64,000 bases of DNA from Desulfobaccales bacterium (GTDB lineage Bacteria; Desulfobacterota; Desulfobaccia; Desulfobaccales; 0-14-0-80-60-11): contig JBAUPV010000030.1 in assembly GCA_049580385.1 (NCBI GenBank), positions 926,190 through 990,189 on the forward strand, given 5' to 3'. A program made the translations under genes and the position numbers. The stretch's first letter is position 1, and each line of letters begins with the position of its first letter. The notes under the pieces are model-generated. The model did not search any database. It saw only the letters and a list, made by a program, of their open reading frames with translations, and was not told the origin of the DNA. Below, one piece after another: positions 1-64,000 of this stretch.

Positions 1-1469
1 GTGGCCCGGAGATTATACTCCCGCTTCTGGAGGCGGGAAATCCAGTTGCCGACATTGAGCTCGCGCCAGCCAAGGTAGAAGGCGGAGAGCAGGCTAAAAT
101 AAAAGGCCAGACGTAGGCGCCGCCAACCACGCCGCAGGTATGCCCTGCACCTGGCCCATCTATTCTCCGGCAAGGGTCGAAAAGGCGTTCGTGTGGTCAA
201 TTTTATAGGATGATCTTTCAATTTGCGGTCCAGGACCCGATCAGACGGCAATAGCAGCCAGATGCCGGTCTCCGGGTCCCGGGTCCTCAGGGCCAGAAAA
301 TAAGGGAAGGTGAAGACAAAGAGTCCCAAAAAAATCAATTCCAGGGGCCTACTCGGGGTCATGCCATAGTCGCAGGTCCATTCGAAGAAGACCAGCTGGA
401 AATAATTTCCCAGCCAGCTGATTCTCTTTTCTTTCCAATTATTGACCCGGCGGTTGTGGTTCAGGGCATAATTCACCTGACGTTCGTCATCCAACATTCC
501 CGCCTTTTTGAAAATTTCCCGCAATTCCATCAGGCCATATGAAAGGTTTCCAACAAATTTTAAGGAATCAAGCCCCTGTACGTAAAGAAGCCCGTCAGCC
601 CCTGGTAACTTGCCCGGTTTGGGCTCAAATGTGGCCCCTCTCAGGTCGGCCTTGATCAGGTCGGCCCCGCTCAGGTTGGCCCCGCTCAGCTTGGCCTTGC
701 TCAGTTTGGCCTCGCTCAGTTTGGCCCCGCTCAGATCGGCGTCGCTCAGGTCGGCCCCGATCAGGTTGGCGTGCCCCAGCTCGGCCCCGCTCAGGTCGGC
801 CCCGAGCAGGTCGGCCCCGTTCAGGTTGGCCCCTTCCAGGTGGGCCCCGCTCAGGTTGGCCCTGGCCAGCTCGGCCCCGCTCAGGTCGGCGAGCAGCCAA
901 GCCTTGCTCAGGTTGGCCCCGCCCAGGCTGGCCCAGCCCAGGTCGGCCAGGATCAGGTCGGCCCCGCTCAGGTCGGCCTTGATCAGGTCGGCCCCCCTCA
1001 AGTTGGCCCCGCTCAGCTTGGCCTTGCTCAGGTTGGCCTCGCTCAGGTTGGCCTCGCTCAGGTCGGCCCCGCTCAGGTCGGACCCGTTCAGTTTGGCCCC
1101 GCTCAGGTTGGCATGGAACAGGATGACCCTGCTCAGGTTGGCCTCGAGCAGTTTGGCCCCGCCCAGGTTGGCCCCGCTCAGGTTGGCCCCGCTCAAGTCG
1201 GCCATGGTCAGGTTGGCGCTGTCCAGGTTGGCCCCGCTCAGGTTGGCCTTGCTCAGGTCGGCCTTCTTCCCTTCCTTGCCATGACTTTCCAGCCACAGTT
1301 TGTGGTCCTTCAGAGTCTGGTCCAGGTCGGCTCTGGTAATCACCCGGCCATCGGCCCATCTACCGGTCCAGGGTTTTTCCGGCGGCGGCTTCTCTTGGCC
1401 GTAGGCCGGGGCCAGGCCCAGAAGCCACAGCCCCAGGAAAACCCAGGCAAGGCGACTCATACAGGACAT
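1..1469 (-). CDS. pentapeptide-repeat protein with N-terminal signal peptide and C-terminal hydrophobic region (3' end runs off the window)
   Basis: Absent from the ORF track because there is no stop inside the window. Reverse-strand reading from ATG 1469 (GGAGGA 5 nt upstream) gives MSCMSRLAWVFLGLWLLGLAPAYGQEK. About 40 consecutive A(D/N)LxG-type pentapeptides follow (ADLSKANLSGANLDSANLTMADLSGANLSGANL...) over ~625-1265. Then come hydrophobic helices (LELIFLGLFVFTFPYFLAL, LRLAFYFSLLSAFYLGW), with the frame open down to position 1. Confidence 0.85.
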   Translation of the reverse strand, partial: MSCMSRLAWVFLGLWLLGLAPAYGQEKPPPEKPWTGRWADGRVITRADLDQTLKDHKLWLESHGKEGKKADLSKANLSGANLDSANLTMADLSGANLSGANLGGAKLLEANLSRVILFHANLSGAKLNGSDLSGADLSEANLSEANLSKAKLSGANLRGADLIKADLSGADLILADLGWASLGGANLSKAWLLADLSGAELARANLSGAHLEGANLNGADLLGADLSGAELGHANLIGADLSDADLSGAKLSEAKLSKAKLSGANLSGADLIKADLRGATFEPKPGKLPGADGLLYVQGLDSLKFVGNLSYGLMELREIFKKAGMLDDERQVNYALNHNRRVNNWKEKRISWLGNYFQLVFFEWTCDYGMTPSRPLELIFLGLFVFTFPYFLALRTRDPETGIWLLLPSDRVLDRKLKDHPIKLTTRTPFRPLPENRWARCRAYLRRGWRRLRLAFYFSLLSAFYLGWRELNVGNWISRLQKREYNLRA

Positions 1470-1790
1470 GGCCGTTCCTCCTTATTCCTGTCTTGACGCC
1501 ATTATAGGCTCATTTTCTGGTTGGGGGAAAAAATGATTTTTTATATGGTCTATTTTGGGAACGCTGCCGACGCGCATGGTTGCCCAATTTGAGGGTTTTT
1601 AGGGGAGGTCAGTGTGGGCCAAAGTGTGGGCGAAATGCGAAATGTAAGAAGAAACCTAAAACGAAAGGCGCAACCTTGGGTTTCACATTTGGCCAGTTTG
1701 AGATGCTGCTTCATTTTCAACCACGACAATTCTCCTTCACCCTTACATAATTCTAGTTAATACCAAGGTGTAAGGACCCGCGGCGTTTAC

Positions 1791-3053
1791 TTATTCCACC
1801 GGCAAAGTGAGTACCGGCGTTTGCGATGGGGTAGTCTCGGACATGGCTAAGATTCCTTGTGTGCAGGAGAAAACGACTTTAGACTTATAATCGTTGTCAT
1901 CGATATAGAACCAATGGCCCCCGTATTTTATACTTACGAATGCCCCACGTGGGGGTTCGTTACTACAATTAATTTTTAAATCAATCAACTTTTCTTTCTC
2001 TCCGGCTGGTTTTGCCTTAGTATTTATGTCCTCCTGCGGCACCTGGATTAAATCAGAGAGCACGAGGAGTACTCCCAAAACTGAGCGGGATTGCAGGAAA
2101 ATTTTGTCGCACTTGGGGTCTGGTTGCAGGGGGTATTGGTTGCCATCGATGACTTTATAAACTTCATATCCCCCCAAGGCTTTTTGGAGGCCCTGGGACG
2201 AGGCCCTGGGCCACAGTAGTTCCTTTAAGCGTTTTACGTTGTTTAAATCTGTTTCATTTTTGCCGTTCGTATCTATCACTAAGTAACCAGCAACATCCTT
2301 CTCCTCTTTGATCTTGTCCGTCCCTACCTCAGTCGGCCTCCCCTCGCTTTCCGTCCCCTCCTGCACGGGCGGGGTCATTCCCGGCTCATTCTTCCCCTTC
2401 CCCTGTCTTGCATGCTTCAGGGTAACGGTATATTCTTGCGGCACCTTCGTTACCTTCGCTTCCACCGGTTCCTCGACGCTGATCCGGATGACGCCTTCCC
2501 GCGTGAGCTCATAAAATAGCTGAGCAAACTCAAAAAACCTTTCCTCCGGGTTTCGAAGTTCATTGACGTATTTGACGCAGGCGGGAAAGATGTACTTCGC
2601 AGGCCAGTTGGTCTGGAGACTTTTTAAAATTTTGGGAATAGGTAGAGGCTCGAGCAAGTTTTTTTCTAACGTATCTCCCCTCATGGGGGCATAGGTGATC
2701 GAGGGCTTGTTCGAGTAAGTAGCATAGCCGCCGACTGTGAGCACATTGCGAAATCCGTCCGTCCAAGCAGTTGCCGGGTTCGTCGCATGGAGGGGGTGCC
2801 AGGCTATGGGATAATTGGCGTTTATGTTATTATCCAGCTCATAACTGGTAGTTACGGAGGTCATTTCCAGGGTGGTCAAGGTCTCACCATAGCGTTGCAT
2901 AACCAGATTAGTGAGGAGCTGTTCCTTCCAGGATTTGGAGACGGCCTCCATATAATTTTCCCGGTCCGGGGGGATTTTTCCGGGGGGCATCAGATGAGAG
3001 CAACCGGCGCTGGCAAGGACGATCAGCAGGAGGACGAGTGTCGTTCTCTGCAT
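1791..3053 (-). CDS. hypothetical lipoprotein (two domains joined by a K/E/G/T-rich linker)
   Basis: ORF 1791..3128. The likely start is the internal ATG at 3053, giving MQRTTLVLLLIVLASAGCS with a lipobox (LASAGC). I recognise no family. AT-richer than its surroundings. Confidence 0.7.
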   Translation of the reverse strand: MQRTTLVLLLIVLASAGCSHLMPPGKIPPDRENYMEAVSKSWKEQLLTNLVMQRYGETLTTLEMTSVTTSYELDNNINANYPIAWHPLHATNPATAWTDGFRNVLTVGGYATYSNKPSITYAPMRGDTLEKNLLEPLPIPKILKSLQTNWPAKYIFPACVKYVNELRNPEERFFEFAQLFYELTREGVIRISVEEPVEAKVTKVPQEYTVTLKHARQGKGKNEPGMTPPVQEGTESEGRPTEVGTDKIKEEKDVAGYLVIDTNGKNETDLNNVKRLKELLWPRASSQGLQKALGGYEVYKVIDGNQYPLQPDPKCDKIFLQSRSVLGVLLVLSDLIQVPQEDINTKAKPAGEKEKLIDLKINCSNEPPRGAFVSIKYGGHWFYIDDNDYKSKVVFSCTQGILAMSETTPSQTPVLTLPVE

Positions 3054-3477
3054 ATTGAATGTTTCCTTTCGATTGGGAAAAAAGTGCTGGTCTGCTAAGG
3101 GTCTAAAAGATAAGCGCAAAAATCCCATAGATAATCTAAATTGTCAAGGAGTATTTCCGGCGGGGGCGGGGCCGTTGCCACCTGTTTTTTCTCCAACATG
3201 ATCCTGCTCCCAGATAAGCCAGCCAAAAGTAACTTGCCGCCATGAGCAGTTATTGCTTGGGCCGGCAAAATTTCAGATACGGCCTGGATAAGGCAGTTTT
3301 AGGTTCTCAATGCCAAAGGCATTTGCGCCAATAATTGAGCTTCATCGAAATATTGTTATTTATCAATTCCCCATTTCACCTTTGCTAGAGGGCGTACCTC
3401 TTCCTTGGAAGACAGGCGCTTCATCGATTTGCGGACTATGACCCCCCGGGCCAGCACCGCATGGTAATGGCGCCCAG

Positions 3478-5286
3478 CTATCTACCTCCCGGTCCTGAAT
3501 TATTTATGCTTTCCTTAGGAACATTTTGCTGTTTTGGCTGGATCCGAAAGATTTGAAAACCTGCTCCGGCCAAAAAGACAGGGAGGTTGCGACTCGTATT
3601 AAGGTTATAGTTCTTAGCCGCGTCGGTTAATTTATCCCACTCTACCAGATTGGGGTTTTTCTTTCCCTCATTGTCTCTTGGCCCGTAAGTCCAGCCCTCA
3701 TTTCTACGTTCATTTGACCAGCGCTCATGTTCCATTCTAGCCAATATTTCAATTTCTTCGGGAGTGAACTCGAACAATTCTGCATCCCAGTTGGTTAAAG
3801 GCATTATGTCACAATGAACCGCTATTAGTTTTTTGCCGATATGGTCGGCCTCGCGCCGATTCGATTCTTTGATCTCTTTAGAAAGTTTTTCCCAAGGGCT
3901 TAAAGAGGGATTGGTTTCCGGACTCTCGCCGATATTTGGTTGTTTGAGCACGTAGTCCTGATGCAAAGCCCGAGCCAGCATTTCATTCGTGCTAGTCGAT
4001 AGCAAATCGCTCCATTTGAGGTCAAGCAGCCCAAAGGAGTGGAGATTCGCAAAGCTCCCTCCGGCTTTATCCTCCTCTTGTAATAGCGTTGCCAGCCCTG
4101 CCTTACTGTCCAATTGCACGACAATGGGCACGCTCTCACGTCTTAAGTGTTGAAACAGGGACAGAGCCGCGGCTAGACTGCGGGAATCTTCTTCCAGGCA
4201 GATATAGGCCGAGGTGATAATACAGCGGCCCTCTTCATTCCAAAGAAATTTTGCCTGATCGAACTGAGGTGATTCGGTATCTGAGATTACTGGGATAAGT
4301 TCCCAAGAGTCGTTTAATTGAGGGTATCTCGATAGGAAAAATTCTTTTTTCCGATCCGCATCTTTGTCGACTATGGTAATAGCCAATTTTTTTGTAGATT
4401 TTTCGGGCGAGATTCTCCAAAGCATAGAGGCATGAATTGTCAGACTGGCGCCCATGGGCCCCAGTCCCACAATAAGTAAATGGGATGGAGATTTGCCGGC
4501 GCCTTCACCAAATGGGGGAAATTCCTTAAATAATTTCCGGGCCCCGCTTTCAAATAGGTTAAAAAATGCCAGTCGGTAGGAAGAACCTGTTTGGCTCTTG
4601 ATCTCATATTCTTTGAGCAGGTCACGCAGGTGGGGATCGGTAATGTGCACCAAACCGGTCAATACACTTTTTTGTGCTTCTGAGACCAGGGCCCGGGCAT
4701 TAATGGCAATTTCGGCGTTATCCCCGTCATTATCACATATGGCTACAAGATATTGCGCTTTATGCACCCGCGCCCTTTGTAATAGTTCTCTGTCAGTGGG
4801 ATCGCCCTTTAAAACCAGGATGCCGAGTTCTCGAATTTGCTCCAGGCTGCTGGTATTCTTATCATTTGATATTAGAACTACCTTATAGTTATCTTCATGA
4901 AAAGACCTGGCGCATAATGAGGCTTTATGGCCCATTCCACAAACCACAATGTGGTCATTGGTTAATTGTAATTTTAACCACCGGATTTGTGGCTGGAATA
5001 ATGTTAGACATAACTTTGGTATGCCAACGATTACACCTAAGTTCCATATTAGGTCCCGAATTCCTATCCAAAACCTCTTGTCAGATTCCGGGGAATAATG
5101 AATATTTATTTTATATATTTTGAATGAAATAGGTATTTTGAGAAAAATGATTATTTCGCGAATAATTAAATATAAACTTATTGCCAATATCACCAACACT
5201 ATAAAATCTTGCCAGAAAGGGCGCAGATTTCTTCTCCAGATAGCCCGGATCTTATCTCTCCATCGATCTTTCCCTATTACTTCCAT
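3478..5286 (-). CDS. membrane protein with two TrkA-N-like NAD(P)-binding Rossmann modules and a C-terminal RyR domain
   Basis: 602-aa ORF. The N-terminus has hydrophobic helices (FIVLVILAISLYLII; LIWNLGVIVGIPKLCL). Rossmann signatures: IVVCGMGHKASLCARSF...GDPTD and LLIVGLGPMGASL. The C-terminus MEHERWSNERRNEGWTYGPRDNEGKKNPNLVEWDKLTDAAKNYN fits the RyR-domain consensus (W..GW.YG....k.hP.lv.w..L). Markedly AT-rich codon usage. Confidence 0.8.
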   Translation of the reverse strand: MEVIGKDRWRDKIRAIWRRNLRPFWQDFIVLVILAISLYLIIREIIIFLKIPISFKIYKINIHYSPESDKRFWIGIRDLIWNLGVIVGIPKLCLTLFQPQIRWLKLQLTNDHIVVCGMGHKASLCARSFHEDNYKVVLISNDKNTSSLEQIRELGILVLKGDPTDRELLQRARVHKAQYLVAICDNDGDNAEIAINARALVSEAQKSVLTGLVHITDPHLRDLLKEYEIKSQTGSSYRLAFFNLFESGARKLFKEFPPFGEGAGKSPSHLLIVGLGPMGASLTIHASMLWRISPEKSTKKLAITIVDKDADRKKEFFLSRYPQLNDSWELIPVISDTESPQFDQAKFLWNEEGRCIITSAYICLEEDSRSLAAALSLFQHLRRESVPIVVQLDSKAGLATLLQEEDKAGGSFANLHSFGLLDLKWSDLLSTSTNEMLARALHQDYVLKQPNIGESPETNPSLSPWEKLSKEIKESNRREADHIGKKLIAVHCDIMPLTNWDAELFEFTPEEIEILARMEHERWSNERRNEGWTYGPRDNEGKKNPNLVEWDKLTDAAKNYNLNTSRNLPVFLAGAGFQIFRIQPKQQNVPKESINNSGPGGR

Positions 5287-5485
5287 CAGTCTAGGTATCC
5301 TTTTATTTGCCCGGTCCCGGTTGGCGCCGGTGAGACCCTTTTGCCGAGGTCTCCATACCAGGCATGATCAGTATAGGCCGGGCCTGCCACCTCATAAGAA
5401 CCTTAAGGAGGCGCAAGGGAGCGGGCCTTCCTGATGCGCCCCGGCCCCCGGCCCCCAATGGACAGCCGCAGGCCCCGCGTGGTCT

Positions 5486-6994
5486 TTAGGGCTGCACCAC
5501 CCGAAAATTGGAAAAGGCCACAGTATTCTGCCCCTCCGGCCCCGAATACACTTCAAATCCGATCTGGAAGCTTTTGTCTTCCAGCGGTTGGTCGGGGAAG
5601 GGGAAGTTGGCAACCTCTTTCCCATTTATAAAAATCGTACCCTGGTGGTCTTCGGTGATCAACTCGATCTGGTTCTCGGCCCCTTCCCCCTTCTTGAGAT
5701 TGTCATCCTGTTGCCGGAGGATGGTCGACACGCGGCCATAATTATAAGAACGGACCGAAAACCTGCCGTCGGAGGAAGTCAGGAGGGCATAATAGTCGTT
5801 GTAGTCCTTGGCCCAAAAAGCCAGGCCGGCCCCTTGGGTGGGGTCGCCGGCCTTAACAAAGGTTACGCTGTAGCTGGCCTCCATGTCGTTGGGCAAGTTG
5901 GCGTGGCGGTACAGCTGCATCTCTCTCTTGCCCTTGTCGGGGGTGAAGGTGAGCTTCCCGTCCTTGACGCTTATATCGGTTCTGAGAGGCCCCCAGCTAG
6001 GGGGCCAAATGGTGAACGGGTCCTCGAAAATCACATTGGCGGGCAGGGTCTCTCTTTTTACACCCTCATTCGCCATTTGGAACGAACCCGTGGTTACTTC
6101 TTTTCCAGCGTGTTGCGCAGCTACAGGGTAAATTCCTTGCTTCCAATTTTTGACATTTATAGGCCCAAAAAGTTGAGAATTTCCCGACCCCCCCGTATTG
6201 GTGGGTTTCGCGGGGTAGGCGCCTAAGACGACTTTACCATTGGGTCCGGACACGGTGGCTGTTAGGGGTTCCTTAGCCTGGTAGGGGGTCGATGGAGGTG
6301 GCATATTAGTAAGCTCACACCACACATATTCGGTCCCCGCGGTCGGAAAGCGCTTGTCATAAGTCCGTTCATTCACAGGGGGAGGAGTTTTTCCCGCGGA
6401 GGAAAAGAAACACATTTGGGGTTTCGGGGGCACTATCACCTTAGTCCAGATTACTACCGCTACCAACGCTACCACTACCGCGGCAAGAGAGGCGATGAGC
6501 GCAAAAAATAAAATTCGGGAAGATCTCCAGGTGGTGGTGGTGGCGCCGGCGACGGTGGCGGGTCTTTCATGATGGCGGCGTTTCCAACCTTTTTTGGCTA
6601 AAAGAACAGTTAGGGTATCTGCCAGGCGGGTCAGATGGTCCTCGAGTGGCGGGGTCATGGCATCAAGCCAGTGCGGGGTGCTGATCAAGTACTCCAAAGT
6701 TTTGCTTGGGGCAATATCCTCGGTACGAAAATTGAGCACCGACAGGCCCAAAGAAACCGCCCGTTCCACTTCCCGTTTGATGTGGACCGATTCATTGGAG
6801 TGGGACGAGAAGATCAAGACCAGGGCCTTGGCCTCGTCAATGGCATCAATAATAGCTTCCTCATAGTCCATGCCCGGAAGGGCATCGCGATAATCGATCC
6901 AGCAGCGTATCCCATGGCTTTCCAGGGTGGCCAGCATGGCATTGGCGGTTGTTTGATCCTCATGGGAATAACTGATAAAGACATCGTGGGCCAT
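5486..6994 (-). CDS. TIR-domain single-pass membrane protein with C-terminal extracytoplasmic beta-sandwich-like domain
   Basis: 502-aa ORF. N-terminus MAHDVFISYSHEDQTTANAMLATLESHGIRCWIDYRD...ALVLIFSSHSNESVHIKREVERA is a typical TIR_2-type domain. A basic stretch (KKGWKRRHHER) precedes the TM helix ILFFALIASLAAVVVALVAVVIW. The C-terminal ~170 aa (AGLAFWAKDYNDYYALLTSSDGRFSVRSY...IFINGKEVANF) resemble a DUF1080/LamG-type jelly roll. Confidence 0.85.
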   Translation of the reverse strand: MAHDVFISYSHEDQTTANAMLATLESHGIRCWIDYRDALPGMDYEEAIIDAIDEAKALVLIFSSHSNESVHIKREVERAVSLGLSVLNFRTEDIAPSKTLEYLISTPHWLDAMTPPLEDHLTRLADTLTVLLAKKGWKRRHHERPATVAGATTTTWRSSRILFFALIASLAAVVVALVAVVIWTKVIVPPKPQMCFFSSAGKTPPPVNERTYDKRFPTAGTEYVWCELTNMPPPSTPYQAKEPLTATVSGPNGKVVLGAYPAKPTNTGGSGNSQLFGPINVKNWKQGIYPVAAQHAGKEVTTGSFQMANEGVKRETLPANVIFEDPFTIWPPSWGPLRTDISVKDGKLTFTPDKGKREMQLYRHANLPNDMEASYSVTFVKAGDPTQGAGLAFWAKDYNDYYALLTSSDGRFSVRSYNYGRVSTILRQQDDNLKKGEGAENQIELITEDHQGTIFINGKEVANFPFPDQPLEDKSFQIGFEVYSGPEGQNTVAFSNFRVVQP

Positions 6995-7147
6995 CGGTAC
7001 TTACTCCCGGAAGTTTTTAGAAGCTATTTCCTAGAGATGGTTCTGGAATTACCTTGTCCGGGCGCGCCCGAACCGGATAGATCAAACTTGCCCTTTGGGG
7101 GAGACCCAACTCGTAATTAGACCGACCGGTAAGGACGATACCCAACG

Positions 7148-7459
7148 TTATTGGTCAGGACCGCGCCTTTTTCCTTTCCTCCCGGCTCTGTTAGGGGAGG
7201 GCGGTTCGATGCGGTATCCCCAGCCGAGAATGGTCTGAAGGGTGGCCAGAGAGGTTCTCCGATCATATTCCTTCTCCGAATCCGGCAGGTCTTGATAAGG
7301 AACCAGGCATGGGTGTTCCTTTTTCCGGTCATCCCGTTCCGGTCCATAGCGCCACCCTTCCGCCAGGCGTTGTGCAGCCCAGGCTTTATGGGTGTTCTCA
7401 GCCAGTTTTTCCACGAGTTCCAGGAGAGCCGCAGGAATCTTTTCTTTGGCGTCGTTCAT
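7148..7459 (-). CDS. stand-alone RyR-domain protein
   Basis: 103-aa ORF. LAENTHKAWAAQRLAEGWRYGPERDDRKKEHPCLVPYQDLPDSEKEYDRRTSLATLQTILGWGYRI matches the RyR-domain consensus almost residue for residue. Basic C-terminal tail. Confidence 0.85.
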   Translation of the reverse strand: MNDAKEKIPAALLELVEKLAENTHKAWAAQRLAEGWRYGPERDDRKKEHPCLVPYQDLPDSEKEYDRRTSLATLQTILGWGYRIEPPSPNRAGRKGKRRGPDQ

Positions 7460-8076
7460 CGCTTTTTACCCGGAAATATTCTCCCCCTGACCAATCGGTT
7501 GGGATTGGAAGCAACAAAACAAAAAGAGAGCCGCCATTCTCGGAGATAATGCTTTTAGGTAATTATTACTTTGATAAGAGTCAAGATTTTGGTCATCGAG
7601 GTGCCGCTGTCTTCGGCGTCCGCGGGGGCCTTCGGTGTAAAATATCTGCGACGGGTGATTGGCGGCCGGGGGATAAGAGTCCCGGCCCAAAATTCTGAGA
7701 TTAATAATCTTTAAGAAAATTTGTGCTATCATGGCGTCGACGAGATGATTCGGATTCAAGAACAGAAATTTTGGTGGTTTTTCCGGGCAGGAGGTTCCAA
7801 AAACCTTTGTTGGATTGCGGTGGCTAAGGCTGCTGCATAATTTCGGTCCAAACCACTTTTGGATAGAAGCGGGAAATGCAGCCCCTAATGTCGCTTATGC
7901 CTAAATCAAAGGAGAATCGGTGCAACTGCTGTAGCCCGACCCATCGATCTTAAAGGGTTCACCTGGTATGGGAATGTCCAAGACATCATCACGAACTGGT
8001 CCCAACAATTCGTACAAATCGCCAACCGGCGGCCGGGGGAGATCGTCAGGCCTGCCAGCACTTTTAGCTTAAAACC

Positions 8077-9921
8077 ATGGTAAATGCCAACAAACAGGAT
8101 TTTGAGGACGCCCGGCGAGGTTTCATCGCCCCGCTGCTGGACGATGGAGTGATCCGCAATCAGGAAGGCAAGCCGGTCTGGGATATGAGCGGCTTCTCGT
8201 TTATCAAGGAAGGCGCCGCCGCCCCTGAGACCGTCAACCCCAGCCTTTGGCGCCAGTCGCAGCTCCTGACCAACGCCGGGTTGTTTAAGGTGATTGACCG
8301 GGTCTATCAGGTGCGGGGCGCTGACCTCTCCAATATCACCTTCATCGAAGCCGACACAGGTATAATTGTGGTGGATCCCTTGATTTCCATGGAATGTGCA
8401 AAGGCCGCCATCGATCTCTACTATCAGCATCGGCCCAAGAAGCCAGTGATGGCGGTGATCTATACCCACAGCCACGTGGACCACTACGGCGGTGTCAAGG
8501 GCGTGGTCTCCGAGGATGACGTCGAGGCCGGCAAGATCAAGGTCATCGCGCCCGAAGGCTTCCTCAAGGCTGCCCTGGATGAAAACGTAATGGCCGGGAC
8601 GGCTATGGCCCGCCGGGCAGGATACATGTATGGAGTCTTCCTACCACCGGGGCCCCAGGGGAAGGTGACCGTGGGCCTGGGCCTTACGATGTCCACCGGC
8701 ACTGTTACCCTGATCCCGCCCACGGAGGTGGTCACCAACTCCGGCCAGGAAATCATCCTCGATGGCCTCAAATTCGTCTTCCAACTGGCCCCGGACACCG
8801 AAGCCCCGGCTGAGATGCATTTCTATCTGCCGCAGCTCAAGCTGCTCTGCCCGGCGGAAAACTGCTGCCACAACCTGCACAATCTCTATACCCTGCGGGG
8901 AGCTAAGACCCGCGACGCCCTGGCCTGGTCCAAGGCCCTCAACGAGACCCTGGAGCGCTGGGGCGACCAAATTGAGGTCATGCTGAACGTCCATCACTGG
9001 CCCGTCTGGGGCCGGGAGCGCCTCGTCGACCGCCTCAAAAAACAGCGGGACATGTACCGCTACCTCCACGATCAGACCCTGCGATTGGCCAACCAGGGCT
9101 TCACAATGGTGGAGATCGCCGAAATGGTCCACCTGCCCGAGAGCCTGGCCAAGGAGGGGTACGCCCGGGGCTATTACGGGACGGTAAACCATAACGTCAA
9201 GGGAGTGTACATCAAGTACCTGGGCTGGTTCGACGGCAACCCCGCCAACCTGCACCCCCTGCCACCGGTGGAGGCCAGCAAGCGGTATGTGGAGTTCATG
9301 GGTGGCGCGGAAGCGGTTCTGGCCAAGGCCCGCAAGTATTTTGATAAAGGGGAGTATCGCTGGGTGGCCCAGGTAGTGAACCACGTGGTCTTTGCCGACC
9401 CCACGAATGTCAAGGCCCGGGAGTTCCAGGCCAAGGCCCTGGAGCAATTGGGGTACCAGGCCGAATCGGGCCCCTGGCGCAACTTTTATCTCACTGGGGC
9501 TCAGGAACTGCGCCACGGTATAGCCAGGGAGGATGCGGGCACCACGGCCAGCCCCGATACCATCCGGGCCATGCCCCTGGGACTGTTTTTCGACTACCTG
9601 GGCGTCCGGCTCAACGGCCCCAAGGCGGAGGGCAAGACCATCACCATCAACTGGAACTTCACCGACACCAAGGAGCAGTATGTCCTGGCCCTGGAAAATG
9701 GCGCCTTGAATAACACAGCCAACAAACAGGCGAAAGAGGCGGACGCTTCCGTGACCCTGACCCGGGCGGCGTTTGGCGAAGCCATCATGGGTGGCCAACC
9801 AAAGCTCCAAGCCAAAATTGCTGCGGGGGACATCAAGATCGAAGGGAAAATGGAGAAGCTGGGGGAGTTGCTGTCCCTCATGGATAACTTCGATCCCTGG
9901 TTTAATATCGTCACGCCATAA
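8077..9921 (+). CDS. alkyl/aryl-sulfatase of the MBL-fold SdsA1/BDS1 family (MBL + dimerisation + SCP2-like C-terminus)
   Basis: 614-aa ORF. Family hallmarks: DFEDARRGFIA, VNPSLWRQSQL, VYQVRG and the metal motif THSHVDHYGG. An in-frame TAG lies 12 nt upstream of the ATG, so no signal peptide is encoded. Confidence 0.85.
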   Translation: MVNANKQDFEDARRGFIAPLLDDGVIRNQEGKPVWDMSGFSFIKEGAAAPETVNPSLWRQSQLLTNAGLFKVIDRVYQVRGADLSNITFIEADTGIIVVDPLISMECAKAAIDLYYQHRPKKPVMAVIYTHSHVDHYGGVKGVVSEDDVEAGKIKVIAPEGFLKAALDENVMAGTAMARRAGYMYGVFLPPGPQGKVTVGLGLTMSTGTVTLIPPTEVVTNSGQEIILDGLKFVFQLAPDTEAPAEMHFYLPQLKLLCPAENCCHNLHNLYTLRGAKTRDALAWSKALNETLERWGDQIEVMLNVHHWPVWGRERLVDRLKKQRDMYRYLHDQTLRLANQGFTMVEIAEMVHLPESLAKEGYARGYYGTVNHNVKGVYIKYLGWFDGNPANLHPLPPVEASKRYVEFMGGAEAVLAKARKYFDKGEYRWVAQVVNHVVFADPTNVKAREFQAKALEQLGYQAESGPWRNFYLTGAQELRHGIAREDAGTTASPDTIRAMPLGLFFDYLGVRLNGPKAEGKTITINWNFTDTKEQYVLALENGALNNTANKQAKEADASVTLTRAAFGEAIMGGQPKLQAKIAAGDIKIEGKMEKLGELLSLMDNFDPWFNIVTP

Positions 9922-10276
9922 CGACTTCGGAGCCATGAGATGACCGCGCCGCCGGAAATTTGGGCCACCAAAGTGACCGGATTGTTGAAGGGAGATCCGG
10001 GCTATGAGATGGCGGTAGCTTACAGCAAAGCGGTAAAAAGTCCTTGCATATCCCGCAGTTGTCCTTGGGTTATATCCTCAGCAAGACCAAACCCCGGCTC
10101 GGGGTGGCCGCTCATTTTACGGCCAACCCGGAAAACCTCAAACCCGCGCTTGACGATACTGGCAAGGAGTCCATGGATTTCCTTGATAAAATCTTATGTT
10201 CCACTAGGCCAGTTGACTTTCGAACCCGGTGGGTTAGTGCCAGTCAATAATGATTACCTGAAAGGAGTCTTTCATT

Positions 10277-12672
10277 ATGGATAGACCGCGCCCCGAATGG
10301 CAATTAATGGTTAAGGTTGCTTTAACCGGTCTGACCCTGGCCCTGGTATTGGCCTTCGGCAGCCAGGCAGCTAGGGCCCAGGAGTCCAAAGATAAGTGGC
10401 CCAAACGGTTCGAGGCCCCCAAAGGCGTCGTGGTCATGTACCAACCTCAGCTCGAGGATTTTAAGGGCGACGTCCTTACCGGCCGGGCCGCGGTCTCGGT
10501 GCAGAAAAAGGAATGGAAAGAGCCGGTGTTCGGCGCCGTCTGGCTCTCCGGCCGCGTCCTCACCGACCGGGATACCCGCATGGCCACCATTACCGAGGTC
10601 AAAGTTACCGACGCCAGGTTTCCCCAGGCCAAGCCGGAGCAGGTGGAGAAGCTTAAGACCTTTTTGAACGATCAGATGCAGAATTGGAACATTCCCATCG
10701 GTCTGGACCGGCTGCTGGCCGCCCTGGAAGTGGTGCAGAAGGAACAGGCCGGAGACCGGGGTTTAAACAACGAGCCGCCCCAGATCATCTTTGTCAGCCA
10801 CCCCGCGGTGCTGGTACCCCTGGACGGCGACCCCAAGCTGCTGCCGCTGCCCAAATCCTCCCTCATGAGGGTGGCGAACACGCCTTTTATCATGCTCTAT
10901 GATCCCAAGGCCAAGATCTATTACCTGAAGGGCGGGGAGACCTGGCTGGCCGCTGCCGATCTCAAGGGCCCCTTTAAGGGCGTGGACCGGCCGCCGGAGT
11001 CGATAACCGCCTGGGAGGCCGAGGCCGCTAAAGCCAGCCAGGGCCAGGAAGGCCCCCAAAAGGTGGAAGCCAAGGCCGGCAAGATGCCGGAAGTCATCGT
11101 CAGCACGGTGCCGGCAGAGCTGCTGGCGACCGACGGGGAGCCCCAATACACCCCCATTAAAGATACCAACCTTCTTTACGTGAGCAATACCGAGAGCAGT
11201 ATCTTCCTGGATACCGCCACCCAGGATTACTTCGCCATCATCTCGGGCCGCTGGTTCCAGACCAAGTCCCTGGCCAATGGACCCTGGGCCTATGTGGCCC
11301 CCGATAAACTTCCCGGGGATTTTGCCCGAATTCCGGAAAATTCGGCCAAGGGCTATGTCCTGGTGAGCGTGGGGGGCACCCCCCAGGCCAAGGAGGCGGT
11401 CCTGGACAACTCCATTCCCCAGACCGCCATCATTGACCGGAAAAAAGCCGCTATTCAGGTAGAGTATGCCGGGGATCCCAATTTTGAGAGGATTGGCGAC
11501 ACCAACCTGGAGTATGCCGTAAATACCGGCAGGACTGTGTTAAAAGCAGGAACCAAATATTTTGTCGTGGACCAGGGGGTTTGGTACGAGGCCGGCTCTC
11601 CTAAAGGTCCCTGGACGGTATCGGTGCAGCCGCCTCAGGAAGTGGACAAGATCCTCCCCAGCAACCCCTGCTACAGCGCCAAGTACGTAAAGGTCTATGA
11701 GTCCACGGATGATACGGTCACCGTAGGCTACACCCCCGGCTATACCGGCTCCTACGTGGACAGCGGCACGGTGGTTTACGGCACCGGCTACAATTACCCG
11801 GGTTATGCTACCCCGGATGCCTATATTCCACCCCCGGCTACTTATGGATACGCCGCGGCTTACGACCCTTACGCCGAACCTGGGGGTACCAAACCCCTTA
11901 TTATAATCCGGCCAGTTGGCTCGTCCCCGGGCTTATCGGCTTTGCCGCGGGCATGGCGGTGGGCGCGGTCACCAGTCCCTGGTGGGGCCATAGTTACGGT
12001 TATTGGGGCGGCGGCTGGTGGGGACATGGCGGCTATAACAACATCAATATCAATAATATCCAAAATAATGTGATCAACTGGCATCCCCACGGCGGGCCCA
12101 TCCATGGCCGGCCCATCATCCATCCGGTGACCGGTCCGGCGAACCGGCCGAACCTCTATAATCGGCCCGGGAACGAGAAGCGGCTGGCCTCCCGGCCCAC
12201 CACCCTGCCCGCGGGCCAGGCGGGACGCCCCGGCGGGCCGGCAAAGCCGGGGCCAGGGGGCCCATTGGCTGGGAAGCCCGCCACCTTGCCCGCCGGCAGG
12301 CCTGCCGCCAAACCGGCTCAGCCCAAAGTCCGGCCGGCGGGGGGCCGGGACAACGTTCTGGCCGGTAAAAACGGCAATGTCTACAAGCGGGACAATCAAG
12401 GCAACTGGCAGGAACGCCGGGGAAATCAGTGGGCCAAACCCGGAGCCGCGGCTCCCCGTCCCGGCCAGGCCCCGGCCCGCCCGGCAACCCGGCCCAGCCC
12501 CGATTTCGGCCAGTTGAACCGGGACTTCGCTGCCCGCCAGCGCGGCGATACGCGCGTCCAGAACTTCCAGCGGGCCAATCCGGCCCCCCGTCCCAGCGGC
12601 GGCGGCCGGCCTGCCGGGGGTGGCGGCATCAGTCGATCCTCGGGTGGAGGGCGCGGCGGCAGGCGGCGGTAG
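10277..12672 (+). pseudogene. secreted Tyr/Gly/Pro-rich protein with apparent single-base frameshift near 11879-11887 (or an assembly error)
   Basis: ORF 10277..12073 has a signal peptide (LTLALVLAFGSQAARAQES). After ...YGYAAAYDPYAEPGG its tail becomes implausible. The -1 frame continues naturally as WGYQTPYYNPASWLVPGLIGFAAGMAVGAVTSPWWGHSYGYWGGGWW... and is the ORF 11953..12672, which ends in a G/R/P-rich tail. The switch maps to a G5 run at 11882-11886. Confidence 0.55.
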
Positions 12673-12944
12673 TCCCCAGCCTCAGCACCATAGACGGCTG
12701 GTGGCTGGAAGGCCACATCGAGAACTTCACCGGTTGGGCCATCGGCGTGGGGGCACCTGCTGGTCTTCAGTATTCTGACGACGCCGATTGCCTCTACGGC
12801 AAACTCGAAAAGGTGATAATCCCCAGATATTATCGGGAGCGCTCGTTCTTCGTGCACGCCATGGACGGCGCTATTGCCCTGAACGGGTCCGTCTTTAAGA
12901 CCCAGCAAATGTTGCAGCAGTATGCAGTAAGGGCGTACCTCTGA
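12673..12944 (+). pseudogene. C-terminal remnant (~90 aa) of an alpha-glucan (glycogen/maltodextrin) phosphorylase
   Basis: The translation SLSTIDGWWLEGHIENFTGWAIG...DDADCLYGKLEKVIIPRYYRERSFFVHAMDGAIALNGSVFKTQQMLQQYAVRAYL* matches the conserved C-terminus of GlgP-family alpha-glucan phosphorylases (DGWW.EG...GWAIG...DA..LY..LE..i.P.fY). No upstream part of the gene is present. Confidence 0.7.
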
Positions 12945-13130
12945 GAACAGCTGGTTATACATGGAGCGGCACAGTCGTCACTCCCCTTTCACCTCCCATA
13001 AACAATGGCAGGTCTCCCTCGTTCTCCCAACCCTCTCCGACTGGAAATGGAAATAATTTTCAAAAAGAACTTGCCTACCCGGCGGCTTTGAGTCCACAAT
13101 ACTGAAATTTTTAGCGGGAGAAGGCGCCGC

Positions 13131-14471
13131 ATGCGGAGGTTCCTCTTTTGCCTGCTGTTGATTCTGGCGACGCCGGCCTGGGCCCAGCCTCCGGCGGGGG
13201 CCCCGAAAAGTCTGCTCACTCTGGAGGAGGCCGTCAACACTGCCTTGCAAGAAAACCGGCAGGTGCAGAATGCCACCCTGGAGGTCTCGAAGTCGGAGCA
13301 TATGCTGGCCGCGGTGCGTACCCACCGCTGGCCCATTTTCGAGGTGGTAGCGGCGGAAGACTGGCTGCTGACGCCCCTGGAGAATTTCAACGCCCTCGGC
13401 AGCCTTCCGGGCCTGCTGCCCATTCCCATTCCCGTTTCCACTCCCACCAGTCTGATCAAGAGCCAGCAGCCCACGGCCTATATTGCCGGTTTAATGGCCC
13501 AGCCCCTCAGCCAGCAGTACCGCATCGGCCTCAACATCTCCATGCACAACGTCATGCGGGAGATTGCCTGGGAGGAACTGCGGGCCAAACGCCAGGCCGT
13601 GGTCAATGATGTGAAGCGGGTCTATTTCAGCATTCTCCAGACCCAGAGTTCCCTGGAGAGCGTGGAGGAAAACATCCGCTTTCTGCGGGAACTGGACCGC
13701 CTCACGGGCCACCGTCTCAAGCAAGAGGCGGTGCTCAAGTCCCAAAGTCTGGAGGTGAAGGCCCGCCTGGCCCAGACGGCGCAGGATCAGATAGTGTTGC
13801 ATAACAATCTCGCCACCCAGAAAGAGCAGCTCAACGACCTGATGGGCCGCAATATCCTCACCGAGTTTCGCGTCAACCCGGTGCCCGAGGCCACGTCCCT
13901 GGAAAACGACCTGGAAGGGGCCCGGACCCGGGCCTTACAGCAGCGGCCGGAGATCCGGGAGGCGAGGCTGAGGACCAAACAGGCGGAATACGACCGCTGG
14001 ATCAAGCAGGCGGAATATATCCCCGATATCAGCTTTACCGTGTCATATGCCAAGACCGTCAACCTGTCGCCGCTGCCGGATAATCTCGGTTTTGCCGGGT
14101 TCATGCTGACCTGGGAGCCCTTCGACTGGGGTCGCAAGCGCCAGGAACTGGATGCCAAGACCGCCACCCTGGCCCAGACCAAAAATACCAGCCAGGAAAC
14201 CGAATCTAAGGTGCTCATCGACGTGGACAGCAAATTCCGCTCGCTCCAGGCCAGCCGGGGGCAGTTACTGGCTAGCCGGGCGGCCCAGGAAGCGGCCCTG
14301 GAAAAGCTCAAGGAAACCATGGACGACTTCAAGAACGACACCGTCCTCCTCAAGGACGTGCTCGAGGCCCAGACCCATCTGGCCCAGGCCGATAGCGAGT
14401 ATCAAAAGGCCCTGTCCGGCGTCTGGACGGATAAGGCCGCCTTCGAAAAGGCCACGGGGGAAGAGAAATGA
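13131..14471 (+). CDS. TolC-family outer-membrane efflux protein
   Basis: 446-aa ORF. Signal peptide MRRFLFCLLLILATPAWA. LTLEEAVNTALQENRQVQ and the two-repeat coiled-coil architecture are typical of the OEP family. ATGA overlap with the next gene. Confidence 0.85.
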   Translation: MRRFLFCLLLILATPAWAQPPAGAPKSLLTLEEAVNTALQENRQVQNATLEVSKSEHMLAAVRTHRWPIFEVVAAEDWLLTPLENFNALGSLPGLLPIPIPVSTPTSLIKSQQPTAYIAGLMAQPLSQQYRIGLNISMHNVMREIAWEELRAKRQAVVNDVKRVYFSILQTQSSLESVEENIRFLRELDRLTGHRLKQEAVLKSQSLEVKARLAQTAQDQIVLHNNLATQKEQLNDLMGRNILTEFRVNPVPEATSLENDLEGARTRALQQRPEIREARLRTKQAEYDRWIKQAEYIPDISFTVSYAKTVNLSPLPDNLGFAGFMLTWEPFDWGRKRQELDAKTATLAQTKNTSQETESKVLIDVDSKFRSLQASRGQLLASRAAQEAALEKLKETMDDFKNDTVLLKDVLEAQTHLAQADSEYQKALSGVWTDKAAFEKATGEEK

Positions 14472-15604
14472 GGCCCTTAAAATTTTTGGGGACCGCCCTG
14501 GTCTGGGTGCTCCTGGCCGCTGGCTGCGGTCAGGCGGAAAAACCGGCGCCGCCGCCTACCCCGGTGGGGGTCCGGGCCGCCGAGACCTACCAGGGAGGCG
14601 GCGAGGTCCGCTATTCCGCCAACATCCAGCCCTACGCCCAGGTGGACCTGGCCTTCAAGTCGGGGGGCTATCTCACCGGCATCTTCCGGGTCCGGGGGGT
14701 GGACGGCAAGCTGCGCAACGTCCAGGGCGGCGACTACGTGAAGCGGGGCGCGGTGCTGGCCCAGGTGCGCCTGAGCGACTACCAGGCCAAACTGAGCCAG
14801 GCCGCCGGCCTGTTGGCCTCGTCCCGGGCCGCCTTGGAGCACGCGGAACTGGACTTGGGGCGGGCCCAAGCCCTTTATGCCGCCAACAGCATGACGAAAT
14901 CCGACTACGACAAGGCCATGGCCAGGTATGGCGAAGCCGCGGGCAGCGTCGCCTCCAACTCAGCCCAGGTCCAGGAGGCCGGGATCGCCATGGAGGACAC
15001 CGCCCTGAAGGCCCCCACCGCCTCCCTGGTGCTCAAACGCAAGGTCGAGGTGGGCGACCTGGTCAACCAGGGTACGGTGGGCTTCACCCTGGCCAACACC
15101 GAAGAGGTCAAGGTGGTCTTTGGCATCTCCGACCTGATGCTCAAACACCTGAAGCTCGGCGATCGCCTGGACGTCACCACTGAGGCCCTGCGCGGCCGCG
15201 TCTTCCGCGGCCAGGTGACCGCCATTTCGCCCTCCGCCGACCCCAAAAGCCGGGTCTTCGACGTGGAGATCACCATCCCCAACCCCGAGCAGGAACTGAA
15301 GGTGGGCATGATCGCGGCGGTGGCGGTGGCCACCGGCCAGGCCCCCGCCAACCTCACCGTGGTGCCGCTGACCGCCATCATCCGCTCCAAGACCAACCCT
15401 GAGGGCTACGCCCTCTTTGTGGTGGAGGAGCAGAAGGGCCGCCAGGTGGCCCGCCTGCGAGACAACATCAAATTAGGCGAGGTTTACGGCAACATGATCG
15501 CCGTCACCCGGGGCGTCAAGATCGGCGATCCGGTGATCATCACCGGCGCCACCCTGGTCACCAACGGCCAACCGGTGCGCATCATCCCCCCGCCGGAGCG
15601 GTGA
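14468..15604 (+). CDS. efflux RND periplasmic adaptor (membrane fusion protein, HlyD family)
   Basis: 378-aa ORF. Lipoprotein-like N-terminus (LLAAGCGQ). It has the typical MFP barrel-sandwich/hairpin layout, e.g. GAVLAQVRLSDYQAKLSQAAG...LDLGRAQALY. Confidence 0.85.
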   Translation: MRPLKFLGTALVWVLLAAGCGQAEKPAPPPTPVGVRAAETYQGGGEVRYSANIQPYAQVDLAFKSGGYLTGIFRVRGVDGKLRNVQGGDYVKRGAVLAQVRLSDYQAKLSQAAGLLASSRAALEHAELDLGRAQALYAANSMTKSDYDKAMARYGEAAGSVASNSAQVQEAGIAMEDTALKAPTASLVLKRKVEVGDLVNQGTVGFTLANTEEVKVVFGISDLMLKHLKLGDRLDVTTEALRGRVFRGQVTAISPSADPKSRVFDVEITIPNPEQELKVGMIAAVAVATGQAPANLTVVPLTAIIRSKTNPEGYALFVVEEQKGRQVARLRDNIKLGEVYGNMIAVTRGVKIGDPVIITGATLVTNGQPVRIIPPPER

Positions 15605-15624
15605 GGGCTAAGCATAGGCGCTCT

Positions 15625-15766
15625 CGTTCCCAAGCTCCTGCTCGGGAACGCATATTGGACGCCAAGCTCCAGCTTGGCGAGAGGAGAGTCACCTTTATGG
15701 TTACTGGCATTTAAGCGAAGCAGAGCTTCGCACCCAAGCGGGTTCCCAAGCTGGAGCTTGGGAACC
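15625..15766. repeat. cluster of four GC-rich hairpin repeats between the MFP and RND genes
   Basis: Palindromes: cgttcccaagctcctgctcgggaacg (15625-15650), cgccaagctccagcttggcg (15660-15679), gcgaagcagagcttcgc (15715-15731) and ggttcccaagctggagcttgggaacc (15741-15766). The ttcccaagc/gcttgggaa arms recur at 60548-60570 and 60657-60679. Confidence 0.8.
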
Positions 15767-15840
15767 AGACTTAAATAAATTATCTTTTCAAACAGTCACT
15801 TAGTGTCCCACGCCCTAATAATGGCCTGTAGGACGCGCCC

Positions 15841-15905
15841 AATAGAAAATAGAAAACCGAAAACAAATATCTGGCTACTGGCTACTGACTACTGGCAACT
15901 GACCA
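15841..15905 (+). repeat. two adjacent degenerate heptanucleotide tandem tracts ending at the RND start codon
   Basis: First tract: aatagaa aatagaa aaccgaa aacaaat. Then 'at'. Second tract: ctggcta ctggcta ctgacta ctggcaa ctgacca. The final 'a' of the second tract is the A of ATG 15905. Confidence 0.8.
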
Positions 15906-18900
15906 TGGCGCCTCGCAAGACTGACGACGAATACATCCAGAAGGTCCACAACACGGCCCGCTTCTTTGTGGAGCATCCGCAAATTTCCTGGGTCTTGCTG
16001 ATCGCGGTGTTGTTATGGGGCTACTTCGGCTATACGGGCATGCCCCAGCGCAAAGACCCGGATATCCCGGTGCGCCAAGCTCAGATCATCTGCCCTTGGC
16101 CGGGGATGGTCACCGACAAGGTCGAGCAGCTCGTCACCCGCAAGATCGAACTGAAGGTCGCCGAAAACACCCACCTCAAGAAGATCGAGTCCACCTCCCG
16201 GGTGGGCGTCTCCGTGATCACGGTGGAGCTGGACGAGAAGGTGGAGGACACCGGCAAGCAGTTCGACGACATCAAGTACCGCCTGGACTCCATCCACGAC
16301 CTGCCGCAGGGGGCCGGCCCCATCCAGTTTCTCAAGGACTATGGCGACACCGCCGCCCTGATGTTGACCGTAGCCAGCCCCAAGGTGGGCGCGGTGGAGA
16401 TTGGGCTCCGGGCCCGGGATATGGAAAAGGCCATTGCCCAGGTGCGGCGGCAGGCCGGGGCCGGGCCGGAGGCGCCTCGAGTCACCCTGGTCTTCGGCTT
16501 CCCCATCTCCATCAGTCCCAAGATGGTCCATCCGCCCGTGGACCTGTTCGCGGCGTATATCCAAAAGGCGGGCCTGGCTCGGGACGTGCGCCTCATTGAA
16601 GGCCCGGGGTTCATCGGCGTAGATGCCGCCACCAAGGCCAGCAACGACCAGATCATGGCCGTTCTCAACCGTTTCATCCGGGAGCGGCTGCGGGCCTCGG
16701 AGGTGAACCCCGAGGTCTGGGAGCCGGTGCTCATCCGGGACCCAGGCCAGACTGCCGCGGTTCTGGCGCAGCATCCCGGCGACAAGTACAGCTACCGGGA
16801 AATGGACCATTTCACCAAGCTCATCGAGCGCACCCTGCTGGGCGTGACCGTGGCCCTGGACAAGACGCCCATCGTCACCAAGGTGAGCCGCAGCGGCGTC
16901 CTGGATGAGGCCATCTGGCTGGAATACTCCCAGGAGCGTCTGGCCTCCTACGGCGGCAACGTCACCCAGTTGCCGGATATCCTCAACGCCCGCAACATTG
17001 CGGTCCCCGGCGGCGTCCTGGAAGTGGAAGGCAAGGACGTGACGGTGGTGCCTTCCGGGGAGTTCCAGAGCGAAAAGGAGATCGGCGACGTCATGGTGGC
17101 GGCCACCGCCAAGGAGGTGCCGGTCTATCTGAGGGACATGGTGGACGTGGTGAGGGGCTACGAAAGCCCCCCCCGGTTCCTGAATTTTTTTTACTGGCGG
17201 GACGCCCAGGGCAAGTGGCAACGCTCCCGGGCCATTACCCTGGCGGTGCAGATGCGGGCCGGGGAGAAGATCGGCGAGTTCGGCCAGGCCGTGGACGGGG
17301 CGCTCTCCAACCTGAAAAAGATCCTGCCGGAAGACCTGATCATGGTGCGGACCTCGGACCAGCCGCAGCAGGTCAAGGAAAATATCGACCTGTTCATGAA
17401 GAGTCTCTATGAGGCCATCTTCCTGGTGGTTCTGGTCTCCTGGATCGGTTTCTGGGGCTGGCGCTCGGCCCTGCTCATGGCCTTTTCCATCCCCCTGACC
17501 CTGACCATGACCTTCGGGATGATGTATTTCCTGGGGATCGATCTGCAGCAGGTCTCCATTGCCGCGCTGATCATCGCCCTGGGGCTCCTGGTGGATGACC
17601 CCGTGGTGGCGGGGGACGCCATCAAACGGGAACTGGGCCGGGGGCAGAAATCCCTGGTGGCGGCCTGGCTGGGACCCACCAAGCTGGCCACCGCCATCGT
17701 CTTTGCCACCATCACCAATATCGTGGCCTATCTGCCTTTCCTGATGGTGGGGGGCGACACCGGGCGCTTCATCTATTCCCTGCCAGTAGTCATGGCCTGC
17801 GCCCTGGTGTCCTCGCGCATCGTCTCCATGACCTTTATCCCCTTCCTGGGCTATTACCTGCTGCGGTCCCCCAAGGTTCTGGAGGCGCCCATCGCTGAGC
17901 GGCGCCAGCACGGCTTTTTGGGGCTTTATTATCAGTTCGGCCGCCAGGTCATCGAACATCGCTGGCGGTTTATGGCCGGCTCCCTGGTCTTTCTGGGCCT
18001 AGGCGCCTTGGCCATGTGGAAGCTCGATACCGCCTTTTTTCCCAAGGACCTGTCGTATCTCTCTTACGTGGACGTCTGGCTGCCGGAGGATGCCCCGTTG
18101 TCCGCTACGGATGCAACGGCGCGCCAGGTCGAAGCCATCGTGGGGAAAGTGTCCGCGGAGTATGGCAAAGAACATCCGGGGCCGGACGGCAAGCCCCGGG
18201 AGGTGCTGAAGTGCCTCACCTCCTTTGTCGGCGGCGGCGGACCGCGGTTCTGGTTCTCCGTGTCCCCCGAAGCCCAGCAGAACAACTACGCCCAAATCGT
18301 CATCCAGGTCAAGGACAAACATGACACCAACCACCTGGTGGACCCCTGGCAGCAGGCCCTGCTGCGGGCCATCCCCGGGGCCCGGGTGGACGTCAGGCAA
18401 TTGGATACCGGCACGCCCATCAAATTTCCGGTCTCCATCCGTCTCGCCGGCGAAGACGCCCGCACCTTGCGGCAACTGGCCGGCGAGGTGGAAAAGATCT
18501 ACCGCTCCACGCCCCTGGCGGCGCGCTATCGGGATGATTGGGGCTCGGAAAATCTGGTGGCCCTGATCAAGGTCGATCCGGACCGGGCCAACCTGGCCGG
18601 GGTCACCAACTATGACGTGGCCGCGGCCTCGGCGGTGGGCATGAACGGCTACCAGGTGGGGACGCTCAGGGAAGGCGACAAACAGATTCCCATCATGGCC
18701 CGCCTGGTCATGGAGGAGCGGGCCCGGCTGGCTGACCTCTCCAATCTCTACGTCTATTCTTCCCAGGGGTCTCAGAAGGTCCCCTTGGGGTTGATCTCGA
18801 GCCTGGAATACCACATGGAGACCGAGAAGATTCAGCGCCGCCAGCAATTTCGCACCATTGAAGTCTCTTGTTTCCCGGTGCCCGGGGCCTTGGCCTCTCA

Positions 18901-19546
18901 GGTACTGAACGCCATCCGCCCACAGTTAGCGCAGTTTTCCCAAACCCTGCCCCCCGGCTATAGTATGCAGATCGGCGGCGAGCAGGAGGAGCAGGAAAAG
19001 GGCTTCCACGACCTGACCATCGTCCTGTTGATCTCCATCATCTGCATCTACCTGGCCTTGGTGATCCAGTTCAAGAACGCCATTAAACCCTTCATCGTCT
19101 TTGCCACCATCCCCTACGGCATGGTGGGGGCCTTGATCGCCCTGCTGTGCATGGGCCAGCCCTTCGGTTTCATGGCCTTTTTGGGCATCGTCAGCCTGGT
19201 GGGGGTGATCGTCAGCCACGTCATCGTGCTCTTCGACTTTATCGAAGAAAAACATGCCGCGGGCGAGCCTCTGGAAGAGGCGGTGCTGGACGCCGGCATC
19301 ATCCGCCTGCGGCCGGTGATGATCACCGTGGGCGCCACGATCTTCGGGCTCATCCCCCTGGCCCTGCACGGCGGGCCGCTTTGGGAGCCCTTGTGCTACG
19401 CCCAGATCGGCGGCCTGCTGGTGGCCACCCTGATCACCCTGCTCCTGGTGCCGGTATTTTACAGCATCTTCGTGTTGGACCTGAAGATCGTCACCTGGGA
19501 CACCAGCCAGAAGCCTGTGGTGGAAGGTGAAGTGCGGGGAAGTTAG
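15905..19546 (+). CDS. RND efflux transporter permease (AcrB/HAE family), long form (~1213 aa)
   Basis: ORF 15803..19546. The N-terminal 34 codons read through repeat DNA. The sensible start is ATG 15905 ([39 protein letters not shown]...PQRKDPDIP). It has the 12-TM RND layout with two large periplasmic loops. Confidence 0.9.
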   Translation: [1213 protein letters not shown]

Positions 19547-19653
19547 GCGAGAAGGGTTGGGACAAGTCCCTAAAGATCGGCGTGACCAAAAACGGCTGGC
19601 GATTGGGCTAAATTTTAATAACCATTAACCATTAAGTCTATGAGGTGGCTAAC

Positions 19654-22266
19654 ATGATCTCGAAGAAGAAAGGAACGGGATTTACCCGCCGGGATTTCGT
19701 GAAGACCGTGGGACTTACCGGGCTGGCCGTTGGGACCGGCACGGTGGGGGCCCTCGTGGCGCCGCAGTCGCCGGCCGAAGCCGCCAAGGACGGAGCCGCC
19801 GGGGCCGGACCCGCGAAGGCCACCGCGATCCCGGCCCAGCAGATCACCGGCATGCCGGGTTCGCCCAGCGCCACCATCACCATCGACGGCAAGCAACTGC
19901 CGCCGCCGCCGCCGAAATTCGGCGGCGTGATCAAAGATACGGCCGCGCAATCCAAGCCGTACTGGCCGCCGCGCGTCGTGCCGCCCCAGGGCGCGCCCAA
20001 CGTGCTGCTGATCATGACCGATGATGCGGGCTTCGGCCTCGCCAGTACCTTCGGCGGGGTAATTCCGACCCCGGCGTTGGACCGGATTGCCAAATATGGC
20101 CTGCGCTACACCAACTTCCATTCCACCGCGCTGTGTTCGCCCACGCGCGCCGCCCAGATCACCGGACACAATCATCATTCAGCCGGTTTCGGCGTAATCG
20201 CGGAGCAGGCCACCGGTTTTCCCGGCTACGACAGCTTCATCCCCAAGGACAAGACCACCATCGGGCGCATCCTCAAGGAACACGGCTATGCCACCTCGTG
20301 GTTCGGCAAGGACCACAACACGCCGGAGTTCCAGGCCAGCCAGGCAGGCCCGTTCGACCAGTGGCCCATCGGCATGGGCTTCGAGTACTTTTACGGCTTT
20401 ATTGGCGGCGACACCAGCCAATGGCAGCCGAACCTTTTCCGCAACACGACGCAGATTTACCCGTTCCAGGGCCAGCCCGGCTGGAACCTGACCACGGCTA
20501 TGGCCGACGACGCCATTGACTACATGGGTCGCATGAACGCCCTGACGCCCGATAAGCCCTTCTTCGTCTACTACGTGCCGGGAGGCACGCATGCGCCCCA
20601 TCATCCGACCCAGGAATGGGCCGACAAGATCAGTCAAATGCACCTGTTCGACCAGGGCTGGAACAAGCTGCGCGACCAGATCTTCGCGAACCAAAAGAGG
20701 CTCGGCGTGATTCCTGCCAATGCCAGGCTGACGCCTTGGCCGCAAGACCTCCTCAAGGAGTGGGACCAGCTTACGGCCGACGAGAAGAAGCTCTTCATCC
20801 GCCAGGTGGAAGTCTTCGCGGCCTACGCCGCCTATACCGATCATGAAATCGGCCGCGTGATCCAGGCGGTCGAGGACATGGGCAAGCTCGACAACACGCT
20901 CATCATCTACATCGAGGGCGACAACGGGACCAGCGCCGAAGGGACGATGATTGGCACGCCCAACGAAATAGCGATGTTCAATGGCATCAATCCGGGCGTC
21001 GAGGAGCAGCTCAAGTACTTCTACGACGTTTGGGGCACTGACAAGACCTACAACCACATGGCGGTGCCCTGGGCCTGGGCGTTCGACACCCCGTTCTCGT
21101 GGACCAAGCAGATTGCCTCTCACTTTGGCGGCATACGGCAGGGCATGTGCATTTCCTGGCCCCAGGTGATCAAGGACCAGGGCGGCATCCGCAACCAGTT
21201 CCATCACGTGATCGACATTACGCCTACAATTCTGGAGGCGGCCGGCCTCCGCCAGCCCGAGGTAGTGGATGGCATCAAGCAGACCCCCATCGAAGGCGTC
21301 AGCATGATGTACACCTTCGACAAGAAGAACGCCGAGGCGCCCTCGAGGCACAAGACGCAGTATTTCGAGATGTTCGCCGACCGCGCCATTTACCACGACG
21401 GCTGGATCGCCAGCACGAAAGTCATGCGTCCGCCTTGGGAAAGCTTGGCGCCGAAGATGAGCCCGACCGAGTATCCTTGGGAGCTGTACGACCTCAGGAA
21501 TGACTGGACCCAGTCGGAGGACGTTGCCTCCAGGTTTCCGGACAAACTTAAAGAAATGCAGGCATTGTTTTGGAAGGAAGCCAAGAAGTACCAGGTGCTG
21601 CCGCTGGACAATTCCGTGGCGACCCGGATCATTACGCCGCGGCCGAGCATCACCGCCGGCCGGAACGTCTTCACCTGGACCCGGCCGCTCACCGGCACGC
21701 CGAACGGCGACGCGCCGAGCATCCTCAACGCCTCTTACAACTTCAAGGCCGAGGTGGAGATCCCGCCGGGGGGCGCCGAAGGCATGTTGATCACGCAGGG
21801 CGGGCGCTTTGGCGGCTATGGCTTCTATCTGCTCAAGGGCAAGCCGGTCTTCCTCTGGAACCTGGTGGACCTGAAGCGCATCCGTTGGGAAGGCTCCGAA
21901 CTCGCCCGCGGCAATCACGTGCTCGAGTTCGACTTCAAATACGACGGCCTGGGCATGGGCACCCTGGCCTTTAATAACGTGAGCGGCATCGGCCGTTCGG
22001 GCACGGGTGTGCTCAAGGTGGACGGCAAGGAAGTGGCCACCCAGAAGATGGAGCGCACCCTTCCCATAATCCTGCAGTGGGACGAGTCGCTCGACATCGG
22101 ATCGGACACGCAGACCGGGGTTAATGACGCCGATTATCAACCGCCATTCAGGTTCACCGGCAATATCAAGAAGATCACCTTGACCATTGACCGGCCCAAG
22201 CTGAGCCCCGCTGATGAAATGCTGCTCATGGAGAAGTCTCAGCGGAATAACCAGGCTGCGGAGTAA
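19654..22266 (+). CDS. arylsulfatase (formylglycine-dependent sulfatase family) with twin-arginine signal peptide
   Basis: ATG 19654 follows GAGGTGG. Tat motif TRRDFVK. Sulfatase signature LIMTDDAGFG...FHSTALCSPTRAAQITGHNHH (C-x-P-x-R). Large C-terminal extension. Confidence 0.9.
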   Translation: MISKKKGTGFTRRDFVKTVGLTGLAVGTGTVGALVAPQSPAEAAKDGAAGAGPAKATAIPAQQITGMPGSPSATITIDGKQLPPPPPKFGGVIKDTAAQSKPYWPPRVVPPQGAPNVLLIMTDDAGFGLASTFGGVIPTPALDRIAKYGLRYTNFHSTALCSPTRAAQITGHNHHSAGFGVIAEQATGFPGYDSFIPKDKTTIGRILKEHGYATSWFGKDHNTPEFQASQAGPFDQWPIGMGFEYFYGFIGGDTSQWQPNLFRNTTQIYPFQGQPGWNLTTAMADDAIDYMGRMNALTPDKPFFVYYVPGGTHAPHHPTQEWADKISQMHLFDQGWNKLRDQIFANQKRLGVIPANARLTPWPQDLLKEWDQLTADEKKLFIRQVEVFAAYAAYTDHEIGRVIQAVEDMGKLDNTLIIYIEGDNGTSAEGTMIGTPNEIAMFNGINPGVEEQLKYFYDVWGTDKTYNHMAVPWAWAFDTPFSWTKQIASHFGGIRQGMCISWPQVIKDQGGIRNQFHHVIDITPTILEAAGLRQPEVVDGIKQTPIEGVSMMYTFDKKNAEAPSRHKTQYFEMFADRAIYHDGWIASTKVMRPPWESLAPKMSPTEYPWELYDLRNDWTQSEDVASRFPDKLKEMQALFWKEAKKYQVLPLDNSVATRIITPRPSITAGRNVFTWTRPLTGTPNGDAPSILNASYNFKAEVEIPPGGAEGMLITQGGRFGGYGFYLLKGKPVFLWNLVDLKRIRWEGSELARGNHVLEFDFKYDGLGMGTLAFNNVSGIGRSGTGVLKVDGKEVATQKMERTLPIILQWDESLDIGSDTQTGVNDADYQPPFRFTGNIKKITLTIDRPKLSPADEMLLMEKSQRNNQAAE

Positions 22267-22281
22267 TAAAAAATACCTACG

Positions 22282-22319
22282 GGCGCCTGCGCCAGGGGCG
22301 CCCCCCTGGCGCAGGCGCC
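22282..22319 (+). terminator. perfect 17-bp GC hairpin just after the arylsulfatase stop (no U-tract)
   Basis: ggcgcctgcgccagggg cgcc cccctggcgcaggcgcc. It may terminate or stabilise the transcript. The missing T-run lowers confidence in intrinsic termination. Confidence 0.4.
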
Positions 22320-22346
22320 TACCACCTCAGGCGGTTCGGGGATGGC

Positions 22347-22430
22347 TTGCTCAATTTGGAAAATGCCGTGGCCCTGCACGGCTACGACGCGGTGGCCTAT
22401 TTCGAGCGGGAGCGGGCGGTGCGGGGCAAA
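22347..22430 (+). pseudogene. short remnant of a YHS-like domain protein
   Basis: LLNLENAVALHGYDAVAYFERERAVRGK resembles the N-terminal (A)L.GYD.VAYF....A..G motif of YHS-type proteins. There is no start codon, and similarity is lost after ~28 aa. Confidence 0.35.
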
Positions 22431-22523
22431 ATAGGTTCAACTGAAATCCGGTTGGTGCAGAACTTGGTGCAGAACCCAAAACAAGAGGCGTAACCTATTG
22501 AGATTACGCCTCATTTAATCAAT

Positions 22524-22610
22524 TGGTGCCGAAGCGGGGATTTGAACCCCGACGGGGAAACCCCCACTGGACCCTGAACCCAGCGCGTCTACCAGTTCCG
22601 CCACTTCGGC
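22524..22610 (-). tRNA. tRNA-Leu (anticodon CAG), CCA encoded
   Basis: The reverse complement is GCCGAAGTGGCGGAACTGGTAGACGCGCTGGGTTCAGGGTCCAGTGGGGGTTTCCCCGTCGGGGTTCAAATCCCCGCTTCGGCACCA. It folds as a cloverleaf with a long variable arm. The anticodon loop is TTCAGGG. Confidence 0.95.
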
Positions 22611-22844
22611 CTGATGCCCGGCTCCTGCCTGGCGTTTTTCAAATGATTAATTTATTATAACCCATTAGGGTTGTCAAGGTGGTCCAGTCCCACTTAGTTT
22701 GCCGCACAGAGATTGGAATAGGGCAGCCTGTGACCGCCAATATGCGGCGGCCCCAGCCCGCCCTCTAAATTCGGACAAAGACTGGAAGCCTGTGCCACTA
22801 TCTGAGGCAAAATTGAAACGAAACCGAGTCCAGAGGAGGCCTAG

Positions 22845-23765
22845 GTGAGGGTCCTTGATGATCTCCCTCCGGGGGAATCGCCCCTCGGGCCAACGGTCGC
22901 CACCATCGGCAATTTCGACGGGGTCCATCTGGGACACCGGGCCATCCTGGGCCGGGTGTGCCGGCGGGCTCGGGAATTGGGGAGCCAGGCGGTGGCCGTC
23001 ACCTTCGACCCGCATCCCTTGAGGCTGCTGCGGCCGGAGATGGAGCTACCGCTGCTCACCACCCCGGACCAGAAACTGGAACTCCTCAAGGGCTGCGGAC
23101 TGGACGCGGTGGTAGTCCTACCCTTTACCCGGGAATTTGCCGCGCTGTCGGCCCGGGATTTTGTCAGCCGCTATTTCTGTGAGCGCTTGAGGGCGCGGGA
23201 AGTGGTAATCGGCCACGACTACTGCTTCGGGAGGGGCCGGGAAGGCAATGTCGACCTCTTGAGAGAGATGGGCCAGGTTTGCGGGTTCACGGTCCAGGTG
23301 GTTTGGGCCGTGGAGAGTGACGAGGCGGTGGTGAGCAGCTCGCTGATCCGGGCGCTGCTGCGCCTGGGGAAGGTAGAGGAGGCCCGCCGTCTCCTGGGAC
23401 GTGCCTACGGGGTGGAGGGCCAGGTGGTCCGGGGCAAGGGCCGGGGGGCCAAACTGCTGGGAGTGCCCACCGCCAATATCCGGCCACGGAACGAACTGCT
23501 GCCGGCCTCGGGCATCTACGCGGTGCGGGTGCGCCGGGGCGCCGCCATACACCCCGGAGTGGCCAACATCGGCACCTGTCCCACCTTCGACGGCTGTGCC
23601 TCCTCCCTGGAAGTGCACCTGTTGGATTTCGACGGCGACCTGTACGGCGAGGACCTGGGGGTCGATTTTGTGGCCCGGCTGCGGGAAGAGCGGCGCTTCC
23701 CCTCGGTTGAGGCCCTGGCCGCCCAGATCCACGCTGATATAGCCGCAGCCCGGAAAATTCTTTAA
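22845..23765 (+). CDS. ribF: bifunctional riboflavin kinase / FMN adenylyltransferase
   Basis: 306-aa ORF (GTG start). ATIGNFDGVHLGHRAIL and the C-terminal riboflavin-kinase motifs (GVPTANI, GVANIGTCPTF, LEVHLLDFDGDLYG) are present. Confidence 0.92.
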   Translation: MRVLDDLPPGESPLGPTVATIGNFDGVHLGHRAILGRVCRRARELGSQAVAVTFDPHPLRLLRPEMELPLLTTPDQKLELLKGCGLDAVVVLPFTREFAALSARDFVSRYFCERLRAREVVIGHDYCFGRGREGNVDLLREMGQVCGFTVQVVWAVESDEAVVSSSLIRALLRLGKVEEARRLLGRAYGVEGQVVRGKGRGAKLLGVPTANIRPRNELLPASGIYAVRVRRGAAIHPGVANIGTCPTFDGCASSLEVHLLDFDGDLYGEDLGVDFVARLREERRFPSVEALAAQIHADIAAARKIL

Positions 23766-23775
23766 ATTATAAGCC

Positions 23776-23856
23776 TCAAAATAGGTCCAACCTGCAGCCA
23801 CTCGCAGTAAGTGTTAAGACCAGGGCCAGCAACATCATCAGGACGAACCTTTTCAT
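23776..23856 (-). CDS. possible 26-aa mini-lipoprotein ORF (signal peptide + 6 residues) or truncated lipoprotein gene
   Basis: GGGAGGGGG RBS, then ATG AAA AGG... = MKRFVLMMLLALVLTLTASGCRLDLF*, with a lipobox (LTASGC). Too short for statistical support. Confidence 0.3.
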   Translation of the reverse strand: MKRFVLMMLLALVLTLTASGCRLDLF

Positions 23857-24066
23857 GAGCCCCCTCCCGTATGCAACAAATAAGCACCTTAAATTTCTTG
23901 CCAAGCAAGCTGATAAGTTTCTAAATTAGGGTATGGAAAGAGAAGCAGCGGATGGGGCGGCTGCACCCGAGAACTGAAAATACAGCGGGACCAGGGGCGT
24001 CTGGCGCCGGCTTAAGCACAAACACCCTTGACTTCTTCGAGTAAATTTAATAAATTTATCTTTTGA

Positions 24067-24142
24067 GCGGGCATAGCTCAGCTGGTAGAGTACAAGCTTC
24101 CCAAGCTTGGTGTCGCGGGTTCGAATCCCGTTGCCCGCTCCA
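24067..24142 (+). tRNA. tRNA-Gly (anticodon CCC), CCA encoded
   Basis: GCGGGCATAGCTCAGCTGGTAGAGTACAAGCTTCCCAAGCTTGGTGTCGCGGGTTCGAATCCCGTTGCCCGCTCCA. Canonical cloverleaf; the anticodon loop is TTCCCAA. Confidence 0.95.
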
Positions 24143-24367
24143 GCCCGGGGACCGATAAGGCTTATGGGGTCTTGTCGTTTTGCCGGGGGAGCCGCTTCCC
24201 CCATCGAGGTGGCCGGCAGCAAGGGGCAGGATGGCCGGCTTACTTTGAGGGCGGAGTTAAGTAGTTGCTCTGGGGCGCCCCGAGATTAAACAACGTCTTG
24301 GAATTTCCCGGAAGTGGGCTACAGGCCCACTTTTTTTATGACGGGACGGTTAAGAGAGGGCGGTTGC

Positions 24368-25210
24368 ATGGGACCATTCACACCAGCTGAATATTTCTGG
24401 CTCATCGGGCTGGGGGTGGCGGTGGGCTTTGTCGGCACCCTGATAGGCGCGGGGGGCGCCTTTTTGTTGATGCCGACCCTCATGCTGCTCTATCCCCAGG
24501 CAACACCTGACGAATTGACGGCCATGACCCTGTCGGTGGTTTTTTTCAACACCCTGGCCGGCTCCCAATCCTACGCCTTTATGGGGCGGATAGACTATAA
24601 ATCGGGCCTGATATTCGCTGCGGCCACCATCCCCGGGGCGGTCTTCGGGACGCTGAACGCCTCGATGGTGCCGCGGCACCTGTTCAACGGCATCTTCGGG
24701 CTGATGTTGATAGCCATATCCATATTCCTGCTGTTTCGCCCGGAACTCAAACCCCGCTCGGAGCTACACACCCACCGCGGCCACGCCTGGCGCATTATCA
24801 CCTCGTCCGAAGGAGAGAGACATTATTACAATTTCAATCTCTACGTGGGCATAGGGATCAGCTTTATGGCGGGTTACCTCTCCGGTTTTCTGGGGGTCGG
24901 CGGCGGCATCATTCACGTGCCGGCCCTGGTTTTTTTCTTGGATTTTCCGGTGCACATCGCCACGGCCACCTCCCATTTCGTTATGATGATCATGTCCGGG
25001 ACCGCGACGGGGGTGCATATCTGGCATGGTTCGTTTAATAATACGGGAATAATCAGGCACACCCTGTGCCTGGGCATCGGCTGTTTAGTGGGGGCGCCCG
25101 TGGGGGCGCAGGTATCCAACCGTTTGCACGGAGTCTGGATTGTCCGCAGTCTGGCGCTGGGCCTGGGGTTTGTGGGAATACGCATCCTGATCACGTTCTT
25201 CCAGCATTAG
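24368..25210 (+). CDS. TauE/SafE (TSUP) family anion/sulfite exporter
   Basis: Multi-TM ORF. The start at ATG 24368 gives MGPFTPAEYFWLIGLGVAVGFVGTLIGAGGAFLLMP. The repeated GxGGG motifs (FLGVGGGIIHVPAL) are typical of the family. Confidence 0.8.
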   Translation: MGPFTPAEYFWLIGLGVAVGFVGTLIGAGGAFLLMPTLMLLYPQATPDELTAMTLSVVFFNTLAGSQSYAFMGRIDYKSGLIFAAATIPGAVFGTLNASMVPRHLFNGIFGLMLIAISIFLLFRPELKPRSELHTHRGHAWRIITSSEGERHYYNFNLYVGIGISFMAGYLSGFLGVGGGIIHVPALVFFLDFPVHIATATSHFVMMIMSGTATGVHIWHGSFNNTGIIRHTLCLGIGCLVGAPVGAQVSNRLHGVWIVRSLALGLGFVGIRILITFFQH

Positions 25211-25273
25211 AGCGGAAAATCCGAAACTCTAATGCGTGGCCATAAATGATTTATTTTGTTTTAATAATTTAAG

Positions 25274-25762
25274 ATGCAAACCAAGGAAGAGATCGTCGCC
25301 CGGGTGCAGGAGCTGCTGGCGCCGCTTCTTGAAGCCCAGGGAGTGGAGCTGGTGGACCTGGAATACGCCCGGCCGCGCCGGGGCCGGTCCACTCTGCGCC
25401 TGTTTCTGGACCAGCCCGGCGGCATCTCCCTTGAGGTCTTGACCCGGGTCAGCCGGGTGGTGGGAGGACTGCTGGAGGTACACGACGCTATTCCCGGGTC
25501 CTACCACCTGGAAGTCTCGTCTCCGGGCCTGACCCGGCCGCTTAGAAGGCCGGAGGATTACCGGCGCTACTCAGGGCGGCTGGTGCGCCTCACTACCCAC
25601 CACCTCTGGGAAGGCCGCCAGGTGCACCGGGGCATTCTCCTGGGAATGGAGGGGGACACGGTTTGCCTGCGGATGGGGGAGGAGACCTGTTGCATCCCCT
25701 TACCGGAAATCGCCAAGGCCCGGCTGGATCTGGATCTGAAAAATCATCGTAAGGAGGGCTAG
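25274..25762 (+). CDS. rimP: ribosome maturation factor RimP
   Basis: 162 aa. The motif LEVSSPGLTRPL and the position immediately upstream of nusA support the call. Confidence 0.9.
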   Translation: MQTKEEIVARVQELLAPLLEAQGVELVDLEYARPRRGRSTLRLFLDQPGGISLEVLTRVSRVVGGLLEVHDAIPGSYHLEVSSPGLTRPLRRPEDYRRYSGRLVRLTTHHLWEGRQVHRGILLGMEGDTVCLRMGEETCCIPLPEIAKARLDLDLKNHRKEG

Positions 25763-25770
25763 CACCTCAA

Positions 25771-27060
25771 ATGAACCTGGAATTAAAACGGATCATCGAT
25801 CAAGTCAGTCGCGATAAAGGCATCGACAAAGAGGTGCTGATCAGCGCCATCAAGGATGCCATCCGTTCCGCGGCCAAGAAGAAGTTCGGGCCCCGCCTGG
25901 AGATCGAGGTGGAATACAATGATGACACCGGAATGATCGAGGTCTTTCAATACAAAGAGGTGGTGAACGAGGTGGAGGACCCAAACGCCCAAATTTCCAT
26001 GGCCGAGGGCCGGAAATTGGATCCGGAATGCGAAGTGGGGGACAGCCTGGGGATCAAGATGGACGCCTCGGCCTTCGGCAGGATCGCCGCCCAGTCGGCG
26101 AAACAGGTGATCATGCAACGCATGAAAGACGCGGAGCGGGACCTGGTTTTTGAGGATTTCAAAGACCGCAAGGGCGAGATCATCAACGGTATCGTGCAGC
26201 GGGTGGACCCCGAGGGCATTATCGTCAATCTGGGGCGCACCGAGGCCCTGTTGCCCCCATCGGAGCAAGTGCCCCGGGAGATGTACCATAAAGGCGAGCG
26301 CATTCGCACCTTTCTCCTGGATGTGAAAAGGCAGACCCGGGGGCCCCAGGTCATCCTTTCCCGCACCCACCCGCAATTTCTGATAGCTCTCTTCGACGCC
26401 GAGGTCCCGGAGATTTCCGAAGGGATCGTCCAGGTGTTGGGGTGCGCCCGGGAACCGGGAAGCCGCGCCAAGATCGCGGTAGCCTCCCGGGAATCCGACG
26501 TTGACCCGGTGGGCGCCTGTGTGGGCATGCGCGGTTCCCGGGTTCAAAACATCGTCCAGGAGCTGCGGGGTGAGAAGATCGACATCATTCCCTGGCATCC
26601 GGACCCGGCCAAGTTTGCCACCAATGCCTTGTCCCCGGCCCAGGTGAGCCGCATCATCTTAAACCAGGTCACCCAGTCCATGGAGGTCATCGTCCCGGAC
26701 GACCAGTTGTCCCTGGCCATTGGCAAACGGGGTCAAAATGTGCGTCTGGCTTCCCGGCTGGTGGGTTGGAAGATCGACGTCAAGAGCGAGTCCAAGTACT
26801 CAAAGTCCCTGAAGGATGGCTATCTTTCGTTGCTGCGGATTCCCGGGGTGGGGGAGATTACCGCCAATCTGCTGCATGAGGGCGGTTATAACTCTGCCAG
26901 GGAAGTGGCGGAAACGAATTTGGAAGAATTGATACAGGGTACCGGCCTGAGCGAGAAAAAAGCGGGGGCCCTGATTGCCTCAGCCCAGGAAATGGCGCGA
27001 GGCGCGGCCGAGGAGGAGACCGGCGAGGAAGCCGCTCCCCATGAAGTCCAGGAAGGATAA
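25771..27060 (+). CDS. nusA: transcription termination/antitermination factor NusA
   Basis: 429 aa. N-terminal domain, S1, two KH domains (RGSRVQNIVQELRGEKIDII; AIGKRGQNVRLASRLVGWKIDV) and a C-terminal HhH region. Confidence 0.95.
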   Translation: MNLELKRIIDQVSRDKGIDKEVLISAIKDAIRSAAKKKFGPRLEIEVEYNDDTGMIEVFQYKEVVNEVEDPNAQISMAEGRKLDPECEVGDSLGIKMDASAFGRIAAQSAKQVIMQRMKDAERDLVFEDFKDRKGEIINGIVQRVDPEGIIVNLGRTEALLPPSEQVPREMYHKGERIRTFLLDVKRQTRGPQVILSRTHPQFLIALFDAEVPEISEGIVQVLGCAREPGSRAKIAVASRESDVDPVGACVGMRGSRVQNIVQELRGEKIDIIPWHPDPAKFATNALSPAQVSRIILNQVTQSMEVIVPDDQLSLAIGKRGQNVRLASRLVGWKIDVKSESKYSKSLKDGYLSLLRIPGVGEITANLLHEGGYNSAREVAETNLEELIQGTGLSEKKAGALIASAQEMARGAAEEETGEEAAPHEVQEG

Positions 27061-27114
27061 GAGTCGGTTTGAAGCGCGGGCAACGAAAATAGTTTCGGGG
27101 GAATGGTTAGGTAT

Positions 27115-29823
<2,709 letters not shown>

Positions 29824-29890
29824 GGTAGGGGACCCGGCATGGGGCCACAGGCTTTTAGCCTGTGATCCTTGGCGGTTCAGGGAGGTGCTC

Positions 29891-30187
29891 ATGATCGTCG
29901 CCGCGGCCCTTCTCACCTTGATCATCCCGGAGAATGACTCTTTAAAGGGCAAGCGCAAGGTGGTGAGGAGCCTCATCGAAAAGGCCCGGCACAAGTTTGA
30001 CGCGGCCATGGCGGAAGTGGGAGACAACGACCTCTGGCGCAGGGCCCAGGTCGGGGTGGCCCTGGTGGGCAACGATCCCCAACTGCTGGAGGCCCGGATA
30101 CAGCAGATCATGAAATTCATTGAGAACCAGTACGTGGTGGAGATCATCGATAGCCAGATGGAACTCTGCTACCTGAAGGATGAGTGA
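29891..30187 (+). CDS. DUF503 (YlxP-like) protein
   Basis: About 98 aa. The motif ENDSLKGKRKVVRSLIEKARHKF and the position between infB and rbfA are as in many bacteria. ATG 29891 lies 5 nt after GGAGG. Confidence 0.8.
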   Translation: MIVAAALLTLIIPENDSLKGKRKVVRSLIEKARHKFDAAMAEVGDNDLWRRAQVGVALVGNDPQLLEARIQQIMKFIENQYVVEIIDSQMELCYLKDE

Positions 30188-30190
30188 ACG

Positions 30191-30571
30191 ATGCCGGCGC
30201 GCCTTGCCAGCGGCCGCTCCCGGCGCGCTGCGGAACTGTTGCGGGAGCGTCTGGCCCTGATTTTGCTTTACAAGTGCGCCGATCCCCGGCTTCGGGAACT
30301 CACCCTGACCCGGGTGGAGATGACCCCGGATTTGAAGCAGGCCCGGGTCTATTACGCGGCCCGACCCGAGGTCGACCCCGAGGGGTTGCGCCGGGCCCTG
30401 GACCGGGCCCTGGGGTTCATCAAGCAGGAGGTGGCCCGGGAGAACCTTTTCCGCCTGCTGCCGGAAATCAGTTTTTTGCCTGATCCGGGTCCGGATGAGG
30501 CGGCCCGGCTGGAGGAATTGTTTCGGAAAGCGGGGATTTCCCCAAAATCCGGAGAACCACTGAAGGAATGA
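30191..30571 (+). CDS. rbfA: ribosome-binding factor A
   Basis: 126 aa. Motifs DPRLRELTLTRVEMTPDLKQARVYY and FLPD. Conserved operon position. Confidence 0.9.
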   Translation: MPARLASGRSRRAAELLRERLALILLYKCADPRLRELTLTRVEMTPDLKQARVYYAARPEVDPEGLRRALDRALGFIKQEVARENLFRLLPEISFLPDPGPDEAARLEELFRKAGISPKSGEPLKE

Positions 30572-30604
30572 ATTGCCGCATATCCCTCTGGAAGGAAAAG
30601 CATC

Positions 30605-30904
30605 ATGAAAAGAGGCCCGGAGCAAATCCTTCAGGTTATTGAAGCTCATCGCCAAGAGATCAAAGGGTTCGGCGTGCTCCGGCTGGGCCTGTTCGGTTCC
30701 GCCGCCCGGAGCGAGGCCACGGAAACTAGTGATTTGGATTTTTTGGTCGAGATGGAGCCTAAGACTTTCGACTCCTACATGGACTTGAAGGAATTCTTGG
30801 AGCAATTATTCAGGTGTAAGGTTGATTTAGTCGTAAAAGAGGCCCTTAAACCTCGCTTGCACGGACCGATATTAAAAGAAACGATCTATGCCCAAGGATT
30901 ATAA
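30605..30904 (+). CDS. MNT-type nucleotidyltransferase (antitoxin-like partner of HEPN/DUF86 toxins)
   Basis: 99 aa. The motif LGLFGSAARSEATETSDLDFLVE (GS...D.D) is typical of minimal nucleotidyltransferases of HEPN-MNT modules. Confidence 0.8.
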   Translation: MKRGPEQILQVIEAHRQEIKGFGVLRLGLFGSAARSEATETSDLDFLVEMEPKTFDSYMDLKEFLEQLFRCKVDLVVKEALKPRLHGPILKETIYAQGL

Positions 30905-30923
30905 AGAAAATATTAAAGATTAA
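30888..30923 (+). pseudogene. 11-codon remnant of the cognate HEPN/DUF86 gene
   Basis: ATG overlapping the MNT 3' end by 17 nt. It encodes MPKDYKENIKD*, which matches the usual DUF86 N-terminus (M.KDY.l.l.DI...) and then stops. truB starts 10 nt later. Confidence 0.5.
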
Positions 30924-30932
30924 GATACCCAT

Positions 30933-31931
30933 ATGATCTCCGGCATCCTGCTCATTGATAAACCGGAAGGAATCACCTCCTTCGAGGTGGTCCGCCGGAC
31001 GCGCCGGGCGCTGAAATTGCGGAAGATCGGCCATCTGGGCACGCTGGACCCATTCGCCACCGGGCTCTTGCCTCTGTGTCTGGGGGAGGCTACCAAGCTG
31101 GCGCCTTATTTGCTGCCGGGGCCCAAGAGCTACCGGGCCACCCTGAGGTTGGGGGAGGCCACCGACACCCAGGACCTTACCGGGCGGGTAGTGTCACGCA
31201 CGGAGAAGCTGCCGGAGCCGGAGGAGGTTAAGCGGCTGGCCGCCACCCTGGTGGGCGAGATCTTGCAGACGCCCCCCATGTACTCGGCCCTCCACTATAA
31301 AGGAGAGCGCCTTTACCGTCTGGCCCGGCGGGGAGAGACGGTGGAGTTGCCGCCCCGGGCGGTGACTATCCACCGCCTGGAGGTGGAGAAGATGGAGATG
31401 GACCGGGTCACTTTTATGGTGGAGTGCTCCCAGGGTACCTACATTCGCACCCTGGCCGCCGATTTGGGGGAGATGCTGGGTTGCGGCGCCCATCTGCAAG
31501 CCTTGCGGCGCTTGCAGGTTGGGGCTTTTCAGGTGGAGGCGGCGCTTTCGCTGGCCGCCCTGGAAGAAGCCGCGGATGCCGCTCGGGAGGCCCCCGCAGC
31601 GCTGGCGAAGATGCTTCTGGCGCGGATTATTCCCTTGAGCAGTTGTCTGCCGGGAGTCCGGCAGGTTGCCGCCAGCCCCGGGGAGGCCGCCAAATTGCGC
31701 CAGGGGCGGGAGATCATCCGGCCGCCGGAAGATTTCACCCCGGAGGAGTTGGTGCAAATCCTCGGCTTTGGCCAGTTGCTGGCGTTGGCCAGGGTTCGGC
31801 TCCGGGCCGCCGGGGTGGTATTGGCGCCCATCAGGGTGTTTGCCGCCATCCCGGAGGGAGCAGCCAGGGATCAGGACGGAGGAGGGACCGGCGGCGCCGG
31901 GATCGTGGCAGGCGAGAGGAAAAATTTATGA
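30933..31931 (+). CDS. truB: tRNA pseudouridine(55) synthase
   Basis: 332 aa. GILLIDKPEGITSFEVV...GHLGTLDPFATGLLPLCLGEATK contains the catalytic Asp motif. Confidence 0.93.
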   Translation: MISGILLIDKPEGITSFEVVRRTRRALKLRKIGHLGTLDPFATGLLPLCLGEATKLAPYLLPGPKSYRATLRLGEATDTQDLTGRVVSRTEKLPEPEEVKRLAATLVGEILQTPPMYSALHYKGERLYRLARRGETVELPPRAVTIHRLEVEKMEMDRVTFMVECSQGTYIRTLAADLGEMLGCGAHLQALRRLQVGAFQVEAALSLAALEEAADAAREAPAALAKMLLARIIPLSSCLPGVRQVAASPGEAAKLRQGREIIRPPEDFTPEELVQILGFGQLLALARVRLRAAGVVLAPIRVFAAIPEGAARDQDGGGTGGAGIVAGERKNL

Positions 31932-32094
31932 GGTGCCAACCTGGCAGCTTAGCTGCTGTTGGGAAAACCATTCGGATAATCAAGGTCGCCTTGGGCATTT
32001 TGGGTTTTTAGAGGAACTCAGGTTGAGGAATCATCCTGCAATCCTTGGGCTGAGCGCTGACTGCTGAAGGCTGACCGCTAAAAAGGAGGAAGAC

Positions 32095-32364
32095 GTGGGC
32101 TTAACAACTGAACAGAAGCAGGAGATTATTGACCGCTATCGGCTGCACCATTCCGATACCGGCTCTCCGGAGGTGCAGGTAGCCATCTTGAGCGAACGGA
32201 TCACTTACCTGACGGACCATTTCAAGACGCACGCCAAGGATCATCACTCCCGTCGGGGTTTGATCAAGCTGGTGGGCCAGCGCCGGCGCCTCCTGAACTA
32301 CTTGAAAAATAAGGATATCGAACGTTACCGGACCCTGATTGACCAATTGGGGTTGAGAAAATAG
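32095..32364 (+). CDS. rpsO: 30S ribosomal protein S15
   Basis: 89 aa. GTG start after AAGGAGGA. Motifs [36 protein letters not shown]. Confidence 0.95.
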
Positions 32365-32382
32365 GAGGCTCATCTGACGGCT

Positions 32383-34539
32383 ATGCCCAAAACATTTAAG
32401 GTGGAAATTGGAGGTCGCGACCTCAGCTTCGAAACGGGACGCCTGGCCCAGCAGGCCAGCGGCTCCGTTTTGGTTAGATACGGGGAGAGCACGGTTCTGG
32501 TGGCGGCGGTCATCTCGGAAGATACCCGCGAGGGTATTGACTTTTTACCCCTGACCGTCGATTACCTGGAGAAGGCCTATGCCGCTGGGCGGGTTCCCGG
32601 AGGCTTCTTCCGCCGCGAGATCGGCCGCCCCAGCGAGAAGGAGACTCTCACTTCCCGGTTCATCGACCGGCCCTTGCGGCCCCTGTTTCCCAAGGGACTG
32701 AAAAACGAGATCCAGATCATTGCCACGGTGTTGTCCGGCGATGTGGAGATCGACCCGGACATCGTCGCCCTGAACGGGGCGGCGGCAGCTCTGGAAATCT
32801 CGGACATCCCCTTCCAGGGCCCGGTGGCCGCGGTGCGGGTGGGAAAGATCGGGGGCCAACTGGTGGTCAACCCCACCAACTCGCAACTGAAGGAAAGCTC
32901 CCTCAACCTCATCGTCGCCGGAGCGCCGCAAGGATTGGTGATGGTGGAGGCCGGAGCCGGGATGATCTCGGAAGACGAGGTGTTGGAAGCCCTGTTTTAC
33001 GCCCAGGAACAGCTTAAGCCAATCCTGGAGCTGATTACCCGGATGCGCGGCGAAATCGGCCTGCCCAAGCGGCTCCCCCCGGAAGCCCCGGATTATGGCG
33101 ACCTGGCGGAAAAAGTGGCGTCCCTGGCCCGGGATCGAATCCTGGAGGCGGTGAAACCGCTTGAGAAGAAAGCCCGCAACCAGGCGATGTCGCAAGCCTA
33201 CAAAGAAGTATTAGCCGAACTGGGAGAGGAGGCCCTGGGAAAAGAGAAGCTGGTGGCCAATCTCTTCAAGGAGACCCAGAAGCGGCTGGTGCGGAAGATG
33301 GTGCTGGACCGGCAACTGCGCATCGATGGCCGCAACTTCAGCCAGGTCCGGGAAATCAGCGGCGAAGTCGGCATGTTGAGCCGCACCCATGGCTCGGCCA
33401 TCTTTACCCGGGGGGAGACCCAGGCCCTGGCGGTGACCACTTTGGGCACCCCGTCCGATGAGCAGAAGATCGAGACGTTGGTGGGAGAAACCTTCAAATC
33501 CTTCATGCTGCACTATAATTTTCCGCCCTATTCGGTGGGTGAGACCCGGCCGCTGCGGGGCCCGGGACGCCGGGAAATCGGCCACGGCGCTCTGGCGGAG
33601 CGGGCCATCTCCCAGGTATTGCCATCGGCGGAAGAATTCCCCTATACCATCCGCATCGTCTCCGAGATCCTCTCCTCCAACGGCTCCTCCTCCATGGCCA
33701 CGGTCTGCGGCGCCTCCATGGCCCTGATGGACGCCGGAGTGCCTATCAAGAGCGCGGTGGCCGGGGTGGCCATGGGCCTCATCAAGGACGAGGACCGGGT
33801 AGCGGTGCTCTCGGACATCCTGGGCGATGAAGACGCCCTGGGGGACATGGACTTCAAGGTGGCCGGCACCGCGGCAGGCATCACCGCGCTGCAAATGGAC
33901 ATCAAGATGACCGGCCTCACCCGGGAGATCATGGGCCAGGCCCTGACCCAGGCCCGGGAGGCCCGGCTGCATATACTGGGAGAAATGGACAAGATCATTG
34001 ATGCTCCCTCTCCCGAACTCAAGGAGCATGCACCCAAGATCATTGTCATCAGCATCAACCCCGACAAGATCCGGGATGTCATCGGACCCGGCGGCAAGAT
34101 GATCAAGCTGATCGTGGCGACTACCGGGGTGAAGATGGACGTCGAAGACGACGGCCGCATCCACATCTCCTCTCCGGACCAGAAGGCCGCCGACGAAGCC
34201 ATCCGCCTCATCAAGGAGATCACCGCCGAGGCGGAGATCGGCCAGGTCTATCACGGCAAGGTGAAGAAGATTATGGACTTCGGCGCCTTTGTCGAGATCA
34301 TCCCGGGCACCGACGGTCTGGTGCATATTTCGGAACTGGCTTACGAGCGGGTGAAGGCCGTCACCGACGTCCTCAAGGAAGGCGATGAGTTGGACGTCAA
34401 GGTCCTGGACGTCGACCGCCAGGGCAAGATTCGCCTGTCCCGCAAGGCCCTGCTGCCGGTGCCGGAGGGCTATACTCCTGAACCAGAGAGGGATAGAAGA
34501 CCACCACGCGGCCATGTACCGAAAAAGCGTTTTGACTAA
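32383..34539 (+). CDS. pnp: polyribonucleotide nucleotidyltransferase (PNPase)
   Basis: 718 aa. Two RNase PH domains, then KH and S1 (GQVYHGKVKKIMDFGAFVEI). Confidence 0.95.
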   Translation: MPKTFKVEIGGRDLSFETGRLAQQASGSVLVRYGESTVLVAAVISEDTREGIDFLPLTVDYLEKAYAAGRVPGGFFRREIGRPSEKETLTSRFIDRPLRPLFPKGLKNEIQIIATVLSGDVEIDPDIVALNGAAAALEISDIPFQGPVAAVRVGKIGGQLVVNPTNSQLKESSLNLIVAGAPQGLVMVEAGAGMISEDEVLEALFYAQEQLKPILELITRMRGEIGLPKRLPPEAPDYGDLAEKVASLARDRILEAVKPLEKKARNQAMSQAYKEVLAELGEEALGKEKLVANLFKETQKRLVRKMVLDRQLRIDGRNFSQVREISGEVGMLSRTHGSAIFTRGETQALAVTTLGTPSDEQKIETLVGETFKSFMLHYNFPPYSVGETRPLRGPGRREIGHGALAERAISQVLPSAEEFPYTIRIVSEILSSNGSSSMATVCGASMALMDAGVPIKSAVAGVAMGLIKDEDRVAVLSDILGDEDALGDMDFKVAGTAAGITALQMDIKMTGLTREIMGQALTQAREARLHILGEMDKIIDAPSPELKEHAPKIIVISINPDKIRDVIGPGGKMIKLIVATTGVKMDVEDDGRIHISSPDQKAADEAIRLIKEITAEAEIGQVYHGKVKKIMDFGAFVEIIPGTDGLVHISELAYERVKAVTDVLKEGDELDVKVLDVDRQGKIRLSRKALLPVPEGYTPEPERDRRPPRGHVPKKRFD

Positions 34540-35764
34540 CGGCCTGCGGGTCGTTTCTGAGGAACTGCCCCACTTCCATTCGGTGGCCGTGGGGGTGTGG
34601 CTCAACGCCGGCTCCAGGGACGAGACCCTGGAAGAGAACGGTCTCAGCCATTTCTTGGAGCACATGGCCTTCAAAGGCACCCCCAGGCGCACCGCCTTGG
34701 AGATCGCCCGGGAGATCGACCAGATCGGCGGCTCCTGCAACGCCTTCACCAGTAAAGAGCAGACCTGCTTTCACGGCAGGGTGTTGGCGGAGCATCTGGA
34801 CCGGCTGGTTGACCTGCTGGGCGACCTGTTCCTAAACCCTCTTTACTCCTCCCAGGACCTGGAGCGGGAGCGCCAGGTCATTCTCGAGGAGATCTGCGCC
34901 CAGGATGACAACCCGGAAGACCAGGTGCAGATTGCCTTCAGCCGCCAATTTTGGGGTGATACCGCGCTGGGCCGTCCCATCCTGGGGGAGGCCGGGCGCA
35001 TCTCCGGGGTGAATCGGGAAGAGCTGCTGGCCTACCGGCAGGCCAGTTATCGCCCGGAGGAAACGGTGGTGGCCGCCGCGGGGCGGGTGCGGCACGAGGA
35101 CCTGGAGAATCTGGTGGCCCGCCATTTTGAGAAATTTGCCAATGGCCACCCCGCCCGGAGCCGCTCCGCCGCCAGCCACCATCCCGGAGTCAACGCCGTA
35201 GCCCGGGACCTGGAGCAGGTTTACCTCTGTTTCGGCACCCAAGGCGTCGCCGCCGGCGAGTCCCGCCGCTTTGTCGCCACCCTGCTCCAGTTAATCCTGG
35301 GTGGCAACATGAGTTCCCGCCTCTTCCAGGTGATTCGGGAGCAGTTGGGGCTGGCTTATTCCATTTTCTCGTTTCTCAGCTTCTTCCATGACACCGGCCT
35401 GCTGGGCATCTCGGCGGGGGTCAGCCCGGCGAAGCTGGAGGCCCTGCTGGCCGCCGTCAGCCCCGAACTAAAGGCACTAAAGGACGCCGCGGTGCCGGAG
35501 GCGGAAGTGCAGGCGGCCCGGGATTATCTCAGGGGATCCATCTATCTGGGCGCCGAAGACGTGGACCACATGATGATGCGGCTGGCCAGGAACGAGATCC
35601 ATTTCGGCCACTATATCCCTTTGGAGGAGATCGTTGACGGCCTGCTGAAGGTCAGCGCGGCCGAAATTCAGGAACTGGCCCGGGAGCTGTTCCGCCCGGA
35701 AAAATGGGCGGCTACCCTGATGGGGCCGGTGGCGCCAGGTTTCAGCGGCGCGCTCGACTTCTAG
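34514..35764 (+). CDS. M16-family (pitrilysin/insulinase-like) zinc peptidase
   Basis: The ORF-track start 34385 reads out of frame through the pnp 3' end. The real start is ATG 34514 (MYRKSVLTNGLRVVSE...), with the inverted zinc motif HFLEHMAFKGT. Confidence 0.88.
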   Translation: MYRKSVLTNGLRVVSEELPHFHSVAVGVWLNAGSRDETLEENGLSHFLEHMAFKGTPRRTALEIAREIDQIGGSCNAFTSKEQTCFHGRVLAEHLDRLVDLLGDLFLNPLYSSQDLERERQVILEEICAQDDNPEDQVQIAFSRQFWGDTALGRPILGEAGRISGVNREELLAYRQASYRPEETVVAAAGRVRHEDLENLVARHFEKFANGHPARSRSAASHHPGVNAVARDLEQVYLCFGTQGVAAGESRRFVATLLQLILGGNMSSRLFQVIREQLGLAYSIFSFLSFFHDTGLLGISAGVSPAKLEALLAAVSPELKALKDAAVPEAEVQAARDYLRGSIYLGAEDVDHMMMRLARNEIHFGHYIPLEEIVDGLLKVSAAEIQELARELFRPEKWAATLMGPVAPGFSGALDF

Positions 35765-35955
35765 TGCGGGAATTTCTTCCATAAGAGGGGATTATAAATC
35801 TACCTTCCCGGCGAATTATCTGTTGTAGGGGCGGGGTTTCCCCGCCCAGGGCGGCGAGACGCCGCCCCTACGGCAGAGACGGAATAGGGAGTCAAATATA
35901 TAATTGCCCCAAAAAAATCAGGTCCGGCCTGGAAACCAAAAATAAGGATAAGGCT

Positions 35956-36162
35956 ATGGATATCGATAATCTGACCCTCAGCAAACTGGTTAGGGAACTG
36001 AAGATGGCCGCGGAATATTGCCCCAAGTGCGCCGGGACCCGGGAAACCGTCTTCACCTCCCGGGGCCGGGACAATATCGTCAACTGCCTGGAGTGCGAGC
36101 CGCTTCATAATCTCCTGGCGACCCTGGAATCCGCCCTGGATTATCTGAAGCAGGGGCAATAA
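35956..36162 (+). CDS. small hypothetical protein with CxxC...CxxC zinc-ribbon-like motif
   Basis: 68 aa, with CPKC and CLEC pairs 25 residues apart. It is followed by a long A/T-rich imperfect inverted repeat (36166-36259). Confidence 0.5.
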   Translation: MDIDNLTLSKLVRELKMAAEYCPKCAGTRETVFTSRGRDNIVNCLECEPLHNLLATLESALDYLKQGQ

Positions 36163-36387
36163 AACAAGGCAAAAGTAAAAAGGCAAAAGTAAAAAAGGAA
36201 AAAATCCGAGATATTGGTTTTTGCTTTTATTTTGCCTTTTTAATTTTTACTTGTGCCTTTAGCGCGGCCTGTGGCCGCCAAGATAGGGCGGGCACAGCCC
36301 GCCCTATGAGTTCTGGAATATCTGAAGCGCGCGCAATAAGCTCTTGTTTGCATTTTTCCCTTGCCTGTAACCACGAGGGAGGGACAG

Positions 36388-36588
36388 ATGAAATCCTGGA
36401 ACTCTCTTACCGCCTATGTAATAGGGGTTCTTGTCGTGTGGGCGGCGATCTTCGCGGTTGGCTACCTCCTCCATGGCAGTACCCCTGGCCGTCCACTTCT
36501 CCATGTCTTCGGTGGTTTCCTATTGGGTATGCTCTCTATGTACATTGCGACGCGGGTCCATCCGTCCAGGCGGAAGGACCACACTTAA
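36388..36588 (+). CDS. small two-TM membrane protein
   Basis: GAGGGAGGGA, then ATG 36388: MKSWNSLTAYVIGVLVVWAAIFAVGYLL...FGGFLLGMLSMYIATRV. Confidence 0.5.
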   Translation: MKSWNSLTAYVIGVLVVWAAIFAVGYLLHGSTPGRPLLHVFGGFLLGMLSMYIATRVHPSRRKDHT

Positions 36589-36616
36589 CGGGTTTATGGG
36601 GCCTTTGTACAGATGT

Positions 36617-36710
36617 GTAGGGTGGGCACTGCCCACCGATTCCTTTTTCCTTAATGGCACAGAGTTCCAGAGATCGGGCCGTTCCTGATGGTGCGTGAGA
36701 CGCACCCTAC
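36617..36710 (+). repeat. MITE-like composite repeat, copy 1 (GTAGGGTG...CACCCTAC termini)
   Basis: gtagggtgggcactgcccaccgattcctttttccttaatggcacagag...ggtgcgtgagacgcaccctac. It is a near-copy of 37098-37180 in the same orientation. Confidence 0.8.
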
Positions 36711-36749
36711 AAGACCGATGGGGGTGATTCGTGATCAAGGCGTTGAGCC

Positions 36750-37010
36750 ATGGCCAGATTAGAATTTAAAGTGGAAGGCATGATGCAGCAGGGCGGCTTC
36801 CTGTGACTGGGCTGTCCGGACGCCGTGGGCGCCGCCGTAAAAATGCTGCCGGGAGTCGGGGACGTCCATTACGACCCGCAGCAGGACCTGTTTTCCCTCA
36901 CGTAAGATCCCCGGAGGGCCAGAGTCGAAGATATCTTTGCCGCGGTGGTGCAAGGGGGCAAGCAAATGGGCCGGGAATACCGGCCCAGGCTGATGCTTGG
37001 AGGTATGTAG
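36750..37010 (+). pseudogene. degraded heavy-metal-associated (HMA/CopZ-like) domain gene
   Basis: The reading frame gives MARLEFKVEGMMQQGGFL*LGCPDAVGAAVKMLPGVGDVHYDPQQDLFSLT*DPRRARVEDIFAAVVQGGKQMGREY. The HMA-like pattern (V.GM...C....V...L.GV..V..D ... i..ai...G) is interrupted by TGA (36804) and TAA (36903). Confidence 0.5.
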
Positions 37011-37097
37011 GGTGCGTCTTAGGCACCAAAGTGGGGCGCGTAAGACGCGCCCTACGGCTGGAAATTCTGAAACAGAGGCAATAAACTGCAAATATGC

Positions 37098-37180
37098 GTA
37101 GGCTGGGCACTGCCCACCGATTACTTTTCCTTAGTGGCACAGATCGAGCCGGCCCTCAGGGTGCGTGAGACGCACCCTAC
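37098..37180 (+). repeat. MITE-like composite repeat, copy 2
   Basis: gtaggctgggcactgcccaccgattacttttccttagtggcacagatcgagccggccctcagggtgcgtgagacgcaccctac. Confidence 0.8.
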
Positions 37181-37186
37181 GGCCCC

Positions 37187-37414
37187 TTAAAATTCCTCCC
37201 CCTCCTCTAAAATGGCCTTGTTGATGAACTTATAGAGGCTGCCGATCCATTCGAGTTCGTTCTCCAGCTCCGAGTTGGCGAAGATCCACTCGCCCTCCCG
37301 GTCTTTGGCAATGATGACGATCTCTTCGATGTCGTCCAGGTCTTGATAAAACTTCTCCACCACCTCTTTCACGGATCGCTGCGCCTTGGCAAAGGGAATG
37401 ATGTTTTTAGTCAT
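37187..37414 (-). CDS. small acidic hypothetical protein
   Basis: 75-aa ORF with ATG start and coding-like composition. No family recognised. Confidence 0.5.
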   Translation of the reverse strand: MTKNIIPFAKAQRSVKEVVEKFYQDLDDIEEIVIIAKDREGEWIFANSELENELEWIGSLYKFINKAILEEGEEF

Positions 37415-37597
37415 GTCGGTTTCCAGTTTTTCCTATAACGGAGCCTGTTGCCCTGGGATTTTGGAAAAAAAGCTTGCTCCTGCATTAATTGTTTAATGAA
37501 GCGGTCCAAAAATCAACGATAATTTTGTTCACCGGCGCTTTGGCCCTCCTGCCGGGGGGCATCCCCACCTCTGGGGCAGGTGCAACCGAAACCGCTT

Positions 37598-39310
37598 TTA
37601 GGGGCGGGAAGTCGTGGGGAGAACCACCGGAAAGGGGGTCCCATGTTGCACTTCTTCCTCCACCCGGTGATAGCGTTCCCGCAATTCCTCGATCAGCCGC
37701 TGTCCCCGATTCAAAGTTTCCCATACCCGGCGCCGGGAGGGGATCTCCGGCTGTGGCCCTGCCAGCTTTTTGAAATAGGGTTGGTTCAGGAGTTCATTCC
37801 AGAGGCTGAGGCATTTGGCAAACAGGTCGGGATAGAAGTAGGCCAGGTCCCCCTGGTTTTCTTCCAGAAAGACCACCGCGCTGCTCAGGCGCCGGGCGGG
37901 GGAACCCCGGTGTTTCTCATCGACCTGGGCCAATCGCTCCAGGACCTGCAACTGCTGGGCCTGGGTGAGATAGGTCAACAGCTTCAGCACCTCCAGGTGC
38001 AGGTCCGGGTGCTTGACAAAGGCCTCGCGGAATTCCCGGTTGAGCAAGTAGCTGTTCAGGAGCTTTTTGGCTGCGGCAAAGGTCTCGTGACTGTAGCGCC
38101 CCAGACGGCGCATGTTTTTCAGTAGCCAGGCCGACAAAAACTTGAGGCGCTCCTCATGGGTCTTGGTGGTGGTGATGAGCTCGCTGCGCTTGTAGGAAAT
38201 GGTGCCGGTGTGTTCGCCCCGGATGATGTCGGTCAGTTCCTTCAGGCTGCGGTTGGTGTCCTTGAGGACGTTGGGGCTGGCTTCCCGGCGGCCGTGCACC
38301 GGGTGGATGAGTTCCTGCTTGACCACCGACAGGGCCCGGTCCTCCAGGACATTGAAGCGGTTGTACTTGTGTTGCTGATAAGTGACCTTGAAGATCACCA
38401 CCCGGCGCCTCCGGTCCAGATAGAAGCCCTGGTCCCGCAAGTGGGGGTTGGCCTTCACTAGGGGCTGGGGGAGAGCGATGAGGGCAATCTTTTCGACCAA
38501 TGGATATTGCCTCTGCTCAAAGCCGGAGAGGCTGGTAATGGTGCGGTCCGAGGCCCCTAATACCTTGATGAGGTACTGCTCCTTGAGGCGGCTCAGCTTG
38601 CGGGCGAACAGGGCCGCGGAGGTGCGGCGCTCGGCGGCGATGGGAAATCCGTAAAGTTCCATCAGATACTGGTAAACGAATTCCCGTTCCCGTTCGTAGG
38701 AGGCGCTGTCCTGGTCCTTGAATTTTCCCAACCTGCAGCCGAAGGATTTGAGTTCGGTGTCCAGATCCGAGGGAAAGGAAGCATACACCCCCAAAAGGCG
38801 AAAATCTCCCTGGGGCGCCTGCCGGGCAATGACCTGGGCCCGGTCCATGCGAAAGAGAAATTCCGCCAGCTCCTCATAATGGCTCAGATCGGTAAGATCC
38901 CGGGAAGCGAACATCGATTTAAAGACGGTGCGGCGGTCCCGATCCAGGTGCGGCAGGATTTTGTCGATGTTTTCCCGGGCGCCGCGGCGTTTGCCGTCGC
39001 CCCAGGGATGCAGCAGATCGAACTGAAAGATCTCTTCCTGGTAGCAGAGGGGCCGGTTGAAGGCAACCAGGCTGAAGCTGGGAAGGTGATTGTATTCGGC
39101 AAAATTCTTCTCGAAAGAAGGCAAGAGTTCCCGGGGCTCTACCAATGGATAGGTGGCGTCGTAAGCCTCCAGCAGGCCTTTTTTGATGTGGATGTATTCC
39201 AGAAATTCCTTGAGGAGGTGACGATCCTGGAGGGCGGCCTGGCCCAGCGGGACGTCTGCCAGGGAGCAGCCATTCAACCTCACCTTTGCAAAGAAGTTCT
39301 GCCGCGGCAT
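37598..39310 (-). CDS. large hypothetical protein (570 aa), no recognisable domain
   Basis: The only long open frame here. ATG 39310 shares its A with the TGA of the upstream yjbQ-like gene (TGATG), indicating translational coupling. Confidence 0.7.
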   Translation of the reverse strand: MPRQNFFAKVRLNGCSLADVPLGQAALQDRHLLKEFLEYIHIKKGLLEAYDATYPLVEPRELLPSFEKNFAEYNHLPSFSLVAFNRPLCYQEEIFQFDLLHPWGDGKRRGARENIDKILPHLDRDRRTVFKSMFASRDLTDLSHYEELAEFLFRMDRAQVIARQAPQGDFRLLGVYASFPSDLDTELKSFGCRLGKFKDQDSASYEREREFVYQYLMELYGFPIAAERRTSAALFARKLSRLKEQYLIKVLGASDRTITSLSGFEQRQYPLVEKIALIALPQPLVKANPHLRDQGFYLDRRRRVVIFKVTYQQHKYNRFNVLEDRALSVVKQELIHPVHGRREASPNVLKDTNRSLKELTDIIRGEHTGTISYKRSELITTTKTHEERLKFLSAWLLKNMRRLGRYSHETFAAAKKLLNSYLLNREFREAFVKHPDLHLEVLKLLTYLTQAQQLQVLERLAQVDEKHRGSPARRLSSAVVFLEENQGDLAYFYPDLFAKCLSLWNELLNQPYFKKLAGPQPEIPSRRRVWETLNRGQRLIEELRERYHRVEEEVQHGTPFPVVLPTTSRP

Positions 39311-39708
39311 CAATCCTCCATGACCTTGAGGTGCAGACGCCGGGAGCGGGGCCCATCAAATTCACAGAGATAGATCCCCTGCCAGGTTCCCAGCACCAGG
39401 CGGCCGCCGCTGACCATGAGGGTGAGCTGCGGCCCCAGCAGGGAGGCCTTGACATGGGCCGGGGAATTGCCTTCCAGGTGGCGATAAGGCTCCTGATTGC
39501 TGATGATCTTGCTAAGGACCATGAGAATGTCGGACTTGACACTGGGGTCGGCGTTTTCATTAATGGTGAGAGCCGCGGTGGTGTGGGGCACGAAGAGGTG
39601 GCAGAGGCCTTCGCGGACGCCGCTCTCCTGGACGGCAGCCTCGATTTGCCGCGTGATGTCCAGAAATTCGTTGCGGCTGTTGGTGGAGAGCGTCAGGGTC
39701 TTAAACAT
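39310..39708 (-). CDS. YjbQ/UPF0047 family protein (secondary thiamine-phosphate synthase-like)
   Basis: 132 aa. Family-typical motifs: EFLDIT, GLCHLFVPHTTAALTINENADP, HLEGNSPAHVKASLLG and GTWQGIYLCEFDGPR. Confidence 0.85.
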   Translation of the reverse strand: MFKTLTLSTNSRNEFLDITRQIEAAVQESGVREGLCHLFVPHTTAALTINENADPSVKSDILMVLSKIISNQEPYRHLEGNSPAHVKASLLGPQLTLMVSGGRLVLGTWQGIYLCEFDGPRSRRLHLKVMED

Positions 39709-39709
39709 G

Positions 39710-40951
39710 CTACCTCCGGATGAGCCCGGAGTTTCCGGGCAGGGTCAGCAACCCGCCGGGTGCGGGGGCCTCCTGGGTTTTGCGGAGGTCCTCGAGGGCC
39801 AACATGAGGGCCGCGGACACCAGTCCCGTCAAGAAGGGGTTTTCCCTGGCCAGGATGCCGCCCTGGGGGTCGGCCAGGGCAGCGGCGGCGGCCCTGGCGA
39901 TCCGGGCTTTTCCCGGGCGCTGGCTCAGGTCCAGGTAATAGGCCGTGGCCAGCAGCCGGCGGCGGATGCGCCCCCGGCCTTCCAGGGGATAAAGGGCCAG
40001 GGCGGCCTCTTCCACCAGTGCGTCGGTGCGCTCCCGCTTCTGATGATCTGATAGGATCAGCGGACTTTCCAGAATTTCCTGAAGCTTATGAAACCAGGGT
40101 TCGATCTCCTCATGACCTGGCAACCAGTAATGGAATATGGGCTCCTCGGCTAATTGCCGGGATTGCGGGAGGAGCCGGGCCCCATTGGCCGGGTCCAGGT
40201 CCGAGAGAGGTTGCTCCAGGTCCGGGGCCGCATCCGGCCGGCCCCAGTATTTCCAGATACGCTCCCGAAGGTTCGGATAACTGCCGGCGGCGGCCGCGTC
40301 CCGGTGAGGCTGCGCATAGGCCTCTTCCAGGAGGCGCACCGCGTAAGGTCCGGGCACCGGAAACCATTCAGCCAGGCCCTGCTCCCGGTAGTGATCCCAA
40401 AACTCTTTTTGTTGTTGCTGATTCAGCGAGAGCAGCCGGCATTCCTGGAATCCCGAGGCGTCGTTAAGGAATGCCACCAGGAAGTTGCCCCCCAGGATTT
40501 CCTTGGGGGCCGACAGTATGACGACGCTGTCGCCGTTTCCCATGATGGGCGAGACCTGGGCCTGGGTCGCCGGTGGCTGCTCCTCCCGGAATAGCGGCTC
40601 TTCCCTGGGGAGCGCCTCCCGAGGAATGGGGACTCCCCGGGTCTGGAGGAGGTGCAGCGCCCGTTTCCAGGCCTTGCGCCTGGAGGAGTCCGGGCTGTTG
40701 GCGAACAGCTCAGCCAGGAGAAGAGGAATCGCCGGGTTGGGGATATTTGCCAAATTGGCCAGCAGGTGCAGGTCCCACAGCAGGTCCTGCGGCGAGGCCG
40801 AAACCAGGCCCTTGAGGCTAGCCAGGTCCGCACCCTGCCGGCAAGCCGCGACCAGGGCCTCTATTTGGGATTGGAGGACGGCAGCCGCCGCGGGCGGCAA
40901 AGGCACCAGGGTCCGGCCCAGGCGGGATCGGGCCTTTTTCGCCCCTGGCAT
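39710..40951 (-). CDS. hypothetical protein (413 aa), helical, no recognisable domain
   Basis: This is the C-terminal two-thirds of track ORF 39710..41536. ATG 40951 overlaps the pyrR stop (ATGA). The stop TAG at 39710-39712 lies 1 nt before the yjbQ-like ATG. Confidence 0.65.
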   Translation of the reverse strand: MPGAKKARSRLGRTLVPLPPAAAAVLQSQIEALVAACRQGADLASLKGLVSASPQDLLWDLHLLANLANIPNPAIPLLLAELFANSPDSSRRKAWKRALHLLQTRGVPIPREALPREEPLFREEQPPATQAQVSPIMGNGDSVVILSAPKEILGGNFLVAFLNDASGFQECRLLSLNQQQQKEFWDHYREQGLAEWFPVPGPYAVRLLEEAYAQPHRDAAAAGSYPNLRERIWKYWGRPDAAPDLEQPLSDLDPANGARLLPQSRQLAEEPIFHYWLPGHEEIEPWFHKLQEILESPLILSDHQKRERTDALVEEAALALYPLEGRGRIRRRLLATAYYLDLSQRPGKARIARAAAAALADPQGGILARENPFLTGLVSAALMLALEDLRKTQEAPAPGGLLTLPGNSGLIRR

Positions 40952-41505
40952 CACGGCCTCTCGGGGGGGCCCGACTCGATGGCCACCGCGTCCTTGCGGC
41001 CCATCTCCTTTAGGTAAACGTTGACCCGTTGACCGGGGGGAAGGATTACGGCTTGGCCCACGAAGTCGGCCTGGATGGGCAATTCCCGCCCGCCCCGGTC
41101 GATGAGCACCGCCAGTTCGATGCGCCGCGGCCGCCCGTAGTCGATGAGGGCGTCCAGGGCGGCCCGCACCGTGCGGCCGGTGAACAGCACATCGTCCACC
41201 AGCACCACTTCCTGGTCGTCGATGGAGCCGGGAAGTTCCGTCTTGCCCACCAGTGGCTTGTGGCTCAATTGGGTCCAGTCGTCTCGGTAGAGGGTGATGT
41301 CCAGGACCCCCACCCGCAGGGGCTTGCCGGTGCGCCGGCTGATGGCTGCTGCCAGGCGCTGCGCCAGATATGCCCCCCCGGTGCGGATGCCCACCAGGAG
41401 CAGGCAGTCCGTATCCAGGTGTTGCGCCATGATTTCGTCGGTGAGTCGCTCCAGGGTTTGCTGCAACTGGGCTGCGGTCATGGCGGAGGGCTTTTTGGAA
41501 GTCAT
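40951..41505 (-). CDS. pyrR: bifunctional pyrimidine regulatory protein / uracil phosphoribosyltransferase PyrR
   Basis: Motifs [24 protein letters not shown] and the PRPP motif [21 protein letters not shown] 41505 (MTSKKP...) is preferred over the TTG at 41514. Confidence 0.9.
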
Positions 41506-41835
41506 ATCGGGCAAGGTCCTTGTTTTCTTTAATCATTTGCCGAGCCGAAAGAAATTTCCCTGCTCCCTACCATTGGGACAGGTTCCCGGCCTGTAATCAA
41601 TTTTGTGCTATTTTGTTAAGTTAACACGCACGCCCCGGAAAGACAAGCGGCATCAGGATTTCCCCGGTGCTCCGGGGGATGTGCTCCGGTGCGGGGAAAT
41701 GTTCATTAATAAGGGCTGCATTGAAGGCGCAGGTCGAGTCGCCGGCGCCACCCGGCGGGGCATTGCCCCTGAACGGAAACCCGGATATAATATATAATAT
41801 GCATTTGTTAGCCGCGGTCCTAGTGGAGCGAAGGC

Positions 41836-42153
41836 ATGACCTTGGAGGAAGCCCGCCAATTGTTGGACTTGGGCCAAAGAGCCAGCCATCATGAGGTGCG
41901 GGCCGCCTATCGCCGGGCGGCCCGGCGTTGGCATCCGGACCGGGCCGCGGCTCACCAGGAAGCGGAATATCGCCGCCGCATGCAACAGCTTAACAGCGCC
42001 TATCAGCGGCTAATCAAATTTATCGAGGGCTATCGCATTGAGCTGGTGGAGGAGTCTTCCCAGAATGACCTCCTGAAGTGGTGGTTCAACCGCTTTGCCA
42101 CCGGCTCCTCGAGCCCGCCGCCCCCCGGCGATCAGGGGGAGGGTAAGGAATGA
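41836..42153 (+). CDS. small J-domain (DnaJ-like) protein
   Basis: 105 aa. LLDLGQRASHHEVRAAYRRAARRWHPDR... contains the HPD tripeptide. The stop overlaps the next ATG (ATGA). Confidence 0.8.
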   Translation: MTLEEARQLLDLGQRASHHEVRAAYRRAARRWHPDRAAAHQEAEYRRRMQQLNSAYQRLIKFIEGYRIELVEESSQNDLLKWWFNRFATGSSSPPPPGDQGEGKE

Positions 42154-42959
42154 TGGCAGTCATTGGTTTTTTGATTTTGATGTTCCTGGCCAACCTCTTT
42201 GGCCCGGCAGCAAGCCTGGCTCAACAGGCGGCAGGGAGCCGGATGGAGGAGTTGCAATATCGCCTCGATTTGGGGGCTCTCCATGATGTGGCGCTGGTAC
42301 ACCTGCGCCTTACGGAGGTAGGGCCGGGGCGCTACCGGGCTGAATTCGCCGGCGCCGCCCAAGGGGCCTGGAGTCTTTTGAACCGCTGGTTGCCGGAGCG
42401 CTACGAGACCGAGATGACGCTGGAGCAGGGGAGGCTCAAACCCCTGGTCTATCGGGAGGAGTTCGAGGATGGGGGACACCACGTCTTAAAGGAATACCGG
42501 TTCGATTATGCCCGGAGGCAACTTAGCGTCTGGCGGAGCCAGGATAACCGGGAACTGGCAGAGAGGTCGCAAGTGCCGATGGAGCAGCCGGTGTACGATC
42601 CCTTGACCCTATTTTACAACCTGCGCCTGGGGGCCTTTGGTCCATTAACCGGGGGGAAAACCCTGAAAGTAGCCCTGGTGCCGGCGCCGGAGCCGCGGGA
42701 GCTGGTCTTGCGCCTGGGGCCGGAAACCCCCCAGGGACAGCAGATCATGGTGGAGGTGAAGGGTGCGGGGAGCGGTGGGCAGCAGTCCGGCACCTATTTT
42801 CTCGACTGCAATTCCCCGGGGCTGCCCCGGCAAGCCTGGACCCGGGCCCTCGATTTCTGCAAGCTCTCCGGGCAATTGGTGTCGGCGGAGACCGCCCCGG
42901 GGAACGGGTTGCAATTATCACAGGCCATCCCTCAAGTTGGCGCTGCGCTGAGTAAATAG
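42150..42959 (+). CDS. DUF3108-like secreted protein, paralogue 1
   Basis: 269 aa with an N-terminal hydrophobic signal. It shares PLVYREE, LKEYRFDY and GPGRYR blocks with 43768..44655. The DUF3108 assignment is from memory of the family pattern. Confidence 0.65.
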   Translation: MMAVIGFLILMFLANLFGPAASLAQQAAGSRMEELQYRLDLGALHDVALVHLRLTEVGPGRYRAEFAGAAQGAWSLLNRWLPERYETEMTLEQGRLKPLVYREEFEDGGHHVLKEYRFDYARRQLSVWRSQDNRELAERSQVPMEQPVYDPLTLFYNLRLGAFGPLTGGKTLKVALVPAPEPRELVLRLGPETPQGQQIMVEVKGAGSGGQQSGTYFLDCNSPGLPRQAWTRALDFCKLSGQLVSAETAPGNGLQLSQAIPQVGAALSK

Positions 42960-42960
42960 C

Positions 42961-43695
42961 GTGGTATTCAATCGTTTCACGGTGTTCGTAAGAAAGACCT
43001 CCTGGGCCACGGCACAACTCGGCGTGCTGGTATTCTGGGCCGGTCTTCTGATAGCGGCGCGGAGGTTTCCTTCGGAGTACGACTGGCGATACATGCCGGT
43101 GTCCAATCTGCTCTCTGCCGGCCGCAACCCCGCCGGGCATCTTTGGGCGTCCCTGGGCATCGTGCTGTGTAGCCTTTGTGGGTTGTGCTGGGCGGCGATA
43201 TTGGCCCAGCGCTGGGCGCCTGCCAACGCCAGCGGCCACCCAAGCGGACTGAGGGCTATCCAATTGGGATACTTCTGTATGGCATGTTCAGCAGCACTCC
43301 CGGAGTCGCTGCTGCCGCTACCGAAAGGCCATGAACTCCTCACCTTCTTGGCGTTTGCCGGCCTGTGCCTATGACTGGTCCGCCTGATGTTTCAGACGAG
43401 CGAGCGGATTTTGCTGCGGTGGAACCGCGGTTCCATGAGGAACCCCTGTCGTTATGCGACAGTCTTGGCCGGCTCGGTCGTGTTGCCAATCCTGCTGGCG
43501 GGCCTGGCTCAGGCATATGTCTTCTACGCTCTCCCTGCACTCCATTGGGTGAACCTCTCCTGGCGTGCCCGCGGGGTGCCGGTATATCTGAGTTTCGCTT
43601 TCTGGGAATGGGTGACGTGCGTCGTGCTCTCCGCATACGTGACGATACTCGGTTTGACCGCGAGCAGGGTCTGGGCCATGGGGACCGAAGGCTAG
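42961..43695 (+). pseudogene. polytopic membrane protein (DUF998-like?) interrupted by one in-frame TGA at 43372-43374
   Basis: ORFs 42961..43374 and 43387..43695 are in the same frame (both positions = 1 mod 3). They are separated only by TGA plus 4 codons. Both halves are hydrophobic. Confidence 0.5.
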
Positions 43696-43767
43696 AATAG
43701 CCTGGTGCTCAAAACCACATTAAATGCCGTCATAGCAATTACGAAGCAGCACTCCGGAAGGAATTGA

Positions 43768-44655
43768 ATGAAGAAATTAATTTTTAGAGGTTTGGGTACG
43801 TTACAGAGGGGAGCCGGCGCCAGGCCGCTTTGGGGCCGCGGCTTTTGGAAGTTGCCCGTCCTGGCTCTTCTCATCGCCCTGGCCTTTCAGGCCTGGCCGG
43901 CAGCGCCCGCCCCGGCCGCGGTGGTCCAGGGGCAATTGCTGGAAGATTTGAATTTCCGGGTCGAATTTCTCCTGTGGAAGGATGTGGCCCATGCCCGGCT
44001 GACTCTGACCAGCCTGGGGCCAGGCCGCTACCGGGTGGAACTCTCCGGGGAACCCGAGGGATTGATGAAGACCTTTACCGGCCAGCGCCGGGATAGTTAC
44101 CAGACGGAGATGATCTGGCGGGGCGGGAAGTTAGTGCCTTTGGTTTACCGGGAGGAGTCCCGGAAAAACCACAAGCGCTACCTGAAGGAATACCGCTTCA
44201 ACTACGAGAAAGGCGAGTTGGAGTTGTGGCAGTGGAAGGAGGATAGGGGCGTGATGATGCTCAAATGGCATACTGCTCTCAATCGCCCCATTCAAGACCC
44301 GCTTAGCGCCTTCTACAACTACCGCCTGGGCCTGCTGGGACCGATCAAGGAGGGTGAGACCCTGAGCTTGGAGGGTATACCTTATCCGAAGCCGGAAGAG
44401 ATCGAGGTTAGGATCGGTCCGAAGACCGAATGGGGGCGGAAAGTGATGGTCTCCATCAACAACCATGCCTTTGCCAACGATCGAGGCACCGTGTTCGCCT
44501 ACCTGGACGCCTCCCGGGTGCCAACGAAGGCCTGGACTGATGTTCTGAAAATGGGCACCATCAGCGGCGAGCTGCTTCCCGGCGGGAAGCCTCTGAATGG
44601 CGCCCTCCCGGAAATGGCCAGGACTGCTTCGCCGGCAGCCAGGCTGGCTGACTAA
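43768..44655 (+). CDS. DUF3108-like secreted protein, paralogue 2
   Basis: 295 aa with a signal peptide (LPVLALLIALAFQAWPAAPA). It is clearly alignable to 42150..42959 (GPGRYRVELSG, LVPLVYREE, YLKEYRFNY). Confidence 0.7.
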   Translation: MKKLIFRGLGTLQRGAGARPLWGRGFWKLPVLALLIALAFQAWPAAPAPAAVVQGQLLEDLNFRVEFLLWKDVAHARLTLTSLGPGRYRVELSGEPEGLMKTFTGQRRDSYQTEMIWRGGKLVPLVYREESRKNHKRYLKEYRFNYEKGELELWQWKEDRGVMMLKWHTALNRPIQDPLSAFYNYRLGLLGPIKEGETLSLEGIPYPKPEEIEVRIGPKTEWGRKVMVSINNHAFANDRGTVFAYLDASRVPTKAWTDVLKMGTISGELLPGGKPLNGALPEMARTASPAARLAD

Positions 44656-44923
44656 CCCTGGTTTTCTCCCTAATTACTAAAAGGCGGGATGAATATGGGC
44701 GGCTCCCCGCCCATCCCCTAAGTGCTTAGAATGTACGGATAATTAAAATAAGCACCAAAAAAACCACGTTATTTTTCCGTCCCTCCCCTTGACTCTCCTA
44801 AGATGATGATTACTTTATTATCAACAGCCTGAGGACCGGAAAGTCTGCCTCCGGCCCCCCTAAAGCAATGCATCTGGAAGGGGCGCGATGCGGGGGTTGC
44901 AGTCCCGACAGGCGATTTGAGAA

Positions 44924-44954
44924 AGGCCATGTCCCTAGGGGCATGGCCTTTTTT
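44924..44954 (+). terminator. rho-independent terminator
   Basis: aggccatgtccc-ta-ggggcatggcc followed by TTTTTT. Unidirectional (+). Confidence 0.75.
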
Positions 44955-45213
44955 GCTGCGAGATTTGCCGGGCACTGTAGTGGCGGCGTCTCGCCTCCCT
45001 GGGCGGGGAAAACCCACCCCTACACGGTATCAGGCTACCTTCCGGAAGCTCCCAAGCTTCTATCTCTGGTTCTTTAATCCCCCTTTGTAAAAGGGAGGGA
45101 GGGGGGGATTTAAAATAACCCACTGAAATCCCCCCCTAAATCCCCCTTTTGCAAAGGGGGACTTCCAAATCCTTGGAACTAGGCTCAGCTTAGCGAGAAA
45201 ATTAAAGCGAGGC

Positions 45214-45241
45214 TTGACAAAATCTCCTTGACCTGGATAAT
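45214..45241 (+). promoter_or_regulatory. sigma70-like promoter of the ilv leader
   Basis: TTGACA (45214-45219), 16-nt spacer, GATAAT (45236-45241). Confidence 0.55.
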
Positions 45242-45430
45242 AGTGTTTAGAAAGTGTTAAAGGGTAAGATGATGGCAAAGGCTGGTTATCTTAACTGCGG
45301 GAAGAGGACGTCGCTCCTGGTAGCCGTAGTAGCGAGGCGCAGCCGGTTGCCTGTCTGGCTCGGCTCCGCCGGGGCTAAGGAGTGGTGCCATAATTGACGC
45401 TCATCCCCCCGGTTTTCGAGACTCCCAGGC

Positions 45431-45460
45431 AGGGCCGCAGGCGGCCCTTTTTTATTTTTG
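45431..45460 (+). terminator. rho-independent terminator inside the ilvBNC 5' leader (attenuator candidate)
   Basis: agggccg-cagg-cggccct followed by TTTTTATTTTT. It lies ~190 nt downstream of the promoter and ~140 nt upstream of the DUF465-ilvB genes. Confidence 0.7.
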
Positions 45461-45602
45461 CCGCCGGGTGACTGTTAGTAGCCCTGGCAGCGCCGCTTCC
45501 CGGGGGATTTGGCAGGAAGCCCGGCTGTAGATAATTGACAAATATCCCAAATTATTTTAGCATCTTGGGTACCTTGGAGAAAAATTAGAGGCAAGGGAAA
45601 CC

Positions 45603-45839
45603 ATGGAGAAAGAAGACTTGGAGTTGATTGAGCGGCTGAGGGAAGAGGACCCGGAATTAAAGAAAATCTGGGACGAGCACCATCAGTATGAGCGGCTTTT
45701 GGATGAGTTCAACCGGAGGCCGTACCTCACCAATGCTGAAACCCTGGAGCGCAAAAGGCTGCAGAAGCTGAAGCTGGCCGGCCGCGATCGGATGGAGCAA
45801 ATTCTGGCCAAATACCGCGGCAAGGAACGGATGTCATGA
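45603..45839 (+). CDS. DUF465 (YdcH-like) small coiled-coil protein
   Basis: 78 aa. LKKIWDEHHQYERLLDEF...YLTNAETLERKRLQKLKLAGRDRM is typical of DUF465. The stop overlaps the ilvB ATG (ATGA). Confidence 0.75.
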   Translation: MEKEDLELIERLREEDPELKKIWDEHHQYERLLDEFNRRPYLTNAETLERKRLQKLKLAGRDRMEQILAKYRGKERMS

Positions 45840-47524
45840 AATTGACCGGATCCCAGATCCTGCTTAAATGTCTGGAGCGGGAGGATGTCAAAGACATCTT
45901 CGGTTATCCCGGCGGCGTGGTTTTGGATATCTACGATGAATTGACCCGCACCCCGCAGATCAAGCACATACTGGTGCGCCACGAACAGGCGGCGGTGCAC
46001 GCCGCCGACGGGTACGCCCGGGCCAGCGGCAAAGTGGGGGTGGCGCTGGTGACCTCGGGCCCCGGGGCCACCAACACGGTGACCGGCATCGCTTCGGCCT
46101 ACCTGGACTCCATACCCATCGTGGTCATCAGCGGCCAGGTGCCCACCGCCCTCATCGGCAACGATGCCTTTCAGGAGGTGGACATCGTCGGCATCACCCG
46201 GCCCTGCACCAAGCACAATTACCTGGTGAAGGACATCAACCAGTTGGCCTATACCATCCACGAGGCCTTCCACATCGCCCGCTCCGGCCGCCCCGGTCCG
46301 GTCCTGGTGGACCTGCCCAAAGACATCGTGCAGGCCAGCATCGTGCCCAAGTTCCCCGAAGCCATCAAGATCAAGAGCTACAACCCCACCTACCACGCCA
46401 ATCCCCGGCAGGTGAAGCGGGCCCTGGAGTTGATGCTCAGCGCCAAAAGACCGGTGCTCTACACCGGGGGTGGCATCATTCTTTCGGAAGCCTCGGAGGA
46501 ACTGGCCAAATTCGCCCACCTCTTGCAAATCCCGGTTACCAGCACCCTCATGGGCCTGGGCGGCTTCCCCGGGGACGACCCCCTGTGGATGGGCATGTTG
46601 GGGATGCACGGCACCTATTGCGCCAACATGGGGGTCTCTCAGGCCGACGTCCTCGTGGGCATCGGGGCCCGCTTCGATGACCGGGTCACCGGCAAGCTTT
46701 CGGACTTTGCGCCCCATGCCAAGATCATCCACGTGGACATCGACCCCAGTTCCATCAGCAAGAACGTCCACGTGGACATTCCCATTGTCGGCGACTGCCG
46801 CGATGCCTTGCAGCAGTTTATCGACCTGCTGCACGAGGCGCCAGCCCAGGATTGGACCCGGATCAGAGGGGAATGGCTGGAAACCATTGCCGCCTGGGAG
46901 CAGGAACATCCCCTGACCTACACCTGGAGCGATACCGTCATCAAGCCCCAGTATGTCATCGAAAAGCTCTGGGAGCTGACCAAGGGGGACGCCTTCATCA
47001 CCACGGAGGTGGGCCAGAACCAGATGTGGGCGGCGCAGTTCTACAGGTTCAAGAAGCCCCGCCGCCTGATGACCTCCGGCGGCCTGGGAGTCATGGGCTA
47101 CGGCTTCCCCGCGGCCATGGGGGTGCAGGTGGCCCAACCGGAGGCGACAGTAATCGACATCGCCGGGGACGGCAGCATCCAGATGAACATCCAGGAACTG
47201 ATCACCGTGGTGGAAAATAAGCTGCCGGTGAAGATCGCCATCCTGAACAACACTTTCCTGGGCATGGTGCGGCAGTGGCAGCAGCTCTTCTACGAACGGC
47301 GCTACAGCTCCACTCCGCTCGCCGCCCCCGATTTCGTCAAACTGGCAGAAGCTTACGGGGCCGTGGGGCTGAGGGCTACCAAGCCCCAGGAAGTGGAGCC
47401 GGTCATCAAAGAGGCCCTTAATACCCCCAGGCCGGTGATCATGGACTTCCGGGTGGAGCCGGAGGAATGTGTCATGCCCATGGTGCCCGCGGGTAAGGCC
47501 ATTCACGAAATGTTGCTGGCCTAG
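45836..47524 (+). CDS. ilvB: acetolactate synthase (acetohydroxyacid synthase) large subunit
   Basis: 562 aa. Motifs GYPGGVVLDIYD, HEQAAVHAADGYARASGKVGVALVTSGPGATN and the ThDP motif GLGVMGYGFPAAMG...GDGSIQMNIQEL. Confidence 0.95.
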   Translation: MKLTGSQILLKCLEREDVKDIFGYPGGVVLDIYDELTRTPQIKHILVRHEQAAVHAADGYARASGKVGVALVTSGPGATNTVTGIASAYLDSIPIVVISGQVPTALIGNDAFQEVDIVGITRPCTKHNYLVKDINQLAYTIHEAFHIARSGRPGPVLVDLPKDIVQASIVPKFPEAIKIKSYNPTYHANPRQVKRALELMLSAKRPVLYTGGGIILSEASEELAKFAHLLQIPVTSTLMGLGGFPGDDPLWMGMLGMHGTYCANMGVSQADVLVGIGARFDDRVTGKLSDFAPHAKIIHVDIDPSSISKNVHVDIPIVGDCRDALQQFIDLLHEAPAQDWTRIRGEWLETIAAWEQEHPLTYTWSDTVIKPQYVIEKLWELTKGDAFITTEVGQNQMWAAQFYRFKKPRRLMTSGGLGVMGYGFPAAMGVQVAQPEATVIDIAGDGSIQMNIQELITVVENKLPVKIAILNNTFLGMVRQWQQLFYERRYSSTPLAAPDFVKLAEAYGAVGLRATKPQEVEPVIKEALNTPRPVIMDFRVEPEECVMPMVPAGKAIHEMLLA

Positions 47525-47533
47525 GGAGGCGCG

Positions 47534-48022
47534 ATGGAACCGAGGCATACCATTTCAGTCTGGGTGGACAACCTTCCCGGGGTGCTGTCCCGGGTCACCG
47601 GACTTTTTAGCGGCCGGGGCTTCAATATCGAAAGCCTGTGCGTGGCCGAAACCATGGACCCGGAGACTTCCCGGATTACCATCGTGTCCACCGGGGATGA
47701 GGCCATCACCGAGCAGATCCTGAAGCAGTTGCACAAGCTCATCAATGTCATCAAGGTGGTCGATTTTAGCGGCACGGAACACGTGGAGCGGGAGATGGCC
47801 CTGGTGACGGTGCGGGCCGAAGGCGAATCCCGGGCCGAGGTCTTCCGTCTTGCCGATATCTTCCGGTGCCGGTTGGTGGACGTCAGCCCCACTACTTATA
47901 CCCTGGAGATTACCGGCAACCACGCCAAGATGCAGGCGGTGCTGGACAATCTCAAGATACACGGCATCCTGGACATCGTCCGGACCGGCTCCCTGGCCAT
48001 TCAGCGGACCAGGAAGGATTAG
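47534..48022 (+). CDS. ilvN: acetolactate synthase small (regulatory) subunit
   Basis: 162 aa. HTISVWVDNLPGVLSRVTGLFSGRGFNIESL is the ACT domain. Confidence 0.93.
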   Translation: MEPRHTISVWVDNLPGVLSRVTGLFSGRGFNIESLCVAETMDPETSRITIVSTGDEAITEQILKQLHKLINVIKVVDFSGTEHVEREMALVTVRAEGESRAEVFRLADIFRCRLVDVSPTTYTLEITGNHAKMQAVLDNLKIHGILDIVRTGSLAIQRTRKD

Positions 48023-48132
48023 CGGCCAGATAGCCTGGCAGCTGGCAGCGGAGGTTCGTAAAAGGCGCGGCGAACGCGCCTGTTCTGGTGCGTCAGACGC
48101 ACCCTACATCACTTGCAAAGGAATAAGCAGCC

Positions 48133-49125
48133 ATGAAAATGTATTATGATGCAGATGCGGATTTGTCGATTTTCAAGGGGAAAAAGATCGCTATCATCGG
48201 CTTCGGCTCCCAAGGCCACGCCCAGGCCCTCAACCTCCGGGACAGCGGGGTAGATGTGGTAGTGTCCGAAATGGCCGGGACTCCCAACTACGATCTGGCG
48301 CTGCAATACGGCTTTAAGCCGGTGCCCGCGGCGGAGGCCGCGGCCAAGGCCCAGGTGATCCAGATCCTGACCCAGGACCATGTCCAGGCCTCGCTCTACG
48401 AAAACGACCTGAAGCCCAAGATGAGCAAGGGGAAAACCCTGCTCTTTTCCCATGGGTTTAACATCCATTTCGGGCAAATTTCGCCGGCGCCGGACCTCGA
48501 CGTGATCATGGTGGCCCCTAAAGGTCCCGGGCACCTGGTCAGGAGCGAATATGAGAAGGGCGCCGGGGTCCCTGCCCTGGTGGCGGTGGAGCAAAACCCC
48601 TCGAAGAAGGCAATGGCTACCGCCTTGGCTTATGCCAAGGGGATTGGCGCCACCCGGGCCGGGGTCTTCGAAACTACCTTCCGGGAAGAGACGGAAACCG
48701 ACCTGTTCGGGGAGCAGGCGGTGCTCTGCGGCGGGGTTTCGGAGCTGGTCAAGGCCGGTTTCGACACCCTGGTGGAAGCGGGCTACGCGCCGGAAATCGC
48801 CTATTTCGAGTGTCTCCACGAACTGAAGCTCATCGTCGACCTGTTCTATCAGGGCGGCATCAGCTACATGCGCTATTCGGTGTCCGATACCGCCGAGTAT
48901 GGCGACTACACCCGGGGAAGCCGGATCATCAACGAGGATACCCGGGACGAGATGCGGCAGATCCTTTACGAGGTGCAAAGTGGCGAATTCGCCAAGGAGT
49001 GGATCCTGGAGAACCAGGCCAAGCGCCCGGTCTTCAACGCCATGCGCCGCCAGGAGGCGGCCCACCCCATCGAGGCAGTGGGCAAGAAACTGCGCTCCAT
49101 GATGGGCTGGCTTAAGCGGAAGTAA
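48133..49125 (+). CDS. ilvC: ketol-acid reductoisomerase (class I)
   Basis: 330 aa. Motifs [21 protein letters not shown] and [11 protein letters not shown]. Confidence 0.95.
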
Positions 49126-49238
49126 TCTTCCAGGGGGGGGCGGGCTCGAGCCCACTGCGGCCTGGGGACGGGCCGAAACCCTCATCATTTCCTTCTGACG
49201 AGTATTATGCAGCCACGAAATCAGCGAGGGCCGGGCTC

Positions 49239-49874
49239 ATGAGCCGCGGGCTCATCGCCTCACCCGGCTATTCCTTCCTGGCCTCCAGTTGCCTGTTGAT
49301 TCTTCTGGGCTGGCTGCTGCACTGGGGCTGGCTCTGGTGGCCGGGCTTGGCGGGCTTGATCTTCTTCGGATATTTCTTCCGTGACCCGGAGCGCCGGATT
49401 CCCCCGGGTCCTGAAGTGGTGGTGGCGCCGGCTGACGGCAAGGTCATCCTGGCCGATGAGGTTGCAGAAGAGCACTTCCTGAACGGTCCGGCCCGGAGAG
49501 TGGCCATTTTCATGAACGTCTTTGACGTCCATGTCAACCGGGCGCCGGTTGCGGGCACGGTGCAGGTGGCCGAGCATCGGGATGGGGGCTTCAAGGCGGC
49601 CTTCCGGGAGGAATCGAGCGCCGTCAACGAGCAGATGGCCCTGGTCCTGGAGGAAGGCAGCCACCGCCTGCTGGTGGTGCAGATCGCCGGGCTGCTGGCC
49701 AGGCGCATCGTCTCCTATGTGCAGCCGGGCCAGCACCTCGAAAAGGGGGAGCGCCTGGGGATGATCTGTTTTGGCTCCAGGGTGGACCTCTACCTGCCGA
49801 TTCAATCTCAACTAATGGTCAAAGTAGGGGATCGGGTCAAGGCGGGCAGCAGCATCGTGGCCCGCTGGACTTGA
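49239..49874 (+). CDS. psd: phosphatidylserine decarboxylase, short (archaetidylserine-decarboxylase-like) form
   Basis: 211 aa. N-terminal TM helices; the self-cleavage region is FGSRVDLYLP (GS motif). It sits next to pssA. Confidence 0.85.
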   Translation: MSRGLIASPGYSFLASSCLLILLGWLLHWGWLWWPGLAGLIFFGYFFRDPERRIPPGPEVVVAPADGKVILADEVAEEHFLNGPARRVAIFMNVFDVHVNRAPVAGTVQVAEHRDGGFKAAFREESSAVNEQMALVLEEGSHRLLVVQIAGLLARRIVSYVQPGQHLEKGERLGMICFGSRVDLYLPIQSQLMVKVGDRVKAGSSIVARWT

Positions 49875-49971
49875 ATTCCGGAGCGGGGCGCCCTATTTTA
49901 TGGTATAAACACAAGGAATTGGGCGCGGGGTAACCGCGCCGCTGGTGCCAGAGCCGGGGAGGGTTGGTTAA

Positions 49972-50763
49972 GTGGCCTTCCGCAGAAGACGCAAAAAAAG
50001 GGATCGCCGCCGCCTGCGGGGCGTATTCCTGATTCCCAACCTGATCACCACCGCCAGTCTGTTCGGCGGCTTCTATGCCATCGCGGCCACCATTGACGGC
50101 CACTATTACCATGCCGCCTGGGCGATTTTCATCTCTCTGGTGCTGGATGGCCTGGATGGCCGGATCGCCCGCTTTACCTCCAGCACCAGCGGTTTCGGGG
50201 TGCAATACGACTCCCTCAGTGATCTGGTGGCCTTCGGGGTGGCCCCGGCCCTCCTGGTCTATCTCTGGGCCTTGAAACCCTTCAAGCAATTCGGCTGGTT
50301 GGCAGCCTTCCTCTACCTGGCGTGCGGGGCCCTGCGCCTGGCCCGGTTTAACGTGCAGCAAGGTTCCCAGGACCCGCGCTACTTCAACGGCCTGCCGATC
50401 CCGGCGGCCGCCATGCTCGTCGCCACCTCGGTGGCCTTCTATCATCAAGTGGGAGATTCGTTCCCGGGGAAACACATCTACATCTTGGCCATGATTTATG
50501 TGCTCTCCTTTTTGATGGTGAGCAATATCAAATACGCCAGTTTCAAGAAGGTGGAGGTCTTCCGGCGCCACCCCTTCCAAAGCCTGGTGGGCCTGGTGTT
50601 GCTGTTTGTGGTCGTGGCCGCGGCCCCCGATATTATGGGGTTCGTAGCCATGATTTTGTACGTGGCTTCCGGGCCCCTCAGCACTTACATCTATTATCGC
50701 CGGCCATCCTGGACGGATAAGGGAGAGGGCGAAACCCCCGCCCCCAAGCCCTCCAACCCGTAA
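49972..50763 (+). CDS. pssA: CDP-diacylglycerol--serine O-phosphatidyltransferase
   Basis: 263 aa, GTG start. CDP-alcohol phosphatidyltransferase motif DGLDGRIAR...SLSDLVAFG. Confidence 0.9.
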   Translation: MAFRRRRKKRDRRRLRGVFLIPNLITTASLFGGFYAIAATIDGHYYHAAWAIFISLVLDGLDGRIARFTSSTSGFGVQYDSLSDLVAFGVAPALLVYLWALKPFKQFGWLAAFLYLACGALRLARFNVQQGSQDPRYFNGLPIPAAAMLVATSVAFYHQVGDSFPGKHIYILAMIYVLSFLMVSNIKYASFKKVEVFRRHPFQSLVGLVLLFVVVAAAPDIMGFVAMILYVASGPLSTYIYYRRPSWTDKGEGETPAPKPSNP

Positions 50764-51011
50764 CCGGGTGGCCTGGCGTGATGCTTCCTAATTGCTACGA
50801 GATTTCCAACTGCGGTCATTAAACTCCCCTTTGAAAGAGGGGGACTTTAATATGCTCGGACCCTAGGTTTTCCTGATTAAATGCCATCCTCTTTACTAAG
50901 CGCAACCATCCGGGCCTAACCGGCGGCGGATTTTTCCTGGCGGCCAGTAGGGTGGAAAAAGTTTAATGACCTGGCCACGAACTCATTGGCGGGCGCGGGG
51001 CCGGCGGTTTG

Positions 51012-52151
51012 ATGCAACCGATTATGGTGAGGGAATCGATGCGGCAGGCATTGCTTAAAATTGTCAGCATTATCTTAGGACTGGTGGTCGCCTTTGGAAT
51101 CGCGGAAGTGGGCGTCAGGATCTTTCGTCCGCAAGAGGTGTCGCCGATTCGATTTGTCTTTGACCCTGAGCGCGGGGAAATTCCCACTCCCAATCAGCAG
51201 GGCCGTCATATCATGCCCGGGGCGTATGACTCCACTTATAGCAACAATTCGCTGGGCCTGCGCGGCAGTAAAGAATATGGATTTAAGAGGGATACGGAGC
51301 ACCGGATTCTGTTTTTGGGCGATTCCTTCACTTACGGATTAGGGGTGAATGACGACCAAACCTTTCCTTATCTGATCGAAAAACACCTGAACTCGGGAAA
51401 GATGTCCGTGGAAGCGATCAACGCCGGGAATCCGGGCCGGGGCACCGATTATGCCTTGAAGTTTTTCCAAGTCCTGGGAGCTAGATTTAAACCTGACCTC
51501 ACCGTATTTAGCTTTCTGGGCAAGAATTTTGTCGATGACTCCCGGGGCGACTATTATTCAGTATCTCCGGCAGGGGAGCTTACCCCGAAACGCCTGCGCG
51601 CCGGTAACAGTTTTATAAAGGACCTGCTTTTTCATTTCCCGGGCTATAACTGGCTAATTTCCTGGTCCCAGGCGGCCAACCTGGTGAAGCAGGCGGGCAT
51701 CCAATGGTATCTCGCCAGGAGTGGCGCCAACGCCCAGCGGCGAGACGACCTGGTGATTACCTATCCGGAAAGGCAGAACGGATACGGTGACGCGGCCAAA
51801 TTTAGACTAACCGGAATCTATGTGAAGAATCTAATCAAATCAGTAGAGGCCAGCGGCAGCTCCATCATGTTTTTTTATCTCCCCATGGCACCGGAGATCG
51901 AACAATATCGAAAAAATGGGACCATATCCATTGATGAAGCCGCGTTTACCGAAATTATCAATAAGGAGGGGCAAGAGCTAAAATCGTTAACCCCGGTACT
52001 CGCCGCCTCCGCAGAACCGTTGACCAAGTTGTACTTTGTCCCCCGGGATGGGCACTGGACAGCCCTGGGTCAGGCCCTGGCGGCTCAATATATGAGCGGG
52101 GAAATAGAAAAGCGTATAAAGCAGGGCCAGCTTCCCGGGCCCGCCAATTAA
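51012..52151 (+). CDS. SGNH/GDSL-family hydrolase with N-terminal membrane anchor
   Basis: About 379 aa. The anchor is ALLKIVSIILGLVVAFGIAEV. Block I is ILFLGDSFTYGLGV. The start among the TTG/ATG codons at 51009-51039 is uncertain. Confidence 0.75.
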   Translation: MQPIMVRESMRQALLKIVSIILGLVVAFGIAEVGVRIFRPQEVSPIRFVFDPERGEIPTPNQQGRHIMPGAYDSTYSNNSLGLRGSKEYGFKRDTEHRILFLGDSFTYGLGVNDDQTFPYLIEKHLNSGKMSVEAINAGNPGRGTDYALKFFQVLGARFKPDLTVFSFLGKNFVDDSRGDYYSVSPAGELTPKRLRAGNSFIKDLLFHFPGYNWLISWSQAANLVKQAGIQWYLARSGANAQRRDDLVITYPERQNGYGDAAKFRLTGIYVKNLIKSVEASGSSIMFFYLPMAPEIEQYRKNGTISIDEAAFTEIINKEGQELKSLTPVLAASAEPLTKLYFVPRDGHWTALGQALAAQYMSGEIEKRIKQGQLPGPAN

Positions 52152-52274
52152 CCACATCATTCTCCGCCCCCCCCCGGAGGTTTGTCCGTCTGCGCCTCGG
52201 GGCCAATTTTTTGGGCTTGCTTTTAGCCGATTTTAATATATAATCGAGTCCATCTTTTGAGGTTGACTGTCAAA

Positions 52275-52352
52275 ATGGGCGTTTTCCGATACAAACAGCA
52301 TTCCAGCCCGGCCCTCCAGGGTGCCACCCTGCTGCTATTGCTGCCTGCCTAG
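52275..52352 (+). promoter_or_regulatory. candidate leucine leader peptide ORF upstream of leuA
   Basis: MGVFRYKQHSSPALQGATLLLLLPA* has five consecutive Leu codons (ctg ctg cta ttg ctg). They run directly into an 8-bp hairpin, ctgcctgc-ctag-gcaggcag, whose loop holds the stop codon. A TTGCTT-N16-TATAAT promoter lies at 52217-52244. Confidence 0.45.
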
Positions 52353-52477
52353 GCAGGCAGCCTTTCTTCCACTCCCCTAGATTCTGCAAAATCTTGTTTT
52401 AACTGCTTCTTTTTGAATAGAGCAGTGGTATAATATCATTGCCTTTTCCGGCCCTTGGGGGCCAGGAGGTTCACATT

Positions 52478-54031
52478 ATGCCTCAGAAAATTTATATTTT
52501 TGATACCACCCTCAGGGACGGGGAGCAAACGCCCGGCGCCAATCTCAACGTCGATGAGAAACTGCAGATCGCCCGGCAACTGGAACTCCTCAACGTAGAC
52601 GTCATCGAAGCGGGATTTCCCTACTCTTCACCCGGCGATTTCGCCGCGGTGCAGGCGGTGGCCCGGGAAATCAGGACCCCCCAAATCGCCGGTCTGGCCC
52701 GGGCCTTTGCCAAGGACATCGACGCCTGCTGGGAGGCCATCAAGGAGGGCACCAATCCCCGCATCCATACCTTCATTTCCACCTCCGATATCCACTTGCA
52801 GCACCAGATGCGCAAGAGCCGGGAGGAGGTCCTGGAAATGGCGGTGGCCGCGGTGAAGCATGCCTGCCGCTATACCTCCAACGTGGAATTCTCGGCCATG
52901 GACGCCTCCCGCAGCGACCTCGATTATGTGGCCCGGGTCTTCACCGCGGCCATTGAGGCCGGCGCCACGACCCTGAATTTCCCGGATACGGTGGGCTACG
53001 CCCTTCCCCAGGAATTTGGCGACAAGATCAAATACCTGGTGGAGCACATCCCCAATATTCAGCGGGCGGTGATCTCGGTACACTGCCATAACGATCTGGG
53101 AATGGCGGCGGCCAACACCCTGGCGGCCATTATGAACGGCGCCCGCCAGGTGGAAGTTACCATCAACGGCCTGGGAGAACGGGCCGGCAACGCCTCCCTG
53201 GAGGAGGTGGTGATGGCCCTGGCCACTCGCAAAGATCAGTTTGACTACTATTCCGACATCGTCACTCAGTATATTGCCCCTGCCAGCCGCCTCACCAGCA
53301 AACTGTCCGGGGTGCCGGTGCAGCCCAATAAGGCCATCGTGGGGGCCAACGCCTTTGCCCACGAGTCCGGGATTCACCAGGACGGGGTGCTCAAGGAGGC
53401 CAGCACCTTCGAGATCATGACGCCCACGGCAGTGGGCATCAAAAAGAGCCTCCTGGTCCTGGGGAAGCTTTCCGGGCGCCATGCCTTCAAGGACAAGCTC
53501 CAGGAGATGGGTTACCACCTGCCGGACGAGGAATTGAACCGGGTCTTTTCCCGCTTTAAGGACCTGGCGGATCGCAAAAAGAAGGTGTTCGATGAAGACC
53601 TGGTGAGCCTGGTGGAAACCGAGGTTGTTTACAAATCGGTGCCGGAGTATTTCCGGCTCCTCGACCTGGTGGTGGTCAGCGGCACCACGGTAAAGCCCAA
53701 CGCCACCGTGAAGCTCTCGATAGGCGGGGAAGTCAAGACGCTGTCTGCCTTTGGGGATGGGCCGGTGGATGCCGTTTACCGGGTTATCACCGACTTGGCC
53801 AAATCGAGCTGTCGCCTGCTGAAATTCGCGGTGAGCTCCATCACCGGGGGCACCGAGGCCCTGGGAGAGGTCTCCGTGCGCCTCGAGGAAGACGGCTACG
53901 TAGTCACCGGCCAGGGAGTCGACCCCGATATCGTCACTGCCAGCGCCCGGGGTTATATCAACGGCTTGAACCGCCTTCATTTTTTGAAGGAGATGGGCCA
54001 CGGCCCCAAGCAAAAGCCGGAGAAATTGTGA
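52478..54031 (+). CDS. leuA: 2-isopropylmalate synthase
   Basis: ATG 52478 follows AGGAGG. Motifs [30 protein letters not shown] and the C-terminal LeuA dimerisation/regulatory domain. Confidence 0.93.
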
Positions 54032-54103
54032 GGTAGCAGTAAGCAGTGAGCATAGAGCAGTGAGGCCACGGCCCCTTGGTTACTTTCCCTGAAGGAAATT
54101 GAA

Positions 54104-54385
54104 ATGAGCGCAAACTTTAGGATAAAGTGCGAAGCAATAAAGGTGGCGAGCGATACCGGCTACTGCCCGGGTTCGGCCAAATGCAGGGTTGGAGAGGTCT
54201 ATGTCCTGGGGCCGCGGACGCCTGAGCCCGGCATGTGCGGCAGAGCCTTCCACGCCATGCATCCCATGGCATTGGCCATGCGTTTCACCAACAAAATGTT
54301 TTGGGAAAAACCTGATGGCCAGGTGGAGGTTACCTGTCCAGATGGATTTGTGGTTTATCGGCTCTCAAGAATCACTGAAGTTTGA
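54104..54385 (+). CDS. small Cys-rich protein resembling the TIGR04076 family
   Basis: 93 aa. CPGSAKCRVGEVYVL...PGMCGRAFHAMHP...VTCPDG. The family assignment is from memory of the pattern. Confidence 0.6.
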   Translation: MSANFRIKCEAIKVASDTGYCPGSAKCRVGEVYVLGPRTPEPGMCGRAFHAMHPMALAMRFTNKMFWEKPDGQVEVTCPDGFVVYRLSRITEV

Positions 54386-54438
54386 AGAGAGGAAAGCTGC
54401 CACTTACTTGGCTAGCCTCTGGCCTGTGGGTTTGCCCT

Positions 54439-54555
54439 GGGCGGGGTAACCCCGCCCCTACGGAATCGGTGGGCAATGCCCATCCTAGACTAACTGGGGG
54501 ACCCGGCGGGTCGCCCCTACAACTCAAAACTCAAAACTCGAAACAGGAAACTAAT
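54439..54555 (+). repeat. three hairpin repeats followed by five degenerate heptamers ending at the leuC start codon
   Basis: Hairpins: gggcggggtaaccccgcccctac, aatcggtgggcaatgcccatcc and gggggacccggcgggtcgcccctac. Heptamers: aactcaa aactcaa aactcga aacagga aactaat. ATG 54556 follows directly. Confidence 0.8.
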
Positions 54556-55827
54556 ATGTCCAAGCCTCAAACCATAACCGAAAAGATTCTGGCGGCTCAT
54601 GCCGGCAAGGAATTCGTGGAACCCGGAGAACTGGTCCTGGCCAGGGTGGACATCGCCCTGGGCAATGACATCACCGCGCCCCTGGCCATCAAGGCCTTTC
54701 GCGAGGTGGGAGCCAAAAAGGTCTTCGACCGGGAGCGGGTGGTGATGGTGGCGGATCACTTCGCCCCCAACAAAGACATCGCCTCAGCCATTCAGGTGCA
54801 GACAGTGCGGCAATTTGCCCGGGAGCAGGACCTGCTGCACTTTTACGAGGGCGGGGAGATGGGCGTAGAACATGCCCTGCTGCCGGAGAAAGGGATCGTG
54901 GGTCCCGGTGACTTGATCATCGGCGCCGACAGCCACACCTGCACCTACGGGGCCTTGGGGGCATTTGCCACCGGGGTGGGCTCCACCGACCTGGCCGCGG
55001 CCATGGTCAACGGCAACATCTGGCTCAAGGTTCCGGAAAGTCTGAAGTTTGTCTTCACCGGAGAGCTGCCCCCCTGGGTAGGCGGCAAGGACTTGATCCT
55101 GCACACCATCGGGGATATCGGGGTAGATGGGGCCAACTACCGGGCCATGGAGTTTACCGGGGACGCCATTGGCCGTCTTTCCATGGCGGACCGTTTTTCC
55201 ATGGCCAACATGGCGGTGGAGGCCGGCGCCAAGAACGGTATCATCGCCCCGGATGCCATCACCCTAAAGTATGTCCAGGGCCGGGCCCTGCGGCCTTTTC
55301 AGGTTGATAATCTTTTTAGCGACCCGGATGCGGTTTATAGCCATACCAAGAGCTACGACGTTTCCCGTTTGGAGCCCCAGGTGGCCTGCCCGTCCTCGCC
55401 GGGTAATGTCAAGCCCGTATCCCAGTTGCGGGAGGTGAGCATCGACCAGGCGGTGATCGGCTCCTGCACCAACGGCAGGTTGGAAGACCTGCAGCAGGCG
55501 GCCCAGGTCATCAAAGGACGTCACGTGGCCAAAGGGGTGCGTCTAATCGTCATTCCCGCCACCCCTCTGATTTACCGGCAGGCCATGGACCAGGGCCTGC
55601 TGGCCATCTTTATGGAGGCCGGGGCGGTTATCGGGCCTCCCACCTGCGGCCCTTGCCTGGGCGGGCATATGGGCATTCTGGCGCCCGGCGAGACAGCGGT
55701 AGCCACTACCAACCGGAATTTTGTCGGGCGCATGGGCCATCCGGAATCGAAGGTCTATTTGGCCAATCCGGCGGTCGCCGCGGCCTCGGCGGTCACCGGA
55801 CGCATTAGTGGACCGGCGCAACTTTAG
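54556..55827 (+). CDS. leuC: 3-isopropylmalate dehydratase large subunit (short, archaeal/HacA-like type)
   Basis: The ORF-track start 54382 reads through repeat DNA. ATG 54556 gives MSKPQTITEKILAAHAG... and ~423 aa, with aconitase-family Cys ligands (GSCTNGRLED, CGPCLG). Confidence 0.9.
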   Translation: MSKPQTITEKILAAHAGKEFVEPGELVLARVDIALGNDITAPLAIKAFREVGAKKVFDRERVVMVADHFAPNKDIASAIQVQTVRQFAREQDLLHFYEGGEMGVEHALLPEKGIVGPGDLIIGADSHTCTYGALGAFATGVGSTDLAAAMVNGNIWLKVPESLKFVFTGELPPWVGGKDLILHTIGDIGVDGANYRAMEFTGDAIGRLSMADRFSMANMAVEAGAKNGIIAPDAITLKYVQGRALRPFQVDNLFSDPDAVYSHTKSYDVSRLEPQVACPSSPGNVKPVSQLREVSIDQAVIGSCTNGRLEDLQQAAQVIKGRHVAKGVRLIVIPATPLIYRQAMDQGLLAIFMEAGAVIGPPTCGPCLGGHMGILAPGETAVATTNRNFVGRMGHPESKVYLANPAVAAASAVTGRISGPAQL

Positions 55828-55984
55828 ATCTAGAGTCTGCGTTTAAGGGTAACGGGCAGACGGAGACGCTGCGTCTGGGTAGCGCCGGTAAATGGTGCGA
55901 CTATGATAAGAACCGGTCGAAGGAAGACGAATCTTCCATTAAGCTAAAAAATGCTAAAAAAAGATTTGACATTTTGAGGTAAGT

Positions 55985-56278
55985 ATGGCTCAATATTGGG
56001 CAAATCTTATTAGGGAACCGACTGGCGCTGAGAAGAAAGAGATGTGGGGCAGAAAAACATACGGGGCGTGGATCGTTGCTTTGGGCGTCCTCATCGTCCT
56101 GGCGGGGGGATGCAACGGAGTCATCTATCAAAAACAAGCGGATAACGGCCAGACGCAACGCGTGGTCATTGACAAGGGCGAAGGCTGGGACAGCTATAAC
56201 ATCACTCCCCGGGATTACGGTGAGAAGGATAATAAGGGCGGCTATTCCCTCATGCTGAGAGACGAGTATAGCTTCTAA
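55985..56278 (+). CDS. small hypothetical lipoprotein/membrane protein
   Basis: 97 aa. Hydrophobic segment AWIVALGVLIVLAGGC with a lipobox-like LAGGC. RBS GAGGT. Confidence 0.5.
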   Translation: MAQYWANLIREPTGAEKKEMWGRKTYGAWIVALGVLIVLAGGCNGVIYQKQADNGQTQRVVIDKGEGWDSYNITPRDYGEKDNKGGYSLMLRDEYSF

Positions 56279-57207
56279 TCTAAACGCCGCCCCCGCAGCA
56301 CCCGGGGAATACCCTGATAATCCGCCAACGTTTCCAGTCCCCGGTAGGCCCCGGTTTGCCGCAGCAGTTCCAGAACCTCGTCGGCTTGGCCTGCGCCCAC
56401 TTCCAGCGCCAGGAAGCCTCCTGGTGTTAAATAGCGGTGGGCCTCCTGCGCCAGGGTCCGGATAAGTTCCAGCCCGTTTTCCCCGCCCCAAAGGGCCTGT
56501 TGCGGCTCATAATCTCTGATCTCCCGCGGGAGCTGTTCCCATTGGGCCCGGGGCACATAGGGGAGATTGGCCACCAGAAGCGCGAAGCGTGGTTCGGGAT
56601 GGATCCCGGACAGCAGGTCCCCCCGGACCAAGCGCAGGCGGTCGGCGACGCCATGGCGCCGGGCATTGTCCCTGGCCACGCTGAGGGACGTCTCCGAGAG
56701 GTCCAGGGCCAGCCACGCCATCTGGGGCAGCTCCCTGGCCAGGGCCACCACCACCGCGCCGCTGCCCACCCCGACTTCCAAACCCCAGAGGGAGGTTCCC
56801 TGTCGATTTTCCGATTTCGGAGTTTCCCGGACCCCAAGTTCGAGGCCGGGCATGGTTCGGGCCGCTTCCAGGGCTGAGGCCACCAGGATCTCGGTTTCCG
56901 GCCGGGGAATCAGGACGCCGGAGCGCACCTGGAAATCGAGGGACCAGAATTCTTTGTGGCCGGTGAGGTAGGCAACCGGCTCACCTTGGCGGCGGCGCAA
57001 CATTAGGGCCTTGAATCGGGCCAACTCTTCCGTGGAGAGGGGCTGGTCGTAGTGCAGGTAGAGGTCCAGGCGACTCAGGTTAAGCACGTGGGCCAGGAGT
57101 ACCTCGGCGGAGGCCCTCGGCTCAGAGACCCCTTTTTCCGTGAAGTGAGCGGTGGTCCACCGCAGTAGTTCCACGATGGTCCAGGCCGGCTGGGAATCCG
57201 CCTTCAT
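56275..57207 (-). CDS. prmC: release-factor glutamine N5-methyltransferase
   Basis: 310 aa. SAM motif LEVGVGSGAV, substrate motif NLPYV (NPPY variant). Immediately downstream of prfA. Confidence 0.9.
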   Translation of the reverse strand: MKADSQPAWTIVELLRWTTAHFTEKGVSEPRASAEVLLAHVLNLSRLDLYLHYDQPLSTEELARFKALMLRRRQGEPVAYLTGHKEFWSLDFQVRSGVLIPRPETEILVASALEAARTMPGLELGVRETPKSENRQGTSLWGLEVGVGSGAVVVALARELPQMAWLALDLSETSLSVARDNARRHGVADRLRLVRGDLLSGIHPEPRFALLVANLPYVPRAQWEQLPREIRDYEPQQALWGGENGLELIRTLAQEAHRYLTPGGFLALEVGAGQADEVLELLRQTGAYRGLETLADYQGIPRVLRGRRLD

Positions 57208-58275
57208 TTAAGCTTGTTCCAGGGCCTGGGTGCGGTAATGGCTGGACAAACCTTGCAGGAGTTCGTCCAGGTCGCCGTCCAGAATGGCCTCCAACTTGTG
57301 GAGGGTGAGCCCGATGCGATGGTCGCTGACCCGGGCCTGGGGGAAATTATAGGTGCGGATGCGTTCGCTGCGATCGCCGGTACCCACCTGGGATTTGCGT
57401 TCCTGGGCGATTTGCTGCTGCTGCTGCCGCTGTTTCAGGTCCAGCAGGCGGGCCCGTAGCACCTTCAAGGCCTTGGCCTTGTTTTTGTGCTGGGACTTCT
57501 CGTCCTGACAGGTGACCACCAGGCCGCTGGGCAGATGGGTGATCCGCACCGCGGAGTCGGTGGTGTTGACGCTTTGCCCCCCGGGACCCGAGGAGCGGAA
57601 GACGTCGATGCGTAATTCTTCAGGGCTGATCTGCACCTCCACGTCCTCGGCCTCGGGCAGGACGGCCACGGTCACCGCCGAAGTGTGGATGCGTCCCTGG
57701 GACTCGGTTACCGGCACCCGTTGCACCCGGTGCACCCCGCTTTCGTATTTCAGCAGACTGTAGACCCGCTGGCCGGAAATGGAGGCGATGATCTCTTTGA
57801 GACCGCCTATGCCGGTGGCGGAGTGGCTCAAGATTTCGAGCTTCCAGCCCTTGCGCTCAGCCAGGCGGCTATACATGCGGAAGAGATCGGCGGCGAACAG
57901 GCCCGCTTCCTCGCCGCCGGTGCCGGCCCGGATCTCCAGCAACACGTCCTTCTCGTCGTTGGGGTCCTTGGGCAGCAGCAGCAAGCGCAACTCTTCCTCC
58001 CGAGAGGCCGCCTCCTCCCTAAGGGTCTGGATCTCGTCCCGGACCAGGGATTTTAGCTCCTCATCCGTTTCTTCCTTGAGCATGGTCTGACTTTCCTGCA
58101 ACTCTTTCTGCGCCTGGCGGTAGCGCCGGAAAGTCTGGATCAGGGGGTTGAGTTCGGCGTGCTCCTTGCTATATTTCTGATAAAGCTCCTGATCCCGGAT
58201 GACCTCAGGATCGGAGAGCCGTTGCTCCAGGTCGATAAATTGACTTTCAAGTTTTTGCAGTCTGGAGTTCAACAT
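57208..58275 (-). CDS. prfA: peptide chain release factor 1
   Basis: Start at ATG 58275 ([10 protein letters not shown]...). Motifs PxT-type [23 protein letters not shown] (GGQ). Confidence 0.95.
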
Positions 58276-58662
58276 ATTCTTTAAAGAAGGCCGGGGCGCC
58301 GGCCCTTGCTGCCCGGCACACCTCCGGCCCAACTGCTAATGTTCCCGATTTTTGACGCCGCTCTAAGCAGGCGGGAGATGCGTCTCTCTCACGCCTTAAT
58401 AATTAATTATAAAGGAAAATTCGTTCTAAGGCAATGAGCTCAGAAGGATTGTTTACTCCATTTAAGTTTCGCACCCCTAAGGAGGGACGGCTATGATACT
58501 GGACTTGGCATAGGCCTCTGGCCTGTGGGAAAACCTGTGGCCGACTATTTCTTCCACAGGCGAGACGCCTATGCTACCGATTATCTCTTGGGGACCAGAG
58601 AAAGGTTGGAAGGATTACTTAATCCACCCACAAGAATCGCTGCCAGGTCGGTCAGGCCAGGG

Positions 58663-59529
58663 TCAGGACTCCGCCAGGCGGCGGATGATTTCCGAGATGG
58701 TGCGGGTGGCCAGGTGGGAGAGAGAGCCGCCCCCCAGGACCACCTGCAGGGGAACCTGCGCCTCCTCGGCCGCCTTGATCATCAGGTCGCAGATGGCGAA
58801 GTAGGCGTCTTCGGTAAGACCCAGGGAGCCGTAATCTTCCAGGTGGGTGTCGAAACCGTAATACCAGATGAGCAGATCGGGCCGGAAAGGACTAATTAGC
58901 GCCACCTGTTCCCGGACCAGGTCGAGGTAGCGCTCGTTAGGGTCCTCCTCCCGCAAGAGAGGCTGGACATTTACGTCCACCTTGGTGCCATCCGGGGAAT
59001 GGTAATTGAGACCGCAGAAGCAGATGTGCAGCACCTCCGGGTCCTCCCCGAGCAACTGGCGGGTGCCGTCGGCATGGTGGGCGTCGGTGTCCACGATGGC
59101 GAAGCGCCGGAAGCTGTTGAGCTGCCGGACGTGGGTCAGGGCGATGACCACGTCGTTGAAACAGCAGGCGCCCCAGAACTGGCGGTAGCCGGCGTGGTGG
59201 CCGCCGGCCCCGATGAAACAAAAGGCCCGCTGCAGCTCTCCCCGGGCCAGGGCCTCCATCCCCGCCACCACCGAACCCACCGATTCGTAAGCCGTGGCGC
59301 AAAAGCTGTCTGCCGCCACCAGGCCCAGGATTTCCGGGGCGTGCACCTTGAGGATCAGGTCCTCGGAGGCGCGGGGGGCCTCATACATCCTGACGTTGGC
59401 CTTTTTCAGCAAGGGGTCCAGGGCTTCGGGAAAGTCCCGCAGCCGGTTGCCGATGGTCAGATAGCTCTTGCGGCTGAAAGAGGGATGGTAGAAGACGCCG
59501 ACTTCCTTCATCTCGGGAAAGTCCCCCAT
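58663..59529 (-). CDS. histone-deacetylase-family (arginase-fold) amidohydrolase
   Basis: 288 aa. Motifs FIGAGGHHAGYRQFWGACCFND, VDTDAHHADGT and YGFDTH. ATG 59529 shares a base with the upstream gene's TGA. Confidence 0.85.
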   Translation of the reverse strand: MGDFPEMKEVGVFYHPSFSRKSYLTIGNRLRDFPEALDPLLKKANVRMYEAPRASEDLILKVHAPEILGLVAADSFCATAYESVGSVVAGMEALARGELQRAFCFIGAGGHHAGYRQFWGACCFNDVVIALTHVRQLNSFRRFAIVDTDAHHADGTRQLLGEDPEVLHICFCGLNYHSPDGTKVDVNVQPLLREEDPNERYLDLVREQVALISPFRPDLLIWYYGFDTHLEDYGSLGLTEDAYFAICDLMIKAAEEAQVPLQVVLGGGSLSHLATRTISEIIRRLAES

Positions 59530-60449
59530 CAGGAGCTGCCGAACTTATCTCCAGGGTGCGGCTGTTTGGCGGCAATAAATTCGGGCGCCTTCACCTTTCC
59601 CAGTTCCTTGGTGCGGAAACGGCCGACCACAATGACGCCGCCGGCCACCGCCAGCTTCAGGCCCCGCTCGCCCACCTCCAGAATCTCCCCGGCTGCGGCC
59701 TTATGGGATTCTTCCAAAAAGGCGGCGTTGTAGAGTTTGACCTGTTCGCCCCGGAAGGTGGTGGTGGCCCCGGGCTGGGGGTCGCAGCCCCGGATGAAAT
59801 TGAAGACCGCGCAACCCGGCTGGCTCCAGTCGAGTCCGGCCACCCGTTCATCGCAGGGAGGCTCGTAGGTGCTTTGGGAATGGTCCTGGGGAATCCGGGG
59901 GGCCTGGCCCCGGGCGATTAACTGCACTGCTTCCAGGAGGGCCGCCACCCCCAGGGGATAAAGCTTGTTGAAATAGACCTCTCCGGTGGTCTCGGCAGGA
60001 CCGATCTCCACGGTTTTCTGCAGGAGGATATCGCCGGTGTCGATCCCGCGGTGCACCCAAAAGATGGTGAGCCCGCTGTGGGTATCGCCTTCGATCACCG
60101 CCCAGTTGATGGCGCTGGAGCCCCGGTGGCGGGGCAGGAGGGAGGGGTGATAGCCGATGGAGCCCAACTTCGGGGCGTTGAAGACCTTCGGCGGGATGAT
60201 GTCGGTGACAAAGGCCAGCACCCCCAGGTCGGCCTTTAATGCGACCATGGCCTCGTAAGCCTCCGGGTCTCGCATATGGGCCGGCTGAAAGACCGGCGCC
60301 CCGGCGTCCTGGGCCGCCTCCTTTAGGGTGTCGGGTCTGCCGCCCCGATCCGGCGGGCAAAAGACCCCCGCCACTTCATGACCGTGCTCCAGCAGCCCTT
60401 TCAAGACGTCGGCGCCGAAAGCCGCCTGACCAACCAAGGCGATGCGCAT
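59529..60449 (-). CDS. formyltransferase-family protein, Fmt-like two-domain fold but closest in motifs to the N-terminal hydrolase domain of 10-formyl-THF dehydrogenase
   Basis: Start ATG 60449 after GGAGGG. Motifs MRIALVGQAAFG...GHEVAGVFCPPD, YHPSLLPRHRGSSAINWAVIEGD, FWVHRGIDTGDILLQK and ARGQAPRIPQ. Confidence 0.8.
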   Translation of the reverse strand: MRIALVGQAAFGADVLKGLLEHGHEVAGVFCPPDRGGRPDTLKEAAQDAGAPVFQPAHMRDPEAYEAMVALKADLGVLAFVTDIIPPKVFNAPKLGSIGYHPSLLPRHRGSSAINWAVIEGDTHSGLTIFWVHRGIDTGDILLQKTVEIGPAETTGEVYFNKLYPLGVAALLEAVQLIARGQAPRIPQDHSQSTYEPPCDERVAGLDWSQPGCAVFNFIRGCDPQPGATTTFRGEQVKLYNAAFLEESHKAAAGEILEVGERGLKLAVAGGVIVVGRFRTKELGKVKAPEFIAAKQPHPGDKFGSS

Positions 60450-60461
60450 GGCAGCCCTCCG

Positions 60462-60700
60462 CTGGCAAGAGTTCAAAGTTCAAGGTTCAAGGTTCAAAGT
60501 TCAAAGTTCAAGGTTCAAAGTCAAGAGGGGATGCCGGTATTTTCCCGCTTCCCAGCTCCTGCTTGGGAACGGAATTTCCTGGCCCCAGCTCCTGGCAAGA
60601 GTTCAAAGTTCAAGGTTCAAAGTTCAAAGTCAAGAGGGGATGCCGGTATTTTCCCGGTTCCCAGCTCCTGCTTGGGAACGGAATTTCCTGGCCCCAGCTC
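60462..60700. repeat. tandem duplication (130 bp + 109 bp), each unit = heptamer tract (GTTCAAR)n + unique spacer + imperfect hairpin
   Basis: Unit 1 is 60462-60591, with 7 GTTCAAR heptamers plus a terminal degenerate gtcaaga. Unit 2 is 60592-60700, with 4 plus gtcaaga. Outside the heptamer tracts the units are nearly identical (gaggggatgccggtattttcccg[c/g]ttcccagctcctgcttgggaacggaatttcctggccccagctc). Confidence 0.9.
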
Positions 60701-60848
60701 CGCTTAGGCAACATCCCGGGGAGGATGATAATTTAAAATTATGGCAGCAGTTCCTTCTTTATCCCCTCTCCTCCGATGGGGGAGAGGGTTGGGGTGAGGG
60801 GGAACCAATCGCTTGCCCCTTGCCATTAATAGAAAATCCCCGCTAAGA

Positions 60849-61040
60849 TCAATGATGATGGTCGCCGCGTCTCTTTTTCGGTTCCAGGGTGGAGGCCCAG
60901 AAGATGAGGCCGCAGGCGGCCAGGATGGCGCCCACGCTCACTGGGGCGCTGCCGCCGAAGATGGCGGCAGCCAGACAGGCGAAGACCAGAAGAACCAGCA
61001 GGGCCTGTTTTTTGCGATAACCCTGATTGTTTTCCTCCAT
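60849..61040 (-). CDS. small two-TM membrane protein
   Basis: 63 aa. Strong RBS (AAGGAGG) 8 nt before the ATG. Hydrophobic core ALLVLLVFACLAAAIFGG...VGAILAACGLIFWA and a C-terminal HHH. Confidence 0.55.
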   Translation of the reverse strand: MEENNQGYRKKQALLVLLVFACLAAAIFGGSAPVSVGAILAACGLIFWASTLEPKKRRGDHHH

Positions 61041-61105
61041 ATCAAAAAACCTCCTTGGAGATGGGACGAATTATACGCCGGACGCCGGCAATTTCCAGAC
61101 CTATT

Positions 61106-62500
61106 TCAGCGCTGGCCTTCAACAAAGCTGATGGCCCGGGCGATCCGGCGCAGGGTCACCGGCTTTCCCAGGATAGCGATGATCTCATAGAGCCCGGGGC
61201 TGGCGGTGCGGCCGGTAAGAGCCAGCCGCACCGGCTGGGCCAAGTTGCCCATAGGGAGGCCGGTCTCCGCCACCAGGTCTTCAAAGAGCTGGTGCAAGGC
61301 GGGCTCGGAAAACTCCGGCAGCCCTTGCAGACGCCGGGCCACCCCTCGCAAAGCCGGCAGGTTCACCGGGTTCAAATACTTTTTCGCCCCTTTCTCTTCG
61401 TAAGCCGCGGGGTCCTCAAAATAGAAGCGGGCCGCCTCGGCCATCTCCACGAGGGTGCGGCAACGGGCCGCCAGGGTGGCAGCCGCCCGTGCCAGGTATT
61501 CCTCATCCGGGGATTCGATCCCCAGCCTGGCTAAAAAAGGAGCCAGTTCCAAGGCCAGTCGGGGAGGGCTCAGGGACATCAGGTGCTGGCTGTTGATCCA
61601 TTTGAGCTTTTCTTCATCGAACACTCCCGGCGAGGTGGTGGTGTGCTCGAGACTGAAGTATTGAATGAGTTCCTCCAGGGAGAAGATCTCCTGATCCCCG
61701 TGGGACCAGCCGAGGCGAGCCAGGTAGTTCGTCAGAGCCTGGGGCAGATAGCCTTGTTCCCGGTAGTCCAGGACTGATCTGGCGCCCCGGCGTTTGGAAA
61801 GCTTGCCCCGATCCGGGGCCAGCAACAGGGGCATGTGCGCAAAACGGGGATGGTCAGCCCCCAAGGCCTGATAGATGAGCATCTGCCGGGGGGTGTTGGG
61901 AATATGATCCTCACCCCGGATAACGTCGGTAACCCGCATGGTGATATCATCCACCACCACCGCGAAATTATAAGTGGGGATGCCGTCGCTCCTGAGGACC
62001 ACCAAATCATCGAGTTCCCGGTTGTCGAAGGCGATGGGGCCTTTGATCAGGTCGTCCCAGCGGGTGGCGCCGGCGTCGGGCCCCCGGAAGCGCACCACGC
62101 AGTGGGGCCCGGGGGTGAGATGGCGATCACGGCAGCGGCCGTCGTACTTGGGCTTGTCGCCCCGGGCCAGGGCCGCCTCCCGGCGCGCCTTCAGGTCTTC
62201 CGGGGAGCAATCGCAGTAATAGGCTGCCCCCCGGGCCAGCAGTCGATCGATATATTCCCGATAGATGGACAGGCGCTGCGACTGGCGAAAGGGGCCTTCA
62301 TCCCAATTGAGCCCCAGCCACGTCAGGGACTCCAGGATTTGCAGAAAGAATTCCTCTTGGGAACGCTCCTTATCGGTGTCCTCGATGCGCAGGATAAAGG
62401 CGCCGCCGCAATGGCGGGCGATAAGCCAGTTGAACAAGGCGGTATGGGCTCCGCCCAGGTGCAGGGAACCGGTGGGGCTGGGAGAGAAACGAGTCCGCAT
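61106..62500 (-). CDS. gltX: glutamate--tRNA ligase
   Basis: Start ATG 62500 (MRTRFSPSPTGSLHLGGAHTALFNW = HIGH motif). KLSKR (KMSKS) motif present. Confidence 0.93.
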   Translation of the reverse strand: MRTRFSPSPTGSLHLGGAHTALFNWLIARHCGGAFILRIEDTDKERSQEEFFLQILESLTWLGLNWDEGPFRQSQRLSIYREYIDRLLARGAAYYCDCSPEDLKARREAALARGDKPKYDGRCRDRHLTPGPHCVVRFRGPDAGATRWDDLIKGPIAFDNRELDDLVVLRSDGIPTYNFAVVVDDITMRVTDVIRGEDHIPNTPRQMLIYQALGADHPRFAHMPLLLAPDRGKLSKRRGARSVLDYREQGYLPQALTNYLARLGWSHGDQEIFSLEELIQYFSLEHTTTSPGVFDEEKLKWINSQHLMSLSPPRLALELAPFLARLGIESPDEEYLARAAATLAARCRTLVEMAEAARFYFEDPAAYEEKGAKKYLNPVNLPALRGVARRLQGLPEFSEPALHQLFEDLVAETGLPMGNLAQPVRLALTGRTASPGLYEIIAILGKPVTLRRIARAISFVEGQR

Positions 62501-62697
62501 TTTTGGCGTCAGTGGCCGGTTAGAAGAGATAGGCAATATAGGCAGAACCCCTCGAGAGATACTGTTTTTTTATCATACCCTCCCCGGCGGGGCCAGGGGT
62601 TTTGCCGGTCGGGATGGTAACCATTAAAGGGAGCGGTGGCCGCAGGGCGGCGGGCCCAGCCCGACACAGGCTGGAAGCCTGTGCCGCTAAACCATGG

Positions 62698-64000
62698 CTA
62701 AGGATTATCCGCCTCGACAGGCAGTGCGAAAAAGAAGGTGGCGCCCTCATTCACCTTCCCTTCGGCCCATACCCGGCCCTCATGGCGTTGTAAAATCCGG
62801 TGGACGATGGCCAGCCCGACGCCGGTGCCTTCAAATTCGCCGATGGGGTGCAGCCGCTGAAAGACCCCAAATAGCTTGTCCCGGTAGCGCATATCAAAGC
62901 CGATACCGTTGTCTTTGACATAATAAATGGTTTCGCCGGCAAGGCGCTCGCCCCCCACTTCAATAACGGCTTTATCGGCGTGCCGGCTAAACTTGAAGGC
63001 GTTGGCCAGCAGATTCGCCAGGACCTGCCTCAGCAGGGAAAGGTCGCCGAAGGCCAGCGGCAGTTCCGTAATCTTCAGCTCCAGAGCGCGATCCGGCTCC
63101 GCCGACCGGAGTTCCTTGACGAGCTTGACGACCTCAGGCGCCAGGTCGATGCGGCTCTTCCGGACCTCTTGGCGTCCCAGGCGGGATAGGGCCAATAGGT
63201 CATCTATGAGGTGGGCCATGAAGGCGGTATTCCGGCGCACCACCTCCAGCAGCCGCAGGCCTTCGCTATCGAGTTGGCCGGCGTGCTCCAGCATCAGGAT
63301 GCGGGAGAAGCCATCGATGGCCCGGATGGGGGCCTTGAGGTCGTGGGACACGGAATAGGCAAAGGCCTCCATCTCCTTATTGGCCGCCAGTAGCTGGACG
63401 GTGCGTTCCTGGACCCGTTCCTCCAGTTCCCGGTTCAGCTTCCGCACTTCCTCCTCCGCCTGCTTGCGAGCCGTGATATCGATTTTCATTTGGAGGACCA
63501 GGTGGGAGCCGTCCACGTCGACAAAGGGATAATCATAGACATGATAATATTTGCCGTCCGGACCCTCCCATTCCCAAGCCACCGGGGTTTGCGTCTGAAA
63601 CACCCCGAGAGTCTGGCAGCCCTCGCAGGGAGCATCGAGGCCGAAGAAAAATTCATAGCCGTGCCGCGCTCCCGGCTCACCGTAGCGCCGGATGAATTCC
63701 TGGTTGACGTAGGAGAATTTACAAAGAGGGGAAACCAGCATCACTATGGCCGGTATCCGATCCAGAACTTGATAAAAACGCTGGCGCTCGCTTCTAACTC
63801 CTTCCTCGGCCTCCTGGCGCTGGATCACTTCTTCCCGCAATTGGGCCACGGCCTGCCGCAGTTCCTGGGTGCGCTCCTGGACCCGCTGCTCCAGTTCCTC
63901 ATTCAGACGGCTCAAGGCCTCCTCGGCCCGCTTGCGCTCGGTGATGTCCCGGGCGACGTGGACGCTGCCCATGACCTTCCCTTGATCGTCCAAAAGGGGA
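62698..64000 (-). CDS. PAS-domain sensor histidine kinase (5' end outside the window)
   Basis: The frame is open to the window edge. Repeated DIT(E/A)RK(R/Q)AEE linkers follow PAS-like units. H-box FAYSVSHDLKAPIR. HATPase_c motifs NLLANAFKF, DNGIGF and GTGVGLAIV. Confidence 0.88.
   Translation of the reverse strand, partial: PLLDDQGKVMGSVHVARDITERKRAEEALSRLNEELEQRVQERTQELRQAVAQLREEVIQRQEAEEGVRSERQRFYQVLDRIPAIVMLVSPLCKFSYVNQEFIRRYGEPGARHGYEFFFGLDAPCEGCQTLGVFQTQTPVAWEWEGPDGKYYHVYDYPFVDVDGSHLVLQMKIDITARKQAEEEVRKLNRELEERVQERTVQLLAANKEMEAFAYSVSHDLKAPIRAIDGFSRILMLEHAGQLDSEGLRLLEVVRRNTAFMAHLIDDLLALSRLGRQEVRKSRIDLAPEVVKLVKELRSAEPDRALELKITELPLAFGDLSLLRQVLANLLANAFKFSRHADKAVIEVGGERLAGETIYYVKDNGIGFDMRYRDKLFGVFQRLHPIGEFEGTGVGLAIVHRILQRHEGRVWAEGKVNEGATFFFALPVEADNP

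Follow-up and report, generated by a model that had tools for sequence, protein, structure and literature searches.

The described systems closest to the locus analysed here include Thoeris and the phage protein RyDEP. Two Thoeris types were taken for comparison from Yirmiya et al. (bioRxiv 2025, 10.64898/2025.12.03.692087): type X, composed of a TIR protein and the ion-channel ThsK, and type II, composed of a TIR and a Macro-TM protein; the main text and parts of the supplement of that report name no RyR or R12 sensor among the Thoeris effectors. For RyDEP, a May 2026 preprint (PMC13232231) showed that phage proteins with the RyR domain (PF02026) either bind 2'/3'cADPR with nanomolar affinity or hydrolyse it, with H75, W78, H100 and D117 as the ligand and catalytic residues of RyDEP, and with linear ADPR in the pocket of the crystal; phage homologues with conserved residues bind the signals but do not cleave them. 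The original prediction for our locus, made from the sequence alone, had stated that prokaryotic RyR domains have no assigned function. This statement is outdated by the phage proteins, and the function thus known for RyR domains strengthens the inference that TIR and RyR proteins work together.

A TIR gene between two RyR-domain genes

The DNA analysed (the window; 64,000 nucleotides) belongs to the chromosome of a Desulfobaccales MAG and lies on a 1 Mb contig. It carries three consecutive minus-strand genes, encoding a small RyR protein, a TIR protein with a lectin-like ectodomain and a membrane protein with TrkA_N and RyR domains (TrkA_N-RyR). The cluster probably represents a bacterial signalling system not described before that echoes the cADPR-ryanodine receptor link of animals, since recent work has revealed RyR domains that bind and cleave the cyclic ADP-ribose signals made by TIRs. 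No earlier description of a TIR / RyR / TrkA_N-RyR system was found in the literature. The features are as follows:

7148-7459, minus strand: small RyR-domain protein, 103 aa (Pfam RyR PF02026, E 5.6e-29)
5486-6994, minus strand: full TIR / TM / Ig-like / lectin gene (ORF and Pfam)
6590-6994, minus strand: TIR domain, residues 1-135 of the 502-aa protein (TIR_2, E 1.1e-18)
6770-6772, minus strand: codon of E75, Glu at the catalytic position of the TIR protein (alignment)
6437-6517, minus strand: single TM helix, residues ~160-186 of the TIR protein (AlphaFold helix)
5495-6418, minus strand: predicted extracytoplasmic region of the TIR protein, Ig-like plus ConA-like/CBM66-like lectin (model, Foldseek)
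3478-5286, minus strand: TrkA_N-RyR protein, 602 aa (Pfam TrkA_N and RyR, AlphaFold)
~4999-5208, minus strand: 2-TM hairpin of TrkA_N-RyR, without filter (AlphaFold model)
~4537-4959, minus strand: RCK/Rossmann 1 of TrkA_N-RyR (AlphaFold model)
~4027-4494, minus strand: RCK/Rossmann 2 of TrkA_N-RyR (AlphaFold model)
~3532-3990, minus strand: tandem RyR repeats of TrkA_N-RyR, R12-like (Pfam RyR, Foldseek)
1791-3128, minus strand: lipoprotein-like gene, 420-445 aa (conserved position downstream of the cluster)

After re-reading of the ORFs, the three minus-strand genes were found at the positions originally given, and the profile searches proposed at that time (TIR_2 PF13676, RyR PF02026, TrkA_N PF02254) all matched the expected proteins, including the 103-aa RyR protein and the N-terminal TIR domain. 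The gaps, put at 150-200 bp, measure 153 and 199 nt, and the GC content differs among the genes as had been noted (~0.45 for TrkA_N-RyR, ~0.55 for the TIR and small RyR genes, ~0.6 for the flanks); with gaps of this size and these differences the cluster is only a possible operon. A location within a defence island, which was to be checked, did not emerge: the neighbours are ribF, nusA, infB, pnp, sulfatases and an RND pump, i.e., genes for housekeeping and transport. Nor does the locus correspond to a catalogued defence family, since PADLOC holds no model matching the small RyR or TrkA_N-RyR and gives only generic TIR matches for the TIR protein.

Domains and residues of the three proteins

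The small RyR protein can be aligned with 3NRT, a RyR protein of B. thetaiotaomicron (E 6e-27), as well as with the R12 repeats of RyR1-3. Its residues H24/W27/H49/D66 correspond, with identical spacing, to H75/W78/H100/D117 of RyDEP (mycobacteriophage DyoEdafos gp78), the numbering of which was placed by residue spacing via phage and B. thetaiotaomicron RyRs and not by alignment of gp78 itself. The same His, Trp, His and Asp are kept in every cluster-linked small RyR and in phage RyRs, and 232 phage records match the small RyR core at 40-55% identity. In the PF02026 fold, in size and in these four residues the protein is thus similar to RyDEP (PMC13232231), but it is host-encoded, being chromosomal and near ribF/nusA-type genes unlike a phage-encoded evasion protein, and it adjoins the very TIR that it would antagonise, which argues for self-regulation and not for immune evasion. 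From these residues we predict a binder or glycosidase for cADPR isomers that damps the signal (dN/dS of the gene is 0.22); hydrolase and sponge are not separable by sequence, because residue-conserving phage homologues bind without cleaving. Standalone small RyR genes are common elsewhere in unrelated contexts, e.g., beside atp/nuo, nrdD and other housekeeping genes, and showed no tie to TIR in the neighbourhoods examined.

In the TIR protein, the TIR_2 match covers residues 5-112. E75, the Glu of ...HIKREVERA, falls in the alignment on the Glu of the 'WPQKEL' motif in PdTIR (3h16) and on that of TIR-STING 6wt6, and is invariant among the 24 family sequences aligned, in agreement with the original placing of a Glu at the catalytic position. 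The basic stretch KKGWKRRHHERP precedes the TM helix and, by the positive-inside rule, implies an N-in topology, which would place the TIR domain in the cytoplasm. The C-terminal region of ~300 aa, previously left without assignment, was resolved in the AlphaFold model as an Ig-like beta-sandwich (193-308) followed by a ConA-like/CBM66-like lectin (321-500; pLDDT ~90), for which the best compact Foldseek match is CBM66 4b1m (TM 0.73, rmsd 2.8 A), with galectins and BoNT Hc next in rank. The lectin part of the modelled ectodomain shows the beta-jelly-roll fold of the ConA-like lectin/CBM66 class, and Pfam gives a weak 3keto-disac_hyd/DUF1080 match at residues 336-499; the model suggests a putative sugar-binding sensor region.

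The ectodomain is hypervariable between close relatives, a signature of conflict as judged from sequence comparison. Nucleotide identity to the Desulfobaccales relative L002 falls to 65-83% in the ectodomain versus 95-98% in the flanks, and dN/dS reaches 1.46 and 1.11 versus 0.2-0.6 for neighbouring genes, with dN ~25x that of the TIR domain, which is 97% identical to its L002 orthologue (dN/dS 0.28). Since dS is likewise raised in the ectodomain, allele exchange, and not positive selection, may lie behind part of this variability.

For TrkA_N-RyR, Pfam identified one TrkA_N domain (E 2.2e-16, residues 113-206) and RyR (E 1.7e-17, residues 512-579). The original claim of two Rossmann modules nevertheless proved right, because two Rossmann/RCK domains are present in the AlphaFold model (pLDDT 83.8), each with a GxGxxG/A motif, and both motifs, together with an acidic residue, are conserved among the homologues. 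The C-terminal RyR assignment stands, but as a tandem pair instead of the single domain proposed: two RyR-HMM matches are found per protein, as in the Repeat12 domain of ryanodine receptors, where a tandem of repeats makes up a single globular, pseudo-symmetric domain, and Foldseek matches the C-terminus to human RyR3 Repeat12 (E ~4e-7, TM 0.54-0.58, ~185 columns). The repeats carry H/Y/N/N and H/W/N/N, with N at the positions of RyDEP His100 and Asp117. In mammalian RyR2 R12, both repeats likewise have N in place of the Asp, and repeat 2 has N in place of the His as well; by their residues the H/W/N/N pockets look like binding sites, not catalytic sites. As RyR3 R12 structures carry ATP, ADP and AMP-PCP, also dantrolene/ADP (PDB titles), the R12-like module of the window protein may have an ordinary adenine nucleotide as its ligand. 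To our knowledge there is no proof that cADPR binds directly to R12 in animals.

The whole TrkA_N-RyR model best matches the GsuK tandem-RCK K+ channel (E 3e-11) and the TrkA ring, with E values for the two of ~1e-10 to 1e-11. As in GsuK, MthK and Kch, tandem RCK domains with nucleotide motifs follow a 2-TM region, whereas a T[VI]GYG selectivity filter is missing from 77 of the 78 family members, including the window protein, the exception being P0158 with TIGYGD; the R12 module is a further difference from these channels. The R12-like module thus sits on a channel-derived membrane protein as in animals, but here the membrane part consists of a 2-TM hairpin without a filter, plus RCK, whereas the animal receptor is a six-TM Ca2+ release channel. 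Sequence and model (dN/dS 0.41) lead us to predict that TrkA_N-RyR is a signal receptor and a membrane effector.

Recurrence of the TIR/RyR linkage

Co-occurrence of TIR and RyR genes beyond this genome had been set in advance as the test of the pairing, and it was observed: the cluster recurs across bacterial phyla. Among 19 dereplicated TrkA_N-RyR lineages, each flanked by 10 kb or more of sequence, a canonical TIR gene lies within 10 kb in 11, mostly co-directional, and in three further lineages a neighbour is TIR-like (DUF4062 or a weak TIR_2 match); in the remaining 5 neither was found in the sequence at hand. In a small background control of ~160 kb we found 0 TIR genes versus 13 near TrkA_N-RyR, and the catalytic Glu is present in all 13 of these RyR-linked TIRs. 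The TIRs found near TrkA_N-RyR are not orthologous to one another (TIR-lectin, TIR-PDZ, TIR-TPR and TIR-only). The three components of the window recur in three gene orders, RyR / TIR-lectin / TrkA_N-RyR (window, L001-L007), RyR / TrkA_N-RyR / TIR-only (L029-L033, L010) and TIR-PDZ / TrkA_N-RyR / RyR (contig of P0200). A TIR gene is found beside TrkA_N-RyR also in Thermodesulfovibrionia, Gemmatimonadota, Syntrophomonadaceae and other taxa, and the exact window arrangement only in Desulfobaccales relatives at ~95% nucleotide identity. This recurrence, with the Glu, supports the prediction that TIR and RyR proteins work as a pair in a nucleotide-signalling module not described before. Near homologues of the 502-aa TIR protein itself, RyR genes are mostly missing: the majority of TIR-TM-X relatives lack such a neighbour, e.g., the orthologue P0003 in L008, 48% identical.

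Wider clusters include further genes of nucleotide signalling, namely RelA_SpoT-TPR-S-SLOG-RyR, NUDIX, SLATT, standalone SLOG, patatin and PLD genes. The SLOG/RelA_SpoT-RyR and NUDIX genes, which adjoin TrkA_N-RyR in other phyla, represent the same ADPR-sensing and ADPR-degrading domain set (SLOG, or LSDAT, plus NUDIX) that is fused in TRPM2, but neither part is found in the window.

Proposed signalling and alternative readings

The chances appear about even, on sequence, models and analogy, that the three components of the cluster make up a Thoeris-like module of nucleotide signalling, with the RyR domains reading the TIR output. Ligand-driven clustering of the lectin ectodomain outside the cell would activate the TIR in the cytoplasm, which, as family knowledge and the Glu suggest, would turn NAD+ into a cADPR isomer or ADPR. 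This signal would bind the R12-like module of TrkA_N-RyR, as its fold, residues and linkage suggest, and alter ion flux or membrane integrity, and the small RyR, with its H/W/H/D residues, would hydrolyse or sequester the signal to set a threshold or reset the system, much as ring nucleases do in type III CRISPR. The trigger could be a phage or another threat at the cell surface, the recognition of kin, or a glycan of the envelope. As in Thoeris, a TIR with the catalytic Glu adjoins a membrane protein bearing a nucleotide-binding module, and the candidate effector gene is adjacent and conserved; the same logic from TIR to signal to effector is proposed here, and cADPR-isomer binding by RyR is known from phage homologues (PMC13232231). 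In contrast to the cytosolic ThsB, the window TIR is a predicted transmembrane receptor with an extracellular lectin, the cluster adds a third gene for a putative signal degrader and lies outside defence islands, and type X ThsB sequences showed no similarity to the RyR-linked TIRs found here.

An unlikely alternative is that the TIR is a plain NAD+-depleting effector with no dedicated messenger, TrkA_N-RyR sensing the fall of NAD(H) and the rise of ADPR through its Rossmann sites and R12 pocket to adjust ion homeostasis, and the small RyR buffering ADPR. Plain NADase activity is found in many bacterial TIRs, both Rossmann motifs are conserved, GsuK has been solved with NAD and with ADP, and the RyDEP pocket held linear ADPR (PMC13232231); a bulk NAD+ sensor, however, need not adjoin the TIR gene, the glycosidase dyad retained by the small RyR is meaningful only for ribose-ribose-linked cADPR isomers, and SLOG, SLATT and NUDIX in the wider clusters are typical of messenger-based systems.

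The presence of independent TIR architectures between or beside both RyR genes, co-directional and in three orders, together with the excess of TIR genes over the control, argues against regarding the two RyR proteins as an ATP/ADP-regulated housekeeping module for ion homeostasis, with the TIRs as uncoupled receptors sharing a variable region. We consider this quite improbable, even though RyR3 R12 binds adenine nucleotides, small RyR genes adjoin housekeeping genes, as the window locus does, and five lineages lack a TIR. That the adjacency is mere chance or synteny inherited within one bacterial order would agree with the restriction of the exact arrangement to Desulfobaccales relatives and with the gaps and GC differences; this is very improbable and already largely refuted by the cross-lineage comparison and the gene orders, since six or more further taxa show the association, with TIRs and gene orders that differ.

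Counting against the Thoeris-like module are the filterless TrkA_N-RyR, the housekeeping surroundings, the 5 of 19 lineages in which neither a TIR nor a TIR-like gene was found in the sequence at hand, the lack of RyR beside P0003 and the unrelated contexts of small RyR genes.

The lipoprotein-like gene gave zero matches in both Pfam and PADLOC, and was not found on the P0200 contig or in the clusters of other phyla. It is a possible accessory of the module, of uncertain membership; its start is likely an internal Met at 3053, with the lipobox LASAGC, and it lies immediately 3' of the cluster in L001-L007 as well as in L029-L033, the two Desulfobaccales lineages.

Domain organization and divergence of the three genes

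The three predicted open reading frames were all found on the minus strand of the window sequence at the following positions.

7148-7459 (-), small RyR, 103-aa protein
5486-6994 (-), TIR protein, 502 aa
3478-5286 (-), TrkA_N-RyR, 602-aa tandem-RCK protein with two TM helices and a C-terminal pair of RyR domains resembling R12 (the Repeat12 tandem RyR domain of ryanodine receptors)

Profile searches agreed with the original prediction of a bare RyR domain for the small RyR (Pfam RyR, E 5.6e-29) and of an N-terminal TIR domain for the TIR protein (Pfam TIR_2, E 1.1e-18). For TrkA_N-RyR, the assignments of TrkA_N (E 2.2e-16) and RyR (E 1.7e-17) were both obtained, and the two predicted Rossmann modules were seen in a confident AlphaFold model (pLDDT 83.8, pTM 0.74), in which two long helices at the N-terminus are followed by two Rossmann/RCK domains and a C-terminal module made of helices. 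The predicted single C-terminal RyR domain had to be revised, because the RyR HMM matches twice in each TrkA_N-RyR protein, and the module is therefore a tandem R12-like one. The best Foldseek matches of the protein were the GsuK tandem-RCK K+ channel and the TrkA gating ring, and its C-terminus matched human RyR3 Repeat12, which was solved with dantrolene and adenine nucleotides. Since the TIGYGD selectivity filter is kept in only 1 of 78 homologues (the protein P0158), the family is channel-derived; a canonical K+ channel was rejected for the window protein, which is devoid of the filter and thus of a canonical K+ pore. In PADLOC analysis, only generic TIR matches were obtained for the TIR protein, and no match for the small RyR or TrkA_N-RyR.

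The original prediction regarded prokaryotic RyR domains as lacking an assigned function, which is now out of date. RyDEP, a PF02026 protein of phage (DyoEdafos gp78), is a homodimeric glycosidase that converts 2'cADPR and 3'cADPR, both products of TIR, to ADPR (Lopez Rivera et al., bioRxiv May 2026, PMC13232231). In that study, which covers viral proteins only, the RyDEP fold matched the animal RyR R12 domain, H75 and D117 formed the catalytic dyad, W78 stacked on the adenine and H100 contacted the phosphates; 2'/3'cADPR was bound by 6 of 8 phage RyDEP homologues, with nanomolar affinity for the two homologues characterised in detail (PMC13232231). In our alignment H24, W27, H49 and D66 of the small RyR are spaced identically to these RyDEP residues, the numbering being mapped through the identical spacing and other phage RyR proteins. 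The same H/W/H/D spacing was found in small RyRs of four other clusters, in phage RyRs and in the RyR of B. thetaiotaomicron. The two repeats of TrkA_N-RyR carry H/Y/N/N and H/W/N/N, with Asn at the second-His and Asp positions in both. Mammalian RyR2 R12 is similar, the Asp position being Asn in each of its repeats, as is the His position of repeat 2. The contrast in residues looks like a division of labour between the small RyR, as a possible enzyme or sponge, and TrkA_N-RyR, as a putative receptor.

The Glu predicted at the catalytic position of the TIR domain was identified as E75 (HIKREVERA), which aligns with the Glu of PdTIR (3h16; WPQKEL) and of TIR-STING and is invariant in a 24-member family alignment. 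In the AlphaFold model the TIR domain is followed by a basic stretch leading into a TM helix (160-186), then by an Ig-like beta-sandwich (193-308) and finally by a jelly-roll (321-500; pLDDT about 90); the best compact structural match of the jelly-roll was CBM66 (TM 0.73, rmsd 2.8 A), followed by galectins and toxin receptor-binding domains. From the modelled order and the CBM66 match, the predicted layout is Toll-like, a single TM helix connecting an outer lectin to an inner TIR. The TIR domain is shared with a very large family of proteins in which TIR and TM helix are joined to a variable C-terminal domain such as TPR, PDZ, WD40, PPC or DUF1080.

Between the window and L002, a contig of a relative, nucleotide identity is 95-98% over the small RyR gene, the TIR domain, the TrkA_N-RyR gene and the downstream lipoprotein gene, and among the cluster genes it drops to 65-83% only at about 5490-6650, where the TIR gene continues 3' of the TIR domain.

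Nei-Gojobori estimates of dN/dS, window versus L002
Small RyR: 0.22
TIR domain: 0.28 (dN 0.015)
TIR linker and TM: 0.94
Ectodomain 1: 1.46 (dN 0.40)
Ectodomain 2: 1.11
TrkA_N-RyR: 0.41
Lipoprotein: 0.58

Synonymous divergence of the ectodomain is raised as well, and therefore exchange of alleles or cassettes may contribute to the variability. Whether it arises by selection or by exchange, such hypervariability is the pattern expected of a receptor facing a variable external partner.

Linkage of TIR genes to TrkA_N-RyR genes

A total of 58 loci encoding TrkA_N-RyR relatives were collected from genomes and metagenomes, with further contexts added later; the search used the closer alignment set, so that the collection leans to relatives sharing two conserved peptides. 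The loci were scanned with local HMMs and an iterative six-frame TIR search, and key genes were checked against Pfam; the results are those of the iterative search, as the initial TIR HMM missed a small ThsB-like TIR. The predicted co-occurrence of TIR and RyR genes extends beyond the source genome to several taxa and to three gene orders, each with a different TIR. Both a near-identical contig (L001) and a relative (L002-L007), recovered from peat and bog metagenomes, preserve the arrangement of the window, and the genes upstream of the cluster differ among these contigs.

TIR genes accompanying TrkA_N-RyR (L numbers, collected loci)
RyR / TIR-lectin / TrkA_N-RyR: window, L001-L007
RyR / TrkA_N-RyR / 169-aa TIR-only protein: L029-L033, L010
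TIR-PDZ / TrkA_N-RyR / RyR: contig of the homologue P0200
TIR and TPR beside TrkA_N-RyR: L012
Co-directional RyR, SLATT, TrkA_N-RyR, CysQ-like phosphatase, RelA_SpoT-TPR-S-SLOG-RyR, NUDIX, TIR: L013 (Thermodesulfovibrionia)
Two TIRs with TrkA_N-RyR: L014 (Gemmatimonadota)
TIR with TrkA_N-RyR: L022, L044, L047
TIR-PQQ with TrkA_N-RyR: L040
Kinase-TIR, more distant and on the opposite strand: L052
TIR-TPR with TrkA_N-RyR, plus patatin, PLD and a standalone SLOG protein: L073

A canonical TIR was located within 10 kb in 11 of the 19 TrkA_N-RyR lineages (at least 10 kb of flank, dereplicated at 80% identity), one of the 11 resting on a join of L022 and L023 from the same MAG through a 565-bp overlap of only 95% identity. 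TIR-like neighbours, either DUF4062-WD40 or a TPR protein weakly matched by TIR_2, were present in three more lineages. No TIR was detected in a small control of about 160 kb, composed of the rest of the window and loci with a small RyR gene only, and this contrast is reinforced by the proximity, shared orientation and non-orthology of the linked TIRs. The catalytic-position Glu is kept in all linked TIRs (13/13). These comparative data largely exclude chance synteny, which we consider highly improbable.

The association has clear boundaries. Small RyR genes that stand alone are abundant (more than 1,100 clusters), and a general link between small RyR and TIR was rejected, as three of three independently sampled small-RyR contexts were without TIR, lying beside atp/nuo genes, beside nrdD, or beside AbiE and an AAA-RyR protein; likewise, P0003, a 48%-identical orthologue of the TIR protein, has no RyR neighbour. 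The link is thus specific to clusters with TrkA_N-RyR (and RelA_SpoT-SLOG-RyR), and is a property neither of all RyR genes nor of all TIR genes. Standalone RyRs that keep the RyDEP-type residues are widespread in bacteria in TIR-free surroundings; examples are located between a BON/hibernation-factor gene and the nuo operon (L069:7001-7288), upstream of nrdD (L070:7001-7279), and with an AbiE toxin-antitoxin pair and AAA-RyR (L072:7001-10336).

Three further features were noted in the collection. DUF4062, a TIR-like domain, fused to WD40 or STAND-TPR recurs beside RyR-domain genes without a canonical TIR neighbour (L026:884-5089, L037:1499-3889, L057:7607-9964), and may substitute for TIR in such clusters. 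The TIR-only gene 3' of TrkA_N-RyR is intact in L033 (6574-6996) and frameshifted in L029-L032 of the same lineage (L029:12535-12964) by an extra C that turns a poly-C tract from C7 to C8, which may reflect an error of assembly, a pseudogene or phase variation. Another recurrent neighbour of TrkA_N-RyR, seen in several phyla, is a protein of about 850 aa composed of RelA_SpoT synthetase, TPR-S, SLOG (LSDAT_prok) and RyR (L013:8114-16854; also L014, L021, L022, L042-L044, L057), usually with a NUDIX hydrolase of about 140 aa and sometimes with SLATT, a CysQ-like phosphatase or a ClpB-like AAA+ protein. These clusters, absent from the window, look like a larger RyR-centred nucleotide-signalling system.

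Proposed signalling and relation to known systems

The reading best supported by the observed domains, folds, residues, genetic linkage and ectodomain hypervariability is a four-step model, every biochemical step of which we infer. The lectin-type ectodomain would sense an external ligand and activate the cytoplasmic TIR, which would convert NAD+ into an ADPR-type signal; the R12 module of the channel-derived TrkA_N-RyR would bind this signal, leading to a change in membrane ion flux or integrity, and the small RyR would hydrolyse or sequester it as a damper. Tentatively, the cluster might even be a prokaryotic equivalent of the cADPR-ryanodine receptor axis of animals, in which a cyclic ADPR isomer made by the receptor TIR gates the channel-derived protein directly via R12, with a host RyDEP-like glycosidase as the off-switch; in that case R12 would be an ancient receptor for TIR and cyclase products. 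Plain depletion of NAD+ by the TIR, where NAD+ and ADPR would be sensed through the RCK and RyR domains, appears rather unlikely, and it is distinctly unlikely that a housekeeping module regulated by adenine nucleotides merely shares its neighbourhood with TIR receptors.

A systematic survey of Thoeris puts the number of putative types at 29, among them type X, whose effector is an ion channel (10.64898/2025.12.03.692087). In its main text and portions of its supplement, neither RyR nor TrkA is used to label an effector, and 'ryr' and 'trka' occur in those supplement portions only as letter runs inside amino-acid sequences (10.64898/2025.12.03.692087). Judged from ThsB sequences and supplement labels, the candidate identity of TrkA_N-RyR with ThsK, the type X effector, is unlikely, as the type X TIR (ThsB; Table S1) is unrelated in sequence to the TIRs of RyR loci, with no BLAST similarity to any of them. 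A literature search found no cellular TIR and RyR gene cluster, in agreement with the original prediction, by which a system of such composition is not known to have been described. We regard the cluster as a predicted form of Thoeris-like TIR signalling with three new elements, namely its sensor domain, a candidate signal degrader built into the cluster, and a transmembrane TIR whose ectodomain is of receptor type.

If the four-step model is true, RyR/R12 would join SLOG, Macro, SAVED and others as a sensor class for TIR signals in the host, not only in phage counter-defence. It would also give a first instance in which a bacterium encodes a RyDEP-like regulator beside its own TIR as a built-in signal damper, and a bacterial Toll-like layout of variable extracellular lectin, one TM helix and cytoplasmic TIR, with ectodomain evolution resembling that of immune receptors. 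Direct action of cADPR on RyR is a long-standing, disputed question in calcium signalling, and the cluster would offer a tractable bacterial test of such action on ryanodine-receptor R12. The presence of RelA_SpoT-SLOG-RyR, NUDIX and SLATT in the wider clusters suggests that environmental bacteria have a larger nucleotide network centred on RyR, so far unexplored.

Surroundings of the cluster

Location in a defence island, raised with the original prediction, was not borne out: the neighbours in the window are alkyl sulfatase, RND efflux pump, sulfatase, ribF, nusA, infB and pnp, and no mobile-element genes were found around the cluster there. In the wider clusters, some neighbours resemble the PADLOC candidate defence families PDC-S33, PDC-S07, DolB and PDC-M37B. 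The predicted difference in GC content was observed: the markedly AT-rich TrkA_N-RyR gene has a GC content of 0.38-0.49, against 0.55 for the TIR gene and about 0.6 for the genome around the cluster, which would fit a cluster acquired in part by horizontal transfer. The idea that the conserved gaps between the genes hold a riboswitch or other structured RNA was rejected, with no Rfam match and folds no better than shuffled (z -0.9, -1.2); the gaps are conserved because the genomes are about 95% related. A scan for promoters and terminators gave counts no higher than in shuffled sequence, and hence no information on an operon.

In L002 the cluster directly abuts ribF. Compared with L002, the small RyR and ribF of the window are separated by about 15 kb of additional genes (7600-22800), encoding an alkyl sulfatase, a 598-aa protein, an OEP/HlyD/AcrB efflux pump and a sulfatase, and L001 carries sulfatase genes at the same junction; the cluster boundary therefore appears to be a variable insertion point. 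On the other side, the window segment 3-1469 (-) is very GC-rich (up to 0.70) and repetitive, with long overlapping ORFs in several frames; its L002 orthologue is a 518-aa pentapeptide-repeat protein, and identity to L002 drops to 51-75%, so that a second gene near the cluster is diverging fast. The gene at 1791-3128, whose predicted lipoprotein product of 420-445 aa is without a Pfam match, keeps its place immediately downstream of TrkA_N-RyR in both Desulfobaccales lineages, and its local divergence dip at 2151-2300 corresponds to a low-complexity linker.

What the first reader, a model, noticed from the sequence alone, without database searches (positions are those of the whole stretch)
5486..6994. 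Receptor-like topology: cytoplasmic TIR, single TM helix, extracytoplasmic jelly-roll domain
The protein has no signal peptide. Its TIR domain is N-terminal. A basic patch (KKGWKRRHHER...WRSSR) precedes one strong TM helix, which by the positive-inside rule puts the TIR domain in the cytoplasm. The remaining ~320 aa would then be outside. Their last ~170 aa look like a DUF1080/LamG-type concanavalin-like fold (AGLAFWAKDYNDYYALLTSSDGRFSV...IFINGKEVANF). This is the same logic as a Toll-like receptor (external sensor, TM, cytosolic TIR), but in a bacterium. Most characterised bacterial TIR proteins are soluble. An externally gated TIR enzyme would be an unusual signalling or abortive-infection trigger.
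Basis: inference. Interest (0 to 1): 0.6.

Follow-up and report, generated by a model that had tools for sequence, protein, structure and literature searches.

The report
Membrane TIR sensor with RyR partners
This gene encodes a membrane-anchored protein with a TIR signalling enzyme domain inside the cell and a fast-evolving lectin-like domain outside, and it sits between two proteins whose RyR domains were recently shown, in phage relatives, to bind TIR-made cyclic ADP-ribose, so the locus probably passes a signal from the cell envelope to a channel-like protein.

Summary
ORF 5486-6994 (-) encodes 502 aa: an N-terminal TIR_2 domain (E=1e-18, catalytic-position Glu75 invariant), one TM helix (~159-187), a beta-sandwich (188-315) and a concanavalin-like jelly roll (316-502; CBM66 TM-score 0.73).

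An outside location for the C-terminal part is well supported. 96 of 149 jelly-roll homologues carry Sec signal peptides, and 17 more lie behind a TM helix. The positive-inside argument itself is weak.

The architecture is not rare. More than 1,000 relatives share this conserved TIR; 111 of the 120 closest have one TM helix, and their ectodomains vary.

The gene lies between a 103-aa RyR-domain protein and a GsuK-like 2TM, tandem-RCK, RyR-Repeat12 protein. TIR/RyR adjacency recurs across phyla: 12 of 46 RyR loci and 9 of 80 TIR loci. Other family members neighbour SLATT, SLOG and TPR-S proteins. A 2026 preprint shows that phage RyR domains bind or cleave 2'/3'cADPR.

Best reading: a Thoeris-like signalling module with an envelope-facing TIR sensor, a RyR-gated channel-like effector and a small RyR buffer or eraser. 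All biochemistry is inferred.

Novelty: new variant of a known kind. Interest 0.75.

The parts
7148..7459 (-). Stand-alone RyR-domain protein (103 aa), proposed buffer (sponge) or glycosidase 'eraser' of the TIR product
   Evidence: Pfam RyR PF02026 E=5.6e-29. Sequence match to B. thetaiotaomicron 3NRT at E=6e-27 and to RyR Repeat12. H24, W27, H49 and D66 have the same spacing (+3, +25, +42) as the RyDEP ligand and catalytic residues H75, W78, H100 and D117. W27 aligns with RyR3 Trp880, which stacks on adenine. The gene is syntenic in L001-L004 and L155.
6590..6994 (-). Cytoplasmic TIR domain (residues 1-135) of the 502-aa protein
   Evidence: TIR_2 E=1.1e-18. R74-E75-V76-E77-R78 is invariant in 30 relatives. 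E75 aligns with the Glu of the W-x-x-x-E motif in PdTIR 3h16 and TIR-STING 6wt6. The domain is 97% identical to the L001 orthologue, dN/dS 0.23.
6521..6589 (-). Basic, low-complexity tether (residues 136-158)
   Evidence: The sequence is KKGWKRRHHERPATVAGATTTTWRSSR. Length and sequence vary among relatives. pLDDT is below 50.
6434..6520 (-). Single transmembrane helix (residues ~159-187)
   Evidence: It is the only hydrophobic peak, Kyte-Doolittle 3.07. AlphaFold2 models a helix at 159-187. 111 of the 120 closest relatives have one TM helix in the equivalent position.
6050..6433 (-). Extracytoplasmic all-beta (Ig-like sandwich) domain (residues 188-315)
   Evidence: AlphaFold2 gives 8 strands at pLDDT ~75-85. 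There is no Pfam match. Homologous repeats occur in secreted multi-repeat proteins that show DUF3859-like hits. It is the most divergent part against L001: 43% identity, dN/dS 1.34.
5486..6049 (-). Extracytoplasmic concanavalin-like jelly roll, DUF1080-like (residues 316-502, plus stop codon)
   Evidence: PF06439 at 23.6 bits, below the cut-off of 26.8. Foldseek: CBM66 at TM-score 0.73, GH43_C, 3u1x. 181 homologues at E<=1e-10, mostly secreted and often in 2-7 tandem copies.
3478..5286 (-). Channel-like partner (602 aa): 2 TM helices with a degenerate K+-channel pore, tandem RCK (TrkA_N) domains and a C-terminal RyR Repeat12-like domain; proposed reader/effector
   Evidence: Pfam TrkA_N 2e-16 and RyR 2e-17. 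AlphaFold2 pLDDT 84.5, pTM 0.76. Foldseek: GsuK channel including its NAD-bound form (E=5e-11), the TrkA and CASTOR gating rings, and RyR3 R12 with ADP or AMP-PCP (E=4e-7). Homologue P0307 has a TTIGYGD filter aligned with this family's degenerate loop. Orthologues lie next to TIR-TM genes in Dehalococcoidia and Anaerolineae.
1791..3128 (-). Lipoprotein-like hypothetical protein (445 aa); possible accessory, membership uncertain
   Evidence: Same strand, syntenic only in close Desulfobaccales relatives. No Pfam, PADLOC or NCBIfam match. The N-terminus ...LLLIVLASAGCSH resembles a lipoprotein signal.
1..1469 (-). Secreted pentapeptide-repeat protein with C-terminal TM segments (runs off the window start); last gene of the syntenic block, membership uncertain
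   Evidence: Translation gives a signal peptide (MSCMSRLAWVFLGLWLLGLAPAYG) followed by A(D/N)LSG repeats. The orthologue in L001 matches Pfam Pentapeptide at E=8e-50.

Best explanation
The 502-aa protein is a type II (N-in, C-out) single-pass membrane protein. A catalytically competent TIR domain faces the cytoplasm. A flexible basic tether and one TM helix connect it to a periplasmic beta-sandwich and a concanavalin-like jelly roll.

I propose that it is the sensor and signal generator (ThsB-like) of a Thoeris-like module. A cue in the envelope would act on the ectodomain: a ligand, a phage component or a surface glycan. This would cluster the receptors and bring the TIR domains into the head-to-tail assemblies that TIR enzymes need for activity. 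The TIR domains would then convert NAD+ into an ADP-ribose-derived signal, probably a cADPR isomer.

The RyR (Repeat12-type) domain of the adjacent GsuK-like 2TM, tandem-RCK protein would read that signal and change ion flux or membrane integrity. The small stand-alone RyR protein upstream keeps the complete His/Trp/His/Asp set. It would buffer the signal (as a threshold-setting sponge) or hydrolyse it.

Shown here: the domain composition, the single TM helix, the fold of the ectodomain, the secreted nature of its homologues, the invariant Glu, the conserved TIR/RyR adjacency and the fast evolution of the ectodomain.

Inferred: the topology in vivo, enzymatic activity, the nature of the product, its binding by these RyR domains, channel activity, and whether the system serves anti-phage defence or physiology.
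For: Topology. There is no signal peptide and only one TM helix. TIR needs cytoplasmic NAD+ (established knowledge). The ectodomain family is secreted: 96 of 149 members have signal peptides, and 17 more sit behind a TM helix after TIR-like, caspase or Zn-ribbon N-domains.

Enzyme. TIR_2 at 1e-18. E75 is at the catalytic-Glu position and is invariant.

Partners. RyR(103 aa)-TIR-(TrkA_N-RyR) synteny holds in the Desulfobaccales relatives. The orthologous pair (TIR-TM-PF06439 next to a 612-aa TrkA_N-RyR protein, 36% identical) is found in Dehalococcoidia. In 46 RyR-containing loci retrieved with the partner protein, 12 carry a TIR gene and 8 of these abut it (<=151 bp). They come from Desulfobacterota, Anaerolineae, Dehalococcoidia, Eubacteriales, Bacteroidales and Actinomycetota. 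In 80 loci retrieved with the TIR, 9 have an adjacent RyR gene: 5 of the 22 loci with both flanks, and 7 of the 9 within 140 bp.

Other neighbours of the same TIR family are known reader or effector domains for TIR- or SMODS-made nucleotides. These are SLATT_1/DUF4231, LSDAT (SLOG) with RelA_SpoT and RyR, and RyR with TPR-S and a nucleotide cyclase domain.

RyR as a cADPR binder. The RyDEP preprint shows that phage PF02026 proteins bind 2'/3'cADPR with nM affinity or cleave it, using H75/W78/H100/D117. The small RyR protein has H24/W27/H49/D66 at identical spacing, and W27 aligns with the adenine-stacking Trp880 of RyR3. Across 85 RyR domains from these loci, His24 is conserved in 84 and Trp27 in 74. 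The full tetrad is present in 13 of 17 small proteins.

Partner fold. GsuK-like channel plus an R12 domain.

Sensor-like evolution. Against L001 the locus is 95-99% identical in DNA, except for the linker, TM helix and ectodomain, which are 50-70% identical with dN/dS 1.06-1.34. The TIR domain has dN/dS 0.23. Against L155 the TIR domain shows 5 synonymous and 0 non-synonymous differences, and the rest of the protein shows 11 and 20.
Against: No experiment supports any step. RyR binding of cADPR isomers is shown only for phage proteins in one preprint. My residue mapping to RyDEP rests on spacing and on alignment to RyR3, not on the RyDEP sequence itself.

In the window's channel protein two of the four positions are Asn (N544, N561). 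Its pore loop has lost the K+ filter, so channel function is uncertain.

Most TIR-TM family loci (about 70-90%) show no RyR neighbour. Examples are P0003 and the TPR variant P0043.

The Dehalococcoidia pair is convergent, so it is not an operon.

The locus is not in an obvious defence island; its neighbours are an alkyl sulfatase, an RND efflux pump and ribF-nusA-infB. PADLOC finds nothing for the partners.

The positive-inside bias is weak. At least one RyR-associated TIR (L047) seems to carry a jelly-roll-like region without a TM helix.

The raised dS in the ectodomain against L001 points to allele replacement by recombination as much as to positive selection. At shallow divergence dN/dS is ~0.57, not above 1.
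Confidence: 0.45

Rival explanations
1. Stand-alone membrane NADase. The TIR protein acts alone as an abortive-infection or stress effector. When its ectodomain is triggered it simply depletes NAD+. The neighbouring RCK/RyR proteins are not readers of a dedicated signal; at most they respond to the fall in NAD(H) or the rise in ADPR through the NAD-binding RCK domains.
For: Many family members have no RyR, SLATT or SLOG neighbour. Bacterial TIR effectors that deplete NAD+ are well established (and general knowledge). TrkA_N/RCK domains bind NAD(H) and ADP, and GsuK was solved with NAD and ADP bound.
Against: Adjacency to nucleotide-reader domains (RyR, SLOG, SLATT, TPR-S) recurs across phyla, and these partners are diverse. 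That pattern is the signature of signal-generating TIRs. The conserved ligand residues in the RyR domains would be unexplained.
Confidence: 0.2
2. Envelope enzyme or anchor with a non-catalytic TIR. The periplasmic DUF1080-like domain is the working part, for example a 3-keto-disaccharide hydrolase-like or glycan-binding module acting on envelope or environmental carbohydrates. The TIR serves only as a cytoplasmic oligomerisation or scaffold domain.
For: There is weak similarity to PF06439 and fold similarity to CBM66 and GH43_C. Animal TLR TIR domains are scaffolds (established knowledge).
Against: The same, highly conserved TIR (55-76% identity) is joined to unrelated ectodomains such as TPR, WD40, PDZ, LVIVD and PEGA-like. 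The constant, constrained part is therefore the TIR (dN/dS 0.23), with its invariant catalytic-position Glu. The ectodomain is the variable part, which suits a sensor and not a conserved enzyme.
Confidence: 0.1
3. The RyR genes are counter-measures or unrelated neighbours. Adjacency would reflect a shared mobile island or a self-protection (antitoxin-like) role. The small RyR and the R12 domain would merely mop up stray TIR product, without transmitting a signal.
For: The block 1470-7660 is a compositional island: GC 0.496 against 0.604 +/- 0.013 in the rest of the window. Its upstream flank differs among close relatives. Phage RyR proteins act as sponges.
Against: The RyR domain is fused to large output-type proteins in independent architectures: a channel-like RCK protein, TPR-S with a cyclase, and RelA_SpoT with SLOG. 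That is hard to explain by a pure sponge role. A buffering role for the small RyR protein is already part of the best explanation.
Confidence: 0.15

Closest known systems
Thoeris anti-phage systems (ThsB TIR plus effector), especially type X (TIR + ion-channel effector) and type VII (TIR + SLATT; cADPR), Yirmiya et al. 2025 bioRxiv 10.64898/2025.12.03.692087
   Same: A TIR protein sits next to a protein with a putative signal-binding domain. Membrane or ion-channel effectors occur in both. Other members of this TIR family neighbour SLATT proteins.
   Different: Here the TIR is membrane-anchored with an extracytoplasmic sensor domain. The partner's candidate reader is a RyR/Repeat12 domain on a GsuK-like RCK protein, and neither RyR nor TrkA appears in that paper. 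The locus is not in a defence island, PADLOC gives no hits for the partners, and the NCBIfam Thoeris models score far below their cut-offs (24 against 220 bits).
RyDEP, phage RyR-domain proteins that sequester or cleave 2'cADPR/3'cADPR (Lopez Rivera et al. 2026, PMC13232231)
   Same: Same Pfam family (PF02026) and a small stand-alone size. The His/Trp/His/Asp ligand and catalytic residues have identical spacing.
   Different: This one is chromosomal and bacterial. It is encoded beside the TIR rather than in a phage, so it is presumably part of the signalling circuit (buffer, eraser or reader) and not an immune-evasion factor. Binding is untested.
GsuK / MthK / TrkA-type RCK-gated K+ channels and gating rings
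   Same: Two TM helices followed by tandem Rossmann-type RCK domains. Foldseek matches GsuK over up to 536 columns (E=5e-11). Homologue P0307 retains TTIGYGD.
   Different: The selectivity filter is degenerate in the window protein and in most of its family. An extra C-terminal RyR Repeat12-like domain is present.
Animal cADPR - ryanodine receptor axis (SARM1/CD38 to cADPR to RyR) and the RyR Repeat12 nucleotide/dantrolene site
   Same: A TIR enzyme and a RyR-repeat nucleotide-binding domain on a membrane channel-like protein. W27 and W523 correspond to the adenine-stacking Trp880 of RyR3.
   Different: The pore domains are unrelated (2TM K-channel-derived against the 6TM RyR pore). The link is by gene adjacency only. 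Whether cADPR acts through R12, even in animals, is unsettled.
Toll-like / IL-1 receptors
   Same: The same logic of an external sensor, one TM helix and a cytosolic TIR.
   Different: Opposite polarity (type II, N-terminal TIR, no signal peptide). The ectodomain is a jelly roll, not LRR or Ig. The TIR keeps the catalytic Glu and is probably enzymatic rather than a scaffold. The resemblance is convergent and does not reflect homology of the whole architecture.
DUF1080 (PF06439) / CBM66 / LamG concanavalin-like modules
   Same: Same fold: TM-score 0.73 to CBM66, with hits to 3u1x and GH43_C. The N-terminal 'F(E/D)D.F....W' strand motif is present.
   Different: The sequence score is below Pfam's cut-off. 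The protein belongs to a distinct subfamily that is mostly secreted and often tandemly repeated. The ligand is unknown.

Membership tests
TIR domain (Pfam TIR_2, PF13676) | Profile match above the gathering threshold | tested here: met
   68.4 bits against a cut-off of 28, residues 5-112.
Enzymatic (NADase/cyclase) TIR domains | Catalytic Glu in the alpha-C helix (W-x-x-x-E position) | tested here: met
   E75 aligns with the Glu of PdTIR 3h16 and TIR-STING 6wt6. R74-E75-V76-E77-R78 is invariant in 30 relatives.
Enzymatic (NADase/cyclase) TIR domains | NAD+ cleavage or cyclisation activity | not testable with these tools
   Needs biochemistry.
Thoeris | TIR gene adjacent to a gene whose product carries a domain that binds the TIR-made signal | tested here: inconclusive
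   Adjacency to RyR-domain genes is conserved. Signal binding by RyR domains is shown only for phage homologues.
Thoeris | Match to known ThsA/ThsB or effector models | tested here: not met
   PADLOC ThsB hits are weak (E=1e-5) and the partners have no hits. NCBIfam ThcB4 scores 24 bits against a cut-off of 220.
Thoeris | Location in defence islands | tested here: not met
   In the contexts read, the flanking genes are an alkyl sulfatase, an RND efflux pump, ribF-nusA-infB and sulfatases; no defence genes were recognised. Only this window and a few related loci were examined.
Thoeris | Protection against phage | not testable with these tools
   Needs phage challenge assays.
Toll-like / IL-1 receptor architecture | Type I membrane protein: signal peptide, N-terminal LRR or Ig ectodomain, TM helix, C-terminal TIR | tested here: not met
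   The TIR is N-terminal, there is no signal peptide, and the ectodomain is a C-terminal beta-sandwich plus jelly roll.
DUF1080 / 3-keto-disaccharide hydrolase (PF06439) | Profile match above the gathering threshold | tested here: not met
   20.4 bits (whole protein) and 23.6 bits (isolated domain) against a cut-off of 26.8. Some relatives pass it, for example P0121 at 75.7 bits and P0131 at 37.3 bits.
Concanavalin-like lectin/glucanase fold | Jelly-roll beta-sandwich fold similarity to solved members | tested here: met
   CBM66 4b1m at TM-score 0.73, rmsd 3.0 A, E=8e-9; also GH43_C, 3u1x, BoNT Hc-N and a galectin. Model pLDDT is 85-92 in this region.
Carbohydrate-binding module | Demonstrated or conserved sugar-binding site | not tested
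   No ligand-site comparison was made. Binding needs glycan arrays or ITC.
RyR domain (PF02026), for both neighbours | Profile match above the threshold and conserved ligand residues | tested here: met
   100.7 and 63.9 bits against a cut-off of 27.4. The small protein has H24/W27/H49/D66. The partner has H520/W523 but N544/N561.
RCK-gated K+ channel (GsuK/MthK type), for the partner | 2TM pore with a T-V/I-G-Y-G selectivity filter plus RCK gating ring | tested here: not met
   The tandem RCK fold and the two TM helices are present. The filter is degenerate in the window protein, while homologue P0307 keeps TTIGYGD.

The most novel reading that the evidence does not exclude
Bacteria possess a transmembrane-receptor form of TIR signalling. 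An envelope-facing, rapidly diversifying ectodomain switches on a cytoplasmic TIR cyclase. Its cADPR-type product is then read by RyR (Repeat12) domains on a K-channel-derived RCK protein and is tuned by a small host RyR sponge or glycosidase. This would be a prokaryotic counterpart, and possibly the evolutionary source, of both the animal cADPR-ryanodine-receptor axis and the phage RyDEP anti-Thoeris proteins.
Probability: 0.3. Interest if true: 0.9.

Novelty: new variant of a known kind. Interest (0 to 1): 0.75.

Why it matters
All characterised bacterial TIR signalling (Thoeris, CBASS and Pycsar effectors, TIR-pAgo, Avs) uses soluble proteins that detect events inside the cell. A large family of TIR proteins with one TM helix and interchangeable extracytoplasmic domains would extend TIR signalling to the sensing of events at or outside the envelope.

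The conserved pairing with RyR-domain proteins would give the RyR domain an endogenous bacterial role. It was shown to bind TIR-made cADPR isomers only in 2026, and only for phage proteins. The pairing also offers a simple two- or three-gene system for testing a long-debated question: whether RyR Repeat12 domains are genuine cADPR-type receptors that gate channels. Finally, it suggests where phages obtained their RyDEP counter-defence genes.

Tried and rejected
- **Positive-inside rule as proof of topology.** Tested on the protein and on 111 relatives. The bias is weak (2.54 against 2.18 K+R, p=0.04; a tie in this protein within 15 aa), so I did not rely on it.
- **Promoter and terminator scan of 1500-8200.** Counts were at shuffle level and said nothing about operon structure.
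- **PADLOC and NCBIfam.** No system-level match, only generic TIR hits.
- **Search of the phage collection with the small RyR protein.** It found 232 phage RyR proteins, but DyoEdafos RyDEP was not among the 40 records listed (192 were not shown). The residue mapping therefore rests on spacing and on the RyR3 alignment.
- **Context of P0003 (48% identical) and of the TPR variant P0043.** Neither has a RyR neighbour, so the RyR link is not universal in the family.
- **Literature.** I found no paper in the held library that describes bacterial TIR-TM receptors or TIR/RyR operons. Absence from this library is not proof of novelty.
- **Strict positive selection on the ectodomain.** The deep pair gives dN/dS above 1 but also raised dS, which suggests recombination. 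The shallow pair gives ~0.57. I therefore claim only fast, sensor-like evolution or cassette replacement.
- **A diversity-generating retroelement as the source of variation.** Considered but not pursued; no reverse transcriptase was noticed near the locus.
Full report
**1. The observation**

The minus-strand ORF 5486-6994 (ATG start, 502 aa) exists as described. Pfam assigns TIR_2 to residues 5-112 (E=1.1e-18, 68 bits, cut-off 28). It also gives a sub-threshold PF06439 (DUF1080 / 3-keto-disaccharide hydrolase) match to residues 336-499, at 20.4 bits, or 23.6 bits for the isolated domain, against a cut-off of 26.8.

Hydropathy shows one hydrophobic segment only, peaking at 3.07 over residues 164-182. 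There is no N-terminal signal-like stretch, and the protein begins with the TIR beta-A strand.

An AlphaFold2 model built on 18 sequences is poor for the TIR (pLDDT ~50) but confident for the rest. It gives a helix at 159-187, an eight-strand all-beta domain at 193-308 (pLDDT ~75-85) and a jelly roll at 321-500 (pLDDT 85-92). Foldseek against the PDB returns CBM66 (4b1m, TM-score 0.73, rmsd 3.0 A, E=8e-9), GH43 C-terminal domains, the DUF1080-like 3u1x, the botulinum Hc-N domain and a galectin. The viral library returns phage tail-fibre lectin domains.

**2. Topology**

Within 15 residues of the helix the K+R count is 2 on each side. Across 111 single-TM relatives the means are 2.54 (N-side) and 2.18 (C-side), p=0.04.

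Two other lines are stronger. First, a ~160-residue TIR domain with no signal peptide, whose substrate is cytoplasmic NAD+, must stay inside (established knowledge). Second, I searched 1.84 billion representative proteins with residues 185-502 and found 498 homologues, 181 of them at E<=1e-10. In these the jelly roll typically starts at residue ~25-35, directly after a classical Sec signal peptide. 96 of 149 homologues pass a simple signal-peptide test. Seventeen more carry the domain behind an internal TM helix that follows a cytoplasmic-type N-domain: TIR, a TIR-like 'MPKIVISYRR' domain, caspase (P0187) or a Zn-ribbon. Most of the remainder are fragments.

I therefore accept N-in/C-out as very likely, although it is unproven experimentally. 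A few homologues appear to lack any export signal. One RyR-associated TIR (L047) seems to carry a jelly-roll-like region without a TM helix.

**3. It is a large family, not an oddity**

The TIR domain has more than 1,100 relatives. Of the 120 closest, which are 55-76% identical over the TIR, 111 have exactly one TM helix at ~150-215. They carry unrelated C-terminal domains: TPR (the commonest), PF06439, PDZ, WD40, PPC, YARHG, SH3_3, BON, MlaD, and, in loci read later, GH43_C2/DUF1349, LVIVD propellers and a PEGA-like region.

The TIR is strikingly constant. Examples are MAHDVFISYS, the invariant R74-E75-V76-E77-R78, and HWLDA-TPPLE-H. E75 aligns with the Glu of the W-x-x-x-E catalytic motif in solved TIRs. 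The pattern is a constant enzyme module on a variable outside module.

**4. The ectodomain is the fast-evolving part**

Against a close Desulfobaccales relative (L001), DNA identity is 95-99% through the upstream RyR gene and the TIR domain. It falls abruptly to 50-70% from about 6600 to 5600, which covers the tether, TM helix, beta-sandwich and jelly roll. It returns to 87-99% in the downstream genes.

Nei-Gojobori estimates against L001:

| Region | aa identity | dN/dS |
|---|---|---|
| TIR domain | 97% | 0.23 |
| Tether + TM helix | 45% | 1.06 |
| Beta-sandwich | 43% | 1.34 |
| Jelly roll | 64% | 1.14 |
| Small RyR protein | 93% | 0.23 |
| Channel-like partner | 93% | 0.41 |

In the divergent segment dS is also raised (0.21-0.55 against 0.06-0.14). 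Allele replacement by recombination is therefore as likely as pure positive selection. Against a still closer relative (L155, ~97.5% identical in DNA throughout), the TIR domain has 5 synonymous and 0 non-synonymous differences. Residues 136-502 have 11 and 20, giving dN/dS of about 0.57. This behaviour fits a ligand-facing sensor.

Two smaller dips in identity fall in the partner's N-terminal, membrane-embedded region, which includes the loop between its two TM helices (window 5152-4949), and in the middle of the downstream lipoprotein-like gene (window 2327-2112).

**5.

On the same strand, 153 bp upstream, lies a 103-aa protein that is a single RyR domain (PF02026, E=5.6e-29). A 602-aa protein with TrkA_N and RyR domains lies 199 bp downstream.

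The AlphaFold2 model of the 602-aa protein (38 sequences, pLDDT 84.5, pTM 0.76) has four parts:
- two long TM helices;
- a first Rossmann/RCK domain;
- a second Rossmann/RCK domain;
- a C-terminal two-repeat RyR domain.

Its best structural matches are the GsuK K+ channel (including NAD- and ADP-bound forms, E=5e-11, up to 536 aligned columns), the TrkA and CASTOR gating rings, and the human RyR3 Repeat12 domain with ADP, AMP-PCP or dantrolene. In the family alignment one homologue (P0307) has a canonical TTIGYGD filter exactly where most members have a degenerate 'QLFxLESGxV' loop. The window protein is more degenerate still. The partner is thus derived from a K channel but may no longer be K+-selective, or even conductive.

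**6. Is the adjacency meaningful?**

The RyR-TIR-(TrkA_N-RyR) order is kept in the Desulfobaccales relatives even though the upstream flank differs. It is ribF-nusA-infB in L001, sulfatases in L155, and an alkyl sulfatase plus RND pump here, with ribF-nusA-infB about 15 kb away.

The block 1470-7660 is also a compositional island, with GC 0.496 against 0.604 +/- 0.013 elsewhere in the window.

More tellingly, in Dehalococcoidia (phylum Chloroflexota) an orthologous TIR-TM-PF06439 protein abuts an orthologous TrkA_N-RyR protein (36% identical over its full length), in convergent orientation.

I retrieved 61 loci from species-representative genomes with the partner protein. Scanning them with local HMMs found RyR genes in 46, and TIR genes in 12 of those 46. 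Eight of the 12 abut a RyR gene within 151 bp. They come from Desulfobaccales, Desulfobacterales, Anaerolineae (3), Dehalococcoidia (2), Eubacteriales, Bacteroidales, Actinomycetota and an unclassified bacterium. The TIR proteins have different ectodomains: ConA-like, LVIVD, WD40, or none.

In the reverse direction, 9 of 80 TIR-centred metagenome loci have an adjacent RyR gene. This is 5 of the 22 loci with at least 1.5 kb on both sides, and 7 of the 9 lie within 140 bp. No RyR gene occurs elsewhere in those 552 kb.

Clustering all neighbours of these 80 TIR genes gave one dominant group, present in 23 loci. Pfam resolves its members as (i) RyR + TPR-S + MAP3K_TRAF_bd + nucleotide cyclase domain, and (ii) SLATT_1/DUF4231 two-TM proteins. 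Two further RyR-bearing neighbours were scanned in the same call but were not shown to belong to that group. One is a RelA_SpoT + TPR + LSDAT (SLOG) + RyR protein (L091), which is adjacent to a TIR gene in this set. The other is a large protein with two C-terminal RyR repeats (L016), which comes from the RyR-centred genome loci.

SLOG and SLATT are established or predicted readers and effectors of TIR-derived nucleotides. SLATT is the type VII Thoeris effector that responds to cADPR.

**7. Why RyR domains matter**

[quoted passage not shown] They use H75 and D117 as a catalytic dyad, W78 to stack on adenine, and H100 to hold the phosphates. The preprint states that these residues are conserved across PF02026 and in animal RyR Repeat12.

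The small RyR protein here has H24, W27, H49 and D66, with the same spacings (+3, +25, +42). By direct alignment, W27 corresponds to RyR3 Trp880, the residue that stacks on the adenine of ADP or AMP-PCP in crystal structures.

Across 85 RyR domains from the fetched loci, His24 is kept in 84 and Trp27 in 74. The full tetrad is present in 13 of 17 small stand-alone proteins and in 4 of 4 N-terminal RyR domains. It is present in only 15 of 52 channel-type C-terminal repeats. The window's channel protein has H520 and W523, but N544 and N561. This fits a division of labour in which the small protein can bind and perhaps cleave, and the channel's domain only binds.

I could not obtain the RyDEP sequence, so the mapping to RyDEP numbering is an inference.

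**8. Mechanism proposed**

Steps marked [I] are inferred.
- The protein sits in the inner membrane with the TIR inside and the beta-sandwich and jelly roll in the periplasm (well supported).
- An envelope cue engages the variable ectodomain and clusters the receptors [I].
- The clustered TIR domains form active assemblies and convert NAD+ into an ADPR-derived signal. The catalytic Glu is present; activity is [I].
- The R12-type domain of the adjacent GsuK-like protein binds the signal and, together with the NAD(H)/ADP-binding RCK ring, changes ion flux or membrane integrity [I].
- The small RyR protein sets a threshold or terminates the signal [I].

Whether the outcome is abortive infection or a physiological response is open. 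The effectors in sister loci (cyclase, RelA/SpoT, SLATT) are compatible with either. The housekeeping neighbourhood and the absence of PADLOC hits argue against a classical defence island.

**9. Comparison with known systems**

The closest known system is Thoeris, particularly type X (TIR + ion channel, signal unknown) and type VII (TIR + SLATT, cADPR). That survey does not mention RyR or TrkA. It also excluded TIRs outside defence islands and stand-alone TIRs.

The locus fails sequence-model membership for Thoeris. It differs in sensor topology and in its reader domain. I therefore file it as working like Thoeris but not as a recognised type.

It resembles Toll-like receptors in logic only, because its polarity is inverted and its TIR is likely to be enzymatic.

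In the held literature I found no description of bacterial TIR-TM receptors or of TIR/RyR gene pairs. This is an absence within that library, not proof of novelty.

**10. Verdict**

The finding gains weight from the conserved RyR partnership, which makes a specific hypothesis testable with a few constructs. Novelty: new variant of a known kind. Interest 0.75. Confidence in the full mechanistic chain is 0.45. Confidence in the topology and domain assignment alone is about 0.85.

Noticed in passing
window 1-1469 (-), and the overlapping ORFs listed at 610-1496: A secreted pentapeptide-repeat protein of at least 489 aa runs off the window start. It has a signal peptide, then A(D/N)LSG repeats, then C-terminal TM segments. 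Its repeats generate long spurious ORFs in other frames, such as 'LAPLRS...' and 'ERGQPERG...'. It is the last gene of the block that is syntenic with L001.
   Followed up: partly
window 1470-7660: The RyR / TIR / channel / lipoprotein block is a compositional island. Its GC is 0.496 (0.44 for the channel gene), against 0.604 +/- 0.013 in 6-kb windows of the rest of the window. This suggests horizontal acquisition.
   Followed up: partly
window 8077-22800, compared with L001 and L155: In L001, ribF-TauE-rimP-nusA-infB directly abut the small RyR gene. Here ribF-TauE-nusA-infB lie at 22.8-29.8 kb, with an alkyl sulfatase, a 598-aa secreted protein and a TolC-MFP-RND efflux set in between. L155 has sulfatases upstream. 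The upstream flank of the module is therefore rearranged among close relatives.
   Followed up: partly
window 1791-3128 (-): A 445-aa lipoprotein-like protein has no family match. It is conserved only in close relatives and has a variable central segment (window 2112-2327, 69-75% DNA identity against ~95% around it).
   Followed up: partly
P0187 (protein): A caspase (Peptidase_C14) domain, a TM helix at 471-489, and then the same beta-sandwich and jelly-roll ectodomain. The same outside module is therefore attached to a different cytoplasmic effector. Zn-ribbon-TM-jelly-roll proteins (P0164, P0218) are similar cases.
   Followed up: no
L121 5406-11151; L016 9320-11080; L037 1608-7726: Several loci carry two to four TIR-TM genes side by side (four in L121). 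Some have a second TIR subfamily fused to TM + WD40 (~1,000 aa), again next to RyR genes.
   Followed up: no
L152 1433-3838; L130 4477-6876; L091 1034-3574: Large multidomain RyR proteins sit next to TIR-TM genes. One type is RyR + TPR-S + MAP3K_TRAF_bd + adenylate/guanylate cyclase domain. Another is RelA_SpoT + TPR + SLOG (LSDAT) + RyR. These suggest a relay from a TIR signal to other nucleotide messengers.
   Followed up: partly
L025 406-4323: A 1,306-aa protein from a candidate division WOR-3 genome gave about ten separate RyR-HMM matches, which suggests a long tandem array of RyR repeats.
   Followed up: no
L006 4028-5770 (-): In Dehalococcoidia a 580-aa SMC_N/AAA_23 ATPase is encoded divergently just upstream of the TIR-TM gene. 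A possible link was not examined.
   Followed up: no
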